From assembly GCA_028344335.1 (NCBI GenBank), contig JAOMAZ010000003.1, positions 1-63,577 of the forward strand: a DNA stretch of 63,577 bases. The letters are read 5' to 3'. The DNA comes from Deltaproteobacteria bacterium. GTDB lineage: Archaea; Thermoplasmatota; Poseidoniia; Poseidoniales; Poseidoniaceae. The translations under genes and the position numbers were made by a program. Under the pieces are notes generated by a model. It saw only the letters and a program-made list of their open reading frames with translations, ran no database searches and was not told the DNA's origin. Shown piece after piece: positions 1 to 63,577 of this stretch (positions within the stretch are counted from its first letter, which is position 1; every line of letters starts with the position of its first letter).

Positions 1-1
1 A

Positions 2-3000
2 GAACCAGACTATGAACATAGTGAAGCAATAACCGTTTTTGATGACACCCTATTGACCCCCGTTATCGGCCATAAAGGCCATCCCGTTGTGGCGATTGAT
101 TCAAATGACCTAGTAACTGTTTCTTGGGACGACACTCGTGGTGGCGAAGTGGAATTAGTATTCATTGTCGACTCTTCAGGTTCAATGTACGGAGAATGGG
201 CTGATTTATGTACCACTCTTTATGGTGGTACATTCAGTTCTGGTGATAGCTTCCAGGGCTTGAAACCAATGCTTGAACAAGCCAACATAACTGTTTACGA
301 AACAATATATGGATTAGGAAACGCTCTACCTAGTGCTGCAAGTTCAGGAGATTGCGCCTCTCACAACCAGAATGCTGGACCGAGAAACTCACACCTTAGC
401 AGTGGAGATGATAGCGGAGGAATCCGAAAACTTCCAGAAACAGTTTACAACGGTGCAACATATTCAGGGTCATCGATGGAAGATTGGGGCCCAGGTTCAA
501 ATTGGGCATGTTTGTCATATATGGATGCTAATGGAAATGTACCTGGCAACCCACCAACCTCTGCAGACCACCGGTGGAACCCAAACGCCACCAAGATTGT
601 AATCCCAATTTCTGATGAGGGGCCAAAAGATGGCGACCCAGCCGGCCAATCTGATGACCACGCTTCTATTGTCGAGGCACACGACAATTGCATCACAGCA
701 GGAGTAGTTCCAGTTGGCCTATATGGCCAATCATGGGGAGGAGCTTCAGCAGTACAATCACATTTCAGAGACTTAGCACAATGTTCTGATGGAGTTCAGG
801 GAACTCACACAAGAAGTTGTCCAGGGACTACATTATCCAATAGTGATGCTGGCGGACAAGTTTACGAATTCCCAGCCTCGGGAAGCGGTTCACACCCAAT
901 GAGCCTCCTAATAGAAGCGATGGTCTATATTTCGACAAATAATTCGCGTGAGATTTACATGACTATTCTCGACCCCTATGGTAAGATGAATAACAATAAC
1001 GACCCTTCATGGTCGCGTGGTGACCGTGGGCACTCAACTGATGGCGGTTCATACTCTGAAGATACCGGTGTAGGTGCAGACGGCCATCTTGTTGTGGTCA
1101 ATGATACTCGCATGACGAATAATAAAGGCTATTCTTACCAACCATCGATGGAGTTTGACTCATATGATAAACTACACTTTTCTTGGATGGATGGACGCGA
1201 CCATGGGACAAGTAGAGATGTCTCTTATGAAATCTATTACGCCAAATATGACATTTATTCAGATGGCCCTCTTGACGGTAGGGGAGAAGGTTTGAATGTG
1301 GATAATTTCACTTTGATTGAAGAAACTGTAATTTCAAACGTTGAAAGTAATCTTTCATCTCCTTTCGCAGGCCATAGCGCTGCCTCGAAATTGAGCATTG
1401 ATGTTAGAGATAATATCCATATTGCGTGGGTTGATTATGCAAATAACAGCAGTATTGAGGAGATTATCCATACTCGTTTAAATTCAACAAATAATACTGG
1501 ACCGGGAATGACTACTCTAGATACTTGGGGATTAGAAACAATAACAACTTGGTATTCCAATAAAGTTGGCAATGGGATAGGTGAAGAACTTCCAGTATCC
1601 GAGTTGCCAGCGGTTTCACCAGACCTTGGAAATGGTGTTCATATTGCTTGGTCAGATAATTTTTCATGCGCAGATAAAACTCTCATGGTAACCTTTTCAA
1701 TTTGTCACACTCACGTTTCCAAAGGTTCGGTTTCATTAGAAATGAGACTGCCTGATGTGAATTACCGAAACCTCGCACCTGGTCAATTGACATATTATAA
1801 TCTAACATTGAACAATACAACCCCTGGTCCTGTCGATGAAGTCGCTGAAACATATCAGTTAGGATTATCTGGTATTCCGGCCAATTGGTCAACGGAACTT
1901 TTCTTTGCAAGCAACTTTACCGCGATAGATAATACAACTCCATTGTGGTTAAATGGGGGGGAGAGTATGGACTTATTCCTTAAAGTCGTAACTCCATCGG
2001 TTTTTATTGCTAATCAAGATGAAATTGCAGAAATTGAAGTTTCTGCAAGCAGTATTGAAGATCAAGGAATCAGTTCAAGCTTGGTAACATGGACATCTAT
2101 GGATGTAGTACATGGAATAAAACTTAACACTATTAATGCAGTAATAGATATTGAACAAGGCCAAACTGCTATTTTCTCTATTGCAATTACCAATTTAGGA
2201 AATGTACACGACTCTTTTGCATTCTATGATTCCAATACCCTTGAAGGACAACAAGAATGGATGCTTCCATACGGTTGGTCTGTAGACTTCCCAACCGAGG
2301 TTGAATTAAATCCAGGACAATCCATTGCTAAGAACTTAAAAGTAGAAATTCCAATATCCCAAGAACCAGGAACCTTCGTTCTCTATGTCAAGGGTTGGTC
2401 CGTTGGTGAACCCGTCAAGAATATTGCCAAAGGAACATATGATGTTCTTGAATTATGGTTAAATGTTAGATTAAAAACTGAAGGAAACATCATCATCGAG
2501 CAATCGGAAGAAAAAATTTATATTCTTCCTGAAGAATGTTTAGATATTGATTATCATATAACTAAACACTATCAATCTGGAAGTTTAATATTCAGCGCGA
2601 GTATCGACCAAGCAGATTGGAACACTACATTTGATTGGAGTGATGTTCCTGGAACGGAATCTGATAGATATTTCCTTCAGGACCAACGCTACAGAATCGG
2701 GTTGGAGGTTTGTGCCCCTGCAAGTTTACCAGAAAATGAGTCTGCAACCATCACCTTCACAGCAACTTTGGTTGGTGCAACTTATGTCACTTCTAATTCT
2801 ATAATCGAGGCAATTCATTATAGGGCACCAACTGTAGAAATATCTCAACCCATAAAAAATAGTACAGTTGACGAAATGACTTTGTTTATTTATGGAAATG
2901 TTTCTGGACAGCAGCGCTCAGGAGAAACTACAGTCAGTATTAGTTTGAATGAAGATGAGTTTAACCGAGAATGGTATTTAACCGATATTTACAAAGCTGC

Positions 3001-3973
3001 AAAAACTTTTGATGATGCAGTGTTTTACGTACAAGGGTCATTTCAATTCGAATTATTCCTACTTACGAAGGTACCAAATGGAACTGGACCAATTATTATT
3101 TATCTACAAACTTGCGACCAAAAAACCTGTTATTTAGATGAATTAACGATCATTTGGTTCCAAGATACTGATGGCGATGGTTGGGGAGATGGAGAAGACG
3201 TTTTTCCCTTTGACCCTTCAGAATGGCGAGATAGTGATGGCGATGGATTTGGAGATAACGGCGATAAATTCCCTAATGATGCGGCAGAATTTGAGGATAC
3301 AGATGGAGATGGAGTTGGAGATTGGAGAGATCAGTTTCCCACTGACCCAAGTGAATATGTAGATACAGATTGGGATGGATTTGGAGACAACGCTGATGAG
3401 TTCCCTTTGGACTTCAATGAGTGGTTTGACAGCGATGGAGATGGGGTAGGGGATAATTCAGATTACCGTCCATTTGACCCATCAATTCAATCCAAGTCAG
3501 ATTTGAATTCAAAAAATGAAGAGAAATCAAGTACTACTACAGGTCTAGATGATGTGGTGATACTAAGTTTAGGAGGGGTTGCAATAATTCTAATAATTCT
3601 AGTTGTGATTATGCTATTAGTCAGTAACCCAAAAAGAAAAGAAGATATTTTGACTTCTTATGATTCGTCATTCGGCCCAATAGAAGAAAATGAATGGTTA
3701 CCAGTTCCAAATAATGAAAGATTTTTTCCAACACCTGTTGAACAAACCTTTGTAGAACCACAACCAATTTCACAGCCAGAACCACAACCAATTTCACAGC
3801 CAGACCCATTTGGTATCAATCAACTATTACCGCCAAGTGGGCCTCCAGCGCCTCCTGTTGCCAGTATTCCTTCTAATAATGGAATTAGAGATGGCTATGA
3901 ATGGCTGGCTACAAATGGTTTGGATTATTACCGTCCAACTGGTAGTATGGCTGAATGGAAACGCTGGAATTGA
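2..3973 (+). CDS. Giant surface adhesin-like protein, 5'-truncated by the window edge (vWA + propeller-like repeats + 5 TSP3 Ca-binding repeats + TM + cytoplasmic tail)
   Basis: The frame is open from nt 2, with no stop before the TTG at 53 and no signal peptide at the ORF-track start. MIDAS-like VFIVDSSGSMYGEW. Recurrent strand motifs HFSWMDGRD / HIAWVDYAN / HIAWSDNFS. DTDGDGWGD, DSDGDGFGD, DTDGDGVGD, DTDWDGFGD, DSDGDGVGD. TM VVILSLGGVAIILIILVVIMLLV, then KRK and a ~115-aa Pro-rich tail. Confidence 0.85.
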   Translation, partial: EPDYEHSEAITVFDDTLLTPVIGHKGHPVVAIDSNDLVTVSWDDTRGGEVELVFIVDSSGSMYGEWADLCTTLYGGTFSSGDSFQGLKPMLEQANITVYETIYGLGNALPSAASSGDCASHNQNAGPRNSHLSSGDDSGGIRKLPETVYNGATYSGSSMEDWGPGSNWACLSYMDANGNVPGNPPTSADHRWNPNATKIVIPISDEGPKDGDPAGQSDDHASIVEAHDNCITAGVVPVGLYGQSWGGASAVQSHFRDLAQCSDGVQGTHTRSCPGTTLSNSDAGGQVYEFPASGSGSHPMSLLIEAMVYISTNNSREIYMTILDPYGKMNNNNDPSWSRGDRGHSTDGGSYSEDTGVGADGHLVVVNDTRMTNNKGYSYQPSMEFDSYDKLHFSWMDGRDHGTSRDVSYEIYYAKYDIYSDGPLDGRGEGLNVDNFTLIEETVISNVESNLSSPFAGHSAASKLSIDVRDNIHIAWVDYANNSSIEEIIHTRLNSTNNTGPGMTTLDTWGLETITTWYSNKVGNGIGEELPVSELPAVSPDLGNGVHIAWSDNFSCADKTLMVTFSICHTHVSKGSVSLEMRLPDVNYRNLAPGQLTYYNLTLNNTTPGPVDEVAETYQLGLSGIPANWSTELFFASNFTAIDNTTPLWLNGGESMDLFLKVVTPSVFIANQDEIAEIEVSASSIEDQGISSSLVTWTSMDVVHGIKLNTINAVIDIEQGQTAIFSIAITNLGNVHDSFAFYDSNTLEGQQEWMLPYGWSVDFPTEVELNPGQSIAKNLKVEIPISQEPGTFVLYVKGWSVGEPVKNIAKGTYDVLELWLNVRLKTEGNIIIEQSEEKIYILPEECLDIDYHITKHYQSGSLIFSASIDQADWNTTFDWSDVPGTESDRYFLQDQRYRIGLEVCAPASLPENESATITFTATLVGATYVTSNSIIEAIHYRAPTVEISQPIKNSTVDEMTLFIYGNVSGQQRSGETTVSISLNEDEFNREWYLTDIYKAAKTFDDAVFYVQGSFQFELFLLTKVPNGTGPIIIYLQTCDQKTCYLDELTIIWFQDTDGDGWGDGEDVFPFDPSEWRDSDGDGFGDNGDKFPNDAAEFEDTDGDGVGDWRDQFPTDPSEYVDTDWDGFGDNADEFPLDFNEWFDSDGDGVGDNSDYRPFDPSIQSKSDLNSKNEEKSSTTTGLDDVVILSLGGVAIILIILVVIMLLVSNPKRKEDILTSYDSSFGPIEENEWLPVPNNERFFPTPVEQTFVEPQPISQPEPQPISQPDPFGINQLLPPSGPPAPPVASIPSNNGIRDGYEWLATNGLDYYRPTGSMAEWKRWN
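3164..3481 (+). repeat. Five thrombospondin type-3-like calcium-binding repeats with a strict 22-aa (66-nt) period, inside the giant CDS
   Basis: DTDGDGWGDGEDVFPFDPSEWR / DSDGDGFGDNGDKFPNDAAEFE / DTDGDGVGDWRDQFPTDPSEYV / DTDWDGFGDNADEFPLDFNEWF / DSDGDGVGDNSDYRPFDPS, counted directly from the translation. Confidence 0.8.
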
Positions 3974-3991
3974 AAGCATATTTTTGCTGCT

Positions 3992-5452
3992 TCAGAGGGT
4001 TTGTTTGCCTCCAATTGGCATATTGTTAAGAGCTCCGAAATCGCCTCTTAATGATGGTCCATCTGACATGGTCGCAAAGATACCTTTGTCCTCAAGATTA
4101 TGTGATAATCCAAACCAAGGACGCCCATATTGGTCGACCGACATATCCAGAAAATCTCCTAATCCGCCGCAGCGGTTGTAGCCACAATCTGCTTCAACGT
4201 CGATTGGGTCATCGATATCATTGATTCTTATCGTTGTCATCAGCGGGTTTTCGGAAAATACATCGGTAATAACCGTCATGTAAGCATGCCATTGGTTCAA
4301 GCCTTCTTCCCCCACATAACCCATGGCAATCTTCCCTTCTCCACCTGCTGTGATTACTGGGAAACCTGTGCCACTAATGTTGGTTGGCGGAGCAATCATC
4401 ATCTCTTCTGACCAACTATCTCCCGCATCCCTTGAATATGAAATATATGGCATGTTGTCATAACCCATCCACATAGCATAGACATTTCCTTCATCATCAA
4501 CAGCGACCTGTGCTTCTTCGCCATTCCAAGTATCTGCCGTTCCACTTTCTGTAGTTGGCAGAGGATGCTCACTCCAAGTAAATCCACCATCCGTGCTGCG
4601 ATAGATAGAATATCCCTCGCCACTACAGCCGATGTTTCCTCGGTAGAAATTACCGTTGACTCCTCCTTCCAAGTGTGCTGTAAGTCCACCGCTTTGACAA
4701 AGAAGAGGGGCGCCGCTAACCTCCGGACTCCATGTGCTCCCTCCATCGAATGATGATGAACAAAGTGGATGAGGGGCATTTCCATTGATACAGTAAACCC
4801 AGGTAGTTTCGTGAAGTGCTGCAGGGTATTTTGCTGATGTAATGGTCTGATGGTCTTGTACTGAGTAGACAGATGTTGCTACAGTTGGCGGGCTGAAACT
4901 ACCACCTTCGTTATCCGACCATTCCACTGTCATTCCCAATAAGGCATGCATGTCGAATTTCATGATCCGGTCGGTCCATTTATCGACATAGATGTAAGGG
5001 TCGTTTGAATTTGCAACTGGTAGTAATGGGTCATAGACGTTGACGCATGAATAGTCGAGGGTTTCAGTCATTTCGATAAGGCCACTACATTGGACGACTG
5101 CAGTTGATCCAGCAGGCCCATTTCCATAAGATGCCATGTAGAGATTATCTGCTGAGGTGATTCCTATCGTCGGCTCAAATGTTGACATGCCAATGCTATA
5201 GTATGAGCCATTGCTAAAGATTGGAGCATTATTACCGCTTAGATTTTCTGTAATATTCGCGGCTGCTACTGCAGTTGAGTTTAGGGCATTGACACCCCCA
5301 GAATAGTGATACCAAACACCATCAGGAATTGCTTGTTCAAAGTTGAATGGAGATTCTATTATTTCCTCTTCTTCAATAACATCACTGCCAAAACACCCAG
5401 AAAGCATACTCATGATGAGCATCGAGATGAGCAGCAATGCCCTGTAGTTCAT
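3992..5452 (-). CDS. Secreted BNR/Asp-box beta-propeller protein (sialidase-fold-like), probable lipoprotein
   Basis: N-terminal signal with lipobox-like MLSGC. Three Asp-boxes (SxDxGxTW): SFDGGSTWS, STDGGFTWS, SRDAGDSWS. Its start overlaps the stop of the upstream GT2 gene by 4 nt (ATGA at 5449-5452). Confidence 0.8.
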   Translation of the reverse strand: MNYRALLLISMLIMSMLSGCFGSDVIEEEEIIESPFNFEQAIPDGVWYHYSGGVNALNSTAVAAANITENLSGNNAPIFSNGSYYSIGMSTFEPTIGITSADNLYMASYGNGPAGSTAVVQCSGLIEMTETLDYSCVNVYDPLLPVANSNDPYIYVDKWTDRIMKFDMHALLGMTVEWSDNEGGSFSPPTVATSVYSVQDHQTITSAKYPAALHETTWVYCINGNAPHPLCSSSFDGGSTWSPEVSGAPLLCQSGGLTAHLEGGVNGNFYRGNIGCSGEGYSIYRSTDGGFTWSEHPLPTTESGTADTWNGEEAQVAVDDEGNVYAMWMGYDNMPYISYSRDAGDSWSEEMMIAPPTNISGTGFPVITAGGEGKIAMGYVGEEGLNQWHAYMTVITDVFSENPLMTTIRINDIDDPIDVEADCGYNRCGGLGDFLDMSVDQYGRPWFGLSHNLEDKGIFATMSDGPSLRGDFGALNNMPIGGKQTL

Positions 5453-6354
5453 GCTCTTGGGTCAACCTGTGTGATTTCAAGTTGTCTAAGTAGAGTTGCA
5501 TCAACTTTTCTGGCAACAAATAGGCCAAATATTCCAAAAAGTCCCATCGGGCCAATTAATGGAGTACTGAAGAGGAGTGCACTCCCCCCAAGGAAGCCAA
5601 TACTGATAGTCGCCCGTTGAATGAATGTAGCCTTTGATTTTCCAAGTAGATACCATCTGATGCCTCTACTAAAGAGACCTTTGAGAAGCATCCATGAGAT
5701 CACTGGTAGGAAGGTGTAGATTTTGATACCTGAAGATTGTCCTTCATAGACGGCTTTTACAGGCGCTTCCTTTATTTTGATGTCATACTCTATGCATTGA
5801 AGCAACCACCAATTTGGGTATCCATAGCCATTCCAATTATTTTTAAAATCCCAATTTTGAAGCATTCTACCGTTACAGACAGTGTATCCACATTGTGGGT
5901 CATGAATGGACAATCCTGTAGCCATGTTAGTCAGGTGCTTTAGCCACCAAGTCCCCAGTCTTCTTCTGATTGGCATCGCAGAAAGGCCATCTTCATGGGC
6001 GCCTCTATCACCTTTGACGAAATCTGCATCCCCATTGATAATTTGCGCCAGTAAAATAGGTAAGTCGGATGGATTCATTTGGCCATCGCCAGCCATGACC
6101 ACAGCACACCAGCGCAGATCATCCTCACTTTTGGCGAGGTGTTGATAACCTGCAGCGATGGCTCCGCCAACACCGATTCCTCCTGTTGAGATTACTTCTG
6201 CATTTTTTACAAGGGATGCGGTTCCATCAGTTGAGCCATCATCTACAACGATGATTCGATCAATCCATTCAGGGAGTGAAGTTGTTGCCTGATGAATATG
6301 CGCCGCTTCATTACGGGCAGGCATGACCACACAAACCCGCCAATCTTGATACAC
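5449..6354 (-). CDS. Family-2 glycosyltransferase (dolichyl-phosphate sugar synthase-like) with C-terminal TM helices
   Basis: VVMPARNEAAHI...IIVVDDGSTDGT... then the DGQMNP motif region. Hydrophobic C-terminal segments (FLPVISWMLL, IGFLGGSALLFSTPLIGPMGLFGIFGLFV). Confidence 0.85.
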   Translation of the reverse strand: MYQDWRVCVVMPARNEAAHIHQATTSLPEWIDRIIVVDDGSTDGTASLVKNAEVISTGGIGVGGAIAAGYQHLAKSEDDLRWCAVVMAGDGQMNPSDLPILLAQIINGDADFVKGDRGAHEDGLSAMPIRRRLGTWWLKHLTNMATGLSIHDPQCGYTVCNGRMLQNWDFKNNWNGYGYPNWWLLQCIEYDIKIKEAPVKAVYEGQSSGIKIYTFLPVISWMLLKGLFSRGIRWYLLGKSKATFIQRATISIGFLGGSALLFSTPLIGPMGLFGIFGLFVARKVDATLLRQLEITQVDPRA

Positions 6355-6449
6355 GAGTTGGGCCAGATGTATTCAGTCCATCAATTCAACGTCTTGAATC
6401 AGCGAAGCATTGACACGTCGTCCGATGCCGCAAGAGGTCGGGAATACCG

Positions 6450-7268
6450 ATGCGCATCGTCTATTTGACTCGCGATAAAGAGTTGCGAATCGTTTCTGCT
6501 ATCACTCGAGCAGAAACCTTTGCAGACGAGGTTGTGGTTATCGATGTTGGAAGTAAAGACACCACATTGGACTTGGCGGAGAAGTCAGGTTCCAAGACTA
6601 TCCCAATGGATAAGGACTGTACGATTCCAGACATTGCTCGTGAATTATTGAAGTTGGATGAGATGGAGATGACTCTTGTCATTCATCTATCAGATACTTG
6701 GAGACTACGCGACTTACCAGTAAATGTCAATCGCACTTACGAAGGAAGAGCAGTCAATTTGGCTCTTGCCCACGATACTGATGTAGATTTAGGAGATGTT
6801 GAGGAGATACATTTTAAGGATGCAGAATTGGATTTTTTAGCAGCTACTCCGGAAGGTTTGGAGGCTCTTTCAAATTGTAAAGATGAGGATTGTTGTATCG
6901 ATTTACCTTCTTCTCTTAATGTCAGAGTTCATTTGGCAAGCCTTCCAATAAATCCCGTAAAGAGAGAATCTTTGGCAACCGCATCTCGTTTTGCGCAACT
7001 TTTCCACTGGATGCTATCTAGTCGGCATCCGTTGATATTATTCGGCTTACCTGGATTAATTTTCTTCATCATTGGATTCAGATTAACGGGCAATGTAGTT
7101 GGTGAGTTTGAGAAGATGGATTCTATTAGTTTGGGAGTAACATTGGCAACTTCTGCGGTTACCCTGATTGGGTTATTTGCCATGATGACAAGCCTGATGC
7201 TCTACATTCTAGGTAAACAGGTTCGTCAAATTCAGCGCCAGTATGATGATTGGCCAAGTAGTGATTGA
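6450..7268 (+). CDS. GtrB-like GT2-related membrane protein with a degenerate or shortened catalytic domain
   Basis: N-terminus resembles a GT2 Rossmann start (VVVIDVGSKDTTLDLAEKSG), but the DxD region is not recognisable. The C-terminus has the GtrB-type two-TM hairpin (ILFGLPGLIFFIIGFRL...GVTLATSAVTLIGLFAMMTSLMLYILGKQV), similar to the C-terminus of the GT2 at 22791-23780. Confidence 0.55.
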   Translation: MRIVYLTRDKELRIVSAITRAETFADEVVVIDVGSKDTTLDLAEKSGSKTIPMDKDCTIPDIARELLKLDEMEMTLVIHLSDTWRLRDLPVNVNRTYEGRAVNLALAHDTDVDLGDVEEIHFKDAELDFLAATPEGLEALSNCKDEDCCIDLPSSLNVRVHLASLPINPVKRESLATASRFAQLFHWMLSSRHPLILFGLPGLIFFIIGFRLTGNVVGEFEKMDSISLGVTLATSAVTLIGLFAMMTSLMLYILGKQVRQIQRQYDDWPSSD

Positions 7269-7277
7269 GGTGAGTTA

Positions 7278-8007
7278 GTGGGATTAGTCTGTTTTGATAT
7301 GGACAGAGTGCTCGTCGACCATCTATCAACTTGGCAATGGGTGTACGACAAGTTAGGGATTTCAAATGAAGAATCATTCAACCTATATAATCAGGGGAAA
7401 TTGAATGAATGGGAATGGATTATTCTTGATATAGATTTGATTCGTTCTGCTGTTGAGGATGAACTGAAAGATGAATACCTTCGTTCCTTGTTAGATGATT
7501 GTCCAATGATGGAGGGCTGGAGAGAATGTATTCAAAGTCTATTGAATGATGGTCATCAAGTTGCAATTATTAGTGGAGGAATGCAAGAAAGCGCCCGACA
7601 AATCGCTTCAGCATTCCCCTCTCCCAAAAAATGGAGAAGAAGGTGGGGGGGGGGTAGATCGCTTCACTGCTGCTAGAATGGATGGATTTGACACACGATT
7701 GCACATTTTTTGTAATGGATGGTTGACAAATGCAGATGGTTCTATTCCTGAAACTGGCCGTTATCAAGTTCAAATGCAGGGCAAAGGGAACATCACAAAG
7801 ATGCTACAACGCCGCCTTGGAATCTCCCAAAAAGACACAGCCTCAGTAGGTGACTCTGCAGGTGATATCGATATGTTCCATAAATCTGGATTTTCAATCG
7901 CCTTCAATCCATGGGATGATAGGCCAGTGAAAGAGGCAACAATAACTATTGAAGAGAGAAATCTAAACCTTGCTTTGAAAGCAATTCAAGAATACTTCAG
8001 GGAGTGA
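7278..8007 (+). pseudogene. HAD-superfamily phosphatase (phosphoserine-phosphatase-like), split across two frames by a 1-nt frame disruption at an A6/G10 homopolymer region
   Basis: HAD motif I (LVCFDMDRVLVD) and motif II (VAIISGG) lie in frame 0 (ORF 7278-7676). The motif III/IV region (KG...VGDSAGDIDMF) lies in frame +1 (ORF 7546-8007). The frames overlap at 7546-7676, which contains A6 (7626-7631) and G10 (7645-7654). Deleting one G or one A gives a single ~243-aa ORF. Confidence 0.75.
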
Positions 8008-9325
8008 CTCGGCGCGAATCTCTGGGGAAGGGAATGACTTCCCGAATATGTTCGGCTCCGGCCAACCAAGCGATGACTCTGTCAACTCCAAGTCCGAACC
8101 CTCCATGAGGCACACCACCATAGCGACGGACATCTATGTAGAATTCGTAGGCTTCTCTAGGCGTACCTTCTTCGTCAATTCGTTCAAGGATTTCTTGTTC
8201 GGACCAAGTTCTTTCTCCGCCGCCGATGATTTCTCCGTATCCTTCAGGAGCTAGTAAGTCGTGACATAGCACATATTTGTCATCCTCTGGGTCTGGGCGA
8301 TGGTAGAATGGTTTGGCGACCTTAGGGTAATGAGTTAGGAAATGAGGGAGTTCGAAATCTGCAGTCAGTATTTTTTCCTTGGAGTAGTCGAGGTCATCTC
8401 CCCATTCAATATCAACGCCCAATGCTTGTAAGCGCTCAACAGCCTCATCATAACGGATGCGAGGGAATGGGTTTTCTGCGAAGCGTCTAATCATCTCCAA
8501 ATCTCTACCTAAGGATTCTAACTCAGCGCTTCTTTCTTCCAATAAGGTTGCGCAGATATGGCGAACTAATGCTTCTCCATGGGCCATAACATCATCGTTG
8601 CCGCCCCACGCGATTTCCATTTCTGCATGCCAAAATTCCGTCAAATGACGGCGAGTTCGACTCTTTTCAGCACGGAATGAAGGGGCGATTGTGTACAATC
8701 TCTCTAGCGCTGGCATTGCTGCTTCAGCATATAGTTGCCAAGATTGGGTCAAGTATGCTTTACGTCCGAAGTATGGAACTTCGAACAATGTACTACCACC
8801 TTCAACTGCACCTGCTACGAAACAAGGCGCTTGGTATTCAACAAAGTCGAGGCCACGGAAATAGGAATGAATCGCACCAAATACACTGGAACGAATCTTC
8901 AGCATGGTTGTCATTCGACTAGTTCGTAAGTAGAGATGGCGATTATCGAGCAAGAACTCTGTTTCACCACCATCTGCTGCAGCCATTGCACTTTCGGTAA
9001 TTGGAAATGGCGCTTCAGGATTAACCGAACCGATGATTTCAACATCAGATACAGAAATTTCATTACCTCCAGAGCGTTGATCTTCTTTCACAGTCCCAGT
9101 GATGACAAGCGAGGATTCGATCAATGCGGATTTCAGGTCAGCAAATTTTTGCTCATCCAAAGTGTCTTTTTTCGCCACACATTGGATATTTCCAGTAGAA
9201 TCTCGTAGGCTCAAAAAGATGATTTTTCCACTTGAGCGGCTGCGTTTAACCCAGCCTTGAATACTAATCTCCTGCTCAACCATATCTCCACTCTGTAAAT
9301 CGGAAATCCACAAGTCTTTGGCCAT
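7997..9325 (-). CDS. asnS: Asparaginyl-tRNA synthetase
   Basis: Class IIb OB-fold N-terminus (QGWVKRSRSSGKIIFLSLRDSTG). AsnRS-type motif 2 FRAEKSRTRRHLTEFWHAEMEIAW. Motif 3 GGFGLGVDRV. Start set at the ATG of MAKDLWISDL (rc of 9323-9325); the longer ORF-track N-terminus is an unsupported extension. Confidence 0.9.
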   Translation of the reverse strand: MAKDLWISDLQSGDMVEQEISIQGWVKRSRSSGKIIFLSLRDSTGNIQCVAKKDTLDEQKFADLKSALIESSLVITGTVKEDQRSGGNEISVSDVEIIGSVNPEAPFPITESAMAAADGGETEFLLDNRHLYLRTSRMTTMLKIRSSVFGAIHSYFRGLDFVEYQAPCFVAGAVEGGSTLFEVPYFGRKAYLTQSWQLYAEAAMPALERLYTIAPSFRAEKSRTRRHLTEFWHAEMEIAWGGNDDVMAHGEALVRHICATLLEERSAELESLGRDLEMIRRFAENPFPRIRYDEAVERLQALGVDIEWGDDLDYSKEKILTADFELPHFLTHYPKVAKPFYHRPDPEDDKYVLCHDLLAPEGYGEIIGGGERTWSEQEILERIDEEGTPREAYEFYIDVRRYGGVPHGGFGLGVDRVIAWLAGAEHIREVIPFPRDSRRVTP

Positions 9326-9440
9326 CAGAATCAACCCAACTACCACTTCCAAACGGCGATTATACTTCAATGGCATGTATGGCATTGTTGCTAATACAAT
9401 CTTGCTCAACATTGAAGGGTTCATAGTTGTCCGAAAGTTT

Positions 9441-10385
9441 GTGGTTTCACAATCAACTGCTGATTTAAGGCGGCAAACGAGGGTTGCAGTATATGCAATC
9501 GGAGGCAATGCACTAAGCGACCCAACTTCGCAAAAGTCCTCAAAAGAAGTCTTAGAAAAGGTCATGGATGACATCATAAATCTGCTTGAAGCAGGCTATC
9601 GTCTATTGATTACCCATGGAAATGGTCCACAAGTTGGAGACTTGCTAATGTTGGAAGAAACCTGCTTAATCGAGCGCACACGTGTTGGATTAGATGAATG
9701 GGTAGCAGCAACTCAAGGGATGATTGGACATACCTTATCATTAAACTTAGAGAGGCACTTATCGAAAAAACATCGGCCTGAAAGAACTGCAGTTGTACTA
9801 ACAAGAGTGGAAGTCGATGAAGGCGACATTGCCTTTGCAGCCCCAACAAAACCGGTTGGACCTATTTTGGATGAGGATACGATTGCAAGTATGGACTGGG
9901 ATGTTGCAACCACTGCACATGGTGCGCGAAGAGTTGTGCCATCTCCTAAGCCTTTGAGAATACTTGATTTGGAAGTTATCAATAGTTTACTAGAATTAAA
10001 TGCGGTGGTAATTTGTGCTGGAGGAGGTGGGATTCCAGTGGTTATGGATGAGGTCCCCAGAGGTGTTGCTGCTGTTATCGACAAGGATCGGGTTAGTGCA
10101 TTATTAGCTTGTGATTTGAAGGCTGATTTGTTGGTTTTTTCTACAGGTGTTGATGCTGTTCGAAGGGATTTTGGTTTGGATAGTGAAGAAGTTATTCTTG
10201 AGATGGATGTTGATTTGGCCCAGTCATTGTTGAATGAAGGGCAGTTGCCTGCTGGCTCGATGGGGCCTAAGGTTGAGGCGATGATTGAGGCGCGGATTAA
10301 TTCTGAGACGGTGAATATTGTTCTTTGCCAGCCTGGAGATGTGCTTGGGGCTGTACGTGGAGATTGCGGAACGCGGTTGGTTTGA
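9441..10385 (+). CDS. arcC: Carbamate kinase
   Basis: RVAVYAIGGNAL ... LLITHGNGPQVG hallmark pair. ~314 aa from the GTG at 9441. Alternative starts are ATG 9375 or TTG 9318; known carbamate kinases begin only a few residues before the GGNA motif, which favours the short start. Confidence 0.85.
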   Translation: MVSQSTADLRRQTRVAVYAIGGNALSDPTSQKSSKEVLEKVMDDIINLLEAGYRLLITHGNGPQVGDLLMLEETCLIERTRVGLDEWVAATQGMIGHTLSLNLERHLSKKHRPERTAVVLTRVEVDEGDIAFAAPTKPVGPILDEDTIASMDWDVATTAHGARRVVPSPKPLRILDLEVINSLLELNAVVICAGGGGIPVVMDEVPRGVAAVIDKDRVSALLACDLKADLLVFSTGVDAVRRDFGLDSEEVILEMDVDLAQSLLNEGQLPAGSMGPKVEAMIEARINSETVNIVLCQPGDVLGAVRGDCGTRLV

Positions 10386-10422
10386 GTAAGCATTATTTTA
10401 CAAGGTGAAATATTAACCTATC

Positions 10423-10463
10423 GCGTGTGCGGATATCATGTTTTTTTGGTGTTCAGCACACGC
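10423..10463 (+). terminator. 8-bp hairpin (GCGTGTGC...GCACACGC) enclosing a T7 run, 38 nt downstream of the arcC stop
   Basis: GCGTGTGC at 10423-10430 pairs with GCACACGC at 10456-10463. T7 lies at 10441-10447. Archaeal termination typically uses oligo-T tracts. Confidence 0.35.
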
Positions 10464-10505
10464 TCAGGTTCGAACCCCAAGGACCTTTGTTGGTGATGAT
10501 TTTAG

Positions 10506-10579
10506 CGGGCCTGACGGGGTTCGAACCCGCGGCCACCTGGTTAAGAGCCAGGTGCTCTACCTGACTAAGCTACAGGCCC
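10506..10579 (-). tRNA. tRNA-Lys (anticodon CUU)
   Basis: Hand-folded cloverleaf on the minus strand. Acceptor GGGCCTG/CAGGCCC, D arm GCTT..GAGC, anticodon arm CCTGG-CTCTTAA-CCAGG, T arm GCGGG-TTCGAAC-CCCGT, discriminator G. No encoded CCA. Confidence 0.9.
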
Positions 10580-10627
10580 AATCCGGCCGGAGTGAATCCC
10601 CTTCAAAACATTGGCGGAACTTGATGG

Positions 10628-11368
10628 TCAAGATGAGAGCCTGCCATCAGGCTTTGTTAGAGTCTTGATACCATCATTTCCTGCAAGGATAACCATGTCG
10701 CAGATATTGTTGAAAAGTCCGACTTCGCATACACCTGCTAGACCTTGAAGGGTTTTCTCCGTAGCGATTGGATTATCGATATTAGGGCCGCATTGAGCAT
10801 CCAAAATTAGGTTTCCATTGTCGGTTGCAAAGGCACCACCTTCGATTTCGACATCTCCTAATTTTTCAACATCGCCACTTCGTAAAATGACTTGACATTT
10901 CAGAATCCTCTCAATTTGCCTCCTTGTCTCCTGCCAAGAGAATGGAGTGACTTCGATTGGTATCGAAAATCCTCCTAAAGTTTGAACTTGTTTTCTCTCA
11001 TCCGCCACTACGATCATGGCATTGGACGCTTGTGCCACGATTTTCTCTCGAAGTAATGCCCCACCTCCTCCTTTGATAAGTTGGAACTCGGGGTCAAATT
11101 CGTCGGCCCCGTCGATGACGATGTCAAGCCCTTCGACTTCTGAGAGTTCAATCAGCGTTATTCCGACCTCTAATGCCAAGTCTCTGGTGGCGATTGAAGT
11201 TGGAACTCCCACAATGTTGAGTCCTTCAGCGACTCTTCTACCTAATTCAATGACCGTGTACTTGACGGTGGAGCCAGTTCCTAGGCCAACTTTCATACCT
11301 TCTTTGACAAATGCAGCAGCAGCAATTCCTGCTTCGGCCTTTAGTTGCTCAACATCCTTCGCCATCAT
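10628..11368 (-). CDS. rpiA: Ribose-5-phosphate isomerase A
   Basis: GLGTGSTV, IDGADEFD and KGGGGALLREKIV motifs, ~246 aa. Confidence 0.9.
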   Translation of the reverse strand: MMAKDVEQLKAEAGIAAAAFVKEGMKVGLGTGSTVKYTVIELGRRVAEGLNIVGVPTSIATRDLALEVGITLIELSEVEGLDIVIDGADEFDPEFQLIKGGGGALLREKIVAQASNAMIVVADERKQVQTLGGFSIPIEVTPFSWQETRRQIERILKCQVILRSGDVEKLGDVEIEGGAFATDNGNLILDAQCGPNIDNPIATEKTLQGLAGVCEVGLFNNICDMVILAGNDGIKTLTKPDGRLSS

Positions 11369-11477
11369 GTCAACCGGCCCTATGGGCCGTTATTCATTAT
11401 GATGGTTGAGAAGGCTAATTTTAGCATTGGGCAGGCACAGAAGTCTCTTAGAAGGTTGACGGTATGAACAAGCAGCC

Positions 11478-14400
11478 ATGCACCGGAGTAGCATAACAGC
11501 CCGGCCAGCGCTGCTGGTTGGATTATTGATGATGATGAGCATGGCACCTATGATTGCAACCTTTAGCGAGGTGGACTCACCCACAAGCGAATTGCAAGAT
11601 GACTTTGTCTATGATACAGGAATGAACGAAAAACTGGTTAATATACCAGCATGGCCAAATGGCACCAGCGACAGTTATCGTATCTCTGTACCGGATGGTC
11701 ATGCAGTTGATGCGTTGAGTTTGGGGGTGGCAGGCCACATCCTACCTAGGTCCGAGGAACTTTCTTGGGAATATCCGGCCGATTTCAATGATAGCCGAGC
11801 AGATTTCAGCAATGTCGGTTTCAATCAAACTGGGCTGACTGTATTGCCAGTTGGTTTCGACTTTGACTTTGAGAACAATACCGGCTCCCAATGGACCTTG
11901 AGTGGTGGTGGGTGGGCAATCGGTCAGGATACAGCTTTGAGCGGTAATCGCGTAAGTGGCGGGTCTAATGCTCTTTACACCTACAATGGAAATTATCCTA
12001 ACAGCCTAAGTACCACATATTGGGCAACAAGCCCTTCAATAAATTGTGGACATTGCAGCGGTTCTTGGGAGTTGTCTTTCATGCGCCGCCTTGGAATAGA
12101 GTCATATTATTATGACCATGTCTACGTACAAGCGAAGGATTCCAATGGAAATTGGCAGTCGGTTTGGTCTCATTCAAGTTCGACCATCAATGAAGGTTCA
12201 TTCACTAAGCAAACCTATACGATAACAAATCAGGTCACTGGAAATTCAGACTTACAAATCCGCTTTGGAATCGGTACAACAGACGGCTCGGTGACTTACA
12301 CAGGTTGGAATATCGATGATATCCATATTCAGCCAACTTCAGGAGTTCAGAATAATCATGGGACATGGACTTCACCTTCGCTTGGATATTCAGATGATGC
12401 AGATGTGATTCTTGCCCCTGGACCATATGGATTGATGAGCCTAGTCGGTGTTTTCCCAACTGATTCAAGCCTTTCTTGGAGTATTCTTGATGCAGATTAT
12501 GATACTCCAATCACTGGTTTTTCAGCTCGCGATGATTTGGTTGTTGACCTTGGAACAATTGATTGGACAGAGCACAAACACATACGTTTTCATGTTGAAA
12601 TGAGTGAAGGAAGTGGAGGTACGCCTTGGATTAAGTCGATCAACATGAATGGCCGCTGGCGCAGTGAAATGATTCAATACGTCGTTGATGATAATTGGGA
12701 ATTAACAAATTGCTCTTGGTTTGAAAATGGCGGAGAAGGAATCATTCGCGGCAGTGTCGAGGGCAAAATAGCACCGCCACAGTTCAATTTAGCACGCCCA
12801 ACTTCAAGGATAATCACCGATATCAATTCAACGGGACCTGTTGCTTTAGGATTCTATGATTTTGAGGGGGTATGGAAGGCACTTCCTGACAAAGGCGTGG
12901 TTAATTTGCCAACTCATATGTCAGAAATCCAGTTTGAATTTAGAGCCGAATCCGATTTCTGGTCGCTCAGCGACTTTGTCATCGACTTGAATGGTGGAGG
13001 AATGGTTCAAGATTTGTCCATAGATATGGCTCATGATGGAGTTGAAGAATGGGCTCTTGATGACATAACTCTTGGCTGGCTTGGGCATCAGAACCGCTTT
13101 GCCAATGGAGAGATCTCTCATCAGATGATAATGCAACCTTCGGTTTCTCAACAAATTGAAATTGTTCTGCCTCAGATTGAAGTTGAATCATTCAGCATGG
13201 ACTTGACTCCAGTTGCCACAGAGATCAAGAATTTGGAAGTTGATGCCCTTGTTGACGGTCAAGTAATCTTCGAGAGGGATTTTGGAACGACCAATAAATC
13301 AGTTATGCTTAATCTCAGTAAGGAGGAACTGACAAACCTAACTGTAGCCTTGGAAGCCGCACCCTCTACCGTATTATCTGATGCTTTGGCGACCGCAAGA
13401 ATGACTTTATCAATCAGTGGAACGACTGGAACATTATTGGCTCGCGGCTTGTCTGTCATTCAGCAACCAGAGTTAATCTTAGACTTTGATTCCCAATCTG
13501 CTTTACTAACTGCTTTGAATGACGAGGTTGCTGATAAGCTCGGTAGTGGCGGCACTATTGAAGTCCCGTTAACATTGAAAATGGCTCTACCAGGGGCAGT
13601 CAAGGTATCGATCGTTAATATCAACACTTCACATGCAAGTATGACTAGCAACCTCAACTGGTTTAACGACTCAGCTACCCTGACCCCATCAGCAGTAAAT
13701 TACGAAGTTGAGGCCAAACATTTGGTCTTCAATGGCAGCATGAGTGGAGTACAATTGGATTTCATTTCCCTAGGGCATCGTGTTAGTTTTTTGCAGCAGA
13801 TGGATGGAACAGTCTCTCAGTTATCAGGCCAGCAGGGTTTGGTTTTCTTGAGTATAGAAGGCGGATTATCAAATGATTCTGGCAATGAAGTTTTCACTAA
13901 GCACGCCTTTCAGGTATCGCGAGATTGGGATGATGAGCCATGGCTTGACTTCAGAATCCGCCCAGTTATGGATTCCGGAATCCGTGGATTATCAAAGGTT
14001 GAGAAGTTTGGTCAAGGTCCTATGCAAGGCATAGAGAATGATATCGAGGTTATTTCATGGTCCATCATCAATGATGCAGGCAAGCAAGTACCATTCGATT
14101 CACCATACCTTCGCTCTAATACTTGGGTCGATGTAAATGTCGATATGCACTTTGAGGATTTACCACAACAGTTCCCACGCCCTGGGGAAGTCGATGTAAA
14201 TTTGTATTTGGATGGAGTGCAAAAGGCTAACGGAACAGTTGACCTAAATGGTACAGCAACACTTTCAGTCTTAGTTCCTTCAAGTGCAGAAGCAATCGTC
14301 TTTACGCTTATGGTTGAAGCAGGAGATTCACAAGATATTTTCTTCCGAGTTAAGGATAATCATTCCTTCAATACTGATTCATTACACCCTGTTTTAATTG

Positions 14401-16661
14401 CAAGCAATATCCGCTTCTATGACCACAGGCCATCTTCACAGGCTCAATTATTGGAGTTCAATATCAGGGATGTACCTGTTTTACCTCATGCAGGTACACT
14501 GATGCTTTGGCGTTCTTGGATTGATGACAATGATTCTAACGGCATCCCAGATGCTGGAGAGCACTATACAATGGCAATGCAAGTTCCAACCCAACTAAAT
14601 ACAACTGAGGGAATTTATAGTGCTAATGTTAATGATTTATCTGGCGCACAGGGAGACTTGGTTTCAGGCTATATTGTGATGACTGATGCAGCCGGTAATG
14701 CCTTGATTGGCGGTGGAGGTCCTGGATGGGACAATCATCTATTCATGTATCAAATAAAGGAGGATTCTGCGCCATTAGTTCGCACAACTTCTGCTGGACA
14801 CGTTGGTGGAAATATTGCTTGGATGCACCCTGGTGAAGAGCAGCACATGCAATTCCCATTTGATGAAGCAAATGGTCGCAGTGATGTTGCCTCAGTAAGG
14901 GTGGAATTGGCCAGTACAATACCAAGTTCTCCAATGGCAGTTATTTGGAGTGGATCAACAGGTGTTTGTAGCACTAGTGATCAATATCTTGAGATTCTAT
15001 CATGTGGTGTTCTCTCTCGTAGTAGAGATGAAAGCCCATTTGCAAGCGATTTAGTTTTTGACTTACAATTCAAGATAAATTGGCCAATGCCTGTCGACAC
15101 ATCAACTCAGAGAGAGCCTACGATTGAGGTGTTAGATAGAGCCGGTCAAGGCTCATATTCCATTTTACCCCATTTGAGGTGGAAGTATAGTACTGACCTG
15201 ATGATAGATGCTTCATCAATCAGCATCATAGTTGATAGCATCAGCCAAGATGCAAGTGGAGCTTGGGTTAAGCCTGGCCAAACTGCATCTGTATCTGCAA
15301 TAATTAACTGGCAAGATTCTGCAACTATAGCCGAGCAGTTATTCGATATTTCAGGCCGCTTCAATGGCAAGAATATCCGCAGCATCTCAGAAAATGGTTC
15401 CTTCACAATAGATGTTGTCATGCCTTCTGTCTCTGGTGAGCACGCCTTAGTTCTGGCTCTCGATAACCTACCAACAAATGCAAACGATATGACCGACCCA
15501 GATGGTGTAACCATATGGTTCGTTGTCGATGCAACTTCACCAGCTATCACCGAAGTTGTTGCACCACGTTCAGGAGCCACACTTTCTCTTGATTCACTAT
15601 CAAATGTGATAGTCGAATTCCGAATTCAGGAAGAGATAAAAATGCAGCAAGAAGGCTTGATGCTTAACTGGCAAGTTCGTAGAGTGGATTCCAATATGCC
15701 ACTCGCCGAAGGAATGGTTGGTGCTGAGTTTAGTGATTCTCGCAGTAGTGGCATTGCAATCCCTGCTCATGGCCTGATAGATCTGTCTAATATTCTACCA
15801 ATTGAGGCTTATGAAGACCAGTTAATTCTGGATGTATGGGTTAGTGGGCAAGATCATGCGGGCAATGCTTTCTCTACCTTTGGAAACTCTGCCTCTCAGG
15901 CAATGGCTTCGTGGGAGATTCAGATGGTGAAAGCGATGTTCAAGTTGAGCGGAAAAGTGTTAACTTCAGTAGATGGTATGTCTTTTGTTGGAGACGATAT
16001 TATCGTTGATGCACAAGTCATCAACTACGGTCTCAAAGAAGGAAGTGTCGATGTGCTAATCGAAGTTGTTGATATCGACGGAAGCCGTTTGGTCATCCTC
16101 GATACAACAGTGGAAATCAACTACGATGAGAGTGAATTAATGAGAGCCGATTGGCAGATCAAAAAGACTGGTGAGTACCATTTTGTGGTTTCACTAGATG
16201 ATGTTGAAGTTGGCTCAACCAACTCGATTATTATCAGCCAAAACGTCGAGGAAGACTGGTTATCACTTTCAATCATTGGCGTCGACCCGATCTTTATCTG
16301 GGTATTTTTCATGCTGCTTATTGCGCTAATGGTAGTTCTGGGCGTATTCATGAAAGGAGAAGGAGACTCAGGGAGTTCCGTATTTGATGAGGAAGAATCA
16401 GGTGAATATGTTGAGGAAGCAAAGGCATATGCGGCACTCCCTGGGGATCAATCTTGGAAAACTGCTGAAGACCAAGCACAGGAACAACCTGCTTATGTCG
16501 AAGGAATGGCGCCAGCAGTTGCCTCTGTAGCAATGCCATATGGAACAATTCCAGCCCAGCACTATGACCCCTACTCGGGACAGACCAATCCACACATGGC
16601 TGGTGCGCAGGCTAGCCCCTATGTAGCCCCCCCTGGAGCAGGTTCCGAGTACCATCAGTGA
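11478..16661 (+). CDS. Giant (1727 aa) surface protein: signal peptide, MAM-like jelly-roll region, many beta-rich domains, CARDB-like membrane-proximal domain, TM, Pro/Tyr-rich cytoplasmic tail
   Basis: N-terminal RPALLVGLLMMMSMAPMIATF. LQIRFGIGTTDGSVTYTGWNIDDIHIQP (MAM-like). C-terminal TM IFIWVFFMLLIALMVVLGVFM, followed by ~100 aa that is acidic and then P/Y-rich (MPYGTIP, DPYSGQ, SPYVAPPGAGSEY). Confidence 0.85.
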   Translation: MHRSSITARPALLVGLLMMMSMAPMIATFSEVDSPTSELQDDFVYDTGMNEKLVNIPAWPNGTSDSYRISVPDGHAVDALSLGVAGHILPRSEELSWEYPADFNDSRADFSNVGFNQTGLTVLPVGFDFDFENNTGSQWTLSGGGWAIGQDTALSGNRVSGGSNALYTYNGNYPNSLSTTYWATSPSINCGHCSGSWELSFMRRLGIESYYYDHVYVQAKDSNGNWQSVWSHSSSTINEGSFTKQTYTITNQVTGNSDLQIRFGIGTTDGSVTYTGWNIDDIHIQPTSGVQNNHGTWTSPSLGYSDDADVILAPGPYGLMSLVGVFPTDSSLSWSILDADYDTPITGFSARDDLVVDLGTIDWTEHKHIRFHVEMSEGSGGTPWIKSINMNGRWRSEMIQYVVDDNWELTNCSWFENGGEGIIRGSVEGKIAPPQFNLARPTSRIITDINSTGPVALGFYDFEGVWKALPDKGVVNLPTHMSEIQFEFRAESDFWSLSDFVIDLNGGGMVQDLSIDMAHDGVEEWALDDITLGWLGHQNRFANGEISHQMIMQPSVSQQIEIVLPQIEVESFSMDLTPVATEIKNLEVDALVDGQVIFERDFGTTNKSVMLNLSKEELTNLTVALEAAPSTVLSDALATARMTLSISGTTGTLLARGLSVIQQPELILDFDSQSALLTALNDEVADKLGSGGTIEVPLTLKMALPGAVKVSIVNINTSHASMTSNLNWFNDSATLTPSAVNYEVEAKHLVFNGSMSGVQLDFISLGHRVSFLQQMDGTVSQLSGQQGLVFLSIEGGLSNDSGNEVFTKHAFQVSRDWDDEPWLDFRIRPVMDSGIRGLSKVEKFGQGPMQGIENDIEVISWSIINDAGKQVPFDSPYLRSNTWVDVNVDMHFEDLPQQFPRPGEVDVNLYLDGVQKANGTVDLNGTATLSVLVPSSAEAIVFTLMVEAGDSQDIFFRVKDNHSFNTDSLHPVLIASNIRFYDHRPSSQAQLLEFNIRDVPVLPHAGTLMLWRSWIDDNDSNGIPDAGEHYTMAMQVPTQLNTTEGIYSANVNDLSGAQGDLVSGYIVMTDAAGNALIGGGGPGWDNHLFMYQIKEDSAPLVRTTSAGHVGGNIAWMHPGEEQHMQFPFDEANGRSDVASVRVELASTIPSSPMAVIWSGSTGVCSTSDQYLEILSCGVLSRSRDESPFASDLVFDLQFKINWPMPVDTSTQREPTIEVLDRAGQGSYSILPHLRWKYSTDLMIDASSISIIVDSISQDASGAWVKPGQTASVSAIINWQDSATIAEQLFDISGRFNGKNIRSISENGSFTIDVVMPSVSGEHALVLALDNLPTNANDMTDPDGVTIWFVVDATSPAITEVVAPRSGATLSLDSLSNVIVEFRIQEEIKMQQEGLMLNWQVRRVDSNMPLAEGMVGAEFSDSRSSGIAIPAHGLIDLSNILPIEAYEDQLILDVWVSGQDHAGNAFSTFGNSASQAMASWEIQMVKAMFKLSGKVLTSVDGMSFVGDDIIVDAQVINYGLKEGSVDVLIEVVDIDGSRLVILDTTVEINYDESELMRADWQIKKTGEYHFVVSLDDVEVGSTNSIIISQNVEEDWLSLSIIGVDPIFIWVFFMLLIALMVVLGVFMKGEGDSGSSVFDEEESGEYVEEAKAYAALPGDQSWKTAEDQAQEQPAYVEGMAPAVASVAMPYGTIPAQHYDPYSGQTNPHMAGAQASPYVAPPGAGSEYHQ

Positions 16662-16715
16662 GCATCATAGCCGATGCAAGACTTGATGGCAAATGCCGAT
16701 ACGAGAATAATACGT

Positions 16716-17021
16716 GGAGGGAGCAGGAGGACCGCTGACAGGGTTAGACCCTGAGGAAAGTCCCCTCTCCGTAGTGCAAACGGTCCGGGGCAATCCGGAT
16801 GCCTGGGAGGGCAGGCTCTGTAGCAGAAACGAACAGTACAGGGGTAGTACGATGATGCTGAAAAGCGGAGGTTTCCCGATTGCTGATGAGACGAGCATCC
16901 CCGTTGGAGCAAGTCCAAACAGACCCGTCGACGCGGCACGCAGAGGGTCGGGTAGGACGCATAGTTGAATGCGGTTAACCGTAAATGGCGAACAGAAAGG
17001 GGCTTACTCCCTGCTCCCTCC
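16716..17021 (+). ncRNA. rnpB: RNase P RNA (archaeal type A-like)
   Basis: 12-bp P1: GGAGGGAGCAGG (16716-16727) pairs with CCTGCTCCCTCC (17010-17021). CR-I GAGGAAAGTCC at 16753-16763. CR-IV/V-like ACAGAAAGGGGCTTAC at 16992-17007. GC-rich, with only mutually overlapping ORFs on both strands. Ends are approximate to +/-5 nt. Confidence 0.85.
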
Positions 17022-17226
17022 ACCCCTCTGCGTCGGACAGGGCGTAGAGTTAGTTTGGCACTCCTCATGGTGTGCCTTGGCCTATTTGAACCAATTTACT
17101 AGAAAACAAGGGGTAGGCAGTGTACTAGGGGACTGAACACCCATTGTACTCTTCCATAATGTCTTGAGGGGTTTGGAAGAGCCCTTGCGATTTAGGGGGA
17201 ATGATATGTCTTTAGTTATTAGTGCA

Positions 17227-17862
17227 TTACATTTCAGACGATACATAAGCCTTGGTTTCATCCATTTCTAATTTATACAACGCACAAATTTCCTCTGCTA
17301 AATCTCTACCGAAACCTTCCCTGCGACGACTCTTCTTATTCCCGCGTAGATTTATTTTTGCAACAAAATGACCGTCTGAGATTATGTGTAACTCGGGGTT
17401 ATAATATAGGCCCGAAATTGATTGGTGAAACACCAATCCAGTGATGTCTTCTTTTCCAAATTTGTGCGATGGAGTGTCCTTGGCAATTGGAAGCAATTCT
17501 GCTTCCAAATTAGGATATACCTTAATTCCAGAACCACTCAAAAAATCTGGATTAAGTATGCCGTTGGAATATTCGCGTTGCCACTCCAACCGTTCTTTCT
17601 TAATACTACGATCTTCGAAGAACTTAATTAGGCTTAGAATTCCTACCGTTGTTACTGTTAATACGAAATATGTAAAAATCTCAGATAGAAGGTTCAAAAC
17701 TTCGGAATGATTGGTTTTTTTACCGATAATTATCGGAGCAGTTAGAAAAATTTCCGGTTCATAATCGAAATCCTCATTGCAATATGGACACTCATATGTT
17801 CCTTTTGAATCACCGCCAAGGTCTACAGTCTTGAAGCATAAAGGACAATCTACTTCTACCAT
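17227..17862 (-). CDS. Hypothetical membrane protein with N-terminal zinc ribbon
   Basis: MVEVDCPLCFKTVDLGGDSKGTYECPYCNEDF (CxxC-x16-CxxC), then TM FTYFVLTVTTVGILSLIKFF, then an unrecognised ~130-aa C-terminal domain. The ATG at the rc of 17860-17862 is preferred over the TTG at 17913. Confidence 0.55.
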   Translation of the reverse strand: MVEVDCPLCFKTVDLGGDSKGTYECPYCNEDFDYEPEIFLTAPIIIGKKTNHSEVLNLLSEIFTYFVLTVTTVGILSLIKFFEDRSIKKERLEWQREYSNGILNPDFLSGSGIKVYPNLEAELLPIAKDTPSHKFGKEDITGLVFHQSISGLYYNPELHIISDGHFVAKINLRGNKKSRRREGFGRDLAEEICALYKLEMDETKAYVSSEM

Positions 17863-17928
17863 ATTAGAATCTGATTTCTTGATAGGTATAATTCTTGGCC
17901 CGACACTACCCAAACCCTTGTGATACCC

Positions 17929-17949
17929 ACGCGTGAGAAACTCACGCGT
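17929..17949. other. Perfect 9-bp stem / 3-nt loop hairpin (ACGCGTGAG-AAA-CTCACGCGT)
   Basis: Read directly from the sequence. It lies just upstream of the zinc-ribbon gene, at the edge of a ~420-bp stretch without a convincing ORF. Confidence 0.5.
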
Positions 17950-18331
17950 CGGTACCGTTCCAACAGCCGTAGGTTGGAAGGGGTCCCCCCTGTATAAGAG
18001 GAGTTATGTAGTCAATAATAACTCTTATATTGACTACAATAGTAACTATTGTCGGCATAGGAACTGTAGGTGGACTTTTCTGGTCAACACTTTTCGCACT
18101 TTGGTCATTTATTAACAGTAGAAAACCAGCAAGAGAAGAATAACCCATGCAAAACCCATTCTTAGGGTGTCTAGTTAGAACGCTAATGTCTGTACACTCT
18201 CTTCTACATGCTCCAGTCATACTGCCCCTAGCAGCGGAGGTTGAGGTTGAGAAATGTTCATTTTGAAGCAGTGTTGTCAAAGGTATGGAGATTAACACTC
18301 CTTCAAATAAAGATTCAGTTTCAACCGAGTT

Positions 18332-18544
18332 ATGCTAGATGCAAACCTGATGATTTACACCCTAAGTGCTTTGGCTGCTTTCCTGGCACTCATAATAACC
18401 ACCCGACTGGTTCGAAAAAGGAACAGAAAGCGTGTTAACCCTTGGAAAATAGGAACACCTGCATCCCGAAAAAGATCTGTTTTCAAAGAACGACCTCCAC
18501 AGCCTAGTGAGGCCCCGCCGGCTCACTTATTCCGTCAACAATAG
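18332..18544 (+). CDS. Small hypothetical membrane protein (70 aa)
   Basis: Single TM (IYTLSALAAFLALIITT) followed by a basic stretch RLVRKRNRKR. It ends 11 nt before the next gene. ORF evidence only. Confidence 0.4.
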   Translation: MLDANLMIYTLSALAAFLALIITTRLVRKRNRKRVNPWKIGTPASRKRSVFKERPPQPSEAPPAHLFRQQ

Positions 18545-18555
18545 GGGGCTTGTAA

Positions 18556-19146
18556 ATGAAAACTCCACTTATAATTTCATTGCTACTGTTAAGTGTAGCA
18601 CTTTCGGGTTGTGTTTCTAGACCTGTAGATTTGCTGGCTAATGAAGATGAAGGATATTCGTTCACTGTGGACACACTCAATCGTAGTGTGGACCGCGGCC
18701 CTCAATTCAACCTATCACATTCATTGAAAGAGGGGCCGATGATATTATTGTGGGTTTCAACCGGTTGCTATGGGTGCCATGAGTGGACTGATTTGTTTTT
18801 TGGAGGTATTGAAAATGGTACTTTGAGTAACCAATCAATTATCAGCATCCATCGTTATTCTGATTTTGAATCGCTTCAGAAACTGCACACTGTGTACGGG
18901 AGTATGAACAACTCCACACATCCAACATCTTGGCCTGTTTTGATTCCCAACGAAGAGACACCTGTAGTTGATGCAAAAACTGGATCAAAAGTGAATGGAG
19001 TTACAATTTATGAAGCATTCGAATATCCAGTGACGCCAACACTACAGATTGTCAATCAGCAAGGAGTAATAGTTTGGACTTCAGACCAATATAAACCAAC
19101 TCAATATTCGTTGAATGCTGTGATTGATGTTCTAAGTGAGTCTTGA
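18556..19146 (+). CDS. Thioredoxin-fold lipoprotein with CxxC motif
   Basis: Signal plus lipobox-like LLLLSVALSGC. ILLWVSTGCYGCHEW (W..x..CxxC context typical of TlpA/thioredoxin-like proteins). Confidence 0.6.
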   Translation: MKTPLIISLLLLSVALSGCVSRPVDLLANEDEGYSFTVDTLNRSVDRGPQFNLSHSLKEGPMILLWVSTGCYGCHEWTDLFFGGIENGTLSNQSIISIHRYSDFESLQKLHTVYGSMNNSTHPTSWPVLIPNEETPVVDAKTGSKVNGVTIYEAFEYPVTPTLQIVNQQGVIVWTSDQYKPTQYSLNAVIDVLSES

Positions 19147-19294
19147 ACACATGTGTAGCGAACCAAATGTCGGAATCCATAGTTTCGATGGTCTAGGTAG
19201 GCTAGCGTCTGTATCTACCCACTGACACCCTCAAACTGTATTTTGAAGTTGAATGGGGTTTCGATGAACCCTTGCAACTTATCCAAAAGAATTA

Positions 19295-19522
19295 GTGCAG
19301 GTTTGTTATCCGAGGGTTATGGCCAAGTGGTGGGAGCATTTGAAGAAAGAATTGCTTCGCCCAATTGATTTGAAAGGCAGAGACCGCGTTCCAGCAATTA
19401 TGTCCTTCATCATCTTGGCTTATGTCTTCAGGAATGGTTTGGTCTGGTGGGGCTGGTTTCCCATCATTGGATTCTTAATCCTTCATCGACTAATTGACTC
19501 ACTTTTTGGAGTTAAAACCTGA
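19295..19522 (+). CDS. Small hypothetical membrane protein (75 aa)
   Basis: Two hydrophobic segments (VPAIMSFIILAYVF, WWGWFPIIGFLILH). ORF evidence only. Confidence 0.4.
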   Translation: MQVCYPRVMAKWWEHLKKELLRPIDLKGRDRVPAIMSFIILAYVFRNGLVWWGWFPIIGFLILHRLIDSLFGVKT

Positions 19523-19543
19523 ATATATTATGCGGTAATCCAT

Positions 19544-19572
19544 AAAAAAAGTCTGCGGAATCCCGCACTTTT
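19544..19572. terminator. A7 - 5-bp hairpin (TGCGG/CCGCA) - T4: bidirectional terminator-like element in a convergent intergenic region
   Basis: AAAAAAA (19544-19550), TGCGG (19554-19558), loop AATC, CCGCA (19563-19567), CTTTT (19568-19572). Confidence 0.3.
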
Positions 19573-19709
19573 ACTCACTCTGTAAATGCTTTACCCACTT
19601 GGTTTTCTCATGGGTAGGGGCTACGCAAGCCCTCAGCACTGCGTTTGAGAATGAGAAACCCATACTCTGCGCAGTGTCCAAACTGAGTGGTTTGTATTTT
19701 CATCAGGTG

Positions 19710-22565
19710 TTAGTCCAAAAGAGCCGCTTCTATTACCTTCTCTTCGAGGATGGGGGTATCCCCAAAGTCTCGCCAAGAAGGCTGGCCCCTGATTTTGGCT
19801 GAAGCAGTCTTGGATGCAGAAAGAATGGATGGCAAAAGGAATACAGAAGTCAGGAATGCGAAGCAGATTAGTAACATCATCATGATGAAGAAATTCTCCA
19901 ACCCAGGGAAGGAAACGAAAAACCCAGCCGCTAGGCCACCCACTGTGGTTACGGTGGTCTCAAAGATGGTTTGACCAGTATGTTCGATGGAGGATTTAAT
20001 GCCGTTCGGCGTTTCTCCTTCTTCCTTGATTCTGTGCATCACGTGGATTGCATCATCAACTCCGATACCAAATACGATTGTACCGATCATGGCAGTGAAT
20101 ATGTTGACATTGACATCTCCTGATTGCATTAGAAGTGGTTGCCAAAGGATGACCACAGCAACTGGAATCATGGTGATTATTCCAAGCCTTGGTGAGCGGA
20201 ATACTGCCATTAGAACAAGTGTCAGAATTAGCATCGTCCATAGTGTGGTACTAGTTTGAGTATCGTGAATTCCTTTGTTTATATCCAAAGAGACGGGAAG
20301 GCCACCGGTTAATTTGCTAGTACTCGTTCCTACTAAGGTGTTGTTTTCTAGTAAAATGTCATCGATTTGGTCCCTCAATCCACCTGCATAGACGAGGTTA
20401 AGATAAGGTTGAACAACGTAGACCAAGCCTTTACCTTCGTTTGAATTTAACAGCATTGAACGGACTTCGTCCGACAATGAATCAAAGATGATATCAACCA
20501 TATCAGCCCGCCAACCAGCTCGGCCATTAGGGTCAGCATCCATGGCATAAAAGAGGGTGCAGCGGGGATTAGCTTCGGTAATTTCACTGGTCCAACATTC
20601 GTCGTGAAGGAACCCCCACATGCTGTCATTGTAGAGTGTGATGCCGGTATTTTCCTCCTCAATTACTACGGGTATTGAGTGTAAGAATGTGATTAAACTA
20701 GTTGTTGTAGTATTATTGACATCATTAACGATTTTATTTTCAAGTCGATCCATTTCATCGAGCACAGGCATATCTCTAATTTGAGTGGTGCCATTACTAC
20801 TGACCCGTTCTGTGGCATCAAAGATGAACATCGAAGTTTGCCCTCCGCCAAATTGTTCGGAATAAGTTGCTAATGTATTGAGTGAGTCGATTCCATCTGG
20901 AGCATCGCTAGTGCCAGTTATTGGCTTATCTAATTGGTCCATATTGATTATTCCATAACTTGTAATCGATCCAGTCACCAGTAGGATGAGGAGAAAATGC
21001 TTTACTGGGACGTTCCCTACTTTCCCCCACATCGGTGGATTTTCACGCTTATGATAACGCAGAAGCCAAGCCAATGTTGGAACTAATATTATTGAGAAAA
21101 ACAGAGTGCACATGATTCCAATAACGAGGGTCATTCCTACTGTTCTAATCGGTATGACTGGAACGATTGCGGGCATAATCATAACCGAGAAACCAACGAT
21201 TGTTGTGAAGGCTGAAAGGAATACTGCAACGCCGGTAGTCCTTGACATTTCGAGTGTTGCTGCCTTGTAAACTTCAACATCCCAGAGGTCTGGTATCGGC
21301 TCTTCTGCCAATCCTTGGCGCCTCCTATTGTGGTTGAGTTCTGCTAGTTCGTCTAGTCTTCTACCCCTACATTCTTCGATTCGATTCAACATATGTAGAG
21401 AGTAGTCGACTCCTAAACCAATCAATATCGGACCACAAGCAACGATCATCGGTGTCAGGGTAATGTCTAGCAATACGGTTGTACCAAAGGTTACTGCCAA
21501 GGCCATGCCGATTGGCAGGCCGGTTATGGCAACTACTTTCAGACTGCGGTGAAGGGCAGTAATAATCAGTATAACGATGACAATTGAGATTGGCATCATA
21601 GCCTTGAGGTCTTCAAATATCGCAGATGAAACATCTTGCAATACTTTGGTCAATCCAGTTTGTTGAAAACTTGTACCGCTTGGTTCATTTAACATCCACA
21701 CTGGGCGGTTTTCAGGATCTATCATTTTGTCTATATGGGCAAAAAACTCCTCGAAATCATCCCATTCTCCAGTAATATTCATTTCGTGATGAAGCCCAAT
21801 TACGATAACAGCGGTGTCCCATATCCCATCGCCATTGGTATCTTGAGCAAGGCTTGCTAAAGAACCACTCAACCTTTCGACGATTTCATCGACCCTATCT
21901 TGGTCATCTGGGATGCTATATGCTCCACCTGTGCCAGATTGGTCTACTCTTTCGGCACAGCCAATATTTAGGGTGATTCTCTCCTGCAGAACTTGGTCGC
22001 AAAAGGCAGTGTTAAATCGAGAATCTGTACTATTTACTTCTTTGATTACTTGAGAGGGGGAGATGACCCAAAGGATCCCATCGTTTACTCCACGGTCGGA
22101 TTTATCCCAGTCCAAGCCACGTTGCATGGTTCCATTTTCGATATTTCCATCATCTCCTTCTAACCAAGAGATTTCTTTTAGGACCCGAACATCAGTTACA
22201 TTGTAACCTTGTTCATCTCCCAAGCGGGCATTACTTGTTTGAATGTAAATCAAGCCAATATCAGTCGACCATTCTTCTCTAACTTCTAGGAGTAAGCCAG
22301 TGGAATCGGCTCCATCAGGAAGGAAAACTTCGAGGTCATCTTCTATTTGGTCTTGGAATGAAGCCCCCATATTGGCAAACCACGCGGTCATAAGGAGCAT
22401 CAATATCAAGGTTATTTTTGGAGCTTCAAGAAGACCGGAGTATAGTCGTTCTAACCCATCCTCGAGTGATTCACCGACCTTTTTACTGAAATGCTCAACT
22501 CTTACCCTTGCTGATTCAATAGATTGTTTAAGCGAAGATGCGCCAGATGGTGCGGCTGCGCTCAT
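19710..22565 (-). CDS. RND-superfamily exporter, COG1033/MMPL-type (two SSD-like 6-TM bundles plus two large extracytoplasmic loops)
   Basis: Duplicated motifs GLGVDYSLHMLNRIEE and GIGVDDAIHVMHRIKEE at the ends of two TM bundles. 951 aa. Paralogous to 31927-34581. Confidence 0.85.
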   Translation of the reverse strand: MSAAAPSGASSLKQSIESARVRVEHFSKKVGESLEDGLERLYSGLLEAPKITLILMLLMTAWFANMGASFQDQIEDDLEVFLPDGADSTGLLLEVREEWSTDIGLIYIQTSNARLGDEQGYNVTDVRVLKEISWLEGDDGNIENGTMQRGLDWDKSDRGVNDGILWVISPSQVIKEVNSTDSRFNTAFCDQVLQERITLNIGCAERVDQSGTGGAYSIPDDQDRVDEIVERLSGSLASLAQDTNGDGIWDTAVIVIGLHHEMNITGEWDDFEEFFAHIDKMIDPENRPVWMLNEPSGTSFQQTGLTKVLQDVSSAIFEDLKAMMPISIVIVILIITALHRSLKVVAITGLPIGMALAVTFGTTVLLDITLTPMIVACGPILIGLGVDYSLHMLNRIEECRGRRLDELAELNHNRRRQGLAEEPIPDLWDVEVYKAATLEMSRTTGVAVFLSAFTTIVGFSVMIMPAIVPVIPIRTVGMTLVIGIMCTLFFSIILVPTLAWLLRYHKRENPPMWGKVGNVPVKHFLLILLVTGSITSYGIINMDQLDKPITGTSDAPDGIDSLNTLATYSEQFGGGQTSMFIFDATERVSSNGTTQIRDMPVLDEMDRLENKIVNDVNNTTTTSLITFLHSIPVVIEEENTGITLYNDSMWGFLHDECWTSEITEANPRCTLFYAMDADPNGRAGWRADMVDIIFDSLSDEVRSMLLNSNEGKGLVYVVQPYLNLVYAGGLRDQIDDILLENNTLVGTSTSKLTGGLPVSLDINKGIHDTQTSTTLWTMLILTLVLMAVFRSPRLGIITMIPVAVVILWQPLLMQSGDVNVNIFTAMIGTIVFGIGVDDAIHVMHRIKEEGETPNGIKSSIEHTGQTIFETTVTTVGGLAAGFFVSFPGLENFFIMMMLLICFAFLTSVFLLPSILSASKTASAKIRGQPSWRDFGDTPILEEKVIEAALLD

Positions 22566-22596
22566 GGCACTTCGTGCTCAATTGCCGTCAAGAACC

Positions 22597-22734
22597 TACC
22601 TTCAGCATCTGCACCCAACATTGAGATTCCGACCTGTCAACTTACCTTCAGCATCCGCATCCAACATTGAGATTCCGACCTGTCAACTTACCTTCAGCAT
22701 CCGCACCCAACATTGAGATTCCGACCTGTTAAGA
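22597..22734. repeat. Tandem direct repeat, 3 copies x 46 bp, intergenic
   Basis: The unit TACCTTCAGCATC(C/T)GCA(C/T)CCAACATTGAGATTCCGACCTGTCAACT starts at 22597, 22643 and 22689, an exact 46-nt period. There are 2-3 substitutions between copies, and the third copy diverges in its last ~6 nt. Confidence 0.9.
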
Positions 22735-22790
22735 ATCGTCCGAGTATTTCGGACTTAGAGGAACAGAAAGGCTGCAACTTGTCAGATGAC

Positions 22791-23780
22791 TTAGTCCATG
22801 CCAAATTCACGAACGATTAGTAGCCTCATGAAAGTACGAGCACTCTGAAGTACGACTCCGGTTGCTATCAGAGCCAAACCAAGTACACCTACCCAAATGG
22901 CTGAGAGTCCTGCACCTACTGTGAAGTGTGTGTATTCACTCACTTGATTGACGGCTTTCATTCCCATGGCTGCACCAGCTAGTAAGAGAGAAACCCCTGG
23001 GAGTCCAAGAACCAGTAATGGCTTCTTCTGAGAGAGGGTAATCAGGGCGTAAATAAAGACTACAAATCCATGAGATACCGGTGTGTAAGATGACCCCTTT
23101 GGCACATCATAGCGAATAATAGTTGGAACTTCTTTGACAGTGAGTTCTTTTTCTTTGGCATCTTCAAGCAATTCTAATGATAATTCCATTCCCTCGCTGT
23201 CAAATCGAAGCCGTTGCAGAGCCAAGCGTGAGAATGCCCTAAAACCCGATTGAGTATCATTGATCCCTAATTCACTTGAAAGATTAGAAGCAGCAGTTAT
23301 CACTTTGATTCCTAGTTTACGGTAGGCGGGCATCGAGATACCATCACCGCCTTCCACGAATCTTGAACCGATGACCACATCTGCATCACCATCACGTATT
23401 GGTTTAACCAAGCGAGGTATGTCTTCTGGAGCGTGTTGTCCATCAGCGTCGAGAACAATTAACACGTCAGCATCTAATTCAATCGCTCGATGGAAAATAG
23501 ACTTCAATGCGCCACCATAGCCCCTGTTGAAACGGTGGCGGATGACTTCAGCCCCTAGACGGGTGGCGATCGAGGCACAACTATCAGAGGAACCATCATC
23601 GACGCAGATGATATTGTCGACGTGGTCACCAACCTGTAGGACGATGGTTCCAATTGTTTCCTCCTCATTGTACATAGGGAGGCCAGCGAGAATGCTAAAT
23701 TCATCGCCCGAGGTCTTCTCCATCGATTTCCTCCCGCGCCGCGCCCTGTTTAATGCTTTATCCGACATTTCACTTCGCAC
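22791..23780 (-). CDS. Family-2 glycosyltransferase (dolichyl-phosphate mannose/glucose synthase-like, GtrB/AglD-like) with C-terminal two-TM hairpin
   Basis: LAGLPMYNEEETIGTIV...ICVDDGSSDSC...VLDADGQH. C-terminal LVLGLPGVSLLLAGAAMG...GLSAIWVGVLGLALIATGVVL. The start may be internal (MEKTSGDEF, at 23723). Confidence 0.85.
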   Translation of the reverse strand: MRSEMSDKALNRARRGRKSMEKTSGDEFSILAGLPMYNEEETIGTIVLQVGDHVDNIICVDDGSSDSCASIATRLGAEVIRHRFNRGYGGALKSIFHRAIELDADVLIVLDADGQHAPEDIPRLVKPIRDGDADVVIGSRFVEGGDGISMPAYRKLGIKVITAASNLSSELGINDTQSGFRAFSRLALQRLRFDSEGMELSLELLEDAKEKELTVKEVPTIIRYDVPKGSSYTPVSHGFVVFIYALITLSQKKPLLVLGLPGVSLLLAGAAMGMKAVNQVSEYTHFTVGAGLSAIWVGVLGLALIATGVVLQSARTFMRLLIVREFGMD

Positions 23781-23825
23781 GCGGGTTTGAGCCTCGACCG
23801 CCGTTTCGTGCTACTGCTTAGTTAT

Positions 23826-24158
23826 TTACTCAGGCAGTAGGTGGCTGATGGTGGTTACAGAGCGCTCTCCGTCCATTACGCGGCGTAGTGCCGCCATGCT
23901 GATGACTAGAGGGACGTATGATTGTCCGTCACTGGTGGTGTAGGTGTTGCAATCGCTAAAGGCACTGGTGTTTACTGAAACCTTCAGGGCTCCACCGGCG
24001 TTACTCTTGCGGACATATCCTACTAGCAAGGAAGGGCTCTTCCCTGCGTTTTGTCCATCTTCTTCGTTCTTGGGCTTGTTTTGTTGTTTTCCGTTTTGCA
24101 TTTTCTTCACATCATTAGTGCATTTTGCTTTACCAACACTGCACCACTTCGCTGGCAA
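23826..24158 (-). CDS. Hypothetical protein (110 aa) with K/N/Q-rich N-terminus
   Basis: ORF only; family not recognised. It sits between the GT2 and epimerase genes. Confidence 0.4.
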   Translation of the reverse strand: MPAKWCSVGKAKCTNDVKKMQNGKQQNKPKNEEDGQNAGKSPSLLVGYVRKSNAGGALKVSVNTSAFSDCNTYTTSDGQSYVPLVISMAALRRVMDGERSVTTISHLLPE

Positions 24159-24253
24159 TTTTGTCGCTTTCCGTCTAAGTAATAATAGAACACGGTGAAG
24201 TTTGACTCAAAATAATTTGAAAAGTGGCATGTCGTAGTGTCGCAAATGTCAAA

Positions 24254-24279
24254 TCACTAGCGAGATTCGCCGCTAGTGA
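24254..24279. promoter_or_regulatory. Perfect 9-bp inverted repeat (TCACTAGCG-N8-CGCTAGTGA) ending 5 nt before the epimerase ATG
   Basis: TCACTAGCG at 24254-24262 and CGCTAGTGA at 24271-24279; ATG at 24285. Operator-like geometry; function is inferred only. Confidence 0.3.
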
Positions 24280-24284
24280 ATAAG

Positions 24285-25223
24285 ATGCGTTCATTGATTA
24301 CAGGCGGCGCCGGATTCATCGGTTCTCACCTTGCAGACAAGTTGCTATCAAATGGCCATCAAGTTAGGGTTTATGACAACCTCTCGAGTGGAAAGGAAGA
24401 GTTTCTCCACCATCACGGTGAGAATATAGAATTGGTAGTTGGAGATCTATTAGACCTTGAAAGTTTAACTATGGCAATGCAAGATGTCGATATGGTTTGG
24501 CATTTAGCTGCTAACCCAGACATCCGCTTAGGTACAAGAGTAACTGACACCGACCTTAAGCAAGGTACAGTAGCAACTTACAATGTTGTAGAAGCAATGC
24601 GTTTAACTGGAGTAAAAAACATCGCCTTTGCCTCTTCATCAGTCGTTTATGGGGAAGCTAAAGTAATGCCTACTCCTGAAGATTATGCACCATTATTCCC
24701 GATTTCCCTATATGGGGCCAGTAAATTAGCAGGTGAAGCATTACTAACATCTTGGGTTGGTACTTTTGGCCTCAAGTGTTGGATATTCCGATTCGCAAAT
24801 ATCGTTGGAGCAAGGGGGACACATGGAGTCATATTCGACTTCATCCACAAATTGAAGGCAGACCCTAAGCGCTTAGAAGTTCTCGGAAATGGCCGGCAAG
24901 AGAAATCATACATGGAGGTAGAGGACTGTGCTATGGCGATGATTCATATTGTTGAAGGACAAGATGAGGACATTAATTGTTTCAATCTCGGCTCCGGTGA
25001 TACTTGCTCAGTTCGCCGAATTGCCGAAATCGTCGTCGAAGAAAGTGGTTTGCAAAATGTCAGCATAGAATATACTGGAGGCGACAGAGGTTGGGCGGGA
25101 GATGTTCCTAAGGCCATGCTTGCAGTTGACAGATTATTAAATACAGGTTTTACTCCATCATTTGATAGTGAGGCCTCAATACGCCATACAGTACGTCGTC
25201 TTATAGAAGAAATTGGTCTCTAA
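24285..25223 (+). CDS. NAD-dependent sugar epimerase/dehydratase (UDP-glucose 4-epimerase-like SDR)
   Basis: ITGGAGFIGSHL Rossmann motif near the N-terminus. Catalytic YGASK. The ATG at 24285 (MRSLITGGAGF) is preferred over the GTG at 24276. Confidence 0.85.
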   Translation: MRSLITGGAGFIGSHLADKLLSNGHQVRVYDNLSSGKEEFLHHHGENIELVVGDLLDLESLTMAMQDVDMVWHLAANPDIRLGTRVTDTDLKQGTVATYNVVEAMRLTGVKNIAFASSSVVYGEAKVMPTPEDYAPLFPISLYGASKLAGEALLTSWVGTFGLKCWIFRFANIVGARGTHGVIFDFIHKLKADPKRLEVLGNGRQEKSYMEVEDCAMAMIHIVEGQDEDINCFNLGSGDTCSVRRIAEIVVEESGLQNVSIEYTGGDRGWAGDVPKAMLAVDRLLNTGFTPSFDSEASIRHTVRRLIEEIGL

Positions 25224-25235
25224 GGAAGTGGGAAA

Positions 25236-25937
25236 ATGAAGTTTAATGAATTAGCGAAAACAACGAGAGCAGAAAGCGATAGCAGGATGGGCAGTATGCT
25301 ACTTGTCTCAGGAGTATTTTTTATTGCCGTTATTCTGGTATTTTCTACAACTGATGCTATTCCAATCGGAGTCGATGAAGGTGAAATGCCACCCAATATA
25401 AAGGGCAAATCTCATGTTGCATTGGCAGGAGATGTGTGGAATGACTTTGACCTTTATTCCTTATTCCAATCAAATTGGACAGAAGGAGATTACAATGCCA
25501 CCTGGTTTGTTGTAGAATTCATGTCAACTGATTGTCCAATTTGCATGACATATTCTGACGAGATTGAAGAATTATCAGAATATTGGTTTGGGAGAGTCCA
25601 GTTTATCGCTGTAGCAGTTGATTTCAAATTTAATGAGGAATTCACCTCAACCCCTGAGGAAATAATCGCTTTTCAGGAAAAGAATGACTTTGAGGGCTGT
25701 AATCATGGCAAAGGAAATTGCAACACAAGAGATGGTGGACCTCACAACAAAGTTCTCTATGTCGATGATAGAGATGCATCTTCGATGAGTGATTGGGGGG
25801 TTCAGGGAACGCCAACTTCCTATATTCTCTCGCCAAATGGGATAGTAGTCTGGAACCAGCGTAACAACCAAGGTCAAGATTTGATTGAGGGTCTGGTAGA
25901 AATCGTTCCAACAGATGGTATGGGCGGTGGTGCTTGA
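25236..25937 (+). CDS. Membrane-anchored TlpA/ResA-like thiol:disulfide oxidoreductase
   Basis: N-terminal TM (LLVSGVFFIAVILVF). VVEFMSTDCPICMTY thioredoxin-fold CxxC. Confidence 0.7.
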   Translation: MKFNELAKTTRAESDSRMGSMLLVSGVFFIAVILVFSTTDAIPIGVDEGEMPPNIKGKSHVALAGDVWNDFDLYSLFQSNWTEGDYNATWFVVEFMSTDCPICMTYSDEIEELSEYWFGRVQFIAVAVDFKFNEEFTSTPEEIIAFQEKNDFEGCNHGKGNCNTRDGGPHNKVLYVDDRDASSMSDWGVQGTPTSYILSPNGIVVWNQRNNQGQDLIEGLVEIVPTDGMGGGA

Positions 25938-26602
25938 TGGTTGACACCAATTTACTACTAGCTGGCCATGCACTGATAATTCTAGGCGGGGTTTTCATCG
26001 CCTTTTCAAATAAATTCCTTTCGAGCCAAAGGGATAGATTGCTCGCAGGCCTCTCTTTAGTCATTTTAGGTGGCTTCACAGTCAGCACTCACACATGGTG
26101 GTTTCACAATAAATATCATGAGTTAGGAGGGGATATCGGTTGTTCTGCATTTGGCTCCTTTAGTTGTGGCGATGTGTTGGCCAATTCCGAGTGGAATACA
26201 GTGCCAATGCTGGGAATACCGTGGGGTTTGATGGGTATGTTTGCATTCTCCTTACTCGGGTTTTTGACTCTAAGTGTTCGTAAGGATCACAATGCAAAAT
26301 GGGTTAAGACATACCTCGATATCGGTTATGTTGCATCTGGTTTTGGAATACTAATCGCGTTATACCTACTTTACGTCGAAATTATACCACTGGAAATGAC
26401 CTTCTGCCAATATTGTAGCGTTGCACACCTTGCAGACATTATCGCTTTCGTTATGTTTATGAAAATAAGGAAATTACAGGGTACTGATCAATGGGACCCC
26501 GTGGCATCACAGGATGCAAAGGATGCCAAAGCCAAGGATATCAAGAGGGCGCAGCGCAAGAAGAATAGTGGCTTTGTCAAACCAACTACACGAGATGAGT
26601 AA
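25937..26602 (+). CDS. Vitamin K epoxide reductase (VKOR) family protein, DsbB-analogue
   Basis: Loop cysteine pair CSAFGSFSC, followed by DVLANSEWNTVPMLGIPWGLMG (the S...G-I-P signature). TM-embedded FCQYCSVAH CxxC. Four to five TM helices. The start overlaps the upstream stop (TGATG). Confidence 0.75.
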   Translation: MVDTNLLLAGHALIILGGVFIAFSNKFLSSQRDRLLAGLSLVILGGFTVSTHTWWFHNKYHELGGDIGCSAFGSFSCGDVLANSEWNTVPMLGIPWGLMGMFAFSLLGFLTLSVRKDHNAKWVKTYLDIGYVASGFGILIALYLLYVEIIPLEMTFCQYCSVAHLADIIAFVMFMKIRKLQGTDQWDPVASQDAKDAKAKDIKRAQRKKNSGFVKPTTRDE

Positions 26603-26604
26603 GA

Positions 26605-27132
26605 ATGAACCAAAAGTCCCTCGGCGGAATTTTGTTAATTCTTGGAGCTGTATTAATCGGTGTAATTATTTCTATAATTCTTAGTCCTGATGAACAAGTA
26701 AAAATCGAGAGCGAGCACGATGGAGGATATTCTGGATTTGATTATGATTTAGCCCATCAATGCCTCGATGACCATAGCCAAGTTGGCGCCCATTTCCATC
26801 CTTCTTTGACCATAAAGATAGATGGGGATGAAGTTTTGATTCCGACAAACACGGGAATCGCTACCGATGAATGCGATGGAATGCACTTCGTACATACGCA
26901 TGATGATTCAGGAAAGTTACATGTCGAAACTCCCGAACCTAAAGAGGTTAAACTGGGTGTTTTCTTCCAGATTTGGGATGTATATTTTGCAGAAGATGGA
27001 ATCAGCACCCACCGAGTTAACGATACTCACGAGATGGTGATGTCTGTTGATGGAGCCGTCGTAGAATCATATGGCGAGCATGTATTATCCGATGGTCAGC
27101 AAATTCTTATTGAATATATCAAGAAGTCTTAG
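26605..27132 (+). CDS. Membrane-anchored His/Cys-rich hypothetical protein, last gene of the epimerase-TlpA-VKOR operon
   Basis: N-terminal TM (ILLILGAVLIGVIISIIL). HQCLDDHSQVGAHFHPSL and TDECDGMHFVHTHDDSGKLHVE. It begins 3 nt after the VKOR stop. Confidence 0.6.
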   Translation: MNQKSLGGILLILGAVLIGVIISIILSPDEQVKIESEHDGGYSGFDYDLAHQCLDDHSQVGAHFHPSLTIKIDGDEVLIPTNTGIATDECDGMHFVHTHDDSGKLHVETPEPKEVKLGVFFQIWDVYFAEDGISTHRVNDTHEMVMSVDGAVVESYGEHVLSDGQQILIEYIKKS

Positions 27133-27404
27133 GGCTGAAACATTGTACTCATGTCGAAGTCTAGGGTTTTAGAATGAGTTTCAACCGGTTCAATTCTGAT
27201 GACGGTTACATCAATTCTTTCGACATGGCTATATTCAACGCGTAATTCTTCGAATAATGTCGCCTGAACGGATTTGATATCCTTTCCTTTCAATATTGAG
27301 AGGTGATGATATGAGATATTCTCGATATCTACGCGGTATTCAACTACCCACTCTCGTTCTGGTTGCTCTTGTTGCTTGGTTCCGTGTTCCCAATGACCTT
27401 CCAT
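27129..27404 (-). CDS. Hypothetical protein (91 aa)
   Basis: ORF only. Its end overlaps the convergent gene by 4 nt. Confidence 0.4.
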   Translation of the reverse strand: MEGHWEHGTKQQEQPEREWVVEYRVDIENISYHHLSILKGKDIKSVQATLFEELRVEYSHVERIDVTVIRIEPVETHSKTLDFDMSTMFQP

Positions 27405-27512
27405 TATACATGGACTATACTTGCTAGGTTATCAATGCCATGGTGCTCCTGCATCAAACAATAAGACATTGGTTTCAAGAGGGAGGATGACAAGAGGAGT
27501 GCAGACGCAGGT

Positions 27513-28385
27513 TTAATCCTTCTTTTTCATGGGAAATGCAAGATAAATACCAAATGCTCCAACAATTGCCAATAACCAAACCCAAGAACTATCATCAGCA
27601 TCCGGAGCGTTGTCGATTTCAAGGCTTGAAATAACAGCTAAAGGATAAGATGAATCACTTCTTTCATGGATTATTACCCAAAATACATCGTCTTCCAAAA
27701 TATCATCATTGATTAATCGCAGATTTACTGAGTTTTGGGTGAATTCTGATTGAAGTAGATTCCACCCAATTCCACCTTCTTCGGTGGATTGGTTGTCAAG
27801 GTCTATTGAAAATGAATTTAATAATACATTATGAAATTGGGTTTGACTATTTGATGCTGCACCTTTTCGCAATGTTATTGATTCTTCAACTAACATAATT
27901 GTCAATCTACTGCCATTTCTCTCTTCTTGACTGCTTGTTAATTCAATATCCATCCCTTCAGTAGTGGGGCTCATCGCTAATTCACTGCTACTCGCTCGAC
28001 TAGATTCGCTCTTCATCACCTGACGTGATAGAGAAGACATATCGATGACACCTTCTCCATAGAAAGCCCCATTTAGCCAAAACGCAGGTGTACCGTTGGC
28101 CTCATTTGCATTGATATGAGCAGCTCTCAAATTCATTGCCATATTATTGAGTGGATCACCTTCGGGGTGAATCGTTATGGTAATCAGGCGACTTGCATGA
28201 ACTTGTTGTAATTCCACAACCTGTGGGTCGATTATGACACAATAATCACACCAAGTAGCCGTCAATTCCTCAACAAGCACTTTGCTTCCTTTGTATTCCT
28301 CATTCGAAGATGCATGACTAGAACTAGGAATTGCTGCTAATAATAGCAGCAGAATAAGCATCCACGACTTCGCTGCCACGACCAT
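27513..28385 (-). CDS. Secreted thioredoxin-fold protein with WCxxC motif and C-terminal TM anchor
   Basis: Signal WMLILLLLLAAIPSSSHA. LVEELTATWCDYCVIIDP. C-terminal WVWLLAIVGAFGIYLAF followed by PMKKKD. Confidence 0.65.
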   Translation of the reverse strand: MVVAAKSWMLILLLLLAAIPSSSHASSNEEYKGSKVLVEELTATWCDYCVIIDPQVVELQQVHASRLITITIHPEGDPLNNMAMNLRAAHINANEANGTPAFWLNGAFYGEGVIDMSSLSRQVMKSESSRASSSELAMSPTTEGMDIELTSSQEERNGSRLTIMLVEESITLRKGAASNSQTQFHNVLLNSFSIDLDNQSTEEGGIGWNLLQSEFTQNSVNLRLINDDILEDDVFWVIIHERSDSSYPLAVISSLEIDNAPDADDSSWVWLLAIVGAFGIYLAFPMKKKD

Positions 28386-28411
28386 TCCAACATGTACCTA
28401 CCAATGAATAT

Positions 28412-29182
28412 ATGTCTGAATGGCGCCGCCATGTGTTTGATATCATGTCAGATAGGTGGGTGCAGGACCATCAACGCGACTCTTGGCGCCGTAAGGCTGT
28501 TGCAGAGGGGTATCGGGCCCGTTCAGCCTTCAAGTTGAAACAAATCCAAGCCCGTTTCGAGATCATGGAAGAAGGGGATGTTGTTCTCGATGTTGGCGCC
28601 CATCCTGGAGGCTGGACCCAAGTTGCGGTTGAAGAAGTCGGAGAACAGGGAGTCGTCATCGGAGTTGATCTTGTGTCATCAAAACCCGTTGATGGTGCTC
28701 AATTATTAGTTGGGGATATTACCCACCCTCAAACTCAAGATAGAATTCTTGACTTGCTAGATGGAAAACCAATCAATGCAGTCATCTCAGATATATCTCC
28801 CGATATTACAGGGCGTTGGGAGATGGACCAAGCCATTGCAATAGACCTTGTAGCCAAAGTTTTCGATTTTGCTTTGCCCTTATTGTGTGCTGGTGGAAAG
28901 TTCATCACGAAGTTATTCCAAGGCGTTGGAGTGGACGATTTGATTAAGAGCGTGAAACCATACTTCTCCAAAGTCAAGCGATTCTCACCAGAAGCAAGCC
29001 GCAATTCCTCAAGTGAAGTCTACCTAGTCTGCCTTAATCACAAACCATGGTTAGCAGGAAGAGACGGTCCTGATATCACTGGGAAAATGGAGATTGCATT
29101 CAATGATAGCGAAGAGGAAGAAGAGATTCAAACGGTAGCAACTGGATTTAGAGTAGTAAGAAGGAATACGGAATCAGAATAG
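28412..29182 (+). CDS. rlmE: 23S rRNA 2'-O-ribose methyltransferase RlmE/FtsJ (RrmJ)
   Basis: YRARSAFKLKQIQARFEIMEEGDVVLDVGAHPGGWTQV...VISDISPDITG...KFITKLFQG. Acidic C-terminal extension. Confidence 0.88.
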   Translation: MSEWRRHVFDIMSDRWVQDHQRDSWRRKAVAEGYRARSAFKLKQIQARFEIMEEGDVVLDVGAHPGGWTQVAVEEVGEQGVVIGVDLVSSKPVDGAQLLVGDITHPQTQDRILDLLDGKPINAVISDISPDITGRWEMDQAIAIDLVAKVFDFALPLLCAGGKFITKLFQGVGVDDLIKSVKPYFSKVKRFSPEASRNSSSEVYLVCLNHKPWLAGRDGPDITGKMEIAFNDSEEEEEIQTVATGFRVVRRNTESE

Positions 29183-29219
29183 ACGACTTAATAGTGAAAG
29201 AATAAATGCACAGAGTTTC

Positions 29220-29618
29220 ATGACCATCGATGCAAGAACCAAAGCAATATTGAAGCACGCCGGAGTGAATAGGAGCATTTCACCTGCTAAGAAATTCAAA
29301 ACCCCTCCCCCTACTCCTAATCCAAGGACTTCTATTCAATCACTTGTGGCTGAAAGGCCATTCGCCAGAGTAGAAATAGTCATCTTGAGAAAATACCCTC
29401 GCAGATATGTTAGCAATCAACGTTATACTGGTTATGTTGCGGCTGCTTGTGGGAGAGATGAAACTGGATTTGTCGGCCTTGTTTTATGGGGCGAACAAGT
29501 TGATGAGGTTAGGGTTGGAGACCTTGTCAGAATCGAAGCAGGCTGGGCAAGACGTCATGCCGGAGATATGATTATCAGTAGTGGGAGAAACGGTAGACTA
29601 TCTATCATTGAAGCCTAA
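29220..29618 (+). CDS. OB-fold nucleic-acid-binding protein (small SSB/RPA-like)
   Basis: ARVEIVIL...GYVAAACGRDETGFVGLVLWGEQVDEVRVGDLVRIEAGWARRHAGDMIISSGRNGRLSI; this pattern is typical of single-OB archaeal proteins. Confidence 0.6.
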   Translation: MTIDARTKAILKHAGVNRSISPAKKFKTPPPTPNPRTSIQSLVAERPFARVEIVILRKYPRRYVSNQRYTGYVAAACGRDETGFVGLVLWGEQVDEVRVGDLVRIEAGWARRHAGDMIISSGRNGRLSIIEA

Positions 29619-29688
29619 TTCCTTAGGTTCTCATTTGAGCAATCATAAAGAGGGGGACCGTTTGGGCCAAACGCCCGAGGCTACTATC

Positions 29689-29856
29689 ATGAGTGAGCGC
29701 GCAACCGTCTGTACAGCATCAGGAGTACCATTGGTCGATTCGGCCAGTACTTCATTCCCATGTCCACAATGTAGCCATGCAATTGGCCGCAGCCCACGTT
29801 GCCGCAATCAAGCGGTTGCTTGGATTTGTCCAGAATGTGGCTTCCAAGGGCCCTGA
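29689..29856 (+). CDS. Small zinc-ribbon protein (two C(P)xCG-type knuckle pairs), the type commonly found upstream of aEF-1beta
   Basis: MSERATVCTASG...FPCPQCSHAIGRSPRCRNQAVAWICPECGFQGP, 55 aa. It ends 11 nt before the EF-1beta ATG. Confidence 0.65.
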   Translation: MSERATVCTASGVPLVDSASTSFPCPQCSHAIGRSPRCRNQAVAWICPECGFQGP

Positions 29857-29867
29857 GGCGATTTTCC

Positions 29868-30134
29868 ATGGGATTAGTTGCAATAACATACAAGATAATG
29901 GGAGCCGATGGAGATACCGACATCGAGGCTGTTGCCGATAGAGTTCGAGGATTGGCTGATGATGTCTTCGACATCCAAGCAGTTGAGTTGAAGCCCTTGG
30001 CTTTTGGTCTTCGTTTCATTCAACTTCACGTCGTTATGGACGATGGTGAAGGATTGGTTGATTCCTTTGAAGGCAAGGTCAAAGGTGTTGGCGATGTTGG
30101 GGAAGTTGAAGTCCTCGAAATTGGCTTGCTCTGA
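29868..30134 (+). CDS. ef1b: Translation elongation factor aEF-1beta
   Basis: MGLVAITYKIMGADGDTDIEAV...KPLAFGLRFIQLHVVMDDGEG...GEVEVLEIGLL. 88 aa, matching the archaeal EF-1beta length and pattern. Confidence 0.85.
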   Translation: MGLVAITYKIMGADGDTDIEAVADRVRGLADDVFDIQAVELKPLAFGLRFIQLHVVMDDGEGLVDSFEGKVKGVGDVGEVEVLEIGLL

Positions 30135-30220
30135 TAAAATCAGAAAACACTTGTTTCTACATACTAGTTGCACAGTAACTTGTTGCACAATTTTGCTTGT
30201 TGCGTTATGATGCATGCTGC

Positions 30221-31612
30221 TCAGAGTTGTCTAATTGGAACCCGCATGAACTCTTTCAACAGAGTGGTTGCATAGGTCCCACTTGGCAAGGTGAATCTAA
30301 ACCTCAAACAAGCACCTTCTGGATGCCAACGACTTCCCTCTTGTGGTCCTTCACCCCAACGCTTATCCAAAGTTTCTGGATCTGCCTTTGGCACTGTATC
30401 AATGACTAATTCCCTAAAGGTGGAGACCAATGGTCTTCTTGCACCTCTGCTGGATAATCTTGGAATGGATTTTACTTTCCATGTAAAGTTTTGAAGTTCC
30501 AAGTCTTCCATGGCCTTTTGTGCATGAGGACCTAAGTTCTCACTTTCAGAGCCAGGTAAGACTCCTGTCGGCACAAGCCTACCCATCTGACAATTACGTT
30601 GTAGTCTTGGTAATGTACTTTCATTCGCCAAAACCATACGCTTGCTCTCAAGACTACCTGATTCATCCACCGGCCCAACGACGTCTCCGAGAATGGGGAT
30701 TGTAATTGGCTGATTATCCTTGATTCTGTTTTGTAATAAGTGATTGAAAACGAGAGATTGAAGTGCATGAATCCCCAATAGTTGCAGGGATTTTGGCATT
30801 TTGGTAAAGGCTCCAATGTAGTCTTCAGGGTTTTTGATAAGGTGGTGAAGCATTTCCTTTTCCCATCCAAGATGCTTTGGAGCTAATTCGATGGCGGCTT
30901 CAGCATCCTCATGTTCCCGCCAATGGCTGCGGAATTTTTCTACTTCCTCACTTTCACTTTGGCCTTCAAAGCCAATGTATGCTGAAACCGCGCCTGCGAC
31001 ATCATCTTTGACAAGAAACCTGCCGAATTCTGGTGTTACTGGGCGATTGGCTCCGAATCTTTGAGGCCCGATGAAGTTGGGGAATCTACCCTTTCCAAGC
31101 ATTTCTTCTAGTGAATCCTTGATATAATCAACTTGCTCAAGTGCTTCATTTTCCGACATTGGGCTGCCATCTTGGTGTGCACAACCGCGTACAATTATGG
31201 TGAAGCGATTACCTCGATGACTGCCGAATCCGAGTTTTTGGTGCGTCCTTCCCAATATGTCTATTTCTACATCCTTAAGGTCGACTGATGCAACGTTCTT
31301 GACATGGGTGTCGATAACGAAGAGTTGTTTGGTGATAGCCTTCTTGTCCTTTGTTCCGGCAAACCAGATCCGGTTGCTGGAAATTCGCAGGCGCTTTGCT
31401 AATTGTTTAACAAATCTATTTGTTTCCCAATTTGTCAAGGTTATCCTTGCGAGGGTGAATCTACCTTTGTTATCGGTTGAAACGGATTTAGACTCTTCAT
31501 CAACGCGAAAATCGCTAACACGCATTTTGAGCATGCCGCCGATGCCTTTGCTTTCAACGGTATAGCCGCTAAGTCCCATACCCTCAGCAAGTGGGTCAGC
31601 CATGCCACCCAC
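30221..31612 (-). CDS. truD: tRNA pseudouridine synthase TruD/Pus7 family
   Basis: RIWFAGTKDKKAITKQ (the catalytic GTKDK.A.T.Q motif), 463 aa. Confidence 0.85.
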   Translation of the reverse strand: MGGMADPLAEGMGLSGYTVESKGIGGMLKMRVSDFRVDEESKSVSTDNKGRFTLARITLTNWETNRFVKQLAKRLRISSNRIWFAGTKDKKAITKQLFVIDTHVKNVASVDLKDVEIDILGRTHQKLGFGSHRGNRFTIIVRGCAHQDGSPMSENEALEQVDYIKDSLEEMLGKGRFPNFIGPQRFGANRPVTPEFGRFLVKDDVAGAVSAYIGFEGQSESEEVEKFRSHWREHEDAEAAIELAPKHLGWEKEMLHHLIKNPEDYIGAFTKMPKSLQLLGIHALQSLVFNHLLQNRIKDNQPITIPILGDVVGPVDESGSLESKRMVLANESTLPRLQRNCQMGRLVPTGVLPGSESENLGPHAQKAMEDLELQNFTWKVKSIPRLSSRGARRPLVSTFRELVIDTVPKADPETLDKRWGEGPQEGSRWHPEGACLRFRFTLPSGTYATTLLKEFMRVPIRQL

Positions 31613-31616
31613 CTAC

Positions 31617-31874
31617 TCAAATGGTGGTGCTGGAGAAATCTTTAGCCAAGTCTGAGCATAGGTCTTTTAGCAATTTTTCAGCGGAGGTATTGCCCTTAGT
31701 TCTCAAGTAAAGTTCTGGCTCATCTAGGTCAGGGTGCCCTGGGAAGTAGTTTGCATAATCCACATTCTTGTGGTCATTGCAGCGCTGACGGAATAGTTGT
31801 AGAGAGGTGTGGCTTTCACCAATGAAGCGTATTCGCAGTTCATTTTTCTCGCGGAGAAGGACCTTGATTGGCAT
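31617..31874 (-). CDS. rpoL: DNA-directed RNA polymerase subunit L (Rpo11)
   Basis: ELRIRFIGESHTSLQLFRQ...VDYANYFPGHPDLDEPELYLRTKG. 85 aa, directly upstream of truD. Confidence 0.8.
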   Translation of the reverse strand: MPIKVLLREKNELRIRFIGESHTSLQLFRQRCNDHKNVDYANYFPGHPDLDEPELYLRTKGNTSAEKLLKDLCSDLAKDFSSTTI

Positions 31875-31926
31875 GTTAATCGATTCGCCGAACTAAGAGG
31901 TCTGTTTGAACCTTGTGTAAGCAGCG

Positions 31927-34581
31927 ATGTTGCCCCCCCCTCCTTTCAATACCCCTGTAAGGGGCACTGTCGGCCCTTTCCATTATCAACCCCACCTTGC
32001 TGCGATGCTCATGCAGGAGGAGCGACCTGCTTGGTTAGAAAAGGCGGGAAAGCACTTTGAGAGGGCCTCGTGGCCGATTTTAGCCGCTTCCACTGTAGTC
32101 ACAATTATTCTTCTTTTACAATTAGTTCCAGACCTTCCGTCCTTCCACACGGATTTAGCTGAATTTTCACCTGATGGTGATGCTTCAAACTCCAAGGAAA
32201 GGATGGAAGAATATTTCCCTAGCGAATCCCGTCCCGTTTTTATCCATGTTGAGGCTGATAATGGTGACAATATTTTGGCCATTGAAAATATACAATTGAT
32301 GCATAGCCACTTGCAGGTGATTCGCAATCTTTCTGAAAACCATCAAGATCTCATCGTCAATGAAATCGCTGCTCCAGGGATAATTGAAACTGCCCTCACC
32401 GAAGAAGGAGATGGCACATTAATTTCAGAATTAACAAATTGGACACATTTGTTAGATTTAGTGGTGGGCTCTGATGTCGATTGCCTTAGTTCCCGAGATG
32501 ACCAATTGGACTCGGTAGCTGCTTTTGCTCGTGACTCTTTATTGCATCGAGACCTATCTTATAGCAAGGTTTGTGATTATCTCGACGATAGTTCTGGAGA
32601 AGGTACCCCAAGCGCTACTTCTACGCTTTGGGTTTTGGAAATTGACCCTTCTTTGGAAGTGAGTGAGAGGCAGGTTAAGCAAGACCTACTACGTCAAGAA
32701 TTTGCCAATCTATCTGCTGGGTCAGGATTAACTTACTCGGTGGTTTCTTTAGATTTAATTTCATATGATATCGATGCTGGTACTTTCGATAATCTGGTAT
32801 TGTTAGTCATCCTTTCAACCTTGGTTGTAGTGGTTGTTTTGGCCATAGCATTCCGCTCAAAGCGCGGAGTCGCCTTTCCACTCGTTGGATTGTCCTGTGC
32901 GATGATTTGGACCTATGGTTTATTGGCGGCGATGGATGTTTCATTCTCTGCCTTGGAAGTTGCTGTGGCCCCTCTAATTCTTGGCCTAGGTATTGATTAC
33001 TCCATCCATCTTCAACGTCGTTATGAAGCATACCGAGGCCAAGGCCTCGATGCTGCACAGTCTTGGTTGCTTTCTTGCAACCGCCTTTCAGTTGCTTTGT
33101 CTTTGGCAGTGTTAACTACAGTTGCTGCCTTTTTATCAAACATTTTGTCGGACTTGCCACCAGTACGTACTTTTGGTTTGGCTTTGGCCTTTGGTGTAGT
33201 ATCTGCTTTCATTGTATCAACAGTTGTAGTAGGTGCAATGCATGTTGTCATGAATCGTAGTGGCGGGGAAAGGGTTCACAGAGCGCCATTACAATTCCCA
33301 AGGGCTGTTGAGCGCGTTCTTGGAGTTCAGAAGCGCCAACAAGCGGCAGTATTGATTACTGCAGTCATAATTTCTTTCGCCTCTCTGCTCAGCGCAGCAA
33401 GCCTTGAAACAGAGTTTGACTTGACTGATTTCCTCGATGATGAGATGCCCATTATGCAAGTACGTGGAGAATTACAAGATGCATATATTGCATCTGGCTG
33501 GAAACCAGTCTACTTGTTTTGGGAACCAATTGATGGACAACAGAACATCCCAGATGGAAATGATTTGCTAATCCAACTCGATGCCTTGGATAATCGACTT
33601 GGCCATATCCATGGAGTTGTCGGCGTCGAACGCTCATCAGACCACCCAGCCTACGAAGGAATATACACAGTGCTTAGGGATAAGGTACAGCGGGATTCAG
33701 ATTTTGGAGAGCGTCATAACCTCGTGATGTATGGGCAATCTTTGGTCAGAGATGATGTTGAAAAGGGAATAGACCTTTCAGACGCTTTAGTAGAATTAAG
33801 TACTGATGAAGGAGTTAGCGACCCACTTTCTGGCAGAACCTGGTCTGAGCGTATCGAAGTCGTTGTTCACATAGAAGATGGCGAAATATCTTACTTGAGG
33901 ATGGAAATCAGAGTTATTGCCAGTACCAGCGCCCAGAGTAGCAATATCATTGAGGAGATTGAACAACAACTTGGTTCAACAGATAATAGCGGAACAATCC
34001 GAAATGCTCTATCAAATACTGCTGTAATCACTGTGACCGGTGACCTTGTTATGCTTGAATCGGTGTTGAAAGGATTGAATGATTCTCAAGTTGAGTCAAC
34101 GGCCATCAGTCTTGGAGTTTCATTTGCAGTTCTGTTCCTACTTACACGTCGCATAATGCCAGCGATGTTGACCCTTGCACCAGTTGCGTTGGCGACTCTT
34201 TGGGTAGTTGGTTCGATGGTTATTTTTGGTTTGAATTGGAATGTGTTAACTGTTATGGTGACTGCCTTGACGATTGGAATAGGAATAGATTACTCGATCC
34301 ACATCTGGCGCCGGTTTGAGATTGAATGCGCTGAGGGTGATGACCCTTGGGAAGCGATGAAGAGGACTTTGGGAACTACCGGCGTTGCCCTTGCTCTTTC
34401 TTCGGGGACCACGATGTGTGGATTCATGGTCTTGTTATTATCTCCAATGCCGGTGATTAGAGACTTTGGTTTGGTTACCTCATTGACAGTTTTATTCTCA
34501 TTCATCTTATCTGTCATGGTGCTTCCAATCTTGCTTGTAATGAGTGCTTCAAAAGGCACCGAAACTTCAGTCTCGCAATGA
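31927..34581 (+). CDS. RND-superfamily exporter, COG1033/MMPL-type (paralogue of 19710-22565)
   Basis: GLGIDYSIHLQRRYE and GIGIDYSIHIWRRFE, each closing a multi-TM bundle. The likely true start is the ATG at 32005 or 32011 (MLMQEERPAWLEK); the 31927 start would run through a C8 tract. Confidence 0.85.
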   Translation: MLPPPPFNTPVRGTVGPFHYQPHLAAMLMQEERPAWLEKAGKHFERASWPILAASTVVTIILLLQLVPDLPSFHTDLAEFSPDGDASNSKERMEEYFPSESRPVFIHVEADNGDNILAIENIQLMHSHLQVIRNLSENHQDLIVNEIAAPGIIETALTEEGDGTLISELTNWTHLLDLVVGSDVDCLSSRDDQLDSVAAFARDSLLHRDLSYSKVCDYLDDSSGEGTPSATSTLWVLEIDPSLEVSERQVKQDLLRQEFANLSAGSGLTYSVVSLDLISYDIDAGTFDNLVLLVILSTLVVVVVLAIAFRSKRGVAFPLVGLSCAMIWTYGLLAAMDVSFSALEVAVAPLILGLGIDYSIHLQRRYEAYRGQGLDAAQSWLLSCNRLSVALSLAVLTTVAAFLSNILSDLPPVRTFGLALAFGVVSAFIVSTVVVGAMHVVMNRSGGERVHRAPLQFPRAVERVLGVQKRQQAAVLITAVIISFASLLSAASLETEFDLTDFLDDEMPIMQVRGELQDAYIASGWKPVYLFWEPIDGQQNIPDGNDLLIQLDALDNRLGHIHGVVGVERSSDHPAYEGIYTVLRDKVQRDSDFGERHNLVMYGQSLVRDDVEKGIDLSDALVELSTDEGVSDPLSGRTWSERIEVVVHIEDGEISYLRMEIRVIASTSAQSSNIIEEIEQQLGSTDNSGTIRNALSNTAVITVTGDLVMLESVLKGLNDSQVESTAISLGVSFAVLFLLTRRIMPAMLTLAPVALATLWVVGSMVIFGLNWNVLTVMVTALTIGIGIDYSIHIWRRFEIECAEGDDPWEAMKRTLGTTGVALALSSGTTMCGFMVLLLSPMPVIRDFGLVTSLTVLFSFILSVMVLPILLVMSASKGTETSVSQ

Positions 34582-35094
34582 TTCTATCAGTGGTTTAACT
34601 GCAATTCCTTGCTCTCTGGCTACCAAGGCTAAGCAGAACCAATCTTCTACACAACCTAGGGCCCTTTTTTTACGTTTGGCTCGTCGTAAAACTTCTTCTT
34701 TAACCAACCCTGTAATATCGGCAATTATATCCACAGGCTGTTTTTTAATATCGTCAAGAATAGGTGATTTAGCAGTTGTTTTCACACTCTCTTGAATGTT
34801 TTCATTGGGCATTCTAAATGGTGGTGGATGGAGTAGGATACTTGGCCTTGGGAACCAACCTAAGGGTGCTGAAATATTCCTTAAAGTAGGGTTTGGTGAT
34901 AATCCATTCTCCTCTTTTTTCAACCAATGAGATTCTAATAATTGTTCGACAGCAGCTTCGGCTTCATCCGGTTTCAACCACTGAAGGTCAAGGCTCCAAG
35001 AACGAGCTATAGCCTCTCTGCTGAGTGTTTTGTCTACCCCCCTCCAAGTTAAAGCCAATACCCTAATGATATCATCTGCTGCTTTATCGGACAT
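34567..35094 (-). CDS. Hypothetical protein (175 aa), family not confidently recognised
   Basis: ORF with a plausible ATG start (MSDKAADDIIRVLALTW). Its 3' end overlaps the convergent RND gene by 15 nt. Confidence 0.5.
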   Translation of the reverse strand: MSDKAADDIIRVLALTWRGVDKTLSREAIARSWSLDLQWLKPDEAEAAVEQLLESHWLKKEENGLSPNPTLRNISAPLGWFPRPSILLHPPPFRMPNENIQESVKTTAKSPILDDIKKQPVDIIADITGLVKEEVLRRAKRKKRALGCVEDWFCLALVAREQGIAVKPLIESLRD

Positions 35095-35139
35095 TAGGCT
35101 CAGACAAACTGTGATGGCAAGCCACTTTCAAGTCTTGCA

Positions 35140-35673
35140 TTACCATTCTTCAACGTGCATGGCAACGATTGGATTATTCTCATAGCGCAAGCGCAACCAT
35201 GCTTGGTAGATTTCATCAATCTCAGAAAATTCCCCAGCTAATGTTGGGATACGGTTATTGAATTTCTTTTGGAAGGAATTACTATTTCTACCTAATTCTC
35301 TTTGAATTTCTCGCAGACCAAAGTAATCTCCCCTCTCAACACTGCGGACTAAATATCGAAAAGCATCTCCTAAACCTGCACCTCTTATTCTGTCATGAAC
35401 TATTAGGGCACGCTCTACGACGGATGGGACATTTCCAAGTGATACTTCAGTGCGTAATTTATTGAGGATTCGATTAACACCATCCTCATCAGACAAGAAA
35501 TCAGGAATACGCTCATCTTTGTTGGTCATTTCTACAATGCCCTTATTTGAGACACCAGGATATTTACGGATTAATTGATAGACAGCGCGCAATTCTGATG
35601 AAATTTTCATCTTATGCCCGAAGCGCCGATTTGGCATGTAAATTGAGAGGCGGTCCCTATTGTTTAACCCCAT
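35140..35673 (-). CDS. Hypothetical protein, possible winged-helix N-terminus
   Basis: ORF. An internal start was chosen because the maximal ORF (to 35724) overlaps the 5' end of the divergent gene. LRAVYQLIRKYPGVSNKGIVEMT resembles a wHTH recognition region (weak). Confidence 0.45.
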   Translation of the reverse strand: MGLNNRDRLSIYMPNRRFGHKMKISSELRAVYQLIRKYPGVSNKGIVEMTNKDERIPDFLSDEDGVNRILNKLRTEVSLGNVPSVVERALIVHDRIRGAGLGDAFRYLVRSVERGDYFGLREIQRELGRNSNSFQKKFNNRIPTLAGEFSEIDEIYQAWLRLRYENNPIVAMHVEEW

Positions 35674-35699
35674 GGTGCAAATCCTTTGTGGAATAACTA

Positions 35700-36314
35700 A
35701 TGAACACAAAAGCCAACGCCCCATTCATGCCAGACAGCAAATGGTCGCGTTTTGTCTTATCTGGTGATAGGCTACTGCCCAGTAGCATCAGCATTTCTGA
35801 CAAGCGTCTTTTACGACTTGATGTAATGCTGGAAATTCGCAGGAAAGAGGGTCAAACTTTGCCAATTTCAGCTCTCAAGACTTTGGGACGCAATTGTTCA
35901 CAGTTATTGGTTGACCCTCATACTGATAATCATCAAGAGTTAATAGATTGTATAATGATGGGTTCTTCTCTTGTCTGCATCGACCATCGGGCTCAATTCA
36001 AAGAATTACAATCCGCTCATGCTACAAGTCAGAATATTGTCGTGAAGTTAGAGTTAAATTCGGAGATGCTCGAAAACCCAGAAGACCATTTGGAGAGATT
36101 GAAAACATTATCAGATATGGTTGGTGAATTGATTATGGTGAAAACACGTCAACCAGGTATTCTTGAGGAATGGTGGATAGACTTACCTCGTTCTATTCGT
36201 TCTTCATGGCGTTGGATTATGGCTCCTGCAGAGGGTGAAAAATTGCCTTTGAAGAATAACAGTAGGATTCATTCTTGGGCTCTGAGCGGGGATTTATTTT
36301 TATCCGATCTGTAA
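35700..36314 (+). CDS. Hypothetical protein (204 aa)
   Basis: ORF only; no motif recognised. Confidence 0.45.
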   Translation: MNTKANAPFMPDSKWSRFVLSGDRLLPSSISISDKRLLRLDVMLEIRRKEGQTLPISALKTLGRNCSQLLVDPHTDNHQELIDCIMMGSSLVCIDHRAQFKELQSAHATSQNIVVKLELNSEMLENPEDHLERLKTLSDMVGELIMVKTRQPGILEEWWIDLPRSIRSSWRWIMAPAEGEKLPLKNNSRIHSWALSGDLFLSDL

Positions 36315-36340
36315 AGGTTCTAATTCGTCAGAGTGAGAAC

Positions 36341-39300
36341 TCAGGATAAACGAGTAAATCCACCTTCATCATCCTGCTTCCAGCGCCCACAATCAGGACC
36401 AATAAACCATGACCCTTCTTCGTCATATTCGTATTCCCCAGCCCAAACTAAACCTTCCCAATCAGCGACTCTTGTACCAACAAGTGGAATTGATTTATCA
36501 TTCTTTGAGGGTTCTGGGGCTTTCAGACTATCTAATGCAGCCAAGGCACTAACAGATACTTCTGTAGGAACAGTCATTGGTACATGGGCAGGTTTTGCTG
36601 CACTTGTCGGCAGAGGATCAGATATATTGACCAACTCTTTTTCTTCTTCAATGAATAGCTTTTCTTCCTTACGAGGTAATCTTCTAATTAAGAAAATAAT
36701 CACTAGTAGAATAACTATCACCCCGCCTCCATACATTGTAGGTTCAGCAATTTGAGATAGGAAAGCCTCCGGTTTTGCAGTCATTTCTACTTCAATGCTA
36801 ATGCTATTATCTTCTTCATTAAGTTCTGGTAAATGGTCATCAGGGTCAACACTTGCAGTTAATATCCAATCTCCGATCTGTTTTGGCCACAAATCAATGG
36901 TCAATGTCCAAATGCCATTTTCTACTAATCCATGAGTCTTAGTTTCACTCCACCCCATCAAGACTTGACCATCGGGAGAGGTCATCGTTATGTTGAGTGT
37001 GATTGGCTGGTCTACGCTTTCTCCTAGATTATCGACCTTTAGAGAGACACGAAATTTATCCCCTATGACAATTAAATCTGAATCGCTAGTGAAAGTAGTC
37101 ATTCTCAAGTCAGGTCCAGTGCTTGTTAATTCCAATTCCAACCAAGGCGTAGTGTTGGAATTAACTCCCGATTCACTGGAGATTTCTCTACCGGCAGCAT
37201 CATTCCCGCTAAGCCAACAAGCCATAATTGAATCACTAGGTAAGTCACTAGGACGCCCGAGTCCACTCATATTGAATTTGAATGAGTAAATACTCCTATC
37301 GCTTAATACTCCAACCGGTGGGAGAGTTAGAGAGATAGCAGGCCAGTCAAGTCCATTACCCCGAACTTGACACCACGCGGTAATCGAATTCTCAAATTCG
37401 ATATCATCCCTAACACTGGCAGTTACTACTACCTCGTTGAGGTGGTAGCGGCTTGGAAGATTATGTTCAGCTGGTGTGAGTAGAAGTGGGTCTTGGTCAT
37501 CAACATGGATCAAAATTGGCCCTAACTCTCCTAGAGTTTGCCAGCCCATTTCATCGAATATTGTCAGTTTTAATTCACCAGTACCGGCTCTTGGTGGGTC
37601 AAGAATTAGCGTGTCCATGCTCCCGTTGACTAATTCAACGGCTTGTTCTCCACTCCATTGTTCACCATTTATTGTCCCATCCCATCTCAATAATACCAGT
37701 CCATCCATTGCTAATCCGGATTGCCCATGGTTGATGTTGGCTGTTACTCGCATTTCATCTCCCATTGCAAGGTAATGGCCATCTTCAATCTCACCTTGCA
37801 GATTTCCTTCAATATCAGTAAAATTGAAATTACTGAGAACCAAATCAGTTGTCAAGAACCATTGATTTTCTAATGCAAATTGCGCTGTGCCGTCGATGTC
37901 AAAAATAACGATATCTAACGCACCGATTGAAACCTCATTGGGGTTGATTCTCCAGGTAGGTGCAAAAAAGATTTCAAGGACCAGATTTCCAGTAATAGTA
38001 CTGCTTGAGCATGAGATGCTATCACTGATTATTCTCTCATCCATGGCGGAGCATCCTCGTCCATCTGACAACCATCTAATTCCCATTTCTTCCTCTCCCC
38101 CGAGCAATAATTTAATTTTATCAATATCCTCAATATCATTTGCATCGCTGACTTCGATTGCCCAACCCGCTACCACCCCTGGCTCCATCCTCATGCCCTG
38201 TCCTAATACTTCAGTTCCAATTATGGTGATAGATTCCAATACCCCGTTTTGTGCCTCCCTTGTTTGCCAAGATAGGAATGGATTATCTTCACCATTATCA
38301 TCGAATGGATGAGCCACCACGTCAAGACCGCTCAGCCAAACTTGCACATTGCCATGGTCGGAATTTGCACTATCATTAATAGTGAAATTTAGATACCATA
38401 ATGAGCCTTGGTTTTGGGCATTAAAAGTCGTTATTACCATTTCTTCAGATTGGGATTGGCCATCCATCGGGCTTCCATTCTTGCCATCATCAACCGCTTC
38501 GACCCAAGTCAGCAATTCTAGACTGGGAACATTTAGACCTCCAGAATCCCAAAGTGTTATCGAGGCTTGTCTGTTAATTTGAGAATTGATATAAGCGCCA
38601 TTTTCAGGGATGGTTGAAATTAAAATTGGTCCATCATCATCAACAATAACTGTCATTGGATCATGTCCGCTTGTTATGTTGTAAGTAAGTGATGACCTTG
38701 CCCTAGCAGTAATTTCAAGACTTCCATTTAGACTTTGATTTAGGGTGTATGAATGCTGTTTTGATGTTGCCATATCAAGCCAATCTGTAGTTTCATTCCA
38801 CCAACTTGTTTGACCTTCGGAATTAGTACTAGTCAATTTTAGTTCAAGTCTTGATTCAAGATCCACCCCACTGTGGTTTTGCATTGTCGAGGGGAAAAAT
38901 GGATTTACCTTGACTAGTAGTTCAGCCCCTTCAGAAACCACTCCGCCCTCCACCATCTCCACTAATTGCTCTTGCCCATTCCAGCGGCTAGACAATGACT
39001 CTATGGTGACCTCTAATTCATTGTCCAATTCGATAATATTACTGAGAACGTGCTCGATTGTTATTCCTGAATGTGGTACACTTTTGGCGCCGAAACGCAA
39101 TTTATCATCTGGGATTCCATCAGCCAAGGTGATATTCCACTGGATTTTACGTTCTCCATTTGAAGCTGAAACTAATTCAACCGTATAACCTCCAATTAGG
39201 CCAAATCCATCTTCAATTACTATATCCCCCAATTCTGGATCTCTGCTGATACTCGCTACAGTTTGGCTAGGCTGGTTGCCATCGGTGGTAGATATCCACA

Positions 39301-40897
39301 GCACATCTAGGGCAGTACCATTGGTTATGTGATGACCTGTGATGATGGGGATTGCTTCGTTAGAAGAATGTACAATCGCCGGAGGTGCTTGGTAAAACCC
39401 TGCATGGTCGACATCCAAAGTTATATTGTTGATATCAGGAGTTGTCCAATTCATCATTTCTGTAGTTTTCATCCGCACACGGTATTCTAAATGATTTGCA
39501 TTGGTGAGGGAAAGAATGCTATCAGTACTCGGATACCAACTAGAAACTGTACCATCTGGGCCGCTCCACATGGTTGATCCAAGGCTTGCTGCAACCATAT
39601 GGCTGCGAATTTGAGTGTCGACAGAGGTGCCAGTAGGAGTGTTAGCATCGATATCTATTCGAATTGGCTTACAGGTGAACTCCGTGGCTGGGCGTAAGTC
39701 CATTGATGGAGATTGAACCCAGCCTTCTGCTGAACTGATATTTCCTGCTACCATTATATCTGACAGATAGGAAACTCCCCACGAATTATAGAGATAGGAG
39801 GACACGTCTCCCGTACCCATGACAATACTGTTGTTAAGAACTGAGGCAGTCAAATCATAGAAGCCAAACTGGAGGTCCGATAATTTTCTCCAGATTCCAG
39901 TTGTGGGATCATAACCCCATGCCTTGTCGCTCTTTGAGCCAGTGCTGCCAGCAAATATCACCAATTCATCATGGAGTACCACTGTTTCATGGCCGAATAA
40001 TGCTTTTGGCATATTAGGTAGAATCCACCAAGTATCGTTTGCGGGGTCATAGACTTCCACATCATCGTAAACAATCGGTGGGTACCATGAACTCGAGGTG
40101 GTTTTATTTGCCCCACCAATGGCATATAGCAAGCCATGATATTCTGTTAAAGTCAAGCCCCAACGAGAGCGATTCATACTCGACATAACTGCCCATTCAT
40201 CGTTAACAGGGTCGTATCTCAAGGTCTGATTTGTGGGGTTAGTTCCACCATTTGCACTAACTCCTCCAGCCACATAGATGTAATCACCCAAGGCTGCGAC
40301 ACCAGCATTACCCACTGCCCTTTCTGATGGAAATGAAGCACCCTCATACCAAGTGGAGTTGCTTAGATTGTAGACTTGAGCCATACCGATAGAATTTTTG
40401 GTGGGATTACTATTGGTCGGCCACCAATCACCCAATACTGCGATTAAATCTCCAACTCGGGCAGAGCCAGCATATTGTTGGGCGTTTTCCATCCCGCCGC
40501 CGCCGCCCCACGCATTATTAGCAAAGTCATAGACCTCTACCATGCTGGTTGCCATTTCATCATTGTTTTGACTAGGATTAGGGTCTTCTCTCCCTCCCAT
40601 CACCCATACTTCCCCTAATTCAGGTATTGCAATCGAAGTTGCTCCTGTCTTGGATATTGGAAGATTAGTGACGCTGCTGAATAGCAAATCCGGTCTTTTC
40701 ATGATTGGCTTGCCTTCATCACTAACGTTGAGGTCAGTTCTTGTTGCCCCATTGCTTGACCAATTGTCATGGATGACAACTACACTCTCTTTATTGTCGA
40801 CATTATTGAGCACTTGATGGCCCATAAAAGGGGTCATGATTGATGCCAATAGGAGGATACAAAGCAGAATAGAATCCAACCTTTTTCTGCCTCCCAT
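36341..40897 (-). CDS. Giant (1518 aa) surface protein: signal peptide, Kelch-type beta-propeller, many beta-sandwich domains, CARDB-like domain, TM, cytoplasmic tail ending in a WW-like module
   Basis: Signal ILLCILLLASIMTPF. Kelch blades (VWVMGGRED, VEVYDFANNAWG, YIYVAGGV, LRYDPVNDEWAVM, LLYAIGGA, VEVYDPANDTWWIL, GYDPTTGIWRKL). CARDB-like ...VDPDDHLPELNEEDNSISIEV. TM GGGVIVILLVIIFLI, then RRLPRKEE and ~115 aa. Confidence 0.85.
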   Translation of the reverse strand: MGGRKRLDSILLCILLLASIMTPFMGHQVLNNVDNKESVVVIHDNWSSNGATRTDLNVSDEGKPIMKRPDLLFSSVTNLPISKTGATSIAIPELGEVWVMGGREDPNPSQNNDEMATSMVEVYDFANNAWGGGGGMENAQQYAGSARVGDLIAVLGDWWPTNSNPTKNSIGMAQVYNLSNSTWYEGASFPSERAVGNAGVAALGDYIYVAGGVSANGGTNPTNQTLRYDPVNDEWAVMSSMNRSRWGLTLTEYHGLLYAIGGANKTTSSSWYPPIVYDDVEVYDPANDTWWILPNMPKALFGHETVVLHDELVIFAGSTGSKSDKAWGYDPTTGIWRKLSDLQFGFYDLTASVLNNSIVMGTGDVSSYLYNSWGVSYLSDIMVAGNISSAEGWVQSPSMDLRPATEFTCKPIRIDIDANTPTGTSVDTQIRSHMVAASLGSTMWSGPDGTVSSWYPSTDSILSLTNANHLEYRVRMKTTEMMNWTTPDINNITLDVDHAGFYQAPPAIVHSSNEAIPIITGHHITNGTALDVLWISTTDGNQPSQTVASISRDPELGDIVIEDGFGLIGGYTVELVSASNGERKIQWNITLADGIPDDKLRFGAKSVPHSGITIEHVLSNIIELDNELEVTIESLSSRWNGQEQLVEMVEGGVVSEGAELLVKVNPFFPSTMQNHSGVDLESRLELKLTSTNSEGQTSWWNETTDWLDMATSKQHSYTLNQSLNGSLEITARARSSLTYNITSGHDPMTVIVDDDGPILISTIPENGAYINSQINRQASITLWDSGGLNVPSLELLTWVEAVDDGKNGSPMDGQSQSEEMVITTFNAQNQGSLWYLNFTINDSANSDHGNVQVWLSGLDVVAHPFDDNGEDNPFLSWQTREAQNGVLESITIIGTEVLGQGMRMEPGVVAGWAIEVSDANDIEDIDKIKLLLGGEEEMGIRWLSDGRGCSAMDERIISDSISCSSSTITGNLVLEIFFAPTWRINPNEVSIGALDIVIFDIDGTAQFALENQWFLTTDLVLSNFNFTDIEGNLQGEIEDGHYLAMGDEMRVTANINHGQSGLAMDGLVLLRWDGTINGEQWSGEQAVELVNGSMDTLILDPPRAGTGELKLTIFDEMGWQTLGELGPILIHVDDQDPLLLTPAEHNLPSRYHLNEVVVTASVRDDIEFENSITAWCQVRGNGLDWPAISLTLPPVGVLSDRSIYSFKFNMSGLGRPSDLPSDSIMACWLSGNDAAGREISSESGVNSNTTPWLELELTSTGPDLRMTTFTSDSDLIVIGDKFRVSLKVDNLGESVDQPITLNITMTSPDGQVLMGWSETKTHGLVENGIWTLTIDLWPKQIGDWILTASVDPDDHLPELNEEDNSISIEVEMTAKPEAFLSQIAEPTMYGGGVIVILLVIIFLIRRLPRKEEKLFIEEEKELVNISDPLPTSAAKPAHVPMTVPTEVSVSALAALDSLKAPEPSKNDKSIPLVGTRVADWEGLVWAGEYEYDEEGSWFIGPDCGRWKQDDEGGFTRLS

Positions 40898-40994
40898 AAT
40901 GTTTTGGCAATACTAGACAGCCTTGTTCTTTGTGGTTTGGTGAATAACTGAAAATTAACGCACAATTCTGCATACCTTCATTGGTGATGGCGTG

Positions 40995-42233
40995 ATGCGC
41001 GGCCGCAGGTGGATGCTGATGGCCGACGAATTTATCGCCCGACATCCTTTAACAGGCAAATCTCTCAATACTGGAACTCGGCGAAGCCGCAAGAAAAAAG
41101 TTCGGACAATACAAACTGGACCTTGGAGTGAAATCGAAAGAGAGGATGTGATTCCTCTGGCTAGGGGGGATGTTCCGGTTATTGAAGTGTTATTTGAAGG
41201 ACGACCTGTCAAAGTTGGCAGACCTGCCGGAATTAGAGCCCTTCCGAGAATGATTACTGGGCCACTAAAACCAATGCACGATGCCTTGGTAATGGCATTA
41301 GTGGATAACAACCCCGAAGTTCGCATGGCTGGAATTGAAGTTTTACCCATATGTGCAATGCGTGATTCTGAGCAATTATTGGATATTCTTGCAGAGTTAT
41401 TGGATGATGATGTTTTGATGGTTCAACAAGCTGCATCTCACTGTCTTGGAGATTTGGCTGCGGACTTCCCATCCGGTACTGATACCTTACTTCATATCGA
41501 ATTGCGACATACTGTTGAAAGCCGCCGAAAAGAAGCCTGGAGAGGATTACGCTCATTGTGTAGTATCTGGCCGGATGTTGCTGCTGACCACATCGACCGA
41601 TTGATTCGGGAAAAGGAACTTCGATTGAGAAGAGATGCTGCATCGATGTTAAGTAGATTAGTATCTCGTTCTGGCGCCAAGATTTGGGACCTCATTTCAT
41701 GGTCCTTACAAGATGAAGATGGAGAAGTTAGAATCAGAGCTGCATCTACTCTACGTCCTTTGGCAGAATCTCATCCAAAAATCGCTCTAATCTTGGCCGA
41801 AAACGCACTCTTTGATTCTGAGGAAAAAGTCCGCGCCAAAGTAATCAGTTGCCTCGACCGATTAGACTCCTCTTCCACCAAGTTGCGCTCTTTGGTTACT
41901 AGTGGATGTAGAGTCGCAGATGTTGCAGTAAGAAAAGCCTGCATCCATTTAATCACCCGTCTCTATAGTGATGATGAGGCTAGAGAACTATCCATTGAAT
42001 TGCTGAAACAAGAAACCAATAAGGAGTTGATTGAATATCTTGAGGACTTGGCAGTAGACCACCAATTAGAAGGTGATGAGGCGAGGAAAAATGCCTACTT
42101 GGCTCCGGCTGAACCTGTGCCTGCAAGAGATCTTGAAATTATGGCAAGTGAGGCAGATTTACCACCACGATTATCTTTAGAGGAAGACAACCCAGTAAAG
42201 TCTTCGACTAAAGATGAAGATAGGCACGCTTAA
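40995..42233 (+). CDS. HEAT-repeat protein (PBS-lyase/HEAT-like repeats)
   Basis: Repeated D..xxVR...a...L units: NNPEVRMAGIEVL, DDVLMVQQAASHCL, DEDGEVRIRAASTL, DSEEKVRAKVISCL, VADVAVRKACIHL. Start uncertain (GTG 40992, ATG 40995/41013/41019). Confidence 0.65.
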   Translation: MRGRRWMLMADEFIARHPLTGKSLNTGTRRSRKKKVRTIQTGPWSEIEREDVIPLARGDVPVIEVLFEGRPVKVGRPAGIRALPRMITGPLKPMHDALVMALVDNNPEVRMAGIEVLPICAMRDSEQLLDILAELLDDDVLMVQQAASHCLGDLAADFPSGTDTLLHIELRHTVESRRKEAWRGLRSLCSIWPDVAADHIDRLIREKELRLRRDAASMLSRLVSRSGAKIWDLISWSLQDEDGEVRIRAASTLRPLAESHPKIALILAENALFDSEEKVRAKVISCLDRLDSSSTKLRSLVTSGCRVADVAVRKACIHLITRLYSDDEARELSIELLKQETNKELIEYLEDLAVDHQLEGDEARKNAYLAPAEPVPARDLEIMASEADLPPRLSLEEDNPVKSSTKDEDRHA

Positions 42234-42272
42234 AGCAACACCTCAGGTCGCCGGCTCACTGGAGTGTACATC

Positions 42273-42488
42273 ATGTCGGATGAGAGTTTCAATGGCCGAG
42301 AAGAGCAGTTTGAGCGTCTATGGGAAGGACAGACCCCCAAAGGCATCAACCGCGTCAAGGCCCTCAAATTCCGCCAGTACATTCTTGAGCACGTCAGGCA
42401 GAAACGCCGACCTCTGACTCGTGAGAATGCTAAGCGCTACTGGATGGGAGACATCCAGCGTGAAGAAGCAGAGAACGAGTCATTCTGA
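42273..42488 (+). CDS. Small hypothetical protein (71 aa) upstream of the DEAD-box helicase
   Basis: ORF only (MSDESFNGREEQFERLWEG...). Confidence 0.4.
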   Translation: MSDESFNGREEQFERLWEGQTPKGINRVKALKFRQYILEHVRQKRRPLTRENAKRYWMGDIQREEAENESF

Positions 42489-42550
42489 TGTCATAGTTGG
42501 GAGCCTCGTTCCGGCGCCCAGTCGAACCAAAAGGAACAGAGGCGGTCGCA

Positions 42551-43957
42551 ATGATCACAGAACAAACATTTGCAGCATGGAATTTAGAGCCAGCCATCAA
42601 CAAGGGTTTAGAAAACCTAGGTTGGGAAAATGCAACTTGGATTCAATTAGAGTCGATACCTTCAGCAAGGGAGGGAAAGGATCTCATTGGCCAGGCAAGA
42701 ACTGGTTCTGGAAAGACCGGTGCATTTGGGATACCAATTTTAGAACGGTGTGAAGCAATTGCCAAATTGCAGGCACTGGTTCTGGCACCAACTAGAGAAC
42801 TAGCTAGTCAGGTTTGTGAAGAATTCAAGCAACTTCAAAGCGACAAGGGATTGGAAATTATCAGTGTCTATGGCGGCACAGATATTGACAAACAAGCAAA
42901 ACAACTCGATGACGGCGTAGATATCATCGTTGGAACACCTGGTCGCGTAATGGACATGAGTAAGAGAGGGCATATCGACCTTAGCCAACCCTCAATGTTT
43001 ATCCTTGACGAGGCAGATAGAATGCTCGATATGGGTTTCATGCCCGATATAATGTGGGTTATGGAGAAGTTAGAAAACCGTCAACAAACTCTGCTCTTTA
43101 GTGCAACTTTCCCGCCTGAGATTCTCGATGCAGCAAATGAGTTCATGCCAGAGCATGTGTATGTCAGCAGTGGCGGGTTTGAATTGGATATTCCAGATAT
43201 AGAACAACACGCAGTTCGCATAGGACGTGGCAATAAATTATGGGTTATGGGAAGAATACTAACTCAAGAAAGAGAAGGTCAAACAATCATATTTTGCAAT
43301 ACAAAGCGCATGGTTGACATGTTAGTTGAGCGCCTTGCTAAGCATAGATTCAACTCGGCCGTTGGACTGCATGGTGATCTAGCTCAAAATAAGCGTGAGA
43401 GAATCCTAAACCAATTCCGCCAAGGAGAAGTTGAGATTATCGTAGCAACTGATGTGGCTGCTCGTGGTCTCGATGTCCAGGATGTTTCTTGCGTCATCAA
43501 TTACGACTTACCCGATGATTTGGATTCCTATGTCCATCGAATTGGACGTACAGGTAGAATTGGTAGAAAGGGGGAAGCCTGGTCATTTGTCACCAAAGAT
43601 GATGTTCCGACCTTGAACAAGCTAAGAGCAAGCCTTGGCCTAAATATCAATGATAGCGAAGCACCAGAATTGGCGGAAGGAGCTAAAGATCCAGTGCGCA
43701 GGATGGATGACTGGAGTGAAGTTGCCGATGTCTTTGGAATGGTTCCTTTAACCCTTCAATTCTCTGGTGAGATCTCAAAACTAGCAATTATTGAACATGC
43801 TATGTCTCTGGTTAGAATGCAGGAATTAGCACTTGGAGACATTAGAACAAAAGATGGAACCACTACTTTAGAAGTTCATTCCTCAAAAGTATCCTATGTC
43901 AAAGAAGCATTGGATGGTAGCGAAATTAATGGCGTTAACATCACAGTTTCACTCTGA
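42551..43957 (+). CDS. DEAD-box ATP-dependent RNA helicase with C-terminal RNA-binding-like extension
   Basis: Q motif (FAAWNLEPAINKGLENLGWENATWIQ), ARTGSGKT, PTRELA, DEAD, SAT, HRIGRTGR. ~90-aa C-terminal domain (DbpA-like, inferred). Confidence 0.9.
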   Translation: MITEQTFAAWNLEPAINKGLENLGWENATWIQLESIPSAREGKDLIGQARTGSGKTGAFGIPILERCEAIAKLQALVLAPTRELASQVCEEFKQLQSDKGLEIISVYGGTDIDKQAKQLDDGVDIIVGTPGRVMDMSKRGHIDLSQPSMFILDEADRMLDMGFMPDIMWVMEKLENRQQTLLFSATFPPEILDAANEFMPEHVYVSSGGFELDIPDIEQHAVRIGRGNKLWVMGRILTQEREGQTIIFCNTKRMVDMLVERLAKHRFNSAVGLHGDLAQNKRERILNQFRQGEVEIIVATDVAARGLDVQDVSCVINYDLPDDLDSYVHRIGRTGRIGRKGEAWSFVTKDDVPTLNKLRASLGLNINDSEAPELAEGAKDPVRRMDDWSEVADVFGMVPLTLQFSGEISKLAIIEHAMSLVRMQELALGDIRTKDGTTTLEVHSSKVSYVKEALDGSEINGVNITVSL

Positions 43958-44890
43958 TTCAAGATTTTTTTCTGGTCTTTGAATACTAATAGAAGTGCCT
44001 GCAATGGTTAGCATACCTAAAGTACCTAGCGACCAAGCGGTGGAAATTGCATCATCATGATTTCTCATTGCCTGCCCACAACGTGCCGATATTTCATTCA
44101 AAGAATCACAGTCCTCCATTTCAGCAATTGCAGATTGAGTTTCATCTCCAGTCCATGAAGAGGCAGCAAGAATAAACAAAATTATGGCAACTGCAATTAA
44201 TCCAATGTGGATTGACTTCCATTGTTGGCGGAAACTGATTTTCCATCCTTCAGTCTCTGATTCTGCAGCCTCTCTAACGCGTTTTGGCCCCCCAACCCAG
44301 TAAAACCAGGCAGTCCACATTCCTACTAAGATAAGGAGGAAACCGTATTCGAACATCATCTTGTGGAATTCATACATCTCATTTGCACACCATACACCTC
44401 GTGGATTTGCATCACACCCAGCCCTTGCAAAATGATATAGAAGGGTTAGACGCATCAGATTCAAGACGAATACCAATGAACAAAGAACGGCAATACCTCG
44501 TAATTTCAAACGCTGAGGGACGCCATCAGTTAACATGACTAAAGTTGATATGAATAGCATTTCGTGTACGCCAGCACATTCATCACCGACAAATAGTGCA
44601 ATTCGCCCATCTGGAAAGTTAGGGTGTATCAAATCAACTCGTGTCCACCAACCTTGGTGAGTAGAAAACTCACTTGCTCCAGGTCCAAATATCAACTCTG
44701 TTAGATTGTGCCATAGGTAAGCCTCAACTGTTTGAATAACAGCCAAAGTATTGGATGGTTGGGTGAGAAACCAGTAGACCATCTCCAAAACCAAAAGAGC
44801 AAGCGGGATTTTGAGGTAGCGAAGGCCTAACCTGCCGACTTCAGGCCATGACATATCGTCATCAGCACGTTTACTCGCAGTCTCCATCAT
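43949..44890 (-). CDS. Polytopic membrane protein, archaeosortase/exosortase-family-like (putative)
   Basis: Cys/Arg/His candidate triad in family-typical contexts: ALFVGDECAGVHEMLFIS (Cys), 42 aa later VFVLNLMRLTLL (Arg), 29 aa later YEFHKMMFEYGFLL (His). Multiple TM helices. Judged by eye only. Confidence 0.45.
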   Translation of the reverse strand: MMETASKRADDDMSWPEVGRLGLRYLKIPLALLVLEMVYWFLTQPSNTLAVIQTVEAYLWHNLTELIFGPGASEFSTHQGWWTRVDLIHPNFPDGRIALFVGDECAGVHEMLFISTLVMLTDGVPQRLKLRGIAVLCSLVFVLNLMRLTLLYHFARAGCDANPRGVWCANEMYEFHKMMFEYGFLLILVGMWTAWFYWVGGPKRVREAAESETEGWKISFRQQWKSIHIGLIAVAIILFILAASSWTGDETQSAIAEMEDCDSLNEISARCGQAMRNHDDAISTAWSLGTLGMLTIAGTSISIQRPEKNLESE

Positions 44891-44945
44891 GCTTACACAA
44901 GATGTGCTAGCCTTTGAGTCATGTGGTAATAAATTAGCGAACTAG

Positions 44946-45260
44946 ATGGTCGCCGGATTGAAAAGGGATATCCATGAGGTTGTAGCGATGCTAGAGCCAC
45001 TTCCACTTGGCAAGGGCGCTATTGATGAAGTTAGCAAGAGGATTGACATCATCGGTTTTCTATGCCCGATACCTATTGCTAAGACGAGAGAAGCGCTAGC
45101 AGAAATGGAAACTGGAGAGGTGTTAGAAGTATGGGCGGATGACCCAGAAACTCTACATGACATGCCAATTTTATTGCAGAGGATTAAGGCGACCCTTCTT
45201 TCAGTAGAGACAGATGCGGGAGAATACAGGTATCTCATCAAGGCAGGGGAAACAACATGA
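44946..45260 (+). CDS. TusA/SirA-like sulfur-carrier family protein
   Basis: IIGFLCPIPIAKTREALAEMETGEVLEVWADDPETLHDMP (CPxP motif context). The stop overlaps the ribA ATG (ATGA). Confidence 0.7.
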   Translation: MVAGLKRDIHEVVAMLEPLPLGKGAIDEVSKRIDIIGFLCPIPIAKTREALAEMETGEVLEVWADDPETLHDMPILLQRIKATLLSVETDAGEYRYLIKAGETT

Positions 45261-45889
45261 CAAACGATGAGATTCAACTAACTGAACAGCAGTCTGTTCC
45301 ATCTACTGCTCGCCTCCCAACGTCGAGCGGAGAATTCCAAATTCGAGTATTCCATGAACAAAGCACTGGTCTTGACCATGTTGCTTTGACCTTGGGTGAC
45401 ATGTCTGGTCCCGATCCAGTATTGGTGCGTATGCATTCAGAATGTTTGACTGGGGACGCCTTTGCTAGTTTGCGTTGTGATTGTGGTGCCCAATTAGAAA
45501 CTGCAATGGCAGTAATCCAGAGACAAGGCTGGGGTGCGTTGCTATATTTGAGGCAAGAGGGGAGAGGGATTGGATTGCATGCCAAAATCCAAGCATATCA
45601 TTTACAAGACAAGGGAGCCGACACTCTAGATGCAAATTTGATGCTTGGTTTGCCAGCAGATGCTCGTGATTACAAAATCGCAGCATCTATGCTCAAAGCA
45701 CTGGATATCCCAAGGGTCAGTCTATTGACGAATAACCCCGATAAGGTAGAGCAATTGTCAAAATATGGAATCGATGTGGTTGAGAGAATGTCATTGGTGG
45801 TAGGGGTTGGGGAAGATAACAGGTCATATCTATCTACCAAAGCCGAACGAATGGGACACAAATTAAGTCAGGATGAACTTCAGAGTTGA
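45257..45889 (+). CDS. ribA: GTP cyclohydrolase II (bacterial-type RibA, monofunctional)
   Basis: VRMHSECLTGDAFASLRCDCGAQLETAM...LYLRQEGRGIGL...LTNNPDK. Confidence 0.88.
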   Translation: MTNDEIQLTEQQSVPSTARLPTSSGEFQIRVFHEQSTGLDHVALTLGDMSGPDPVLVRMHSECLTGDAFASLRCDCGAQLETAMAVIQRQGWGALLYLRQEGRGIGLHAKIQAYHLQDKGADTLDANLMLGLPADARDYKIAASMLKALDIPRVSLLTNNPDKVEQLSKYGIDVVERMSLVVGVGEDNRSYLSTKAERMGHKLSQDELQS

Positions 45890-45892
45890 ACC

Positions 45893-48301
45893 TCATTCAA
45901 TCTTCCGAATTCCCTTTGGAGCAAATATAAAGAATCCAGCAATTAAGATAAGAATCAGACCTACAGCGGCACTGATTTTCACTTCATTTGTTAGTCCTGC
46001 AGAAACTGAATCACTGCCTGTTGCGGTAATTTCAGGCTTGACAATTGAGATGACCTTCGTGGCATTATTATTTGATTCATCAGATTCCCTAATCGTTAGA
46101 CCATGGTCTAAAACAACGGTCAAAAGCACAACATCATCATTAGTAGGAACTTGCCAATTACAAACCGCTCTACGTAATTGCCCAGGAGTGATAAGGTCGA
46201 TAATGGAGACATCGAATAATTGGCCATCTGCAAGGCATCTGATTGAAATGAAATCTGCATCCGCCTGCCCTTGATTGCGAATCCATCCAACCACCTCTAC
46301 AACATCACCGGCTTCAACATGGTCAGCGGAGTCTGAAATTTCCACCGATTCGACATAAATGTCAGGAAGCGCCATCGCCACTACAGTAACTATTTGCGAA
46401 ACAGTATTTATTCCATCTGAAATTGTTATCGTCAATTCCCACTCACCTGCAGTGGCAGGTTGAAGTTTGACTCTTCCGGATTCAAAAGTCGCCCAAGAGT
46501 AATCAAAATTCACAGTTAATTCATCATTGCTATTATCGACATCAACTAATTCTAAATCAAGGAATGCTGTTGAAGGTAAGGACACTAGAACTTCCGAAGG
46601 CAAGGTTGAGAAAACAGGTGCATCATTTACATTTTGGACTGTTATGGTAAATTCTTGGCTCCATGTATTTCGTTCTTCCATGCCGGGTCTATCCATAACT
46701 GAAACGCTGATTACAGACTCTCCACTAGCTTCGGGAATAAGTTTTATTCGGACTTGGTCTTCTATGATATCTGCTTCTATAATACTAACATCTGAGGAGG
46801 AAACAGACAATTCTAAATCTTCAACAGCAGTTAGATCATCAGTGCATTGAACTGGGAAAATACGTCCTGCTCCATCTTCTGTTAGTGTAAAATCAGCGAT
46901 GAAATCACAATCTGGAGTTTCATCCCATGCGAGGGAATAACCACCATCAACTTCCAATCCAGTAACCTCTACTACCAAATCCTTTGCATCGCCACCGTCG
47001 TCCCAAGTGAATGCTGATGCCAAATGGAGAATTAATGGTTCACCATCAGCCGGCAGAAGATCTCCGATACTAACGGTATGTGAGTATGTACCTACGGTGT
47101 CGATATCAAAACGGTGGACTAATTCATTTTGCATTGAAACTTGAACTCGGCTGCCGTTTGAAATTATTGAATCAGTATCACCATGGACATTGATACTTAT
47201 GTGTAGGGTTGGATCATTAATATCAAGGCGAACTCTTTCAACACAACCATCACTTAACTTCACTTTTATCTGAAGGTACTCTGAGGCAGGAAGAATTGAG
47301 GAGAATGCGGTTTCGGACCAAGCAGACCAACTCAAGTTGTCATCTGATGAACTAACTTCTAAGGAACCAGTCCAAATACCCGCACTTGAAACCCTGCCCC
47401 AGTTCTGGCCATGTGGGCGTCGGACTATCTCTGAAGTCCAGGTGCCTTCTACTCCTTGGCTTGAAGCTTCTAAGCCGCATGATGTCAATGTCAAACCTTG
47501 CCAGTCGCCATTTGTCATATTTAATTCCATAATAGGGAGTTGGTCTCCGTTGCTGAAATCGGGGATTTGCAATTCCGCTACAGAAGTTTCTACTCCCCAT
47601 GATGACGTTTGGTGGACCACTCTGATTCCAACCGCATCTATCTGAAGTTGCGAATCATCCGTGCTTCCAACGCTCACATAATCTAGAGTTATTTCAGCAC
47701 CTGAAATAATTGACCAAGTCCAATCAAATGATGAACTAACATTAATTTCCCAATAGGGTGAATTCATCTTATCTACTGCCGCTTGGGTATGAGCCCAAGT
47801 TTTCACCAATTCATTGTGTCCAGCATCATCGATTGAAAACCGAACAGAATCCTGATTGAGGGCATTTGGAATGGTAAAGGAAACAACCAGAAACACATCA
47901 CGTAAGGCGGTATTTTCAGCGGTTGATACATCAAAAGTATTGACTACGATTTCAGGACCTAGTGTCCAAGAATATGTACCATCGGGCGCACCTACTGCAC
48001 CGCCGCCATATTCAGAAGCATTTTCTTGCGCCCAAAATGTTGAGGATTCCAAGTTCAATGGGCGGCTATGAGTGAATGAGACTTTTGAATCTGCAGACAT
48101 TCCAGTGGTGAACTCGGCTGCATCACCGCTCCAACCTGCTTGATTAGTGAAAACCCAATCCTCCATTGATAGAATACTGCTATCGAAGACATTGAAGGAT
48201 TCCATTGAATCAACGACTCTTGCGGTGGTTGGAACCGCTGCCAATAAGGGCAATAATAGGAAGGCTACCAAAATTGTCGAGGTGCTATTTTGACTCGCCA
48301 T
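45893..48301 (-). CDS. Surface protein (802 aa): signal peptide, beta-rich domains, cadherin-like and CARDB-like domains, C-terminal TM plus short basic tail
   Basis: Signal ILVAFLLLPLLAAVPTTA. ITVQNVNDAPVFS (cadherin-like linker). VEAGDVVEVVGWIRNQGQADA...ESDESNNN (CARDB-like). C-terminus ISAAVGLILILIAGFFIFAPKGIRKIE. Confidence 0.8.
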   Translation of the reverse strand: MASQNSTSTILVAFLLLPLLAAVPTTARVVDSMESFNVFDSSILSMEDWVFTNQAGWSGDAAEFTTGMSADSKVSFTHSRPLNLESSTFWAQENASEYGGGAVGAPDGTYSWTLGPEIVVNTFDVSTAENTALRDVFLVVSFTIPNALNQDSVRFSIDDAGHNELVKTWAHTQAAVDKMNSPYWEINVSSSFDWTWSIISGAEITLDYVSVGSTDDSQLQIDAVGIRVVHQTSSWGVETSVAELQIPDFSNGDQLPIMELNMTNGDWQGLTLTSCGLEASSQGVEGTWTSEIVRRPHGQNWGRVSSAGIWTGSLEVSSSDDNLSWSAWSETAFSSILPASEYLQIKVKLSDGCVERVRLDINDPTLHISINVHGDTDSIISNGSRVQVSMQNELVHRFDIDTVGTYSHTVSIGDLLPADGEPLILHLASAFTWDDGGDAKDLVVEVTGLEVDGGYSLAWDETPDCDFIADFTLTEDGAGRIFPVQCTDDLTAVEDLELSVSSSDVSIIEADIIEDQVRIKLIPEASGESVISVSVMDRPGMEERNTWSQEFTITVQNVNDAPVFSTLPSEVLVSLPSTAFLDLELVDVDNSNDELTVNFDYSWATFESGRVKLQPATAGEWELTITISDGINTVSQIVTVVAMALPDIYVESVEISDSADHVEAGDVVEVVGWIRNQGQADADFISIRCLADGQLFDVSIIDLITPGQLRRAVCNWQVPTNDDVVLLTVVLDHGLTIRESDESNNNATKVISIVKPEITATGSDSVSAGLTNEVKISAAVGLILILIAGFFIFAPKGIRKIE

Positions 48302-48403
48302 GACCTATGGGCTACCATCGCCGCCCTTCAAAGTCGTGGTCTTATGCTTGCAGTTATGCGCACAACCTTCAAACGGTCATCGACGGTCGCCGGCTTACTC
48401 GAT

Positions 48404-48479
48404 GGCTGTGGTAGTGTAGGGGTTAGCACGGTAGGTTGTGGTCCTGCCGGCCCGGGTTCAATTCCCGGCCACGGCCCCA
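48404..48479 (+). tRNA. tRNA-His (anticodon GUG) with genomically encoded G-1 and 3' CCA
   Basis: Hand-folded. G-1 (48404) lies opposite discriminator C (48476). Acceptor GCTGTGG/CCACGGC (one G-U pair), anticodon arm GTAGG-TTGTGGT-CCTGC, T arm CCGGG-TTCAATT-CCCGG, CCA at 48477-48479. Confidence 0.88.
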
Positions 48480-48784
48480 TCGAGCAATATGAGCGACAGA
48501 TGCTCGATAGCCGTATCCTTAACGTATGAAAGTAGTATTATTTTTCGATGTTCGGTTTGAGGTTTGAATCGCTTGCCGTTTGGCGTATAAACGCGAAAAC
48601 TGAGGGAATTATCATAAGTAGTCCGAGTTAGAAGAGGCTACTCTTCCGGCTGTGGGGGCCATGTGGACTTGTTTCACAGGAGGGGTGAAAGGAGTGTGGG
48701 GAAACCATGAGTGAACTAAAGATTCGCATCGAGACAGATGAATGGACCTATGAGGAATACGTAGAAGCTTGAGGAATATTGGAT

Positions 48785-49741
48785 TCAAGCCTTGAATCTT
48801 GGATATACTCCAGGATTAAGAAGCACGCAGTTTGAGCGTGCCACTTCGCCAGAGTCTTTAGTGGCGATTTCTTCAGTACTGTATAGTAATTCTGCTAGAG
48901 CAACTAATTCTCCCTTCAGAGTATAAATGGCCACTTCATGGCCGGCTTTTACCGAATCAGGCATAGATACTAATCCTGGCTTCATTAATGGTGAGCCATG
49001 AGCAAGGCTTGCTGCAGCTGAATCTTTAACGATGACTTTGGGATACCTCCTTGTTAGTAATTCCATTGGCTGAATTAAGCGCATTAGGGCTTCTTCTTGG
49101 CCTTTTTCTTGCCAAAGCCAGACGGCATCTGCCAATTCTTGCATGCTAACACAATTCTCTAAGTTGAAAATCCCACTTCGGCTTCTTCGTAATTCAACCA
49201 GTTCACAACGTCGATTGATCAAAAGCCCAATATCTCTAGCCATGGTACGTATGTAAGTTCCAGCCTCACAATCGATTTCTAAGACTACATATTCGCCATC
49301 ATTATCGAGTTTTTCGATCCTCTTAATGCGTCGGGTTCTAACTTGAACCTTGACTGCAGAGATATCGGGTGGAACATTGTAAATCCTCCCACGTTGTCTT
49401 TCTATAGCGGCATCAACTTGTGCTTCATCATACCCCCCATGTATTCTCATGACTGCAATGTAGGTCTTGTCATGAGAAAGCAAACTCGCTGTCAGACGCA
49501 TTGATTTTCCAAGTAGAAGAGGGAGCACCCCCGTTGCAAATGGATCTAATGTGCCTCCATGGCCCATTTTTTCCATAGCAAATAATTCTCGAGCCCAAGA
49601 GGCTAATTGATGGGAAGTAGGTCCAGCCGCTTTATCGAGGAGGATGATGCCTGCTGCCATCCTTTCTTCGAGATTCCTTGCCTCTGGTCTTCTACCATGT
49701 TCAGGAGATGAATTTGCTTCTGTGAATTCTATTCTACTCAT
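48785..49741 (-). CDS. cbf5: H/ACA RNP pseudouridine synthase Cbf5 (TruB family with PUA domain)
   Basis: GHGGTLDPFATGVLPLLLG catalytic-Asp motif. C-terminal PUA-like KVIVKDSAAASLAHGSPLMKPG. 4-nt overlap with upstream cmk. Confidence 0.9.
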   Translation of the reverse strand: MSRIEFTEANSSPEHGRRPEARNLEERMAAGIILLDKAAGPTSHQLASWARELFAMEKMGHGGTLDPFATGVLPLLLGKSMRLTASLLSHDKTYIAVMRIHGGYDEAQVDAAIERQRGRIYNVPPDISAVKVQVRTRRIKRIEKLDNDGEYVVLEIDCEAGTYIRTMARDIGLLINRRCELVELRRSRSGIFNLENCVSMQELADAVWLWQEKGQEEALMRLIQPMELLTRRYPKVIVKDSAAASLAHGSPLMKPGLVSMPDSVKAGHEVAIYTLKGELVALAELLYSTEEIATKDSGEVARSNCVLLNPGVYPRFKA

Positions 49742-50280
49742 TCTTTGTCCTCCTCTAGGTAAGATTTCACTATTGCCAGTACTTCCTCTTGGTTGAGGGC
49801 GGTAGCATCGAGTACATGTGTGTAGGGGGTAGAGTCGCTGGGGTTTAGCCCATAGAGTTTCTCAAATCGAGACAAGTCTCTTTTATCACGAGCAAGAATT
49901 TCTTGTTTTCTTTGGAGGTGTTCTCCCGCTTCTCGTGCAATGACTCGGCGTGCTCTCTCATCAACAGAAACTTCAAGCCACAGCCTGACGCATTCTATTT
50001 CTTCTTTGAATGCCCACCATCCAGCCAGCCTACTTTCCACGATTTGAGGGCCTGATTCCTTATTCATGTGCATCTGTAGTTCTTCATCGAGAGCCTTATC
50101 GACAGATAGGTCTTGCTTACAAAGTTCTGAAAACTCTGCTAAACCCATCGAACGCGCTTTGGCATGGCTTCGAAATACCATTCCACCATTTAGGTAATCC
50201 CAGCCATATGCTTGGCATAATCCAGCAACCAAAGTTGAGGTTCCGCTGCCAGCATGGCCGCTGACTGTTATCATCAACAT
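49738..50280 (-). CDS. cmk: Cytidylate (CMP) kinase, archaeal type
   Basis: ITVSGHAGSGTSTL P-loop, ...VESRLAGWW..., ~180 aa, in the conserved archaeal DUF106-cmk-cbf5 context. Confidence 0.8.
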   Translation of the reverse strand: MLMITVSGHAGSGTSTLVAGLCQAYGWDYLNGGMVFRSHAKARSMGLAEFSELCKQDLSVDKALDEELQMHMNKESGPQIVESRLAGWWAFKEEIECVRLWLEVSVDERARRVIAREAGEHLQRKQEILARDKRDLSRFEKLYGLNPSDSTPYTHVLDATALNQEEVLAIVKSYLEEDKE

Positions 50281-50284
50281 CTCT

Positions 50285-51223
50285 TCACTTCCATAGATGT
50301 CTGCATATGCTGCATCTTAATTCGCCACTACCGGCTCTTTCAACATCTTCTGATTCGCATTCAGGACAAGTTATGCCTTCTTTTGGTGGAGTTCTTGAGG
50401 AAATAGTTTTTGGAATTACTTTTTCTGAGGATTTTGGACCACTACTGCCTTTGAATTGCCCTTTGGAGCGGCGTTGGCGAGACCTTGCCTGATTACCTTG
50501 TTTTTCCTTGTTAACTATCAGATGCAAGTGTGGTTCTGGAATGCTTTCTCCGGCAAGAACTACGGGGTGGGATTTGTATCTCCATAATTTGATGTGGCGA
50601 TCAACTGCTCTACCCATCGGTGCTGACATACAGATGTAGACACAAATCCATGCAGGGAAAAACAGAAAACTACCATCTACCATATTCCATTCAGGAGTCC
50701 AAGGCAGGCTGATATAATCGACTCTGAATCCATTAACCACATCCCCTACCCATGCAAATATTGCGATAATGAAGATGAAAGTGAACATCATCGGTTTCAT
50801 TCCACCCATTTGAACAGCCATTTGTTCTGGCATTAATTGCTGTTGTAGCATTGCTGCCTTGTCCTTGCGGATTGGGTCTCTTGCCATCGCCGCCTCATTT
50901 GTCATACGACGAACTTGGGACATACGGTGAGCAATGTGTGCTTGTTTTATTGGGTCGATGAAAAAATTTCTCAAAACAGTATTGACCAGCATCGAGGCAG
51001 TTCCAATAACCAGTACAGTAACTACAAACCACTTTTCTTCAGGGAGGATTGGTGAAAGGATTGGATTTGCATAACCAGCCAATCCTTCTCTGAATCCTGG
51101 ATTCATCAATAGGACCATCATTAGCAGCATGAAGAATAGCATCATCAGCATACCACCCGCAGGGGCGGGAGGTCCAGCGCCTGGTGCAGCCTGTGCCATG
51201 GCCTGTCCGGCTCGCTGATTCAC
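50285..51223 (-). CDS. DUF106 / archaeal YidC-Oxa1-EMC3-like membrane insertase with a long basic tail and C-terminal zinc ribbon
   Basis: TM - coiled-coil (AHIAHRMSQVRRMTNEAAMARDPIRKDKAAMLQQQ) - KPMMFTFIFIIAIFAWV core typical of DUF106. C-terminal KEKQGNQARSRQRRSKGQFKG...ITCPECESEDVERAGSGELRCSICRHLWK. Confidence 0.75.
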   Translation of the reverse strand: MNQRAGQAMAQAAPGAGPPAPAGGMLMMLFFMLLMMVLLMNPGFREGLAGYANPILSPILPEEKWFVVTVLVIGTASMLVNTVLRNFFIDPIKQAHIAHRMSQVRRMTNEAAMARDPIRKDKAAMLQQQLMPEQMAVQMGGMKPMMFTFIFIIAIFAWVGDVVNGFRVDYISLPWTPEWNMVDGSFLFFPAWICVYICMSAPMGRAVDRHIKLWRYKSHPVVLAGESIPEPHLHLIVNKEKQGNQARSRQRRSKGQFKGSSGPKSSEKVIPKTISSRTPPKEGITCPECESEDVERAGSGELRCSICRHLWK

Positions 51224-51304
51224 ATGAAGTTTGGCTTCATCAAAGGTAGTGATTTTCTAATCATTCATTCGACATGCTTTCAGCATGAACCGCCATGGCC
51301 CAGC

Positions 51305-52684
51305 ATGGATGCAGTTCAAGCCACCCTCGATATGGCCGACGCGCAGGCCAAAATGGGACTAATGGATGAAGCCGTATCGGAATTAAGGAAGGCAGTTAGA
51401 GTACATCCTCGAAACCTTGAAATCCATGAAAAATTGGGTATTTTCCTTGCCCAAAAAGAACGCTATGAGGCAGCACTACCTCATTTACAAAGAGTCCTAA
51501 GGAAGAAAGGTGAGTGTGGTGATTTGGTAATGCTTGCTGGTGATTGTGCCTACTCAACCGGTAGAAATAAAGAAGCCGTAAAATGGTTTGAGCGTTGCAT
51601 TTCAATATCATATATGCCTGAAAGGGCATTAGCAAATCTTGGACGAGCACTGATTGGTAGAAGAAAGCCCCAACAAGCATGGGACAGGTTGCATGAAGCA
51701 TTTATTGCTAGTGAAAGCTCTTCAAAAGAACTCCATAAGGTACTGGAAATGTGTGCCCCATTAATCGGCTCTACGGTACCTGCAATGGCTAACCCAGAGT
51801 GGCTAGAACCATCGGGGACCAAAATGATCGGTGCAGTCTCTGGTTCAATAGAGGAAATGGCTGGAATAATGGGCGAGGACCTTCTAGTCGACAAAGACAA
51901 TAATGCATTCGATATTTTCTCGGATGAGGATGAAATTGAACCATCTTTGAAAATTGCCTTGCCAGGAAGTGGTTTGGATTCACAAGAGGCTAGAGAGAGT
52001 TGGGGAGTAGGTCAAGAAGTTCCGATTGAATTTGAGGATATTCAATCAACAGCAAGTGCTAGCCAAGGAAGTTGGATTGAAGATAACCATTGGGATTCCA
52101 TTCCTAAAGTTGAGAATGCTGAGCCTGAGCCTGAACCTGAGCCTGATCCTGAGCCTGAACCTGATCCTGAGCCTGAGCCTGAGCCTGAGCCTGAACCTGA
52201 AGTAGAGCAAGAAGCAGAATCAGTAGAGGATGCTGAGCTATTATTTGGGATTGGGGAAACCACTCCTCCAAAATCAGAACAAGAAGAACTAATGGAAGTG
52301 CGAACTATGATTCATAGATTGGAAATGCCCACTTCGGGAAGTCCAGTTGTGGCAAGCGAAGGAAACGCCCTTTCACAATTAGCACGCATGCAAAAACCTC
52401 CTGCTGTTTGGTGCTGGACTACGTCTTATGGAGAAGTCCCTTGGGGATTGGAACTATTGAAGTCCCATCCAAATGATCGACTTGAGGCAGCAAAGGCCGA
52501 ATTAGAAGAATGGAACAGGCAGAACCCAGGTGTATGGCTGGCTATAGATATGCAGGCTGAGGGGAGAGTCCCTGCAAACATGGAGGGCCTTGTTCAAGTC
52601 ATCTCAAACGTTAATACACCGATAATTATCTTGGTTCCTGACGATGAAGTCAAGTGTAGTTGGCCGAGATGGGGCTTAGAATAA
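51305..52684 (+). CDS. TPR-repeat protein with acidic (E/D-P)n linker and unrecognised C-terminal domain
   Basis: TPR-like helices (AQAKMGLMDEAVSELRKAVRVHPRNLEIHEKLGIFLAQKERYEAALPHLQRVL...). 27-residue EPEPEPEPDPEPEP... tract. The ATG at 51305 is preferred over the ORF-track start at 51224. Confidence 0.7.
   Translation: MDAVQATLDMADAQAKMGLMDEAVSELRKAVRVHPRNLEIHEKLGIFLAQKERYEAALPHLQRVLRKKGECGDLVMLAGDCAYSTGRNKEAVKWFERCISISYMPERALANLGRALIGRRKPQQAWDRLHEAFIASESSSKELHKVLEMCAPLIGSTVPAMANPEWLEPSGTKMIGAVSGSIEEMAGIMGEDLLVDKDNNAFDIFSDEDEIEPSLKIALPGSGLDSQEARESWGVGQEVPIEFEDIQSTASASQGSWIEDNHWDSIPKVENAEPEPEPEPDPEPEPDPEPEPEPEPEPEVEQEAESVEDAELLFGIGETTPPKSEQEELMEVRTMIHRLEMPTSGSPVVASEGNALSQLARMQKPPAVWCWTTSYGEVPWGLELLKSHPNDRLEAAKAELEEWNRQNPGVWLAIDMQAEGRVPANMEGLVQVISNVNTPIIILVPDDEVKCSWPRWGLE
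52121..52201 (+). repeat. Hexanucleotide (GAN-CCT)n microsatellite-like tract, 13.5 units, coding for (E/D-P)n
   Basis: gagcctgagcctgaacctgagcctgatcct..., read directly. In frame within the TPR protein. Confidence 0.9.
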
Positions 52685-52689
52685 TTCAC

Positions 52690-55446
52690 TTAAAATTTGA
52701 AGCCACAAGTTGTGCACTCCGGAGTGCCTTCAGGATTCTGAGTTGTACAGATTTCACAGGTTAGTACTCCACCAGAAGTTTCCTCAGGAGTTCCCTCTTC
52801 TTGTGTTGATTCAGCAACTTCTTCCTCAACAGCTTCTTCTGTAGCCTCTCCTTCATCATCGGCTTCCTGCTCAGGTTCTTCTTCGCTGGATTCTTCGCTG
52901 GCTTCTTCTTCACTGGCTTCTTCTTCGCTGGCCTCTTCTTCACTGGATTCTTCGCTACCCCATGCTTCAGCAGCAGAGGAAAGTTCCCCCTTGTTCAGAT
53001 ATTTGTTATCATCAGTATCGAAGTTTATTGCATGGGCAAGGAATGCATCCCGGTCTTCTATTCCGTTTGCTTCCATTACCTTTTTGAGGACATTTTCGTT
53101 CCAACTAAAACTGGATGTATCGGTTTCAGATGTAGTCCCTTCTTCGACTTCTTCTTCACCAGCCATCTTTGCCATGGCTGAGTCATCTTCTACCTCATCG
53201 CCAAAGGTGGCACCGTGGAATTTTTGCATTGCTTGAGCATCGATGTCTCCATCTCCCTTTATCTCATAAGATACTTCTAAGCGCTCATCTTTAGCAATTA
53301 CTGGAACGTTCCATTCAACATTCATACCATCATCTGAGTCTGAGGTATTCATCTCAACATCACTTCTCTTTTCATTACCTGCACCTCTAATGATACAGTC
53401 TTTAATATCAAAACCAGATGGTAATATATCATGAATGACAAGGTCCTGAAGGGCAGTATCTGAGCGGTTTTCGAAGATTATTAGAACCTCGTAGCGCCCC
53501 TTCCCACCGATTGGGATGACGGTCTTTCCAGCGCTGAACTTGCGGCGCTTGTGTGTGACCTTGATTATAGGGGAGTCTCTTGCATCACGAGCACAAACAG
53601 GTCCGAATCTCTCGGCACTGAATTCGATTCTACTAGGTGCTGCAACTTCTACATTAGCAGGTGTCGGATCTGGAGCAGTTAAGCTATAGTTGATTTCCAA
53701 AGTTTGATCTGGTAATAGACCGATTGGACCACGAGTTCCAACAGTTAATTCCAGAGTGTAGCCTTCTCCATCAGGGCTACGGCGGAATTCCTCAAGGCTG
53801 ACTCCACCCTTTAAATCTGCACGGAATTGTTCAGCACTCATCCTTTCTCCATCGATGTTAATTGTGATGGAATCAGTATCAAGGGCATTGAATAAGCCAG
53901 GGATATCATCTGTAATTCTCATCAAATTGATTTCCGATGAACCGGTATTCTTGATGCTTAAGCAGGAGTTTACAACTTGTTCTCGATAACTTCTAAGAAT
54001 TGCTGCATCGTAAGTTTTCTGAACATCTGCTTCCAAGACAGTGAAGGTCTGTGGTTCTAACTCAATGCTACCGGAAGAACTGTGCTCAATACGAGGAATG
54101 ACCGAGTATCCTAATTCATTTGTGAAATCAGGTCTGTCATTTGCTTCAACTATCATAACCTCTGATTCCCACTTATCTTGGGGAAGAACATCATCTACAA
54201 CATCTGAAACATCGAACAATAAGTCATCGCTTCCAGATACTCTTACTTGTAGTTTAACTAGGTCAACAGCGAAACTGGAACGGTTCTCAAAGACTGCTTG
54301 ACATCGCCAGTTATCTGGGCGTTCATCTTCATCGACTACCATATAGCTGAAGCCACGGCAGAATGCATCGAGTTCAGTGAAGTGAGTAGTTGAGAGAGTT
54401 GCGTTTGCATTGTAGGTTACTTTGGATGAACCTGCGTTGACAGGCTCAACTTCACTGACCAATACATTCGCTTCACAAGTGAGGGTTTTGGTTTCCCCTG
54501 CATTCAGGGTTCCGACCTTCCAAGTTAGAGTTCCAGAATCGACTTCAGCACCTGAGGTGATTTCAATTTGATCTGGGATATCACGAGTTACTTCCACGTC
54601 ATTCAAAGAAACTGATGCGACGTTTTCCACCTCGATTTCAAGGCTAATTGCTGTTGCTTCCGTATCATGGCTGATTGAGAGGCTTCGTTCTTGAGCACGG
54701 GCAGGATTAGTATCGATTCTTTCTTTCAGAACCAGCATTCTTGCACCCTTAACAGTGTATTCTACTTTGTGATCGCTCTCAGGTTCTAGTTCACCGACTG
54801 GTAAGTGTTCGTTGGAAAGATCGGTTGCTCCAGAGCCAGCAAGGAAGATATCGATATCCCAAAGTCTATCTTCGGAACTTGGATTATGTAATTCCAATTT
54901 CCCCGAGACATTTTGTCGGACAATTTCTCCATCGCAAGTGAGTAGTGAATCCTCAACTTCAGAGAGAGAGCCATGAATCTTATCACCTTGCACTGAGTCT
55001 AAATCCTCTATAGAGCGAAGTTTTCCTTGTGCGTAGCGGCCACTTGGAGTTGTATCTTCAGTAAATGCAACAGGTTCGTCGACTGTTCCACCGGTGAGTA
55101 AGTCGTGGCTAGGAAGTGGTGCTAACTCTTCAGGTGGAGCAGGCGGTGCTAGCAAATCCATACCTGGCGGTGCAGGCGGTGCTTCGAGTTCCGCAGGTTC
55201 TTCGGGTGGTGCAGGTGGCATATCCATGTCAGGAGGCGGTGGTGGGACCTCATCCATCATTGGAGGCATAGGAGGTAAATCCATACCTGGTGGTGCTGGA
55301 GGCGCAGGTGGCATATCCATATCTGGTGGTGCAGGAGGTGCAGGAGGCGCTTCGCCCATCATTGGTGGCGGTGGTGGCAAGTCCATACCTGGAGGGGCTG
55401 GTGGCATTCCTGGCGGTGGTGGTGGCATTTCTTCACTCATATTCAA
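52690..55446 (-). CDS. Large (918 aa) signal-less protein: polyproline N-terminus, DUF11-like beta-sandwich domains, acidic SEEEA tract, C-terminal RanBP2-spaced zinc finger
   Basis: N-terminal ~110 aa of PPPPGMPPAPPGMDLPPPPPMMGEAPPAPPAPPDMDMPPAPP... Internal domains resemble DUF11 (e.g. VENVASVSLNDVEVTRDIPDQIEI...GTLTWKVGTLNAGETKTLTCEANV). SEEEASEEEASEEEASEE. C-terminal LTCEICTTQNPEGTPECTTCGFKF. No hydrophobic signal or TM segment seen. Confidence 0.8.
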   Translation of the reverse strand: MNMSEEMPPPPPGMPPAPPGMDLPPPPPMMGEAPPAPPAPPDMDMPPAPPAPPGMDLPPMPPMMDEVPPPPPDMDMPPAPPEEPAELEAPPAPPGMDLLAPPAPPEELAPLPSHDLLTGGTVDEPVAFTEDTTPSGRYAQGKLRSIEDLDSVQGDKIHGSLSEVEDSLLTCDGEIVRQNVSGKLELHNPSSEDRLWDIDIFLAGSGATDLSNEHLPVGELEPESDHKVEYTVKGARMLVLKERIDTNPARAQERSLSISHDTEATAISLEIEVENVASVSLNDVEVTRDIPDQIEITSGAEVDSGTLTWKVGTLNAGETKTLTCEANVLVSEVEPVNAGSSKVTYNANATLSTTHFTELDAFCRGFSYMVVDEDERPDNWRCQAVFENRSSFAVDLVKLQVRVSGSDDLLFDVSDVVDDVLPQDKWESEVMIVEANDRPDFTNELGYSVIPRIEHSSSGSIELEPQTFTVLEADVQKTYDAAILRSYREQVVNSCLSIKNTGSSEINLMRITDDIPGLFNALDTDSITINIDGERMSAEQFRADLKGGVSLEEFRRSPDGEGYTLELTVGTRGPIGLLPDQTLEINYSLTAPDPTPANVEVAAPSRIEFSAERFGPVCARDARDSPIIKVTHKRRKFSAGKTVIPIGGKGRYEVLIIFENRSDTALQDLVIHDILPSGFDIKDCIIRGAGNEKRSDVEMNTSDSDDGMNVEWNVPVIAKDERLEVSYEIKGDGDIDAQAMQKFHGATFGDEVEDDSAMAKMAGEEEVEEGTTSETDTSSFSWNENVLKKVMEANGIEDRDAFLAHAINFDTDDNKYLNKGELSSAAEAWGSEESSEEEASEEEASEEEASEESSEEEPEQEADDEGEATEEAVEEEVAESTQEEGTPEETSGGVLTCEICTTQNPEGTPECTTCGFKF

Positions 55447-55584
55447 TCATCTCCAGCCCCCAGTACTGCGGGCGTTTCGCCCATTATCGCTCAGGGTATA
55501 ACGCTTGCCAACCGCCGACCAGACTAGAAGTAACGAACTCTAGTTGATGCGAGCATTGAAAACGGGTAGTTGTTGGCGGCAATC

Positions 55585-56412
55585 ATGGCAGGACAAGATG
55601 CAACCTCACCACCAGTTCTCTTCATCGTAGGAACAGCCGGCGCTGGCAAGAGTTCATTGACGACAGCATTCCAGAGATGGGCTCGATTTATCGAGGTAGA
55701 TACTCTGACAATAAATCTCGACCCCGGAGCAGAAAGAGTCCACCACGACCCTGAATTCGACGTTAGGGATCTTGTTTCCCTTTCTGATGTCATGGATGAA
55801 TATGACCTTGGACCAAACGGTGCACAAATTCTAGCAGCTGATTTAGTAGCAGCACAAGCCCATGATATCGCAGAAGAATTGGATGGACTTTCGGGTGATA
55901 TCATGATAATAGATACTCCGGGGCAAGTCGAATTATTTGCCTTCAGAGAAGCATCATCCCATATGATAGAGGTTTTGGGTAAGGACAAAGCGGCGGTCAT
56001 CTATCTCTTCGACCCAATGTTATCTCGCTCACCCAGCGGATTCGTCTCCCAAATGCTCCTTTCGAGTATAGTTGAGTTTAGATTAGGACTACCAACCAAG
56101 AATTTCCTCTCCAAGTGCGACCTCTTAGAAGAAGGAGAACTTGAGAAAATCATGGAGTGGGGGGAGCGTTTGGAAATCCTTGAACTAGCACTTTATGAGG
56201 AAGCAGGAGGTCAAAGAACAGAATTTGCTATCAATCAACTACGTCTTTTACAAGACTTCGCGCAATCTCCTGGTCTAACTCCTCTATCCAGTGAGTTGGA
56301 AGAAGGATTGGCTGACATTCTAACTTTTGCAGAAGCATTGTATGGTGGAATGGGCGATGCTAGAGATGGTTTTGCCAGCGACATCGAGAATGAGAAAGAC
56401 ACTTTTGAGTGA
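55585..56412 (+). CDS. GPN-loop GTPase (PAB0955/XAB1 family)
   Basis: P-loop FIVGTAGAGKSS, LDPGAE, the GPN motif in YDLGPNGAQI, and IIDTPGQVELF. The ATG at 55585 is preferred over the TTG at 55570. Confidence 0.85.
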   Translation: MAGQDATSPPVLFIVGTAGAGKSSLTTAFQRWARFIEVDTLTINLDPGAERVHHDPEFDVRDLVSLSDVMDEYDLGPNGAQILAADLVAAQAHDIAEELDGLSGDIMIIDTPGQVELFAFREASSHMIEVLGKDKAAVIYLFDPMLSRSPSGFVSQMLLSSIVEFRLGLPTKNFLSKCDLLEEGELEKIMEWGERLEILELALYEEAGGQRTEFAINQLRLLQDFAQSPGLTPLSSELEEGLADILTFAEALYGGMGDARDGFASDIENEKDTFE

Positions 56413-56462
56413 TACCGGCTCAACAGTTACGTTCATGAAATTACTACCCCCGCCAAGGTGAT

Positions 56463-57416
56463 ATGAGCGACAACCTATTGGCCATTGATGATATTGCAGA
56501 TGACTTCAAAGCAATCCTTGAATGGGCTATTGCATTCAAGAACGATGAGGATTTTTCCTATGATTTCAAACCCCTTGATGGCATGAGTATTGGCTCTATT
56601 TATGAAAAGCCAAGCACCCGTACAAGAGTTTCATTCGAAACTGGAATCCACAAACTTGGAGGCCAACCATTAACCCTGTTGAAGGGCGATATCCAGATTG
56701 GAAAGTCCGAGACTATTGGTGATACTGCTCAGGTATTGAGCCGGTTCTTGGATGGATTGACTTACCGTTGTTTTGCGCATGCCGATGTTGAAGAATTAGC
56801 AGAAAAGGCAAGCGTCCCAGTTATCAATGCCCTTTCAGATAAGCATCATCCATGCCAAGCAGCAGCAGATCTAATGACCATGATGGAAAAGGACCCAAAA
56901 CTCAACAATACTCGAGTTGCTTGGGTTGGAGATGGAAACAATGTCCTTCATGACCTTATGCTAGGTTGTGCCATCTTGGGAGTTGATTGCACTTGGGCTG
57001 TTCCTGAAGGATATGAGCCAGACGAAGGTATCGTCAAGAGAGCCAAGATTATCGCTAAGGAAACTGGATGCAGAATGAAGCAAACCCACAACCCAAAGAA
57101 AGCAGTGAAAAATGCAAACATCATCTACACCGATGCCTTCGTATCTATGGGTGAAGAAGACCAAGTTGACAAGATGGCGGATTTCGATGGATTCCAAGTA
57201 AACATGGAACTTCTTGAAGCAGCGGATGAAGACTGGGCATTCATGCATTGCTTACCTGCTCATAGAGGCGATGAAGTCACCGATGAAGTCATGGACCACA
57301 AACAATCCATCGTCTTCGACCAAGCAGAAAATCGCATGTGGGCTCAAATGTCACTTGTAACCTTCTTCTGCAATAAGGCGGCTTGGGAAACCCTTGCTGA
57401 GTTCTTGGACCTTTAA
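56463..57416 (+). CDS. argF: Ornithine carbamoyltransferase (or closely related carbamoyltransferase)
   Basis: KPSTRTRVSFE, HPCQAAADL, DAFVSMGEE, HCLPAHRGDEV: OTCase-type motifs rather than ATCase (no HPLPR). Confidence 0.85.
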   Translation: MSDNLLAIDDIADDFKAILEWAIAFKNDEDFSYDFKPLDGMSIGSIYEKPSTRTRVSFETGIHKLGGQPLTLLKGDIQIGKSETIGDTAQVLSRFLDGLTYRCFAHADVEELAEKASVPVINALSDKHHPCQAAADLMTMMEKDPKLNNTRVAWVGDGNNVLHDLMLGCAILGVDCTWAVPEGYEPDEGIVKRAKIIAKETGCRMKQTHNPKKAVKNANIIYTDAFVSMGEEDQVDKMADFDGFQVNMELLEAADEDWAFMHCLPAHRGDEVTDEVMDHKQSIVFDQAENRMWAQMSLVTFFCNKAAWETLAEFLDL

Positions 57417-58288
57417 GAAAATCCCACACTTGCAGAAAAGCCAAGAAGGCCCATAATCAAGCCCTGACGCAATTGAAGTTGGCAAGATTTATCATCGCCA
57501 GCCATCATTTTGCCGTTGCAAGTGAGAATCAACAGAACCGCCGGCAGTTGGAACAATAAAAATCCCAAGTTAAAGTAGCCTAAATAATATGGCAAAGCAG
57601 CACATACAACACCTCCCATCGATATTGAATATGCAACCATTCTTGCTTTTTGCTTACCAACAGCCATTGGCAAAGTATTGCGAGTTTTTGAATCGGATTC
57701 CATATCCTCACAATCCTTGACAATTTCTCTGGCTAAATTAATAAAAAATGAAGTTGCTCCAACCAGCCAAATCAAGGGGAGATAAACCATCCCAACAGAT
57801 GCTGCCCCGAAGATGATAACTATACCAACCATCAAACTGATTACTATATTTCCAATCAACCCCCTCTGCTTTGTACGTGGTCCAAGGTCGTATGAAAGCA
57901 TCAAAATTGCTGCAATACCCCAGATGATAATTGCACCCCACCACAATTCCATAGTATCTTTTAGGAGATTTGCAGAAACACCCATCAAGAGTAAAGAAAC
58001 TATCCAAATACTACCAGCCACTCCTTTTGCTAATGACCTATCAATTCTTCCAGAGGGGATGGGTCGCGATGGGTGAGCCTGCGCATCTATAGCGGAATCC
58101 ATGATGTCATTGACTATGTTTCCAGCTGCCATGAAAAGCATTACACTGCAGGTACTTAAGATCAAGCTGATATAGGTTGAATCATCAATTCCTGCGATGT
58201 ATCCACCTAGGTAGCATGTAATTCCACCTAAGACTACATTTAGTGGCCTAGATATTTCTAGCCAAGCTTTGTAGGATGGCTGTGGCAC
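57413..58288 (-). CDS. UbiA-family prenyltransferase, probable digeranylgeranylglyceryl phosphate (DGGGP) synthase
   Basis: GNIVNDIMDSAIDAQAHPSRPIPSGRI (NDxxDxxxD) and KDCEDMESD second Asp-rich motif. ~8 TM helices, 291 aa. Confidence 0.75.
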   Translation of the reverse strand: MPQPSYKAWLEISRPLNVVLGGITCYLGGYIAGIDDSTYISLILSTCSVMLFMAAGNIVNDIMDSAIDAQAHPSRPIPSGRIDRSLAKGVAGSIWIVSLLLMGVSANLLKDTMELWWGAIIIWGIAAILMLSYDLGPRTKQRGLIGNIVISLMVGIVIIFGAASVGMVYLPLIWLVGATSFFINLAREIVKDCEDMESDSKTRNTLPMAVGKQKARMVAYSISMGGVVCAALPYYLGYFNLGFLLFQLPAVLLILTCNGKMMAGDDKSCQLQLRQGLIMGLLGFSASVGFS

Positions 58289-58327
58289 ACTAAGCGCTTG
58301 AGCATAGGGGTCTTCATTGTGTTGCCG

Positions 58328-58726
58328 TTAAGCAGCCACACCATCTGCTAGTTCCCAGATACAAACTCTAAGGCGATAGCCTCCTAGCAATTGATTTTCA
58401 TCGAAACCCGATTTTATGAAGCGAGCATCGCGAGCTAACACGTTCCCCAATTGATTCATCGTTGATCCCCAGCGAAATCTAGAGTTAATGTGGTCGAATA
58501 TTTGGGATGTATTGGCAGGTCCTACTTCGGCTAAGTATTCTACTAAGGCTCCTCGCAAGCGCTTTGTTCGACTCATGCCAAGCCACCACTTCGCACCCGC
58601 TCTATGAGGTGCTTCCAGGGTTTTCGAGTTATTGTAAATGGCCATGAGGATATTTTCCAATCCATGCCTTTTGTTGTTGGTAATTTTCCATCTACAGTCG
58701 CCAGTAATACTGAGGATATTGCCCAT
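58328..58726 (-). CDS. Hypothetical protein, possible winged-helix DNA-binding protein
   Basis: ORF. LRGALVEYLAEVGPANTSQIFDHIN resembles a wHTH (weak). The start may be the internal ATG at 58645 (MAIYNNSK). Confidence 0.45.
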   Translation of the reverse strand: MGNILSITGDCRWKITNNKRHGLENILMAIYNNSKTLEAPHRAGAKWWLGMSRTKRLRGALVEYLAEVGPANTSQIFDHINSRFRWGSTMNQLGNVLARDARFIKSGFDENQLLGGYRLRVCIWELADGVAA

Positions 58727-58856
58727 GCAGGTAATTCCTCATGATTTGTACTGGTTGGCTCCAAGTCGGCGAAGCCCAGCCCAATTAATTCATCAGTTTC
58801 GGTGGTGTTCATCACATTCTATCTGCTGGCATCAGCATATGAAGCAAGGTAAGAGA

Positions 58857-58953
58857 GTGAAAGTGAAAGTGAAACAGAAGATTCCCTGCAGTGGCACGAT
58901 TACACTTTCAGTTTAGAGGTGAAAGTGAACAACAGGGGGATGTTGCGTTTCAC
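58857..58953. promoter_or_regulatory. Cluster of seven GTGAA(A/C) hexamers (5 direct, 2 inverted) in the divergent region upstream of tRNA-Glu
   Basis: GTGAAAGTGAAAGTGAAA at 58857-58874. CACTTTC (rc) at 58903-58909. GTGAAAGTGAAC at 58919-58930. GTTTCAC (rc) at 58947-58953. Confidence 0.35.
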
Positions 58954-58988
58954 TCAAATAGTGGGTGCGATTGCGCGACTCGTCCTAA

Positions 58989-59061
58989 GCTCGCGTAGTG
59001 TAGCGGCCCATCATGAAGCCCTCTCGAGGCTTCGACCCGGGTTCAAATCCCGGCGCGAGCA
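58989..59061 (+). tRNA. tRNA-Glu (anticodon CUC)
   Basis: Hand-folded. Acceptor GCTCGCG/CGCGAGC, anticodon arm AAGCC-CTCTCGA-GGCTT, T arm CCGGG-TTCAAAT-CCCGG, discriminator A. No encoded CCA. Confidence 0.88.
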
Positions 59062-59071
59062 TCCAATAATT

Positions 59072-59566
59072 TCAGGTAATGAGTTGTGAGATGATAGATT
59101 TCATTGCATCTTGATTTGCCTCTTTATTACGGTTTGATAAAACAGAGCGGCCAATGATATTGCAACCAAGATATGAGAATTGCATTCTCATGGCGGCAAT
59201 AACAGAATCGCCACCCCCTCCACTGTATGTGGACAAACCAACCGCCTTACCATTGAAGAGTCCGCGAAAATCATCGCCATTAGTTGATAACCACGCGATG
59301 GCATTGTTCAGAGATGGAGGGATTGAGCCATTATATTCAGGTGCACAAATGACCCAAGCATCTGCTGCAGCCATCTTTGCTTCTAATTCCCTAAGCCCGT
59401 CAGGCGCACCTGCCTTTTGCAAAGCCGGAGTGAATAAAGTGAAACCTAGAGAACATAAATCTATAATTTCACTAGAATGACCCTCTTCATCAGCCACTGA
59501 GGCCCATATTCTCGACAACTCCAGGTTATTTCCTGTCGATGCAGCAAGGATTACAATTCGGCCCAT
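59072..59566 (-). CDS. NAD(P)H-dependent FMN reductase family flavoprotein
   Basis: RIVILAASTGNN... and the family hallmark APEYNGSIPPSLNNAIAWLS. Confidence 0.75.
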   Translation of the reverse strand: MGRIVILAASTGNNLELSRIWASVADEEGHSSEIIDLCSLGFTLFTPALQKAGAPDGLRELEAKMAAADAWVICAPEYNGSIPPSLNNAIAWLSTNGDDFRGLFNGKAVGLSTYSGGGGDSVIAAMRMQFSYLGCNIIGRSVLSNRNKEANQDAMKSIISQLIT

Positions 59567-59684
59567 GACTATTCGATGGAGCCATTTGCTAAGAGGTTGT
59601 GGCCGATTTCACAGGGTCCTAAAAACGCCATATCAGGGTAGTCGCGTAAAGGAAGTGTTATACTACCGCCTGATTCCCTGAATA

Positions 59685-60056
59685 TTGATGGGGATGGGAT
59701 TACAACAGCGAAAGCAAGAATTCTCAATGCAGTGTGTATTGATGGATATGATGGAGAATGAAGTAGAAACACAGTGCACTTCTGCTCATAGGGAAGCAGA
59801 GCGCCGCCTAGATCCAACTCGCGAATTGGCAAGTCATGAAACTGCAGCAGCGAATGTCCTTTCAGGATTAGCACAAAATGAAACTAGGAAACAAGAAATT
59901 CCACAGGCACTTCCAAAGCAACAAGGAAGGAGAGTCCGCAAAGTCATCAAGGGCGATTCAACTGTAGCACGCTTGGCTTGGAGAGCAGCAGCTCAAGATG
60001 GCCATGTTAGAGTTGATAATAGACCTGTAAGAGTTCGAAAAGCGCGAATGACTTAA
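59685..60056 (+). CDS. Hypothetical protein with basic C-terminus (questionable)
   Basis: ORF only. Start ambiguous (several ATGs, e.g. MDMMENEV). A competing antisense ORF lies at 59569-59874. Confidence 0.3.
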   Translation: MMGMGLQQRKQEFSMQCVLMDMMENEVETQCTSAHREAERRLDPTRELASHETAAANVLSGLAQNETRKQEIPQALPKQQGRRVRKVIKGDSTVARLAWRAAAQDGHVRVDNRPVRVRKARMT

Positions 60057-60109
60057 GGCGATGCTTTCATCATAAGAAGACAGTTCGGCGACCTGTTCGG
60101 AGGCATTAC

Positions 60110-61309
60110 ATGTCAGGTGATTTATTCAATCCAAGTGAAGAACATCTCATGATTCGCGAAATGGTTAAGTCATTCGTTGAAGAATCAGTTGAGCCCCAAG
60201 CACTTGAATTTGACCGGAAAGAAGAATTCAACCTCCCCCTCTTCAGAGAACTCGGCGAAATGGGATTACTAGGTATTACTGTGCCAGAGGAATTTGGCGG
60301 AGCAGGGATGGATGCTACAGCAGCAGCAATCATCCATGAAGAATTATCTGCTAGCGACCCAGGCTTCGCATTAGCATATCTTGCGCATAGTATGTTATTC
60401 GTCAATAACTTAGCAGTGAATGGCAGTCAACAGCAAAAAGAAAAATTCCTACCTGCAGTTTGCAGTGGTGAGGCAATTGGCTGCATGGCAATGTCAGAGG
60501 CTGATGCAGGAACAGACGTCCTTGGTCTTTCAACAACTGCAACCAAGAACGTCGATGGAGATTGGGTAATCAACGGAAGTAAGATGTGGATAACAAATGG
60601 CTGCATCGATGAAGATGGAACACCTGCAGACATAGTTTGGGTATATGCCCAAACAGGCAAAGACGACACTGGTCGAAAGATGCTCTCAACATTCTTGGTG
60701 GAAAAGGGCACCAAGGGTTACAGCGTAGGCCAAAAAATCGAAGACAAAACAGGAATGCGTGCCAGTAATACTGCTGAACTTGTTTTTGATAATTGTATTG
60801 TGCCAGCAGGAAATATGGTTGGGGAAGAAGGTGGGGCTTTGGGCCACATGATGCGCAATCTCGAATTAGAGCGTTTAACTTTAGCAGCGATGGCAGTCGG
60901 AATTGCTCGTCGCTCATTAGAAGCTATGAACAAATATGCCGAAGAGAGAGAAGCCTTCGGCAAGAGAATCAGAGACTTCGGACAAATCCAGAGGCACATT
61001 GGAGAATCATGGTCAGAATATAGAGCCATGAAGGTCTATCTCTATCATACCGCATTACATATGAAACTTGGAGAAAGTGGAAACCGTTTAGACAGCGACG
61101 GAATCAAGCTCTTCGCAACAACAGCCGCAAAAAACATCGCAGACAGAGCAATCCAGGTCATGGGTGGATACGGCTATGTTGGAGAATATGTAGTGGAAAG
61201 GCTTTGGAGAGATGCTAAACTTTTGGAGATCGGTGGCGGTACATTGGAATCACACCAGAAGAATATCACTAAGGATTTGGCTAAGGATCCTGATGCAATC
61301 CTGCGTTGA
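60110..61309 (+). CDS. Acyl-CoA dehydrogenase (isovaleryl-CoA dehydrogenase-like)
   Basis: GLLGITVPEEFGGAGMD, QKEKFLP, GCMAMSEADAGTDV, WITNG, LELERL, GGYGYVGEYVVERLWRDAKLLEIGGGT. Overall pattern close to IVD as recalled. Confidence 0.88.
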   Translation: MSGDLFNPSEEHLMIREMVKSFVEESVEPQALEFDRKEEFNLPLFRELGEMGLLGITVPEEFGGAGMDATAAAIIHEELSASDPGFALAYLAHSMLFVNNLAVNGSQQQKEKFLPAVCSGEAIGCMAMSEADAGTDVLGLSTTATKNVDGDWVINGSKMWITNGCIDEDGTPADIVWVYAQTGKDDTGRKMLSTFLVEKGTKGYSVGQKIEDKTGMRASNTAELVFDNCIVPAGNMVGEEGGALGHMMRNLELERLTLAAMAVGIARRSLEAMNKYAEEREAFGKRIRDFGQIQRHIGESWSEYRAMKVYLYHTALHMKLGESGNRLDSDGIKLFATTAAKNIADRAIQVMGGYGYVGEYVVERLWRDAKLLEIGGGTLESHQKNITKDLAKDPDAILR

Positions 61310-61361
61310 TAAATACTATAGGTAATATGTTTCACAATTAATTAGTGTCTGCAAATAACAC

Positions 61362-61565
61362 TTAGAATACCGATTCTTCGATTTCTCCTAAGTGTATTCT
61401 TTCCATCGCAACCATTACCATCGATGTAAGAAATAGTGGAGCAGTAATAATTGCCAATAAGGGGAGAACTATTGTTAAAATAATCAATAAAGCGGCTGCA
61501 AAAAAGACTCTCTTTGACTCATATTTTAATGTCAACTCATCATTGAGTTTGAAATGTAAATACAA
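61362..61565 (-). CDS. Small hypothetical membrane protein (67 aa)
   Basis: ORF with two hydrophobic segments (FFAAALLIILTIVLPLLAIITAPLFLTSMVMV). Confidence 0.35.
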   Translation of the reverse strand: MYLHFKLNDELTLKYESKRVFFAAALLIILTIVLPLLAIITAPLFLTSMVMVAMERIHLGEIEESVF

Positions 61566-61601
61566 CGCCTTTACCGAAACGGCCTCTCCCTGACCGCCTT
61601 G

Positions 61602-62117
61602 CTATTCTTCGCTTGAGGGAGAATCTTCAGCAGCCTCTCCCTTGCTTTCGCTTGAGATTTCAACCACTGTCTTTTTTTCCTCAGAACCATCGCTCTTGGC
61701 TGTGCTGCTTCGAATCTTATCGATGGACAAATCCAATTGCAAAGCTTCTCGTTCGATATGTCTCTTATCCAATTCATGGAATCTATCCATCTTCTGACCA
61801 AAGTCCGTTTTTTCTCTTTGTTTTGCTAACGCATCAAATCGCAATAATGAGAAACTACAAAATGCCCAAAAGCTAACACATAAAATAAACATAAAACGCT
61901 TCATATCAGTAGATGAATGGTACTCAAATCCAAATAGTAAATTCTCAGTTGAAGCTAACCAAAATGCTACACCAAAACTCAAGACCATCATTAACAGCCA
62001 TAACATGAGAAATAATGTCTCATAACGATCTCCCCTTGCTCTTCTCCTTCTGATGGGTTGAACAGGCGCATCTCCAACATTCGTTATCTTAGCCATGTAT
62101 ATAGGAATAGATGGCAT
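61602..62117 (-). CDS. Hypothetical membrane protein with acidic/Ser-rich C-terminus
   Basis: Two TM segments (LFLMLWLLMMVLSFGVAFWL; FMFILCVSFWAFCSFSLL). ORF only. Confidence 0.45.
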   Translation of the reverse strand: MPSIPIYMAKITNVGDAPVQPIRRRRARGDRYETLFLMLWLLMMVLSFGVAFWLASTENLLFGFEYHSSTDMKRFMFILCVSFWAFCSFSLLRFDALAKQREKTDFGQKMDRFHELDKRHIEREALQLDLSIDKIRSSTAKSDGSEEKKTVVEISSESKGEAAEDSPSSEE

Positions 62118-62195
62118 GATATAACTGTTGACATTCTATCAAATTGATTTCACTGCAGGCGATGGGATGAAACCCGACATGGTCATCGACACTAC

Positions 62196-62678
62196 ATGGA
62201 CGACCTAAAGGGCATGCTACTTGAGGCACTGAAACTGAAATCCTTGCCAAGAACAGGCTGGCTGCGAGCGGGAATAGAGAATCCTGAAAGTGTTGCTGCT
62301 CACTCTTGGGGAGTGGCTTGGCTTTGTATGGTCTTGTGCCCGAAGGAATTGAATAAACTAAAAGTCCTGGAAATAGCACTCATCCATGACCTTGCTGAAG
62401 TAAGAATCGGTGATATCACGCCTTATGATGGAATAGATGTGCCCGAGAAACATAAAATGGAATCAGCCGCGTTTGTTGAGATGACTGAGCAGTTATGCAA
62501 TCGTCAGCATCTACGAGACCTCTGGAACGAGCAGTCAGCTGAGGCTGACTTCGTCAAGCAGATGGATAAGCTAGACATGGCATTGCAGGCGCAAGAATAT
62601 GGCGGCTTGGAAGAATTTATCGAATCCGCACTACAAGTTTTGATCAATCCTGTACATCGTCAACTTGCAAAACCCTGA
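62196..62678 (+). CDS. HD-domain phosphohydrolase (YfbR/HDDC2-like 5'-deoxynucleotidase)
   Basis: LPRTGWLRAGIENPESVAAHSWGVAWL...ALIHDLAEVRIGDITP (the H...HD...D metal ligands). Confidence 0.8.
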   Translation: MDDLKGMLLEALKLKSLPRTGWLRAGIENPESVAAHSWGVAWLCMVLCPKELNKLKVLEIALIHDLAEVRIGDITPYDGIDVPEKHKMESAAFVEMTEQLCNRQHLRDLWNEQSAEADFVKQMDKLDMALQAQEYGGLEEFIESALQVLINPVHRQLAKP

Positions 62679-62690
62679 TTTTCATCTATT

Positions 62691-63548
62691 TCAATAAACA
62701 TATACTGTAAATCGTTGTAGTTCTTCACCATCTATGGTATTAGTCAATATAACTACGACCTCACAGAAGTCGCTGTCTACATTACACAAGTCAGTTCCAT
62801 CTTCAACAATTGTAATTTCTTCATCAATACTCCATTTGTCGTCAAAATCCCCAGACCAAAGATAGTAGCGGCAACCTATCTCATCAGAGTATTCTTCGGA
62901 AGACTCGCATATCATATCTGCTCCGCTATCAACATTGATCGATATTTGTAGTTGAATAGGGTTAATTGATTTACCTTTGTCCATTTTGATGTGGAATAGT
63001 TTATTGTCGCTCTGATAATTGACAAATGAATCATCATCTCTAGCGCTAAATTCGTAGTTATTTCCTCCGGAATTATTTCTGTTCTCTATTGGATTCATGA
63101 AGGCACTATGCACCATGAAGGTACCCAGTGAGCCAAAAATCATCACGATGATGGCTATAACCCATGCAGCCTTCACCCAAACTTCTTCTTTTTCTATCGA
63201 TTCATCTGAATTAGATTTCGGTTTGGACATTAATGATAACAAACCAATGAATATCAGGGCAAAGCCAGTACAATATCCAGAAAGCATGACATCTGTGTCC
63301 CACATTGATTCATATTCCATATCTTCACAGTTCGAATAAATCTCACTATCGCAACCTTCATCATCATAATACTGGTTAACAGAAATCGCTGTATAATAGC
63401 CCATTCCAACAAATAGTAGAAGGATGGTAAAAGTAATTGCTGGCAAATACCACCATTTTGATTTTTTCAGCATAGTTAAAATTGAAATTCCAATCGTTCC
63501 AAATAATAAGGCAATAGAGAGATATGACAAAATTTGAAGTGTTTTCAA
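62691..63548 (-). CDS. Hypothetical polytopic membrane protein with Cys/Asp-rich extracytoplasmic segments
   Basis: Four hydrophobic segments and a C-terminal ~140-aa soluble domain. ORF only. Confidence 0.5.
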   Translation of the reverse strand: MKTLQILSYLSIALLFGTIGISILTMLKKSKWWYLPAITFTILLLFVGMGYYTAISVNQYYDDEGCDSEIYSNCEDMEYESMWDTDVMLSGYCTGFALIFIGLLSLMSKPKSNSDESIEKEEVWVKAAWVIAIIVMIFGSLGTFMVHSAFMNPIENRNNSGGNNYEFSARDDDSFVNYQSDNKLFHIKMDKGKSINPIQLQISINVDSGADMICESSEEYSDEIGCRYYLWSGDFDDKWSIDEEITIVEDGTDLCNVDSDFCEVVVILTNTIDGEELQRFTVYVY

Positions 63549-63577
63549 TGCTGAAACAAGAGCCTCTGCTGGAGAGC

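What the first reader, a model, noticed from the sequence alone, without database searches (positions are those of the whole stretch)
52690..55446. Cytosolic 918-aa protein with formin/WASP-style polyproline head, DUF11-like domains, acidic tract and RanBP2-spaced zinc finger: candidate hub for WW-like adhesin tails
Residues 1-110 are iterated PPxPPG-MD[LM]-PPxPP units (PPAPPGMDLPPPPPMM, PPAPPAPPDMDMPPAPP, and so on). The body contains several DUF11-like beta-sandwich segments that are normally extracellular, yet no signal peptide or TM segment is visible. A SEEEA x3 acidic tract follows. The C-terminus, LTCEICTTQNPEGTPECTTC, matches the C-x2-C-x3-N-x6-C-x2-C spacing of RanBP2/NZF zinc fingers as I recall the pattern (only the leading Trp is replaced). 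Polyproline is the ligand class of WW, SH3 and profilin modules. Two giant adhesins in this window end in WW-like modules on their cytoplasmic tails, and a third tail is P/Y-rich. Taken together, these point to a previously undescribed intracellular scaffold that links surface adhesins. The divergent neighbour is a GPN-loop GTPase.
Basis: inference. Interest (0 to 1): 0.7.

Follow-up and report, generated by a model that had tools for sequence, protein, structure and literature searches.

The report
Archaeal adaptor-like protein with polyproline head
This gene of a marine Group II archaeon encodes a cytosolic scaffold whose conserved core has the same fold as the cargo-binding "mu-homology" domain of eukaryotic vesicle-coat adaptors, here carrying a lineage-specific polyproline arm, a calcium-binding loop and a zinc ribbon, so a supposedly Asgard/eukaryote-type module is also universal in abundant ocean archaea.

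Summary
The ORF is real: 52690-55446 on the minus strand, with the likely start at ATG 55440, giving 916 aa. The polyproline head, acidic tract, C-terminal Cys4 ribbon, absence of a signal peptide or TM segment, and the divergent GPN-loop GTPase are all confirmed.

The "DUF11 domains" label misreads the body. Residues ~150-470 form a mu-homology-domain (MHD) fold. An AlphaFold model of this region has pLDDT 95.6, and its top 50 Foldseek PDB hits are all AP-1 to AP-4 mu or delta-COP MHDs (TM up to 0.70). A family profile hits only coat-adaptor chains in the PDB. Of 60 relatives, 28 match Pfam Adap_comp_sub.

The ~600-aa body is one conserved unit. It occurs in at least 214 Poseidoniales species genomes, in other Thermoplasmatota and in Asgard archaea. 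The Asgard members were already listed as AP-mu-like signature proteins (Eme et al. 2023).

The polyproline head, EF-hand loop, acidic linker and zinc ribbon are Poseidoniales additions.

The adhesin tail motif is real and recurs, but no profile identifies it as a WW domain. A polyproline-tail interaction remains untested.

My best reading is a cytosolic motif-binding adaptor or scaffold. I rate it a new variant of a known kind, interest about 0.6.

The parts
52690..55440 (-). Coding sequence of the 916-aa protein (ATG 55440 to stop 52690-52692). The mechanical ORF starts two codons earlier, at TTG 55446.
   Evidence: (P0001 = 916 aa)
55111..55428 (-). Polyproline head, aa 7-112: ten PPxPP units, mostly PPAPP followed by G/E/D-M. 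Predicted disordered or PPII. Its length is highly variable in orthologs (0-360 aa).
55024..55110 (-). Disordered linker, aa 113-141, with a DLL motif.
   Evidence: pLDDT < 50
54037..54999 (-). Mu-homology-domain-like module, aa ~150-470 (boundaries +/- 20 aa). It includes the family signature NPSxxDRhWDIDh (54847-54885) and ERPDNWxC (54301-54324).
54388..54654 (-). Pfam DUF11/CLIPPER match, aa 265-353. It aligns to MHD subdomain B of AP-2/AP-3 mu chains.
53197..54036 (-). Two further beta-sandwich domains, aa 471-750. The last one (aa 647-746, 53209-53508) is a second, diverged DUF11-like sandwich.
52948..53097 (-). Three-helix module, aa 784-833, with one canonical EF-hand loop DTDDNKYLNKGE (52984-53019). 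Some orthologs have a SAP domain here instead.
52771..52947 (-). Acidic disordered linker, aa 834-892, including (SEEEA)x3.
52693..52764 (-). C-terminal Cys4 zinc ribbon, aa 895-918 (CEIC-x10-CTTC at 52705-52758).
55570..56412 (+). Divergent GPN-loop GTPase (PF03029). It is a neighbour in 30/30 Poseidoniales loci with enough upstream sequence.
50285..51223 (-). EMC3/DUF106 (YidC-like) insertase with its own C-terminal zinc ribbon. It lies downstream on the same strand in 65/65 Poseidoniales loci.
3893..3970 (+). C-terminal tail motif GYEWLATNGLDYYRPTGSMAEWKRWN of the 1306+-aa surface protein. The TM segment is at 3554-3622, so the tail is cytoplasmic by inference.
36374..36439 (-). Related tail motif GEYEYDEEGSWFIGPDCGRWKQ of the 1518-aa Kelch/CARDB surface protein. 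The TM segment is at 36686-36736.

Best explanation
The gene encodes a cytosolic adaptor or scaffold of an archaeal family whose ~600-aa all-beta core begins with a mu-homology-domain (MHD)-like module. This is the fold that eukaryotic AP-complex mu subunits, delta-COP, stonins and muniscins use to dock onto short peptide motifs.

Shown:
- The MHD-like fold and family membership.
- Cytosolic features throughout the family.
- Universality and strong conservation in Poseidoniales.
- The polyproline head, EF-hand loop (or a SAP domain in some orthologs), acidic linker and zinc ribbon are Poseidoniales-specific additions.

Inferred mechanism:
- The conserved beta platform binds short linear motifs of partner proteins. 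Plausible partners are the 100-140-aa cytoplasmic tails of the giant type-I surface proteins this lineage encodes.
- The length-variable PPAPP(G/E)M array acts as a multivalent PPII arm that recruits or spaces further partners.
- The EF-hand loop makes the assembly Ca2+-responsive.
- The zinc ribbon, on its acidic tether, provides a second docking point.

I am confident in the identity (about 0.85) and much less so in the cargo-tail function (about 0.3).
For: Fold:
- The AF2 model of aa 138-480 has pLDDT 95.6 and pTM 0.88.
- Its 50 best Foldseek PDB hits are all MHDs of AP-1/2/3/4 mu or delta-COP, with E 1e-9 to 7e-8 and TM (target-normalised) 0.32-0.70, 0.5 or higher for most isolated MHD chains.
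- The same hits appear for the full-length model.

Sequence:
- The family profile A3 hits 28 PDB sequences, and all are coat-adaptor chains. The best is AP-3 mu at E 0.0016. The matches are collinear over both MHD subdomains.
- 28/60 family members match PF00928 Adap_comp_sub, best E 1.9e-10. There are stray AP3B1_C and Alpha_adaptinC2 hits.

One family:
- The Poseidoniales body aligns to the distant relatives with hhalign probability 100%, E 3e-90, over 578 columns.
- BLASTP against the relative P0314 (a PF00928 hit on record) gives 2e-45.
- The Asgard relatives are the Adap_comp_sub candidates of Eme et al. 2023.

Cytosolic location:
- No TM segment or signal peptide here or in 67 relatives.
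- The Cys4 ribbon is present in 116/120 orthologs and the EF loop in 113/120.
- One relative is fused to a NACHT NTPase.

Conservation:
- At least 665 proteins at 49-92% identity.
- 214 GTDB species genomes.

Candidate ligands:
- Three giant surface proteins in the window have single C-terminal TM segments and long tails.
- Two of those tails end in a shared aromatic motif that recurs in other Poseidoniales loci.
Against: - The window protein itself gives no PF00928 hit even at E<=1.
- The PDB sequence E-values are marginal (>=0.0016).
- TM scores of 0.5-0.7 with rmsd 5-9 A show a shared fold, not a conserved binding site. The YxxPhi / WxxPhi pockets were not examined.
- No longin domain, adaptin or clathrin-like partner was found nearby.
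- Distant relatives share no conserved neighbour.
- Poseidoniales are not known to have endomembranes.
- SAP-domain variants and RanBP2/eL40-like ribbon similarities would fit a nucleic-acid-related role equally well.
- No interaction was tested.
Confidence: 0.6

Rival explanations
1. One reading: the polyproline head is the ligand for WW-like modules at the ends of the adhesins' cytoplasmic tails, so the protein is a hub that bundles surface adhesins.
For: - The head is a genuine multivalent PPxPP array.
- The tail motif is real and C-terminal, and follows a TM segment. It recurs in orthologous TSP3-repeat surface proteins of other Poseidoniales (L002, L045), with 0 chance matches in reversed ORFs.
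- The motif has the beta1-Gly-beta2(YY/WF)-Gly-beta3(W) pattern expected of a WW-like mini-sheet (read directly from the sequence).
Against: - No WW (PF00397) hit or any other Pfam hit for the three tails at E<=5.
- The Trp spacing is 17 residues, not 20-22, and there is no closing Pro.
- Only two tails occur in 63 kb of window and two in about 1 Mb of other Poseidoniales sequence.
- Co-occurrence is uninformative, because the MHD protein is universal in the order.
- No modelling of the complex was possible.
- The most conserved part of the protein is the beta body, not the head, whose length drifts from 0 to 360 aa.
Confidence: 0.12
2. It is a secreted or surface DUF11/CLIPPER-type stalk protein exported by a non-classical route.
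For: - The Pfam DUF11 hit is above threshold.
- DUF11 = CLIPPER is characterised as an extracellular isopeptide-bonded adhesin stalk domain (PMC12617251).
- The full model's top Foldseek hits include integrin legs and AgI/II C123.
- The protein is very acidic, like the surface proteins of this lineage.
Against: - No signal peptide or TM segment in over 100 orthologs and 67 distant relatives.
- The Cys4 zinc ribbon and EF-hand are conserved.
- The DUF11 segment sits inside an MHD fold.
- The first strand of that segment (ISLEIEVEN) has no Lys for an isopeptide bond (read from the sequence).
- One relative is fused to the cytosolic NACHT domain.
- The integrin and AgI/II hits have TM scores of only 0.13-0.22 (query-normalised; AgI/II up to 0.36 target-normalised).
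Confidence: 0.04
3. It is a nucleic-acid or ribonucleoprotein-assembly-associated factor, for example working with the GPN-loop GTPase or ribosome-biogenesis neighbours. The zinc ribbon or SAP module would bind RNA or DNA, and the beta body would act as a chaperone platform.
For: - The GPN GTPase is divergently adjacent in 30/30 Poseidoniales loci, and the EMC3-cmk-Cbf5 block is downstream in 65/65.
- Some orthologs carry a SAP domain in place of the EF-hand module.
- The ribbon's weak PDB similarities are to eL40, Nup153 and RanBP2 fingers.
Against: - The synteny covers more than 10 genes and looks like order-wide conserved gene order.
- Distant relatives have none of these neighbours.
- The ribbon similarities have E 0.05-2.
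- The conserved core has no nucleic-acid-binding fold.
Confidence: 0.1
4. It is a membrane-remodelling or cell-division accessory, analogous to the adaptin-appendage-like proteins with zinc ribbons found in archaeal ESCRT loci.
For: - Makarova et al. 2024 report adaptin-appendage-like Ig/TBP domains, some with zinc ribbons, in archaeal ESCRT neighbourhoods, and place such domains in the last archaeal common ancestor.
- A few family members give AP3B1_C or Alpha_adaptinC2 hits.
Against: - No Vps4 or ESCRT-III gene lies next to this gene in the window or in any locus examined.
- The appendage-type hits are rare and weak.
Confidence: 0.08

Closest known systems
Mu-homology domain (Pfam PF00928 Adap_comp_sub) of AP-1 to AP-4 mu subunits and COPI delta
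   Same: It has the same elongated two-sandwich fold (Foldseek top 50, TM up to 0.70). There is collinear weak sequence similarity. Relatives match PF00928. It is cytosolic.
   Different: It has no N-terminal longin domain and no evidence of a heterotetramer. Two extra beta-sandwiches follow the MHD. The window protein itself is below Pfam detection. The binding-pocket residues were not verified.
Asgard 'Adap_comp_sub' eukaryotic-signature-protein candidates (Eme et al. 2023, Nature 618:992, Suppl. 4.3.1 and file 6)
   Same: It belongs to the same family: full-length homology over ~580 columns. The same N-terminal signature is visible in the listed Jordarchaeia sequence. These are also standalone genes with no fused longin domain.
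   Different: The window protein is from Poseidoniales (Thermoplasmatota), not Asgard. It is 49-92% conserved across the order and present in at least 214 species genomes. It carries a polyproline head, EF-hand/SAP module, acidic linker and zinc ribbon that the Asgard members lack.
Muniscins (FCHo1/2, Syp1), SGIP1 and stonins
   Same: The overall layout is similar: a long disordered proline-rich region joined to an MHD that acts as an interaction hub, without a longin domain (from established knowledge of these families).
   Different: In those proteins the MHD is C-terminal and is preceded by F-BAR or other membrane-binding modules. No membrane-binding module is recognisable here. The resemblance is architectural and is not evidence of orthology.
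DUF11 / CLIPPER (PF01345), CnaA-like isopeptide stalk domain of fibrillar adhesins
   Same: There is a Pfam match above threshold for aa 265-353, plus a second diverged copy at aa 647-746.
   Different: It is not extracellular and not tandemly repeated. No first-strand Lys is available for an isopeptide bond. The segment forms subdomain B of an MHD-like fold.
RanBP2/NZF zinc finger (PF00641) and other short Cys4 zinc ribbons (eL40, UPF0547)
   Same: It has the C-x2-C-x3-N-x6-C-x2-C spacing. There are weak similarities to Nup153/RanBP2 fingers and eL40.
   Different: All scores are below threshold. The conserved Trp and the NZF T-F ubiquitin-binding dipeptide are absent in all 116 orthologs that have the ribbon.
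Formin FH1 / WASP-type polyproline tracts
   Same: It has iterated PPxPP units followed by G/E-M. It is probably a multivalent PPII ligand.
   Different: There is no FH2, WH2, EVH1-ligand or profilin context. Actin-type partners are not known in this lineage. Copy number varies freely between close relatives.

Membership tests
Mu-homology domain (PF00928 Adap_comp_sub) | Profile match to PF00928 at or above the gathering score (31.6 bits) | tested here: inconclusive
   The window protein gives no hit at E<=1. Of 60 family members, 28 hit at E<=0.01, with the best at 1.9e-10. The ten inspected individually score 21.8-28.8 bits, below the cut-off.
Mu-homology domain (PF00928 Adap_comp_sub) | Elongated all-beta fold of two sandwich subdomains, superimposable on solved MHDs | tested here: met
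   The AF2 model of aa 138-480 has pLDDT 95.6. All of its top 50 Foldseek PDB hits are MHDs, with E down to 1.1e-9 and TM (target) 0.32-0.70, mostly 0.5 or higher for isolated MHD chains.
Mu-homology domain (PF00928 Adap_comp_sub) | Sequence-level similarity to solved MHDs that is specific and collinear | tested here: met
   Profile A3 hits 28 PDB sequences, and all are coat-adaptor chains. Profile positions 37-75 match MHD 6-44, and 147-261 match MHD 122-240. E-values are marginal, 0.0016 upward.
Mu-homology domain (PF00928 Adap_comp_sub) | Peptide-motif binding pocket (YxxPhi, or Wxx[FW] in delta-COP) | not testable with these tools
AP/COPI medium subunit (whole protein) | N-terminal longin domain and assembly into a heterotetramer with adaptin and sigma subunits | tested here: not met
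   The N-terminus is a disordered polyproline tract. No longin or adaptin genes are in the neighbourhood.
DUF11 / CLIPPER (PF01345) | Pfam match above the gathering score | tested here: met
   41.6 bits against a cut-off of 24.6, for aa 265-353.
DUF11 / CLIPPER (PF01345) | Extracellular location (signal peptide or anchor) and tandem stalk arrangement | tested here: not met
   There is no hydrophobic segment (maximum KD19 of 0.83). The N-termini of the whole family are hydrophilic. Only two diverged copies exist, separated by other domains.
DUF11 / CLIPPER (PF01345) | Lys-Asn isopeptide triad | tested here: inconclusive
   The first strand (ISLEIEVEN) has no Lys by inspection. No structure-based check was possible. 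PMC12617251 notes that some DUF11 domains lack the bond.
RanBP2/NZF zinc finger (PF00641) | C-x2-C-x10-C-x2-C with Asn at +4 | tested here: met
   Present in the window protein. The Cys4 pattern is in 116/120 orthologs, with the Asn in 99.
RanBP2/NZF zinc finger (PF00641) | Pfam score at or above 27 bits, the conserved Trp before Cys1, and the NZF T-F motif | tested here: not met
   The score is 11.8 bits (window) and 14.9 bits (best ortholog). The Trp occurs in 0/116 and T-[FYW] in 0/116.
WW domain (PF00397), for the adhesin tails | Profile match; two Trp 20-22 residues apart with a closing Pro | tested here: not met
   No Pfam hit at E<=5 for any of the three tails. The Trp spacing in tail 1 is 17 residues, with no closing Pro (read from the sequence).
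EF-hand | 12-residue loop D-x-[DN]-x-[DNS]-x-x-[ILV]-x-x-x-E flanked by helices | tested here: met
   The loop DTDDNKYLNKGE lies between predicted helices 797-807 and 817-831 at pLDDT about 90. The loop pattern is in 113/120 orthologs. Pfam EF-hand_7 reaches only E 0.075-0.3, so Ca2+ binding is inferred.

The most novel reading that the evidence does not exclude
Poseidoniales, which are non-Asgard archaea without known endomembranes, may possess a working cargo-adaptor-like system. In it, a universal MHD-type protein would read conserved aromatic motifs on the cytoplasmic tails of giant surface proteins and organise them through its polyproline arm under Ca2+ control. That would make peptide-motif recognition by an MHD an archaeal invention that predates, or spread independently of, the Asgard-eukaryote lineage and vesicle coats.
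Probability: 0.12. Interest if true: 0.9.

Novelty: new variant of a known kind. Interest (0 to 1): 0.6.

Why it matters
The mu-homology domain is the cargo-reading module of eukaryotic vesicle coats. Its archaeal relatives have so far been reported as sparse, Asgard-specific "eukaryotic signature proteins".

Here the same family turns out to be universal, single-locus and strongly conserved in Marine Group II archaea, among the most abundant planktonic archaea, and also present in other Thermoplasmatota. This changes what can be inferred about the origin of this building block. It could be older than Asgard, or it could have been horizontally exchanged.

It also offers an abundant family for asking what an MHD does in a cell without vesicle traffic.

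The Poseidoniales architecture combines a polyproline arm, an MHD, an EF-hand and a zinc ribbon. In the same genomes, giant surface proteins carry long, motif-bearing cytoplasmic tails. Together these give a concrete, testable adaptor-cargo hypothesis.

On the practical side, the polyproline-coding repeat is a frequent assembly breakpoint, which truncates this gene in many MAGs.

Tried and rejected
- A whole-protein PDB sequence search found only insignificant EF-hand hits.
- Foldseek on the full-length model is dominated by generic Ig-array hits (integrin legs, AgI/II) with TM 0.13-0.2. I judged these uninformative and replaced them with a domain-level model.
- I tested whether the body is a tandem MHD duplication. 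hhalign found only the two DUF11-like sandwiches related to each other, so I dropped the idea.
- The genome-contig scan with the broad alignment A3 failed because no stretch was conserved enough. I redid it with A2.
- The gene neighbourhoods of three distant relatives (Heimdall-, Asgard-like and Thermoplasmatota) share no neighbour, so there is no operon-level clue.
- Literature searches for 'mu homology domain'+archaea, Adap_comp_sub+Asgard, Asgard+adaptor+'medium subunit' and Asgard+muniscin returned nothing. 'Asgard'+'clathrin adaptor' led to Eme 2023 and Makarova 2024.
- A homology search with the TM segment plus tail of the first adhesin found nothing, not even itself; that ORF is cut by the window edge.
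- Pfam scans of the three tails found nothing.
- Pfam scans of 26 other window ORFs found no SH3, WW, GYF, profilin, longin, small-GTPase or ESCRT component.
- PF27408, recorded for many family members in the big database, is not in the local Pfam copy, so I could not identify it.


Full report
**Observation**

The ORF 52690..55446 (minus strand) exists and is 918 aa from a TTG. A GGAG lies 8 nt upstream of the ATG at 55440. Gene callers and orthologs all start M-S/T-D/E-E. The product is therefore most likely 916 aa.

The sequence features check out as follows:
- **Polyproline head.** Residues 7-112 hold 50 Pro in 110 residues and ten PPxPP units.
- **Acidic tract.** (SEEEA)x3 is real.
- **No export signal.** No 19-residue window exceeds a Kyte-Doolittle mean of 0.83, and a stop codon precedes the ORF, so there is no signal peptide or TM segment.
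- **Zinc ribbon.** The C-terminus has C-x2-C-x3-N-x6-C-x2-C. The Cys4 pattern is conserved in 116/120 orthologs, with the Asn in 99. The RanBP2 Trp and the NZF T-F dipeptide occur in none. Pfam Zn_ribbon_RanBP stays far below threshold, at 11.8-14.9 bits against 27. A family profile gives only insignificant PDB hits to eL40, Nup153 and RanBP2 fingers.
- **Neighbour.** The divergent neighbour is a GPN-loop GTPase (PF03029, E 4.9e-50).

**Organism and family**

A search of the body (aa 111-918) returned at least 665 proteins. The best 120 have E < 1e-247 and 49-92% identity. Where named, they are Candidatus Poseidoniaceae, Thalassarchaeaceae or Poseidoniales. The window is therefore a Marine Group II archaeon.

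All orthologs share one architecture:
- a proline-rich head of very variable length (0-360 aa, about 45% Pro, dominant unit PPAPP[G/E]M);
- a body of about 620 aa that is highly conserved;
- a small helical module;
- an acidic linker;
- the Cys4 ribbon.

The helical module contains a canonical EF-hand loop (DTDDNKYLNKGE here; the pattern is in 113/120 orthologs). Some orthologs have a SAP domain in its place.

A scan of GTDB species genomes found 214 genomes with the gene, and the best 80 are all Poseidoniales. Within the order the locus is fixed:
- GPN GTPase divergent upstream in 30/30 loci with enough flank;
- EMC3/DUF106 insertase downstream on the same strand in 65/65.

**What the body is**

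Pfam gives one DUF11 hit (aa 265-353, 41.6 bits). DUF11 has recently been renamed CLIPPER and characterised as an extracellular, isopeptide-bonded adhesin stalk domain (PMC12617251). The puzzle dissolves on closer analysis.

- **A wider family.** A profile of the body, searched against 1.84 billion cluster representatives, found 176 proteins at E <= 1e-30. Many are 590-800 aa long and align over the whole body. Named members are Heimdall-, Loki/Promethe-, Hel- and Borr-archaea, other Thermoplasmatota, and a shorter Thalassarchaeaceae paralog.
- **Full-length homology.** hhalign of Poseidoniales bodies against these relatives gives probability 100%, E 3e-90, over 578 columns.
- **Pfam link to adaptors.** 28 of 60 family members match PF00928 Adap_comp_sub, the C-terminal mu-homology domain of clathrin-adaptor medium subunits, with the best at 1.9e-10.
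- **PDB link to adaptors.** The family profile hits 28 distinct PDB sequences. Every one is a coat-adaptor chain: AP-1, -2, -3 or -4 mu, delta-COP, or the gamma-adaptin ear. The matches are collinear over both halves of the MHD, although the E-values are marginal, 0.0016 upward.
- **Structure, whole protein.** AlphaFold2 with a 68-sequence alignment models aa 140-750 as all-beta at pLDDT about 90. The head, a short linker after the body and the acidic linker come out disordered. Helices lie at 782-831, and the ribbon is confident.
- **Structure, N-terminal third of the body.** A separate model of aa 138-480 has pLDDT 95.6 and pTM 0.88. All 50 of its best Foldseek hits in the PDB are mu-homology domains, with E 1e-9 to 7e-8 and target-normalised TM 0.32-0.70, 0.5 or higher for most isolated MHD chains.

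The DUF11 match corresponds to MHD subdomain B. An internal comparison shows a second, diverged DUF11-like sandwich at aa ~647-746. There is no evidence that the whole MHD is duplicated.

**Known or new**

Eme et al. 2023 reported Adap_comp_sub homologs in most Asgard phyla. They described them as sparse and never fused to the longin domain, and they list 44 candidates. The first listed sequence carries the same N-terminal signature as the window protein.

The family, and its resemblance to AP mu subunits, is therefore already in the literature for Asgard archaea. I could not find the following described anywhere:
- its universal, strongly conserved presence in Poseidoniales and other Thermoplasmatota;
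- the Poseidoniales-specific elaboration of polyproline head, EF-hand/SAP module, acidic tether and zinc ribbon.

Among 67 relatives inspected, the polyproline head occurs essentially only in Poseidoniales. Others have Lys/Glu-rich or ~100-aa N-terminal extensions. A few end in a different zinc ribbon, and one is fused to a NACHT NTPase. None has a signal peptide.

**How it probably works**

Shown:
- an MHD-like fold;
- cytosolic hallmarks;
- order-wide conservation;
- a disordered, multivalent PPxPP array whose length drifts freely;
- a canonical Ca2+-loop pattern;
- a Cys4 ribbon on a 60-residue acidic tether.

Inferred, from what MHDs do in AP complexes, delta-COP, stonins and muniscins: the beta platform docks short linear motifs of partner proteins, and the other modules add valency and regulation.

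Attractive candidate ligands are the 100-140-aa cytoplasmic tails of the giant type-I surface proteins in this window:
- a Kelch/CARDB protein at 36341-40897;
- the 1727-aa protein at 11478-16661;
- the TSP3-repeat-like protein ending at 3973.

Two of these tails end in a shared aromatic/Gly motif, YEW..G..YYRP.GS..EW and a variant. The motif recurs at the C-terminus of orthologous surface proteins in two other Poseidoniales loci. It gives no matches in reversed ORFs covering about 0.6 million residues.

- no WW or other Pfam hit for the tails;
- non-canonical Trp spacing;
- no complex modelling was possible.

Tryptophan- or tyrosine-based tail motifs binding the MHD-like platform is an equally plausible link between the same proteins.

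I consider the other rivals less likely:
- **Exported DUF11 stalk protein.** The cytosolic features listed above argue against this.
- **RNA/RNP-associated factor.** SAP variants, ribbon similarities and the GPN neighbour would fit. However, the synteny is order-wide gene order and is absent next to distant relatives.
- **ESCRT-linked accessory.** This would parallel Makarova 2024, but no ESCRT genes are nearby.

**Verdict**

The sequence observations are largely right. The family labels DUF11, RanBP2/NZF and WW are not secure. The central insight is that the protein is a Poseidoniales variant of the archaeal mu-homology-domain family.

It is a new variant of a known kind, of moderate-to-high interest for two reasons. 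It extends an "Asgard/eukaryote" trafficking module to abundant non-Asgard archaea. It also yields a testable adaptor-cargo hypothesis.

Noticed in passing
window 55111-55428; loci L006-L085: In 51 of 82 Poseidoniales loci the contig ends less than 1.2 kb upstream of the conserved body, that is, inside or next to the polyproline-coding repeat. The repeat seems to be a systematic assembly breakpoint. This also explains the many N-terminally 'truncated' orthologs.
   Followed up: partly
window 55094-55501 (+): This 135-aa Gly-rich ORF on the opposite strand is just the mirror image of the CCN-rich polyproline coding region. It is not a gene.
   Followed up: partly
window 3893-3970 (+), 36374-36439 (-); L002 1100-3154; L045 2056-5259: A recurrent C-terminal cytoplasmic tail module (G)YEW-x-G-x-[WY]YRP-x-GS-x-EW occurs on giant calcium-repeat or Kelch/CARDB surface proteins of Poseidoniales. 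It matches no Pfam family. It could be a sorting or anchoring signal in its own right.
   Followed up: partly
window 50285-51223 (-): The EMC3/DUF106 (YidC-like) insertase carries a Pro/Ala/Gly-rich N-terminus and its own C-terminal CxxC-x13-CxxC zinc ribbon. It is always the next same-strand gene after the MHD-like gene in Poseidoniales.
   Followed up: partly
window 51224-52684 (+): This convergent TPR protein has a long (PE/PD)n acidic repeat and an extra C-terminal region, giving 486 aa. The gene at the same position in the two other Poseidoniales loci inspected (L001, L002) encodes only 140-146 aa; I did not test whether those small proteins are its homologs.
   Followed up: no
window 40992-42233 (+): A HEAT-repeat (alpha-solenoid) protein with weak PDS5/Cnd1-like hits is encoded divergently from the 1518-aa surface protein. 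I did not check it for adaptin-N-like similarity.
   Followed up: no
window 19710-22565 (-) and 31927-34581 (+): Two large MMPL/RND-type transporters with sterol-sensing-domain/Patched-like hits lie in the same 63-kb window.
   Followed up: no
P0269 (Borrarchaeum), P0175 (Lokiarchaeota), L004 10706-12025: Some distant family members are fused to other modules: a NACHT NTPase in P0269 and a long, unannotated C-terminal extension in P0175 (no Pfam hit). In one relative's locus (L004; organism not named by the source) a WD40 beta-propeller gene with BBS7/IFT122-like hits lies two genes downstream.
   Followed up: no
L019, L024: Two contigs that carry this archaeal gene belong to MAGs labelled Salipiger bermudensis and Rhodobiaceae bacterium. 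This probably reflects bin contamination in the public records.
   Followed up: no
family-wide: Many members carry a precomputed Pfam accession, PF27408, that is missing from the local Pfam copy. It may be a recently built family for part of this protein.
   Followed up: no
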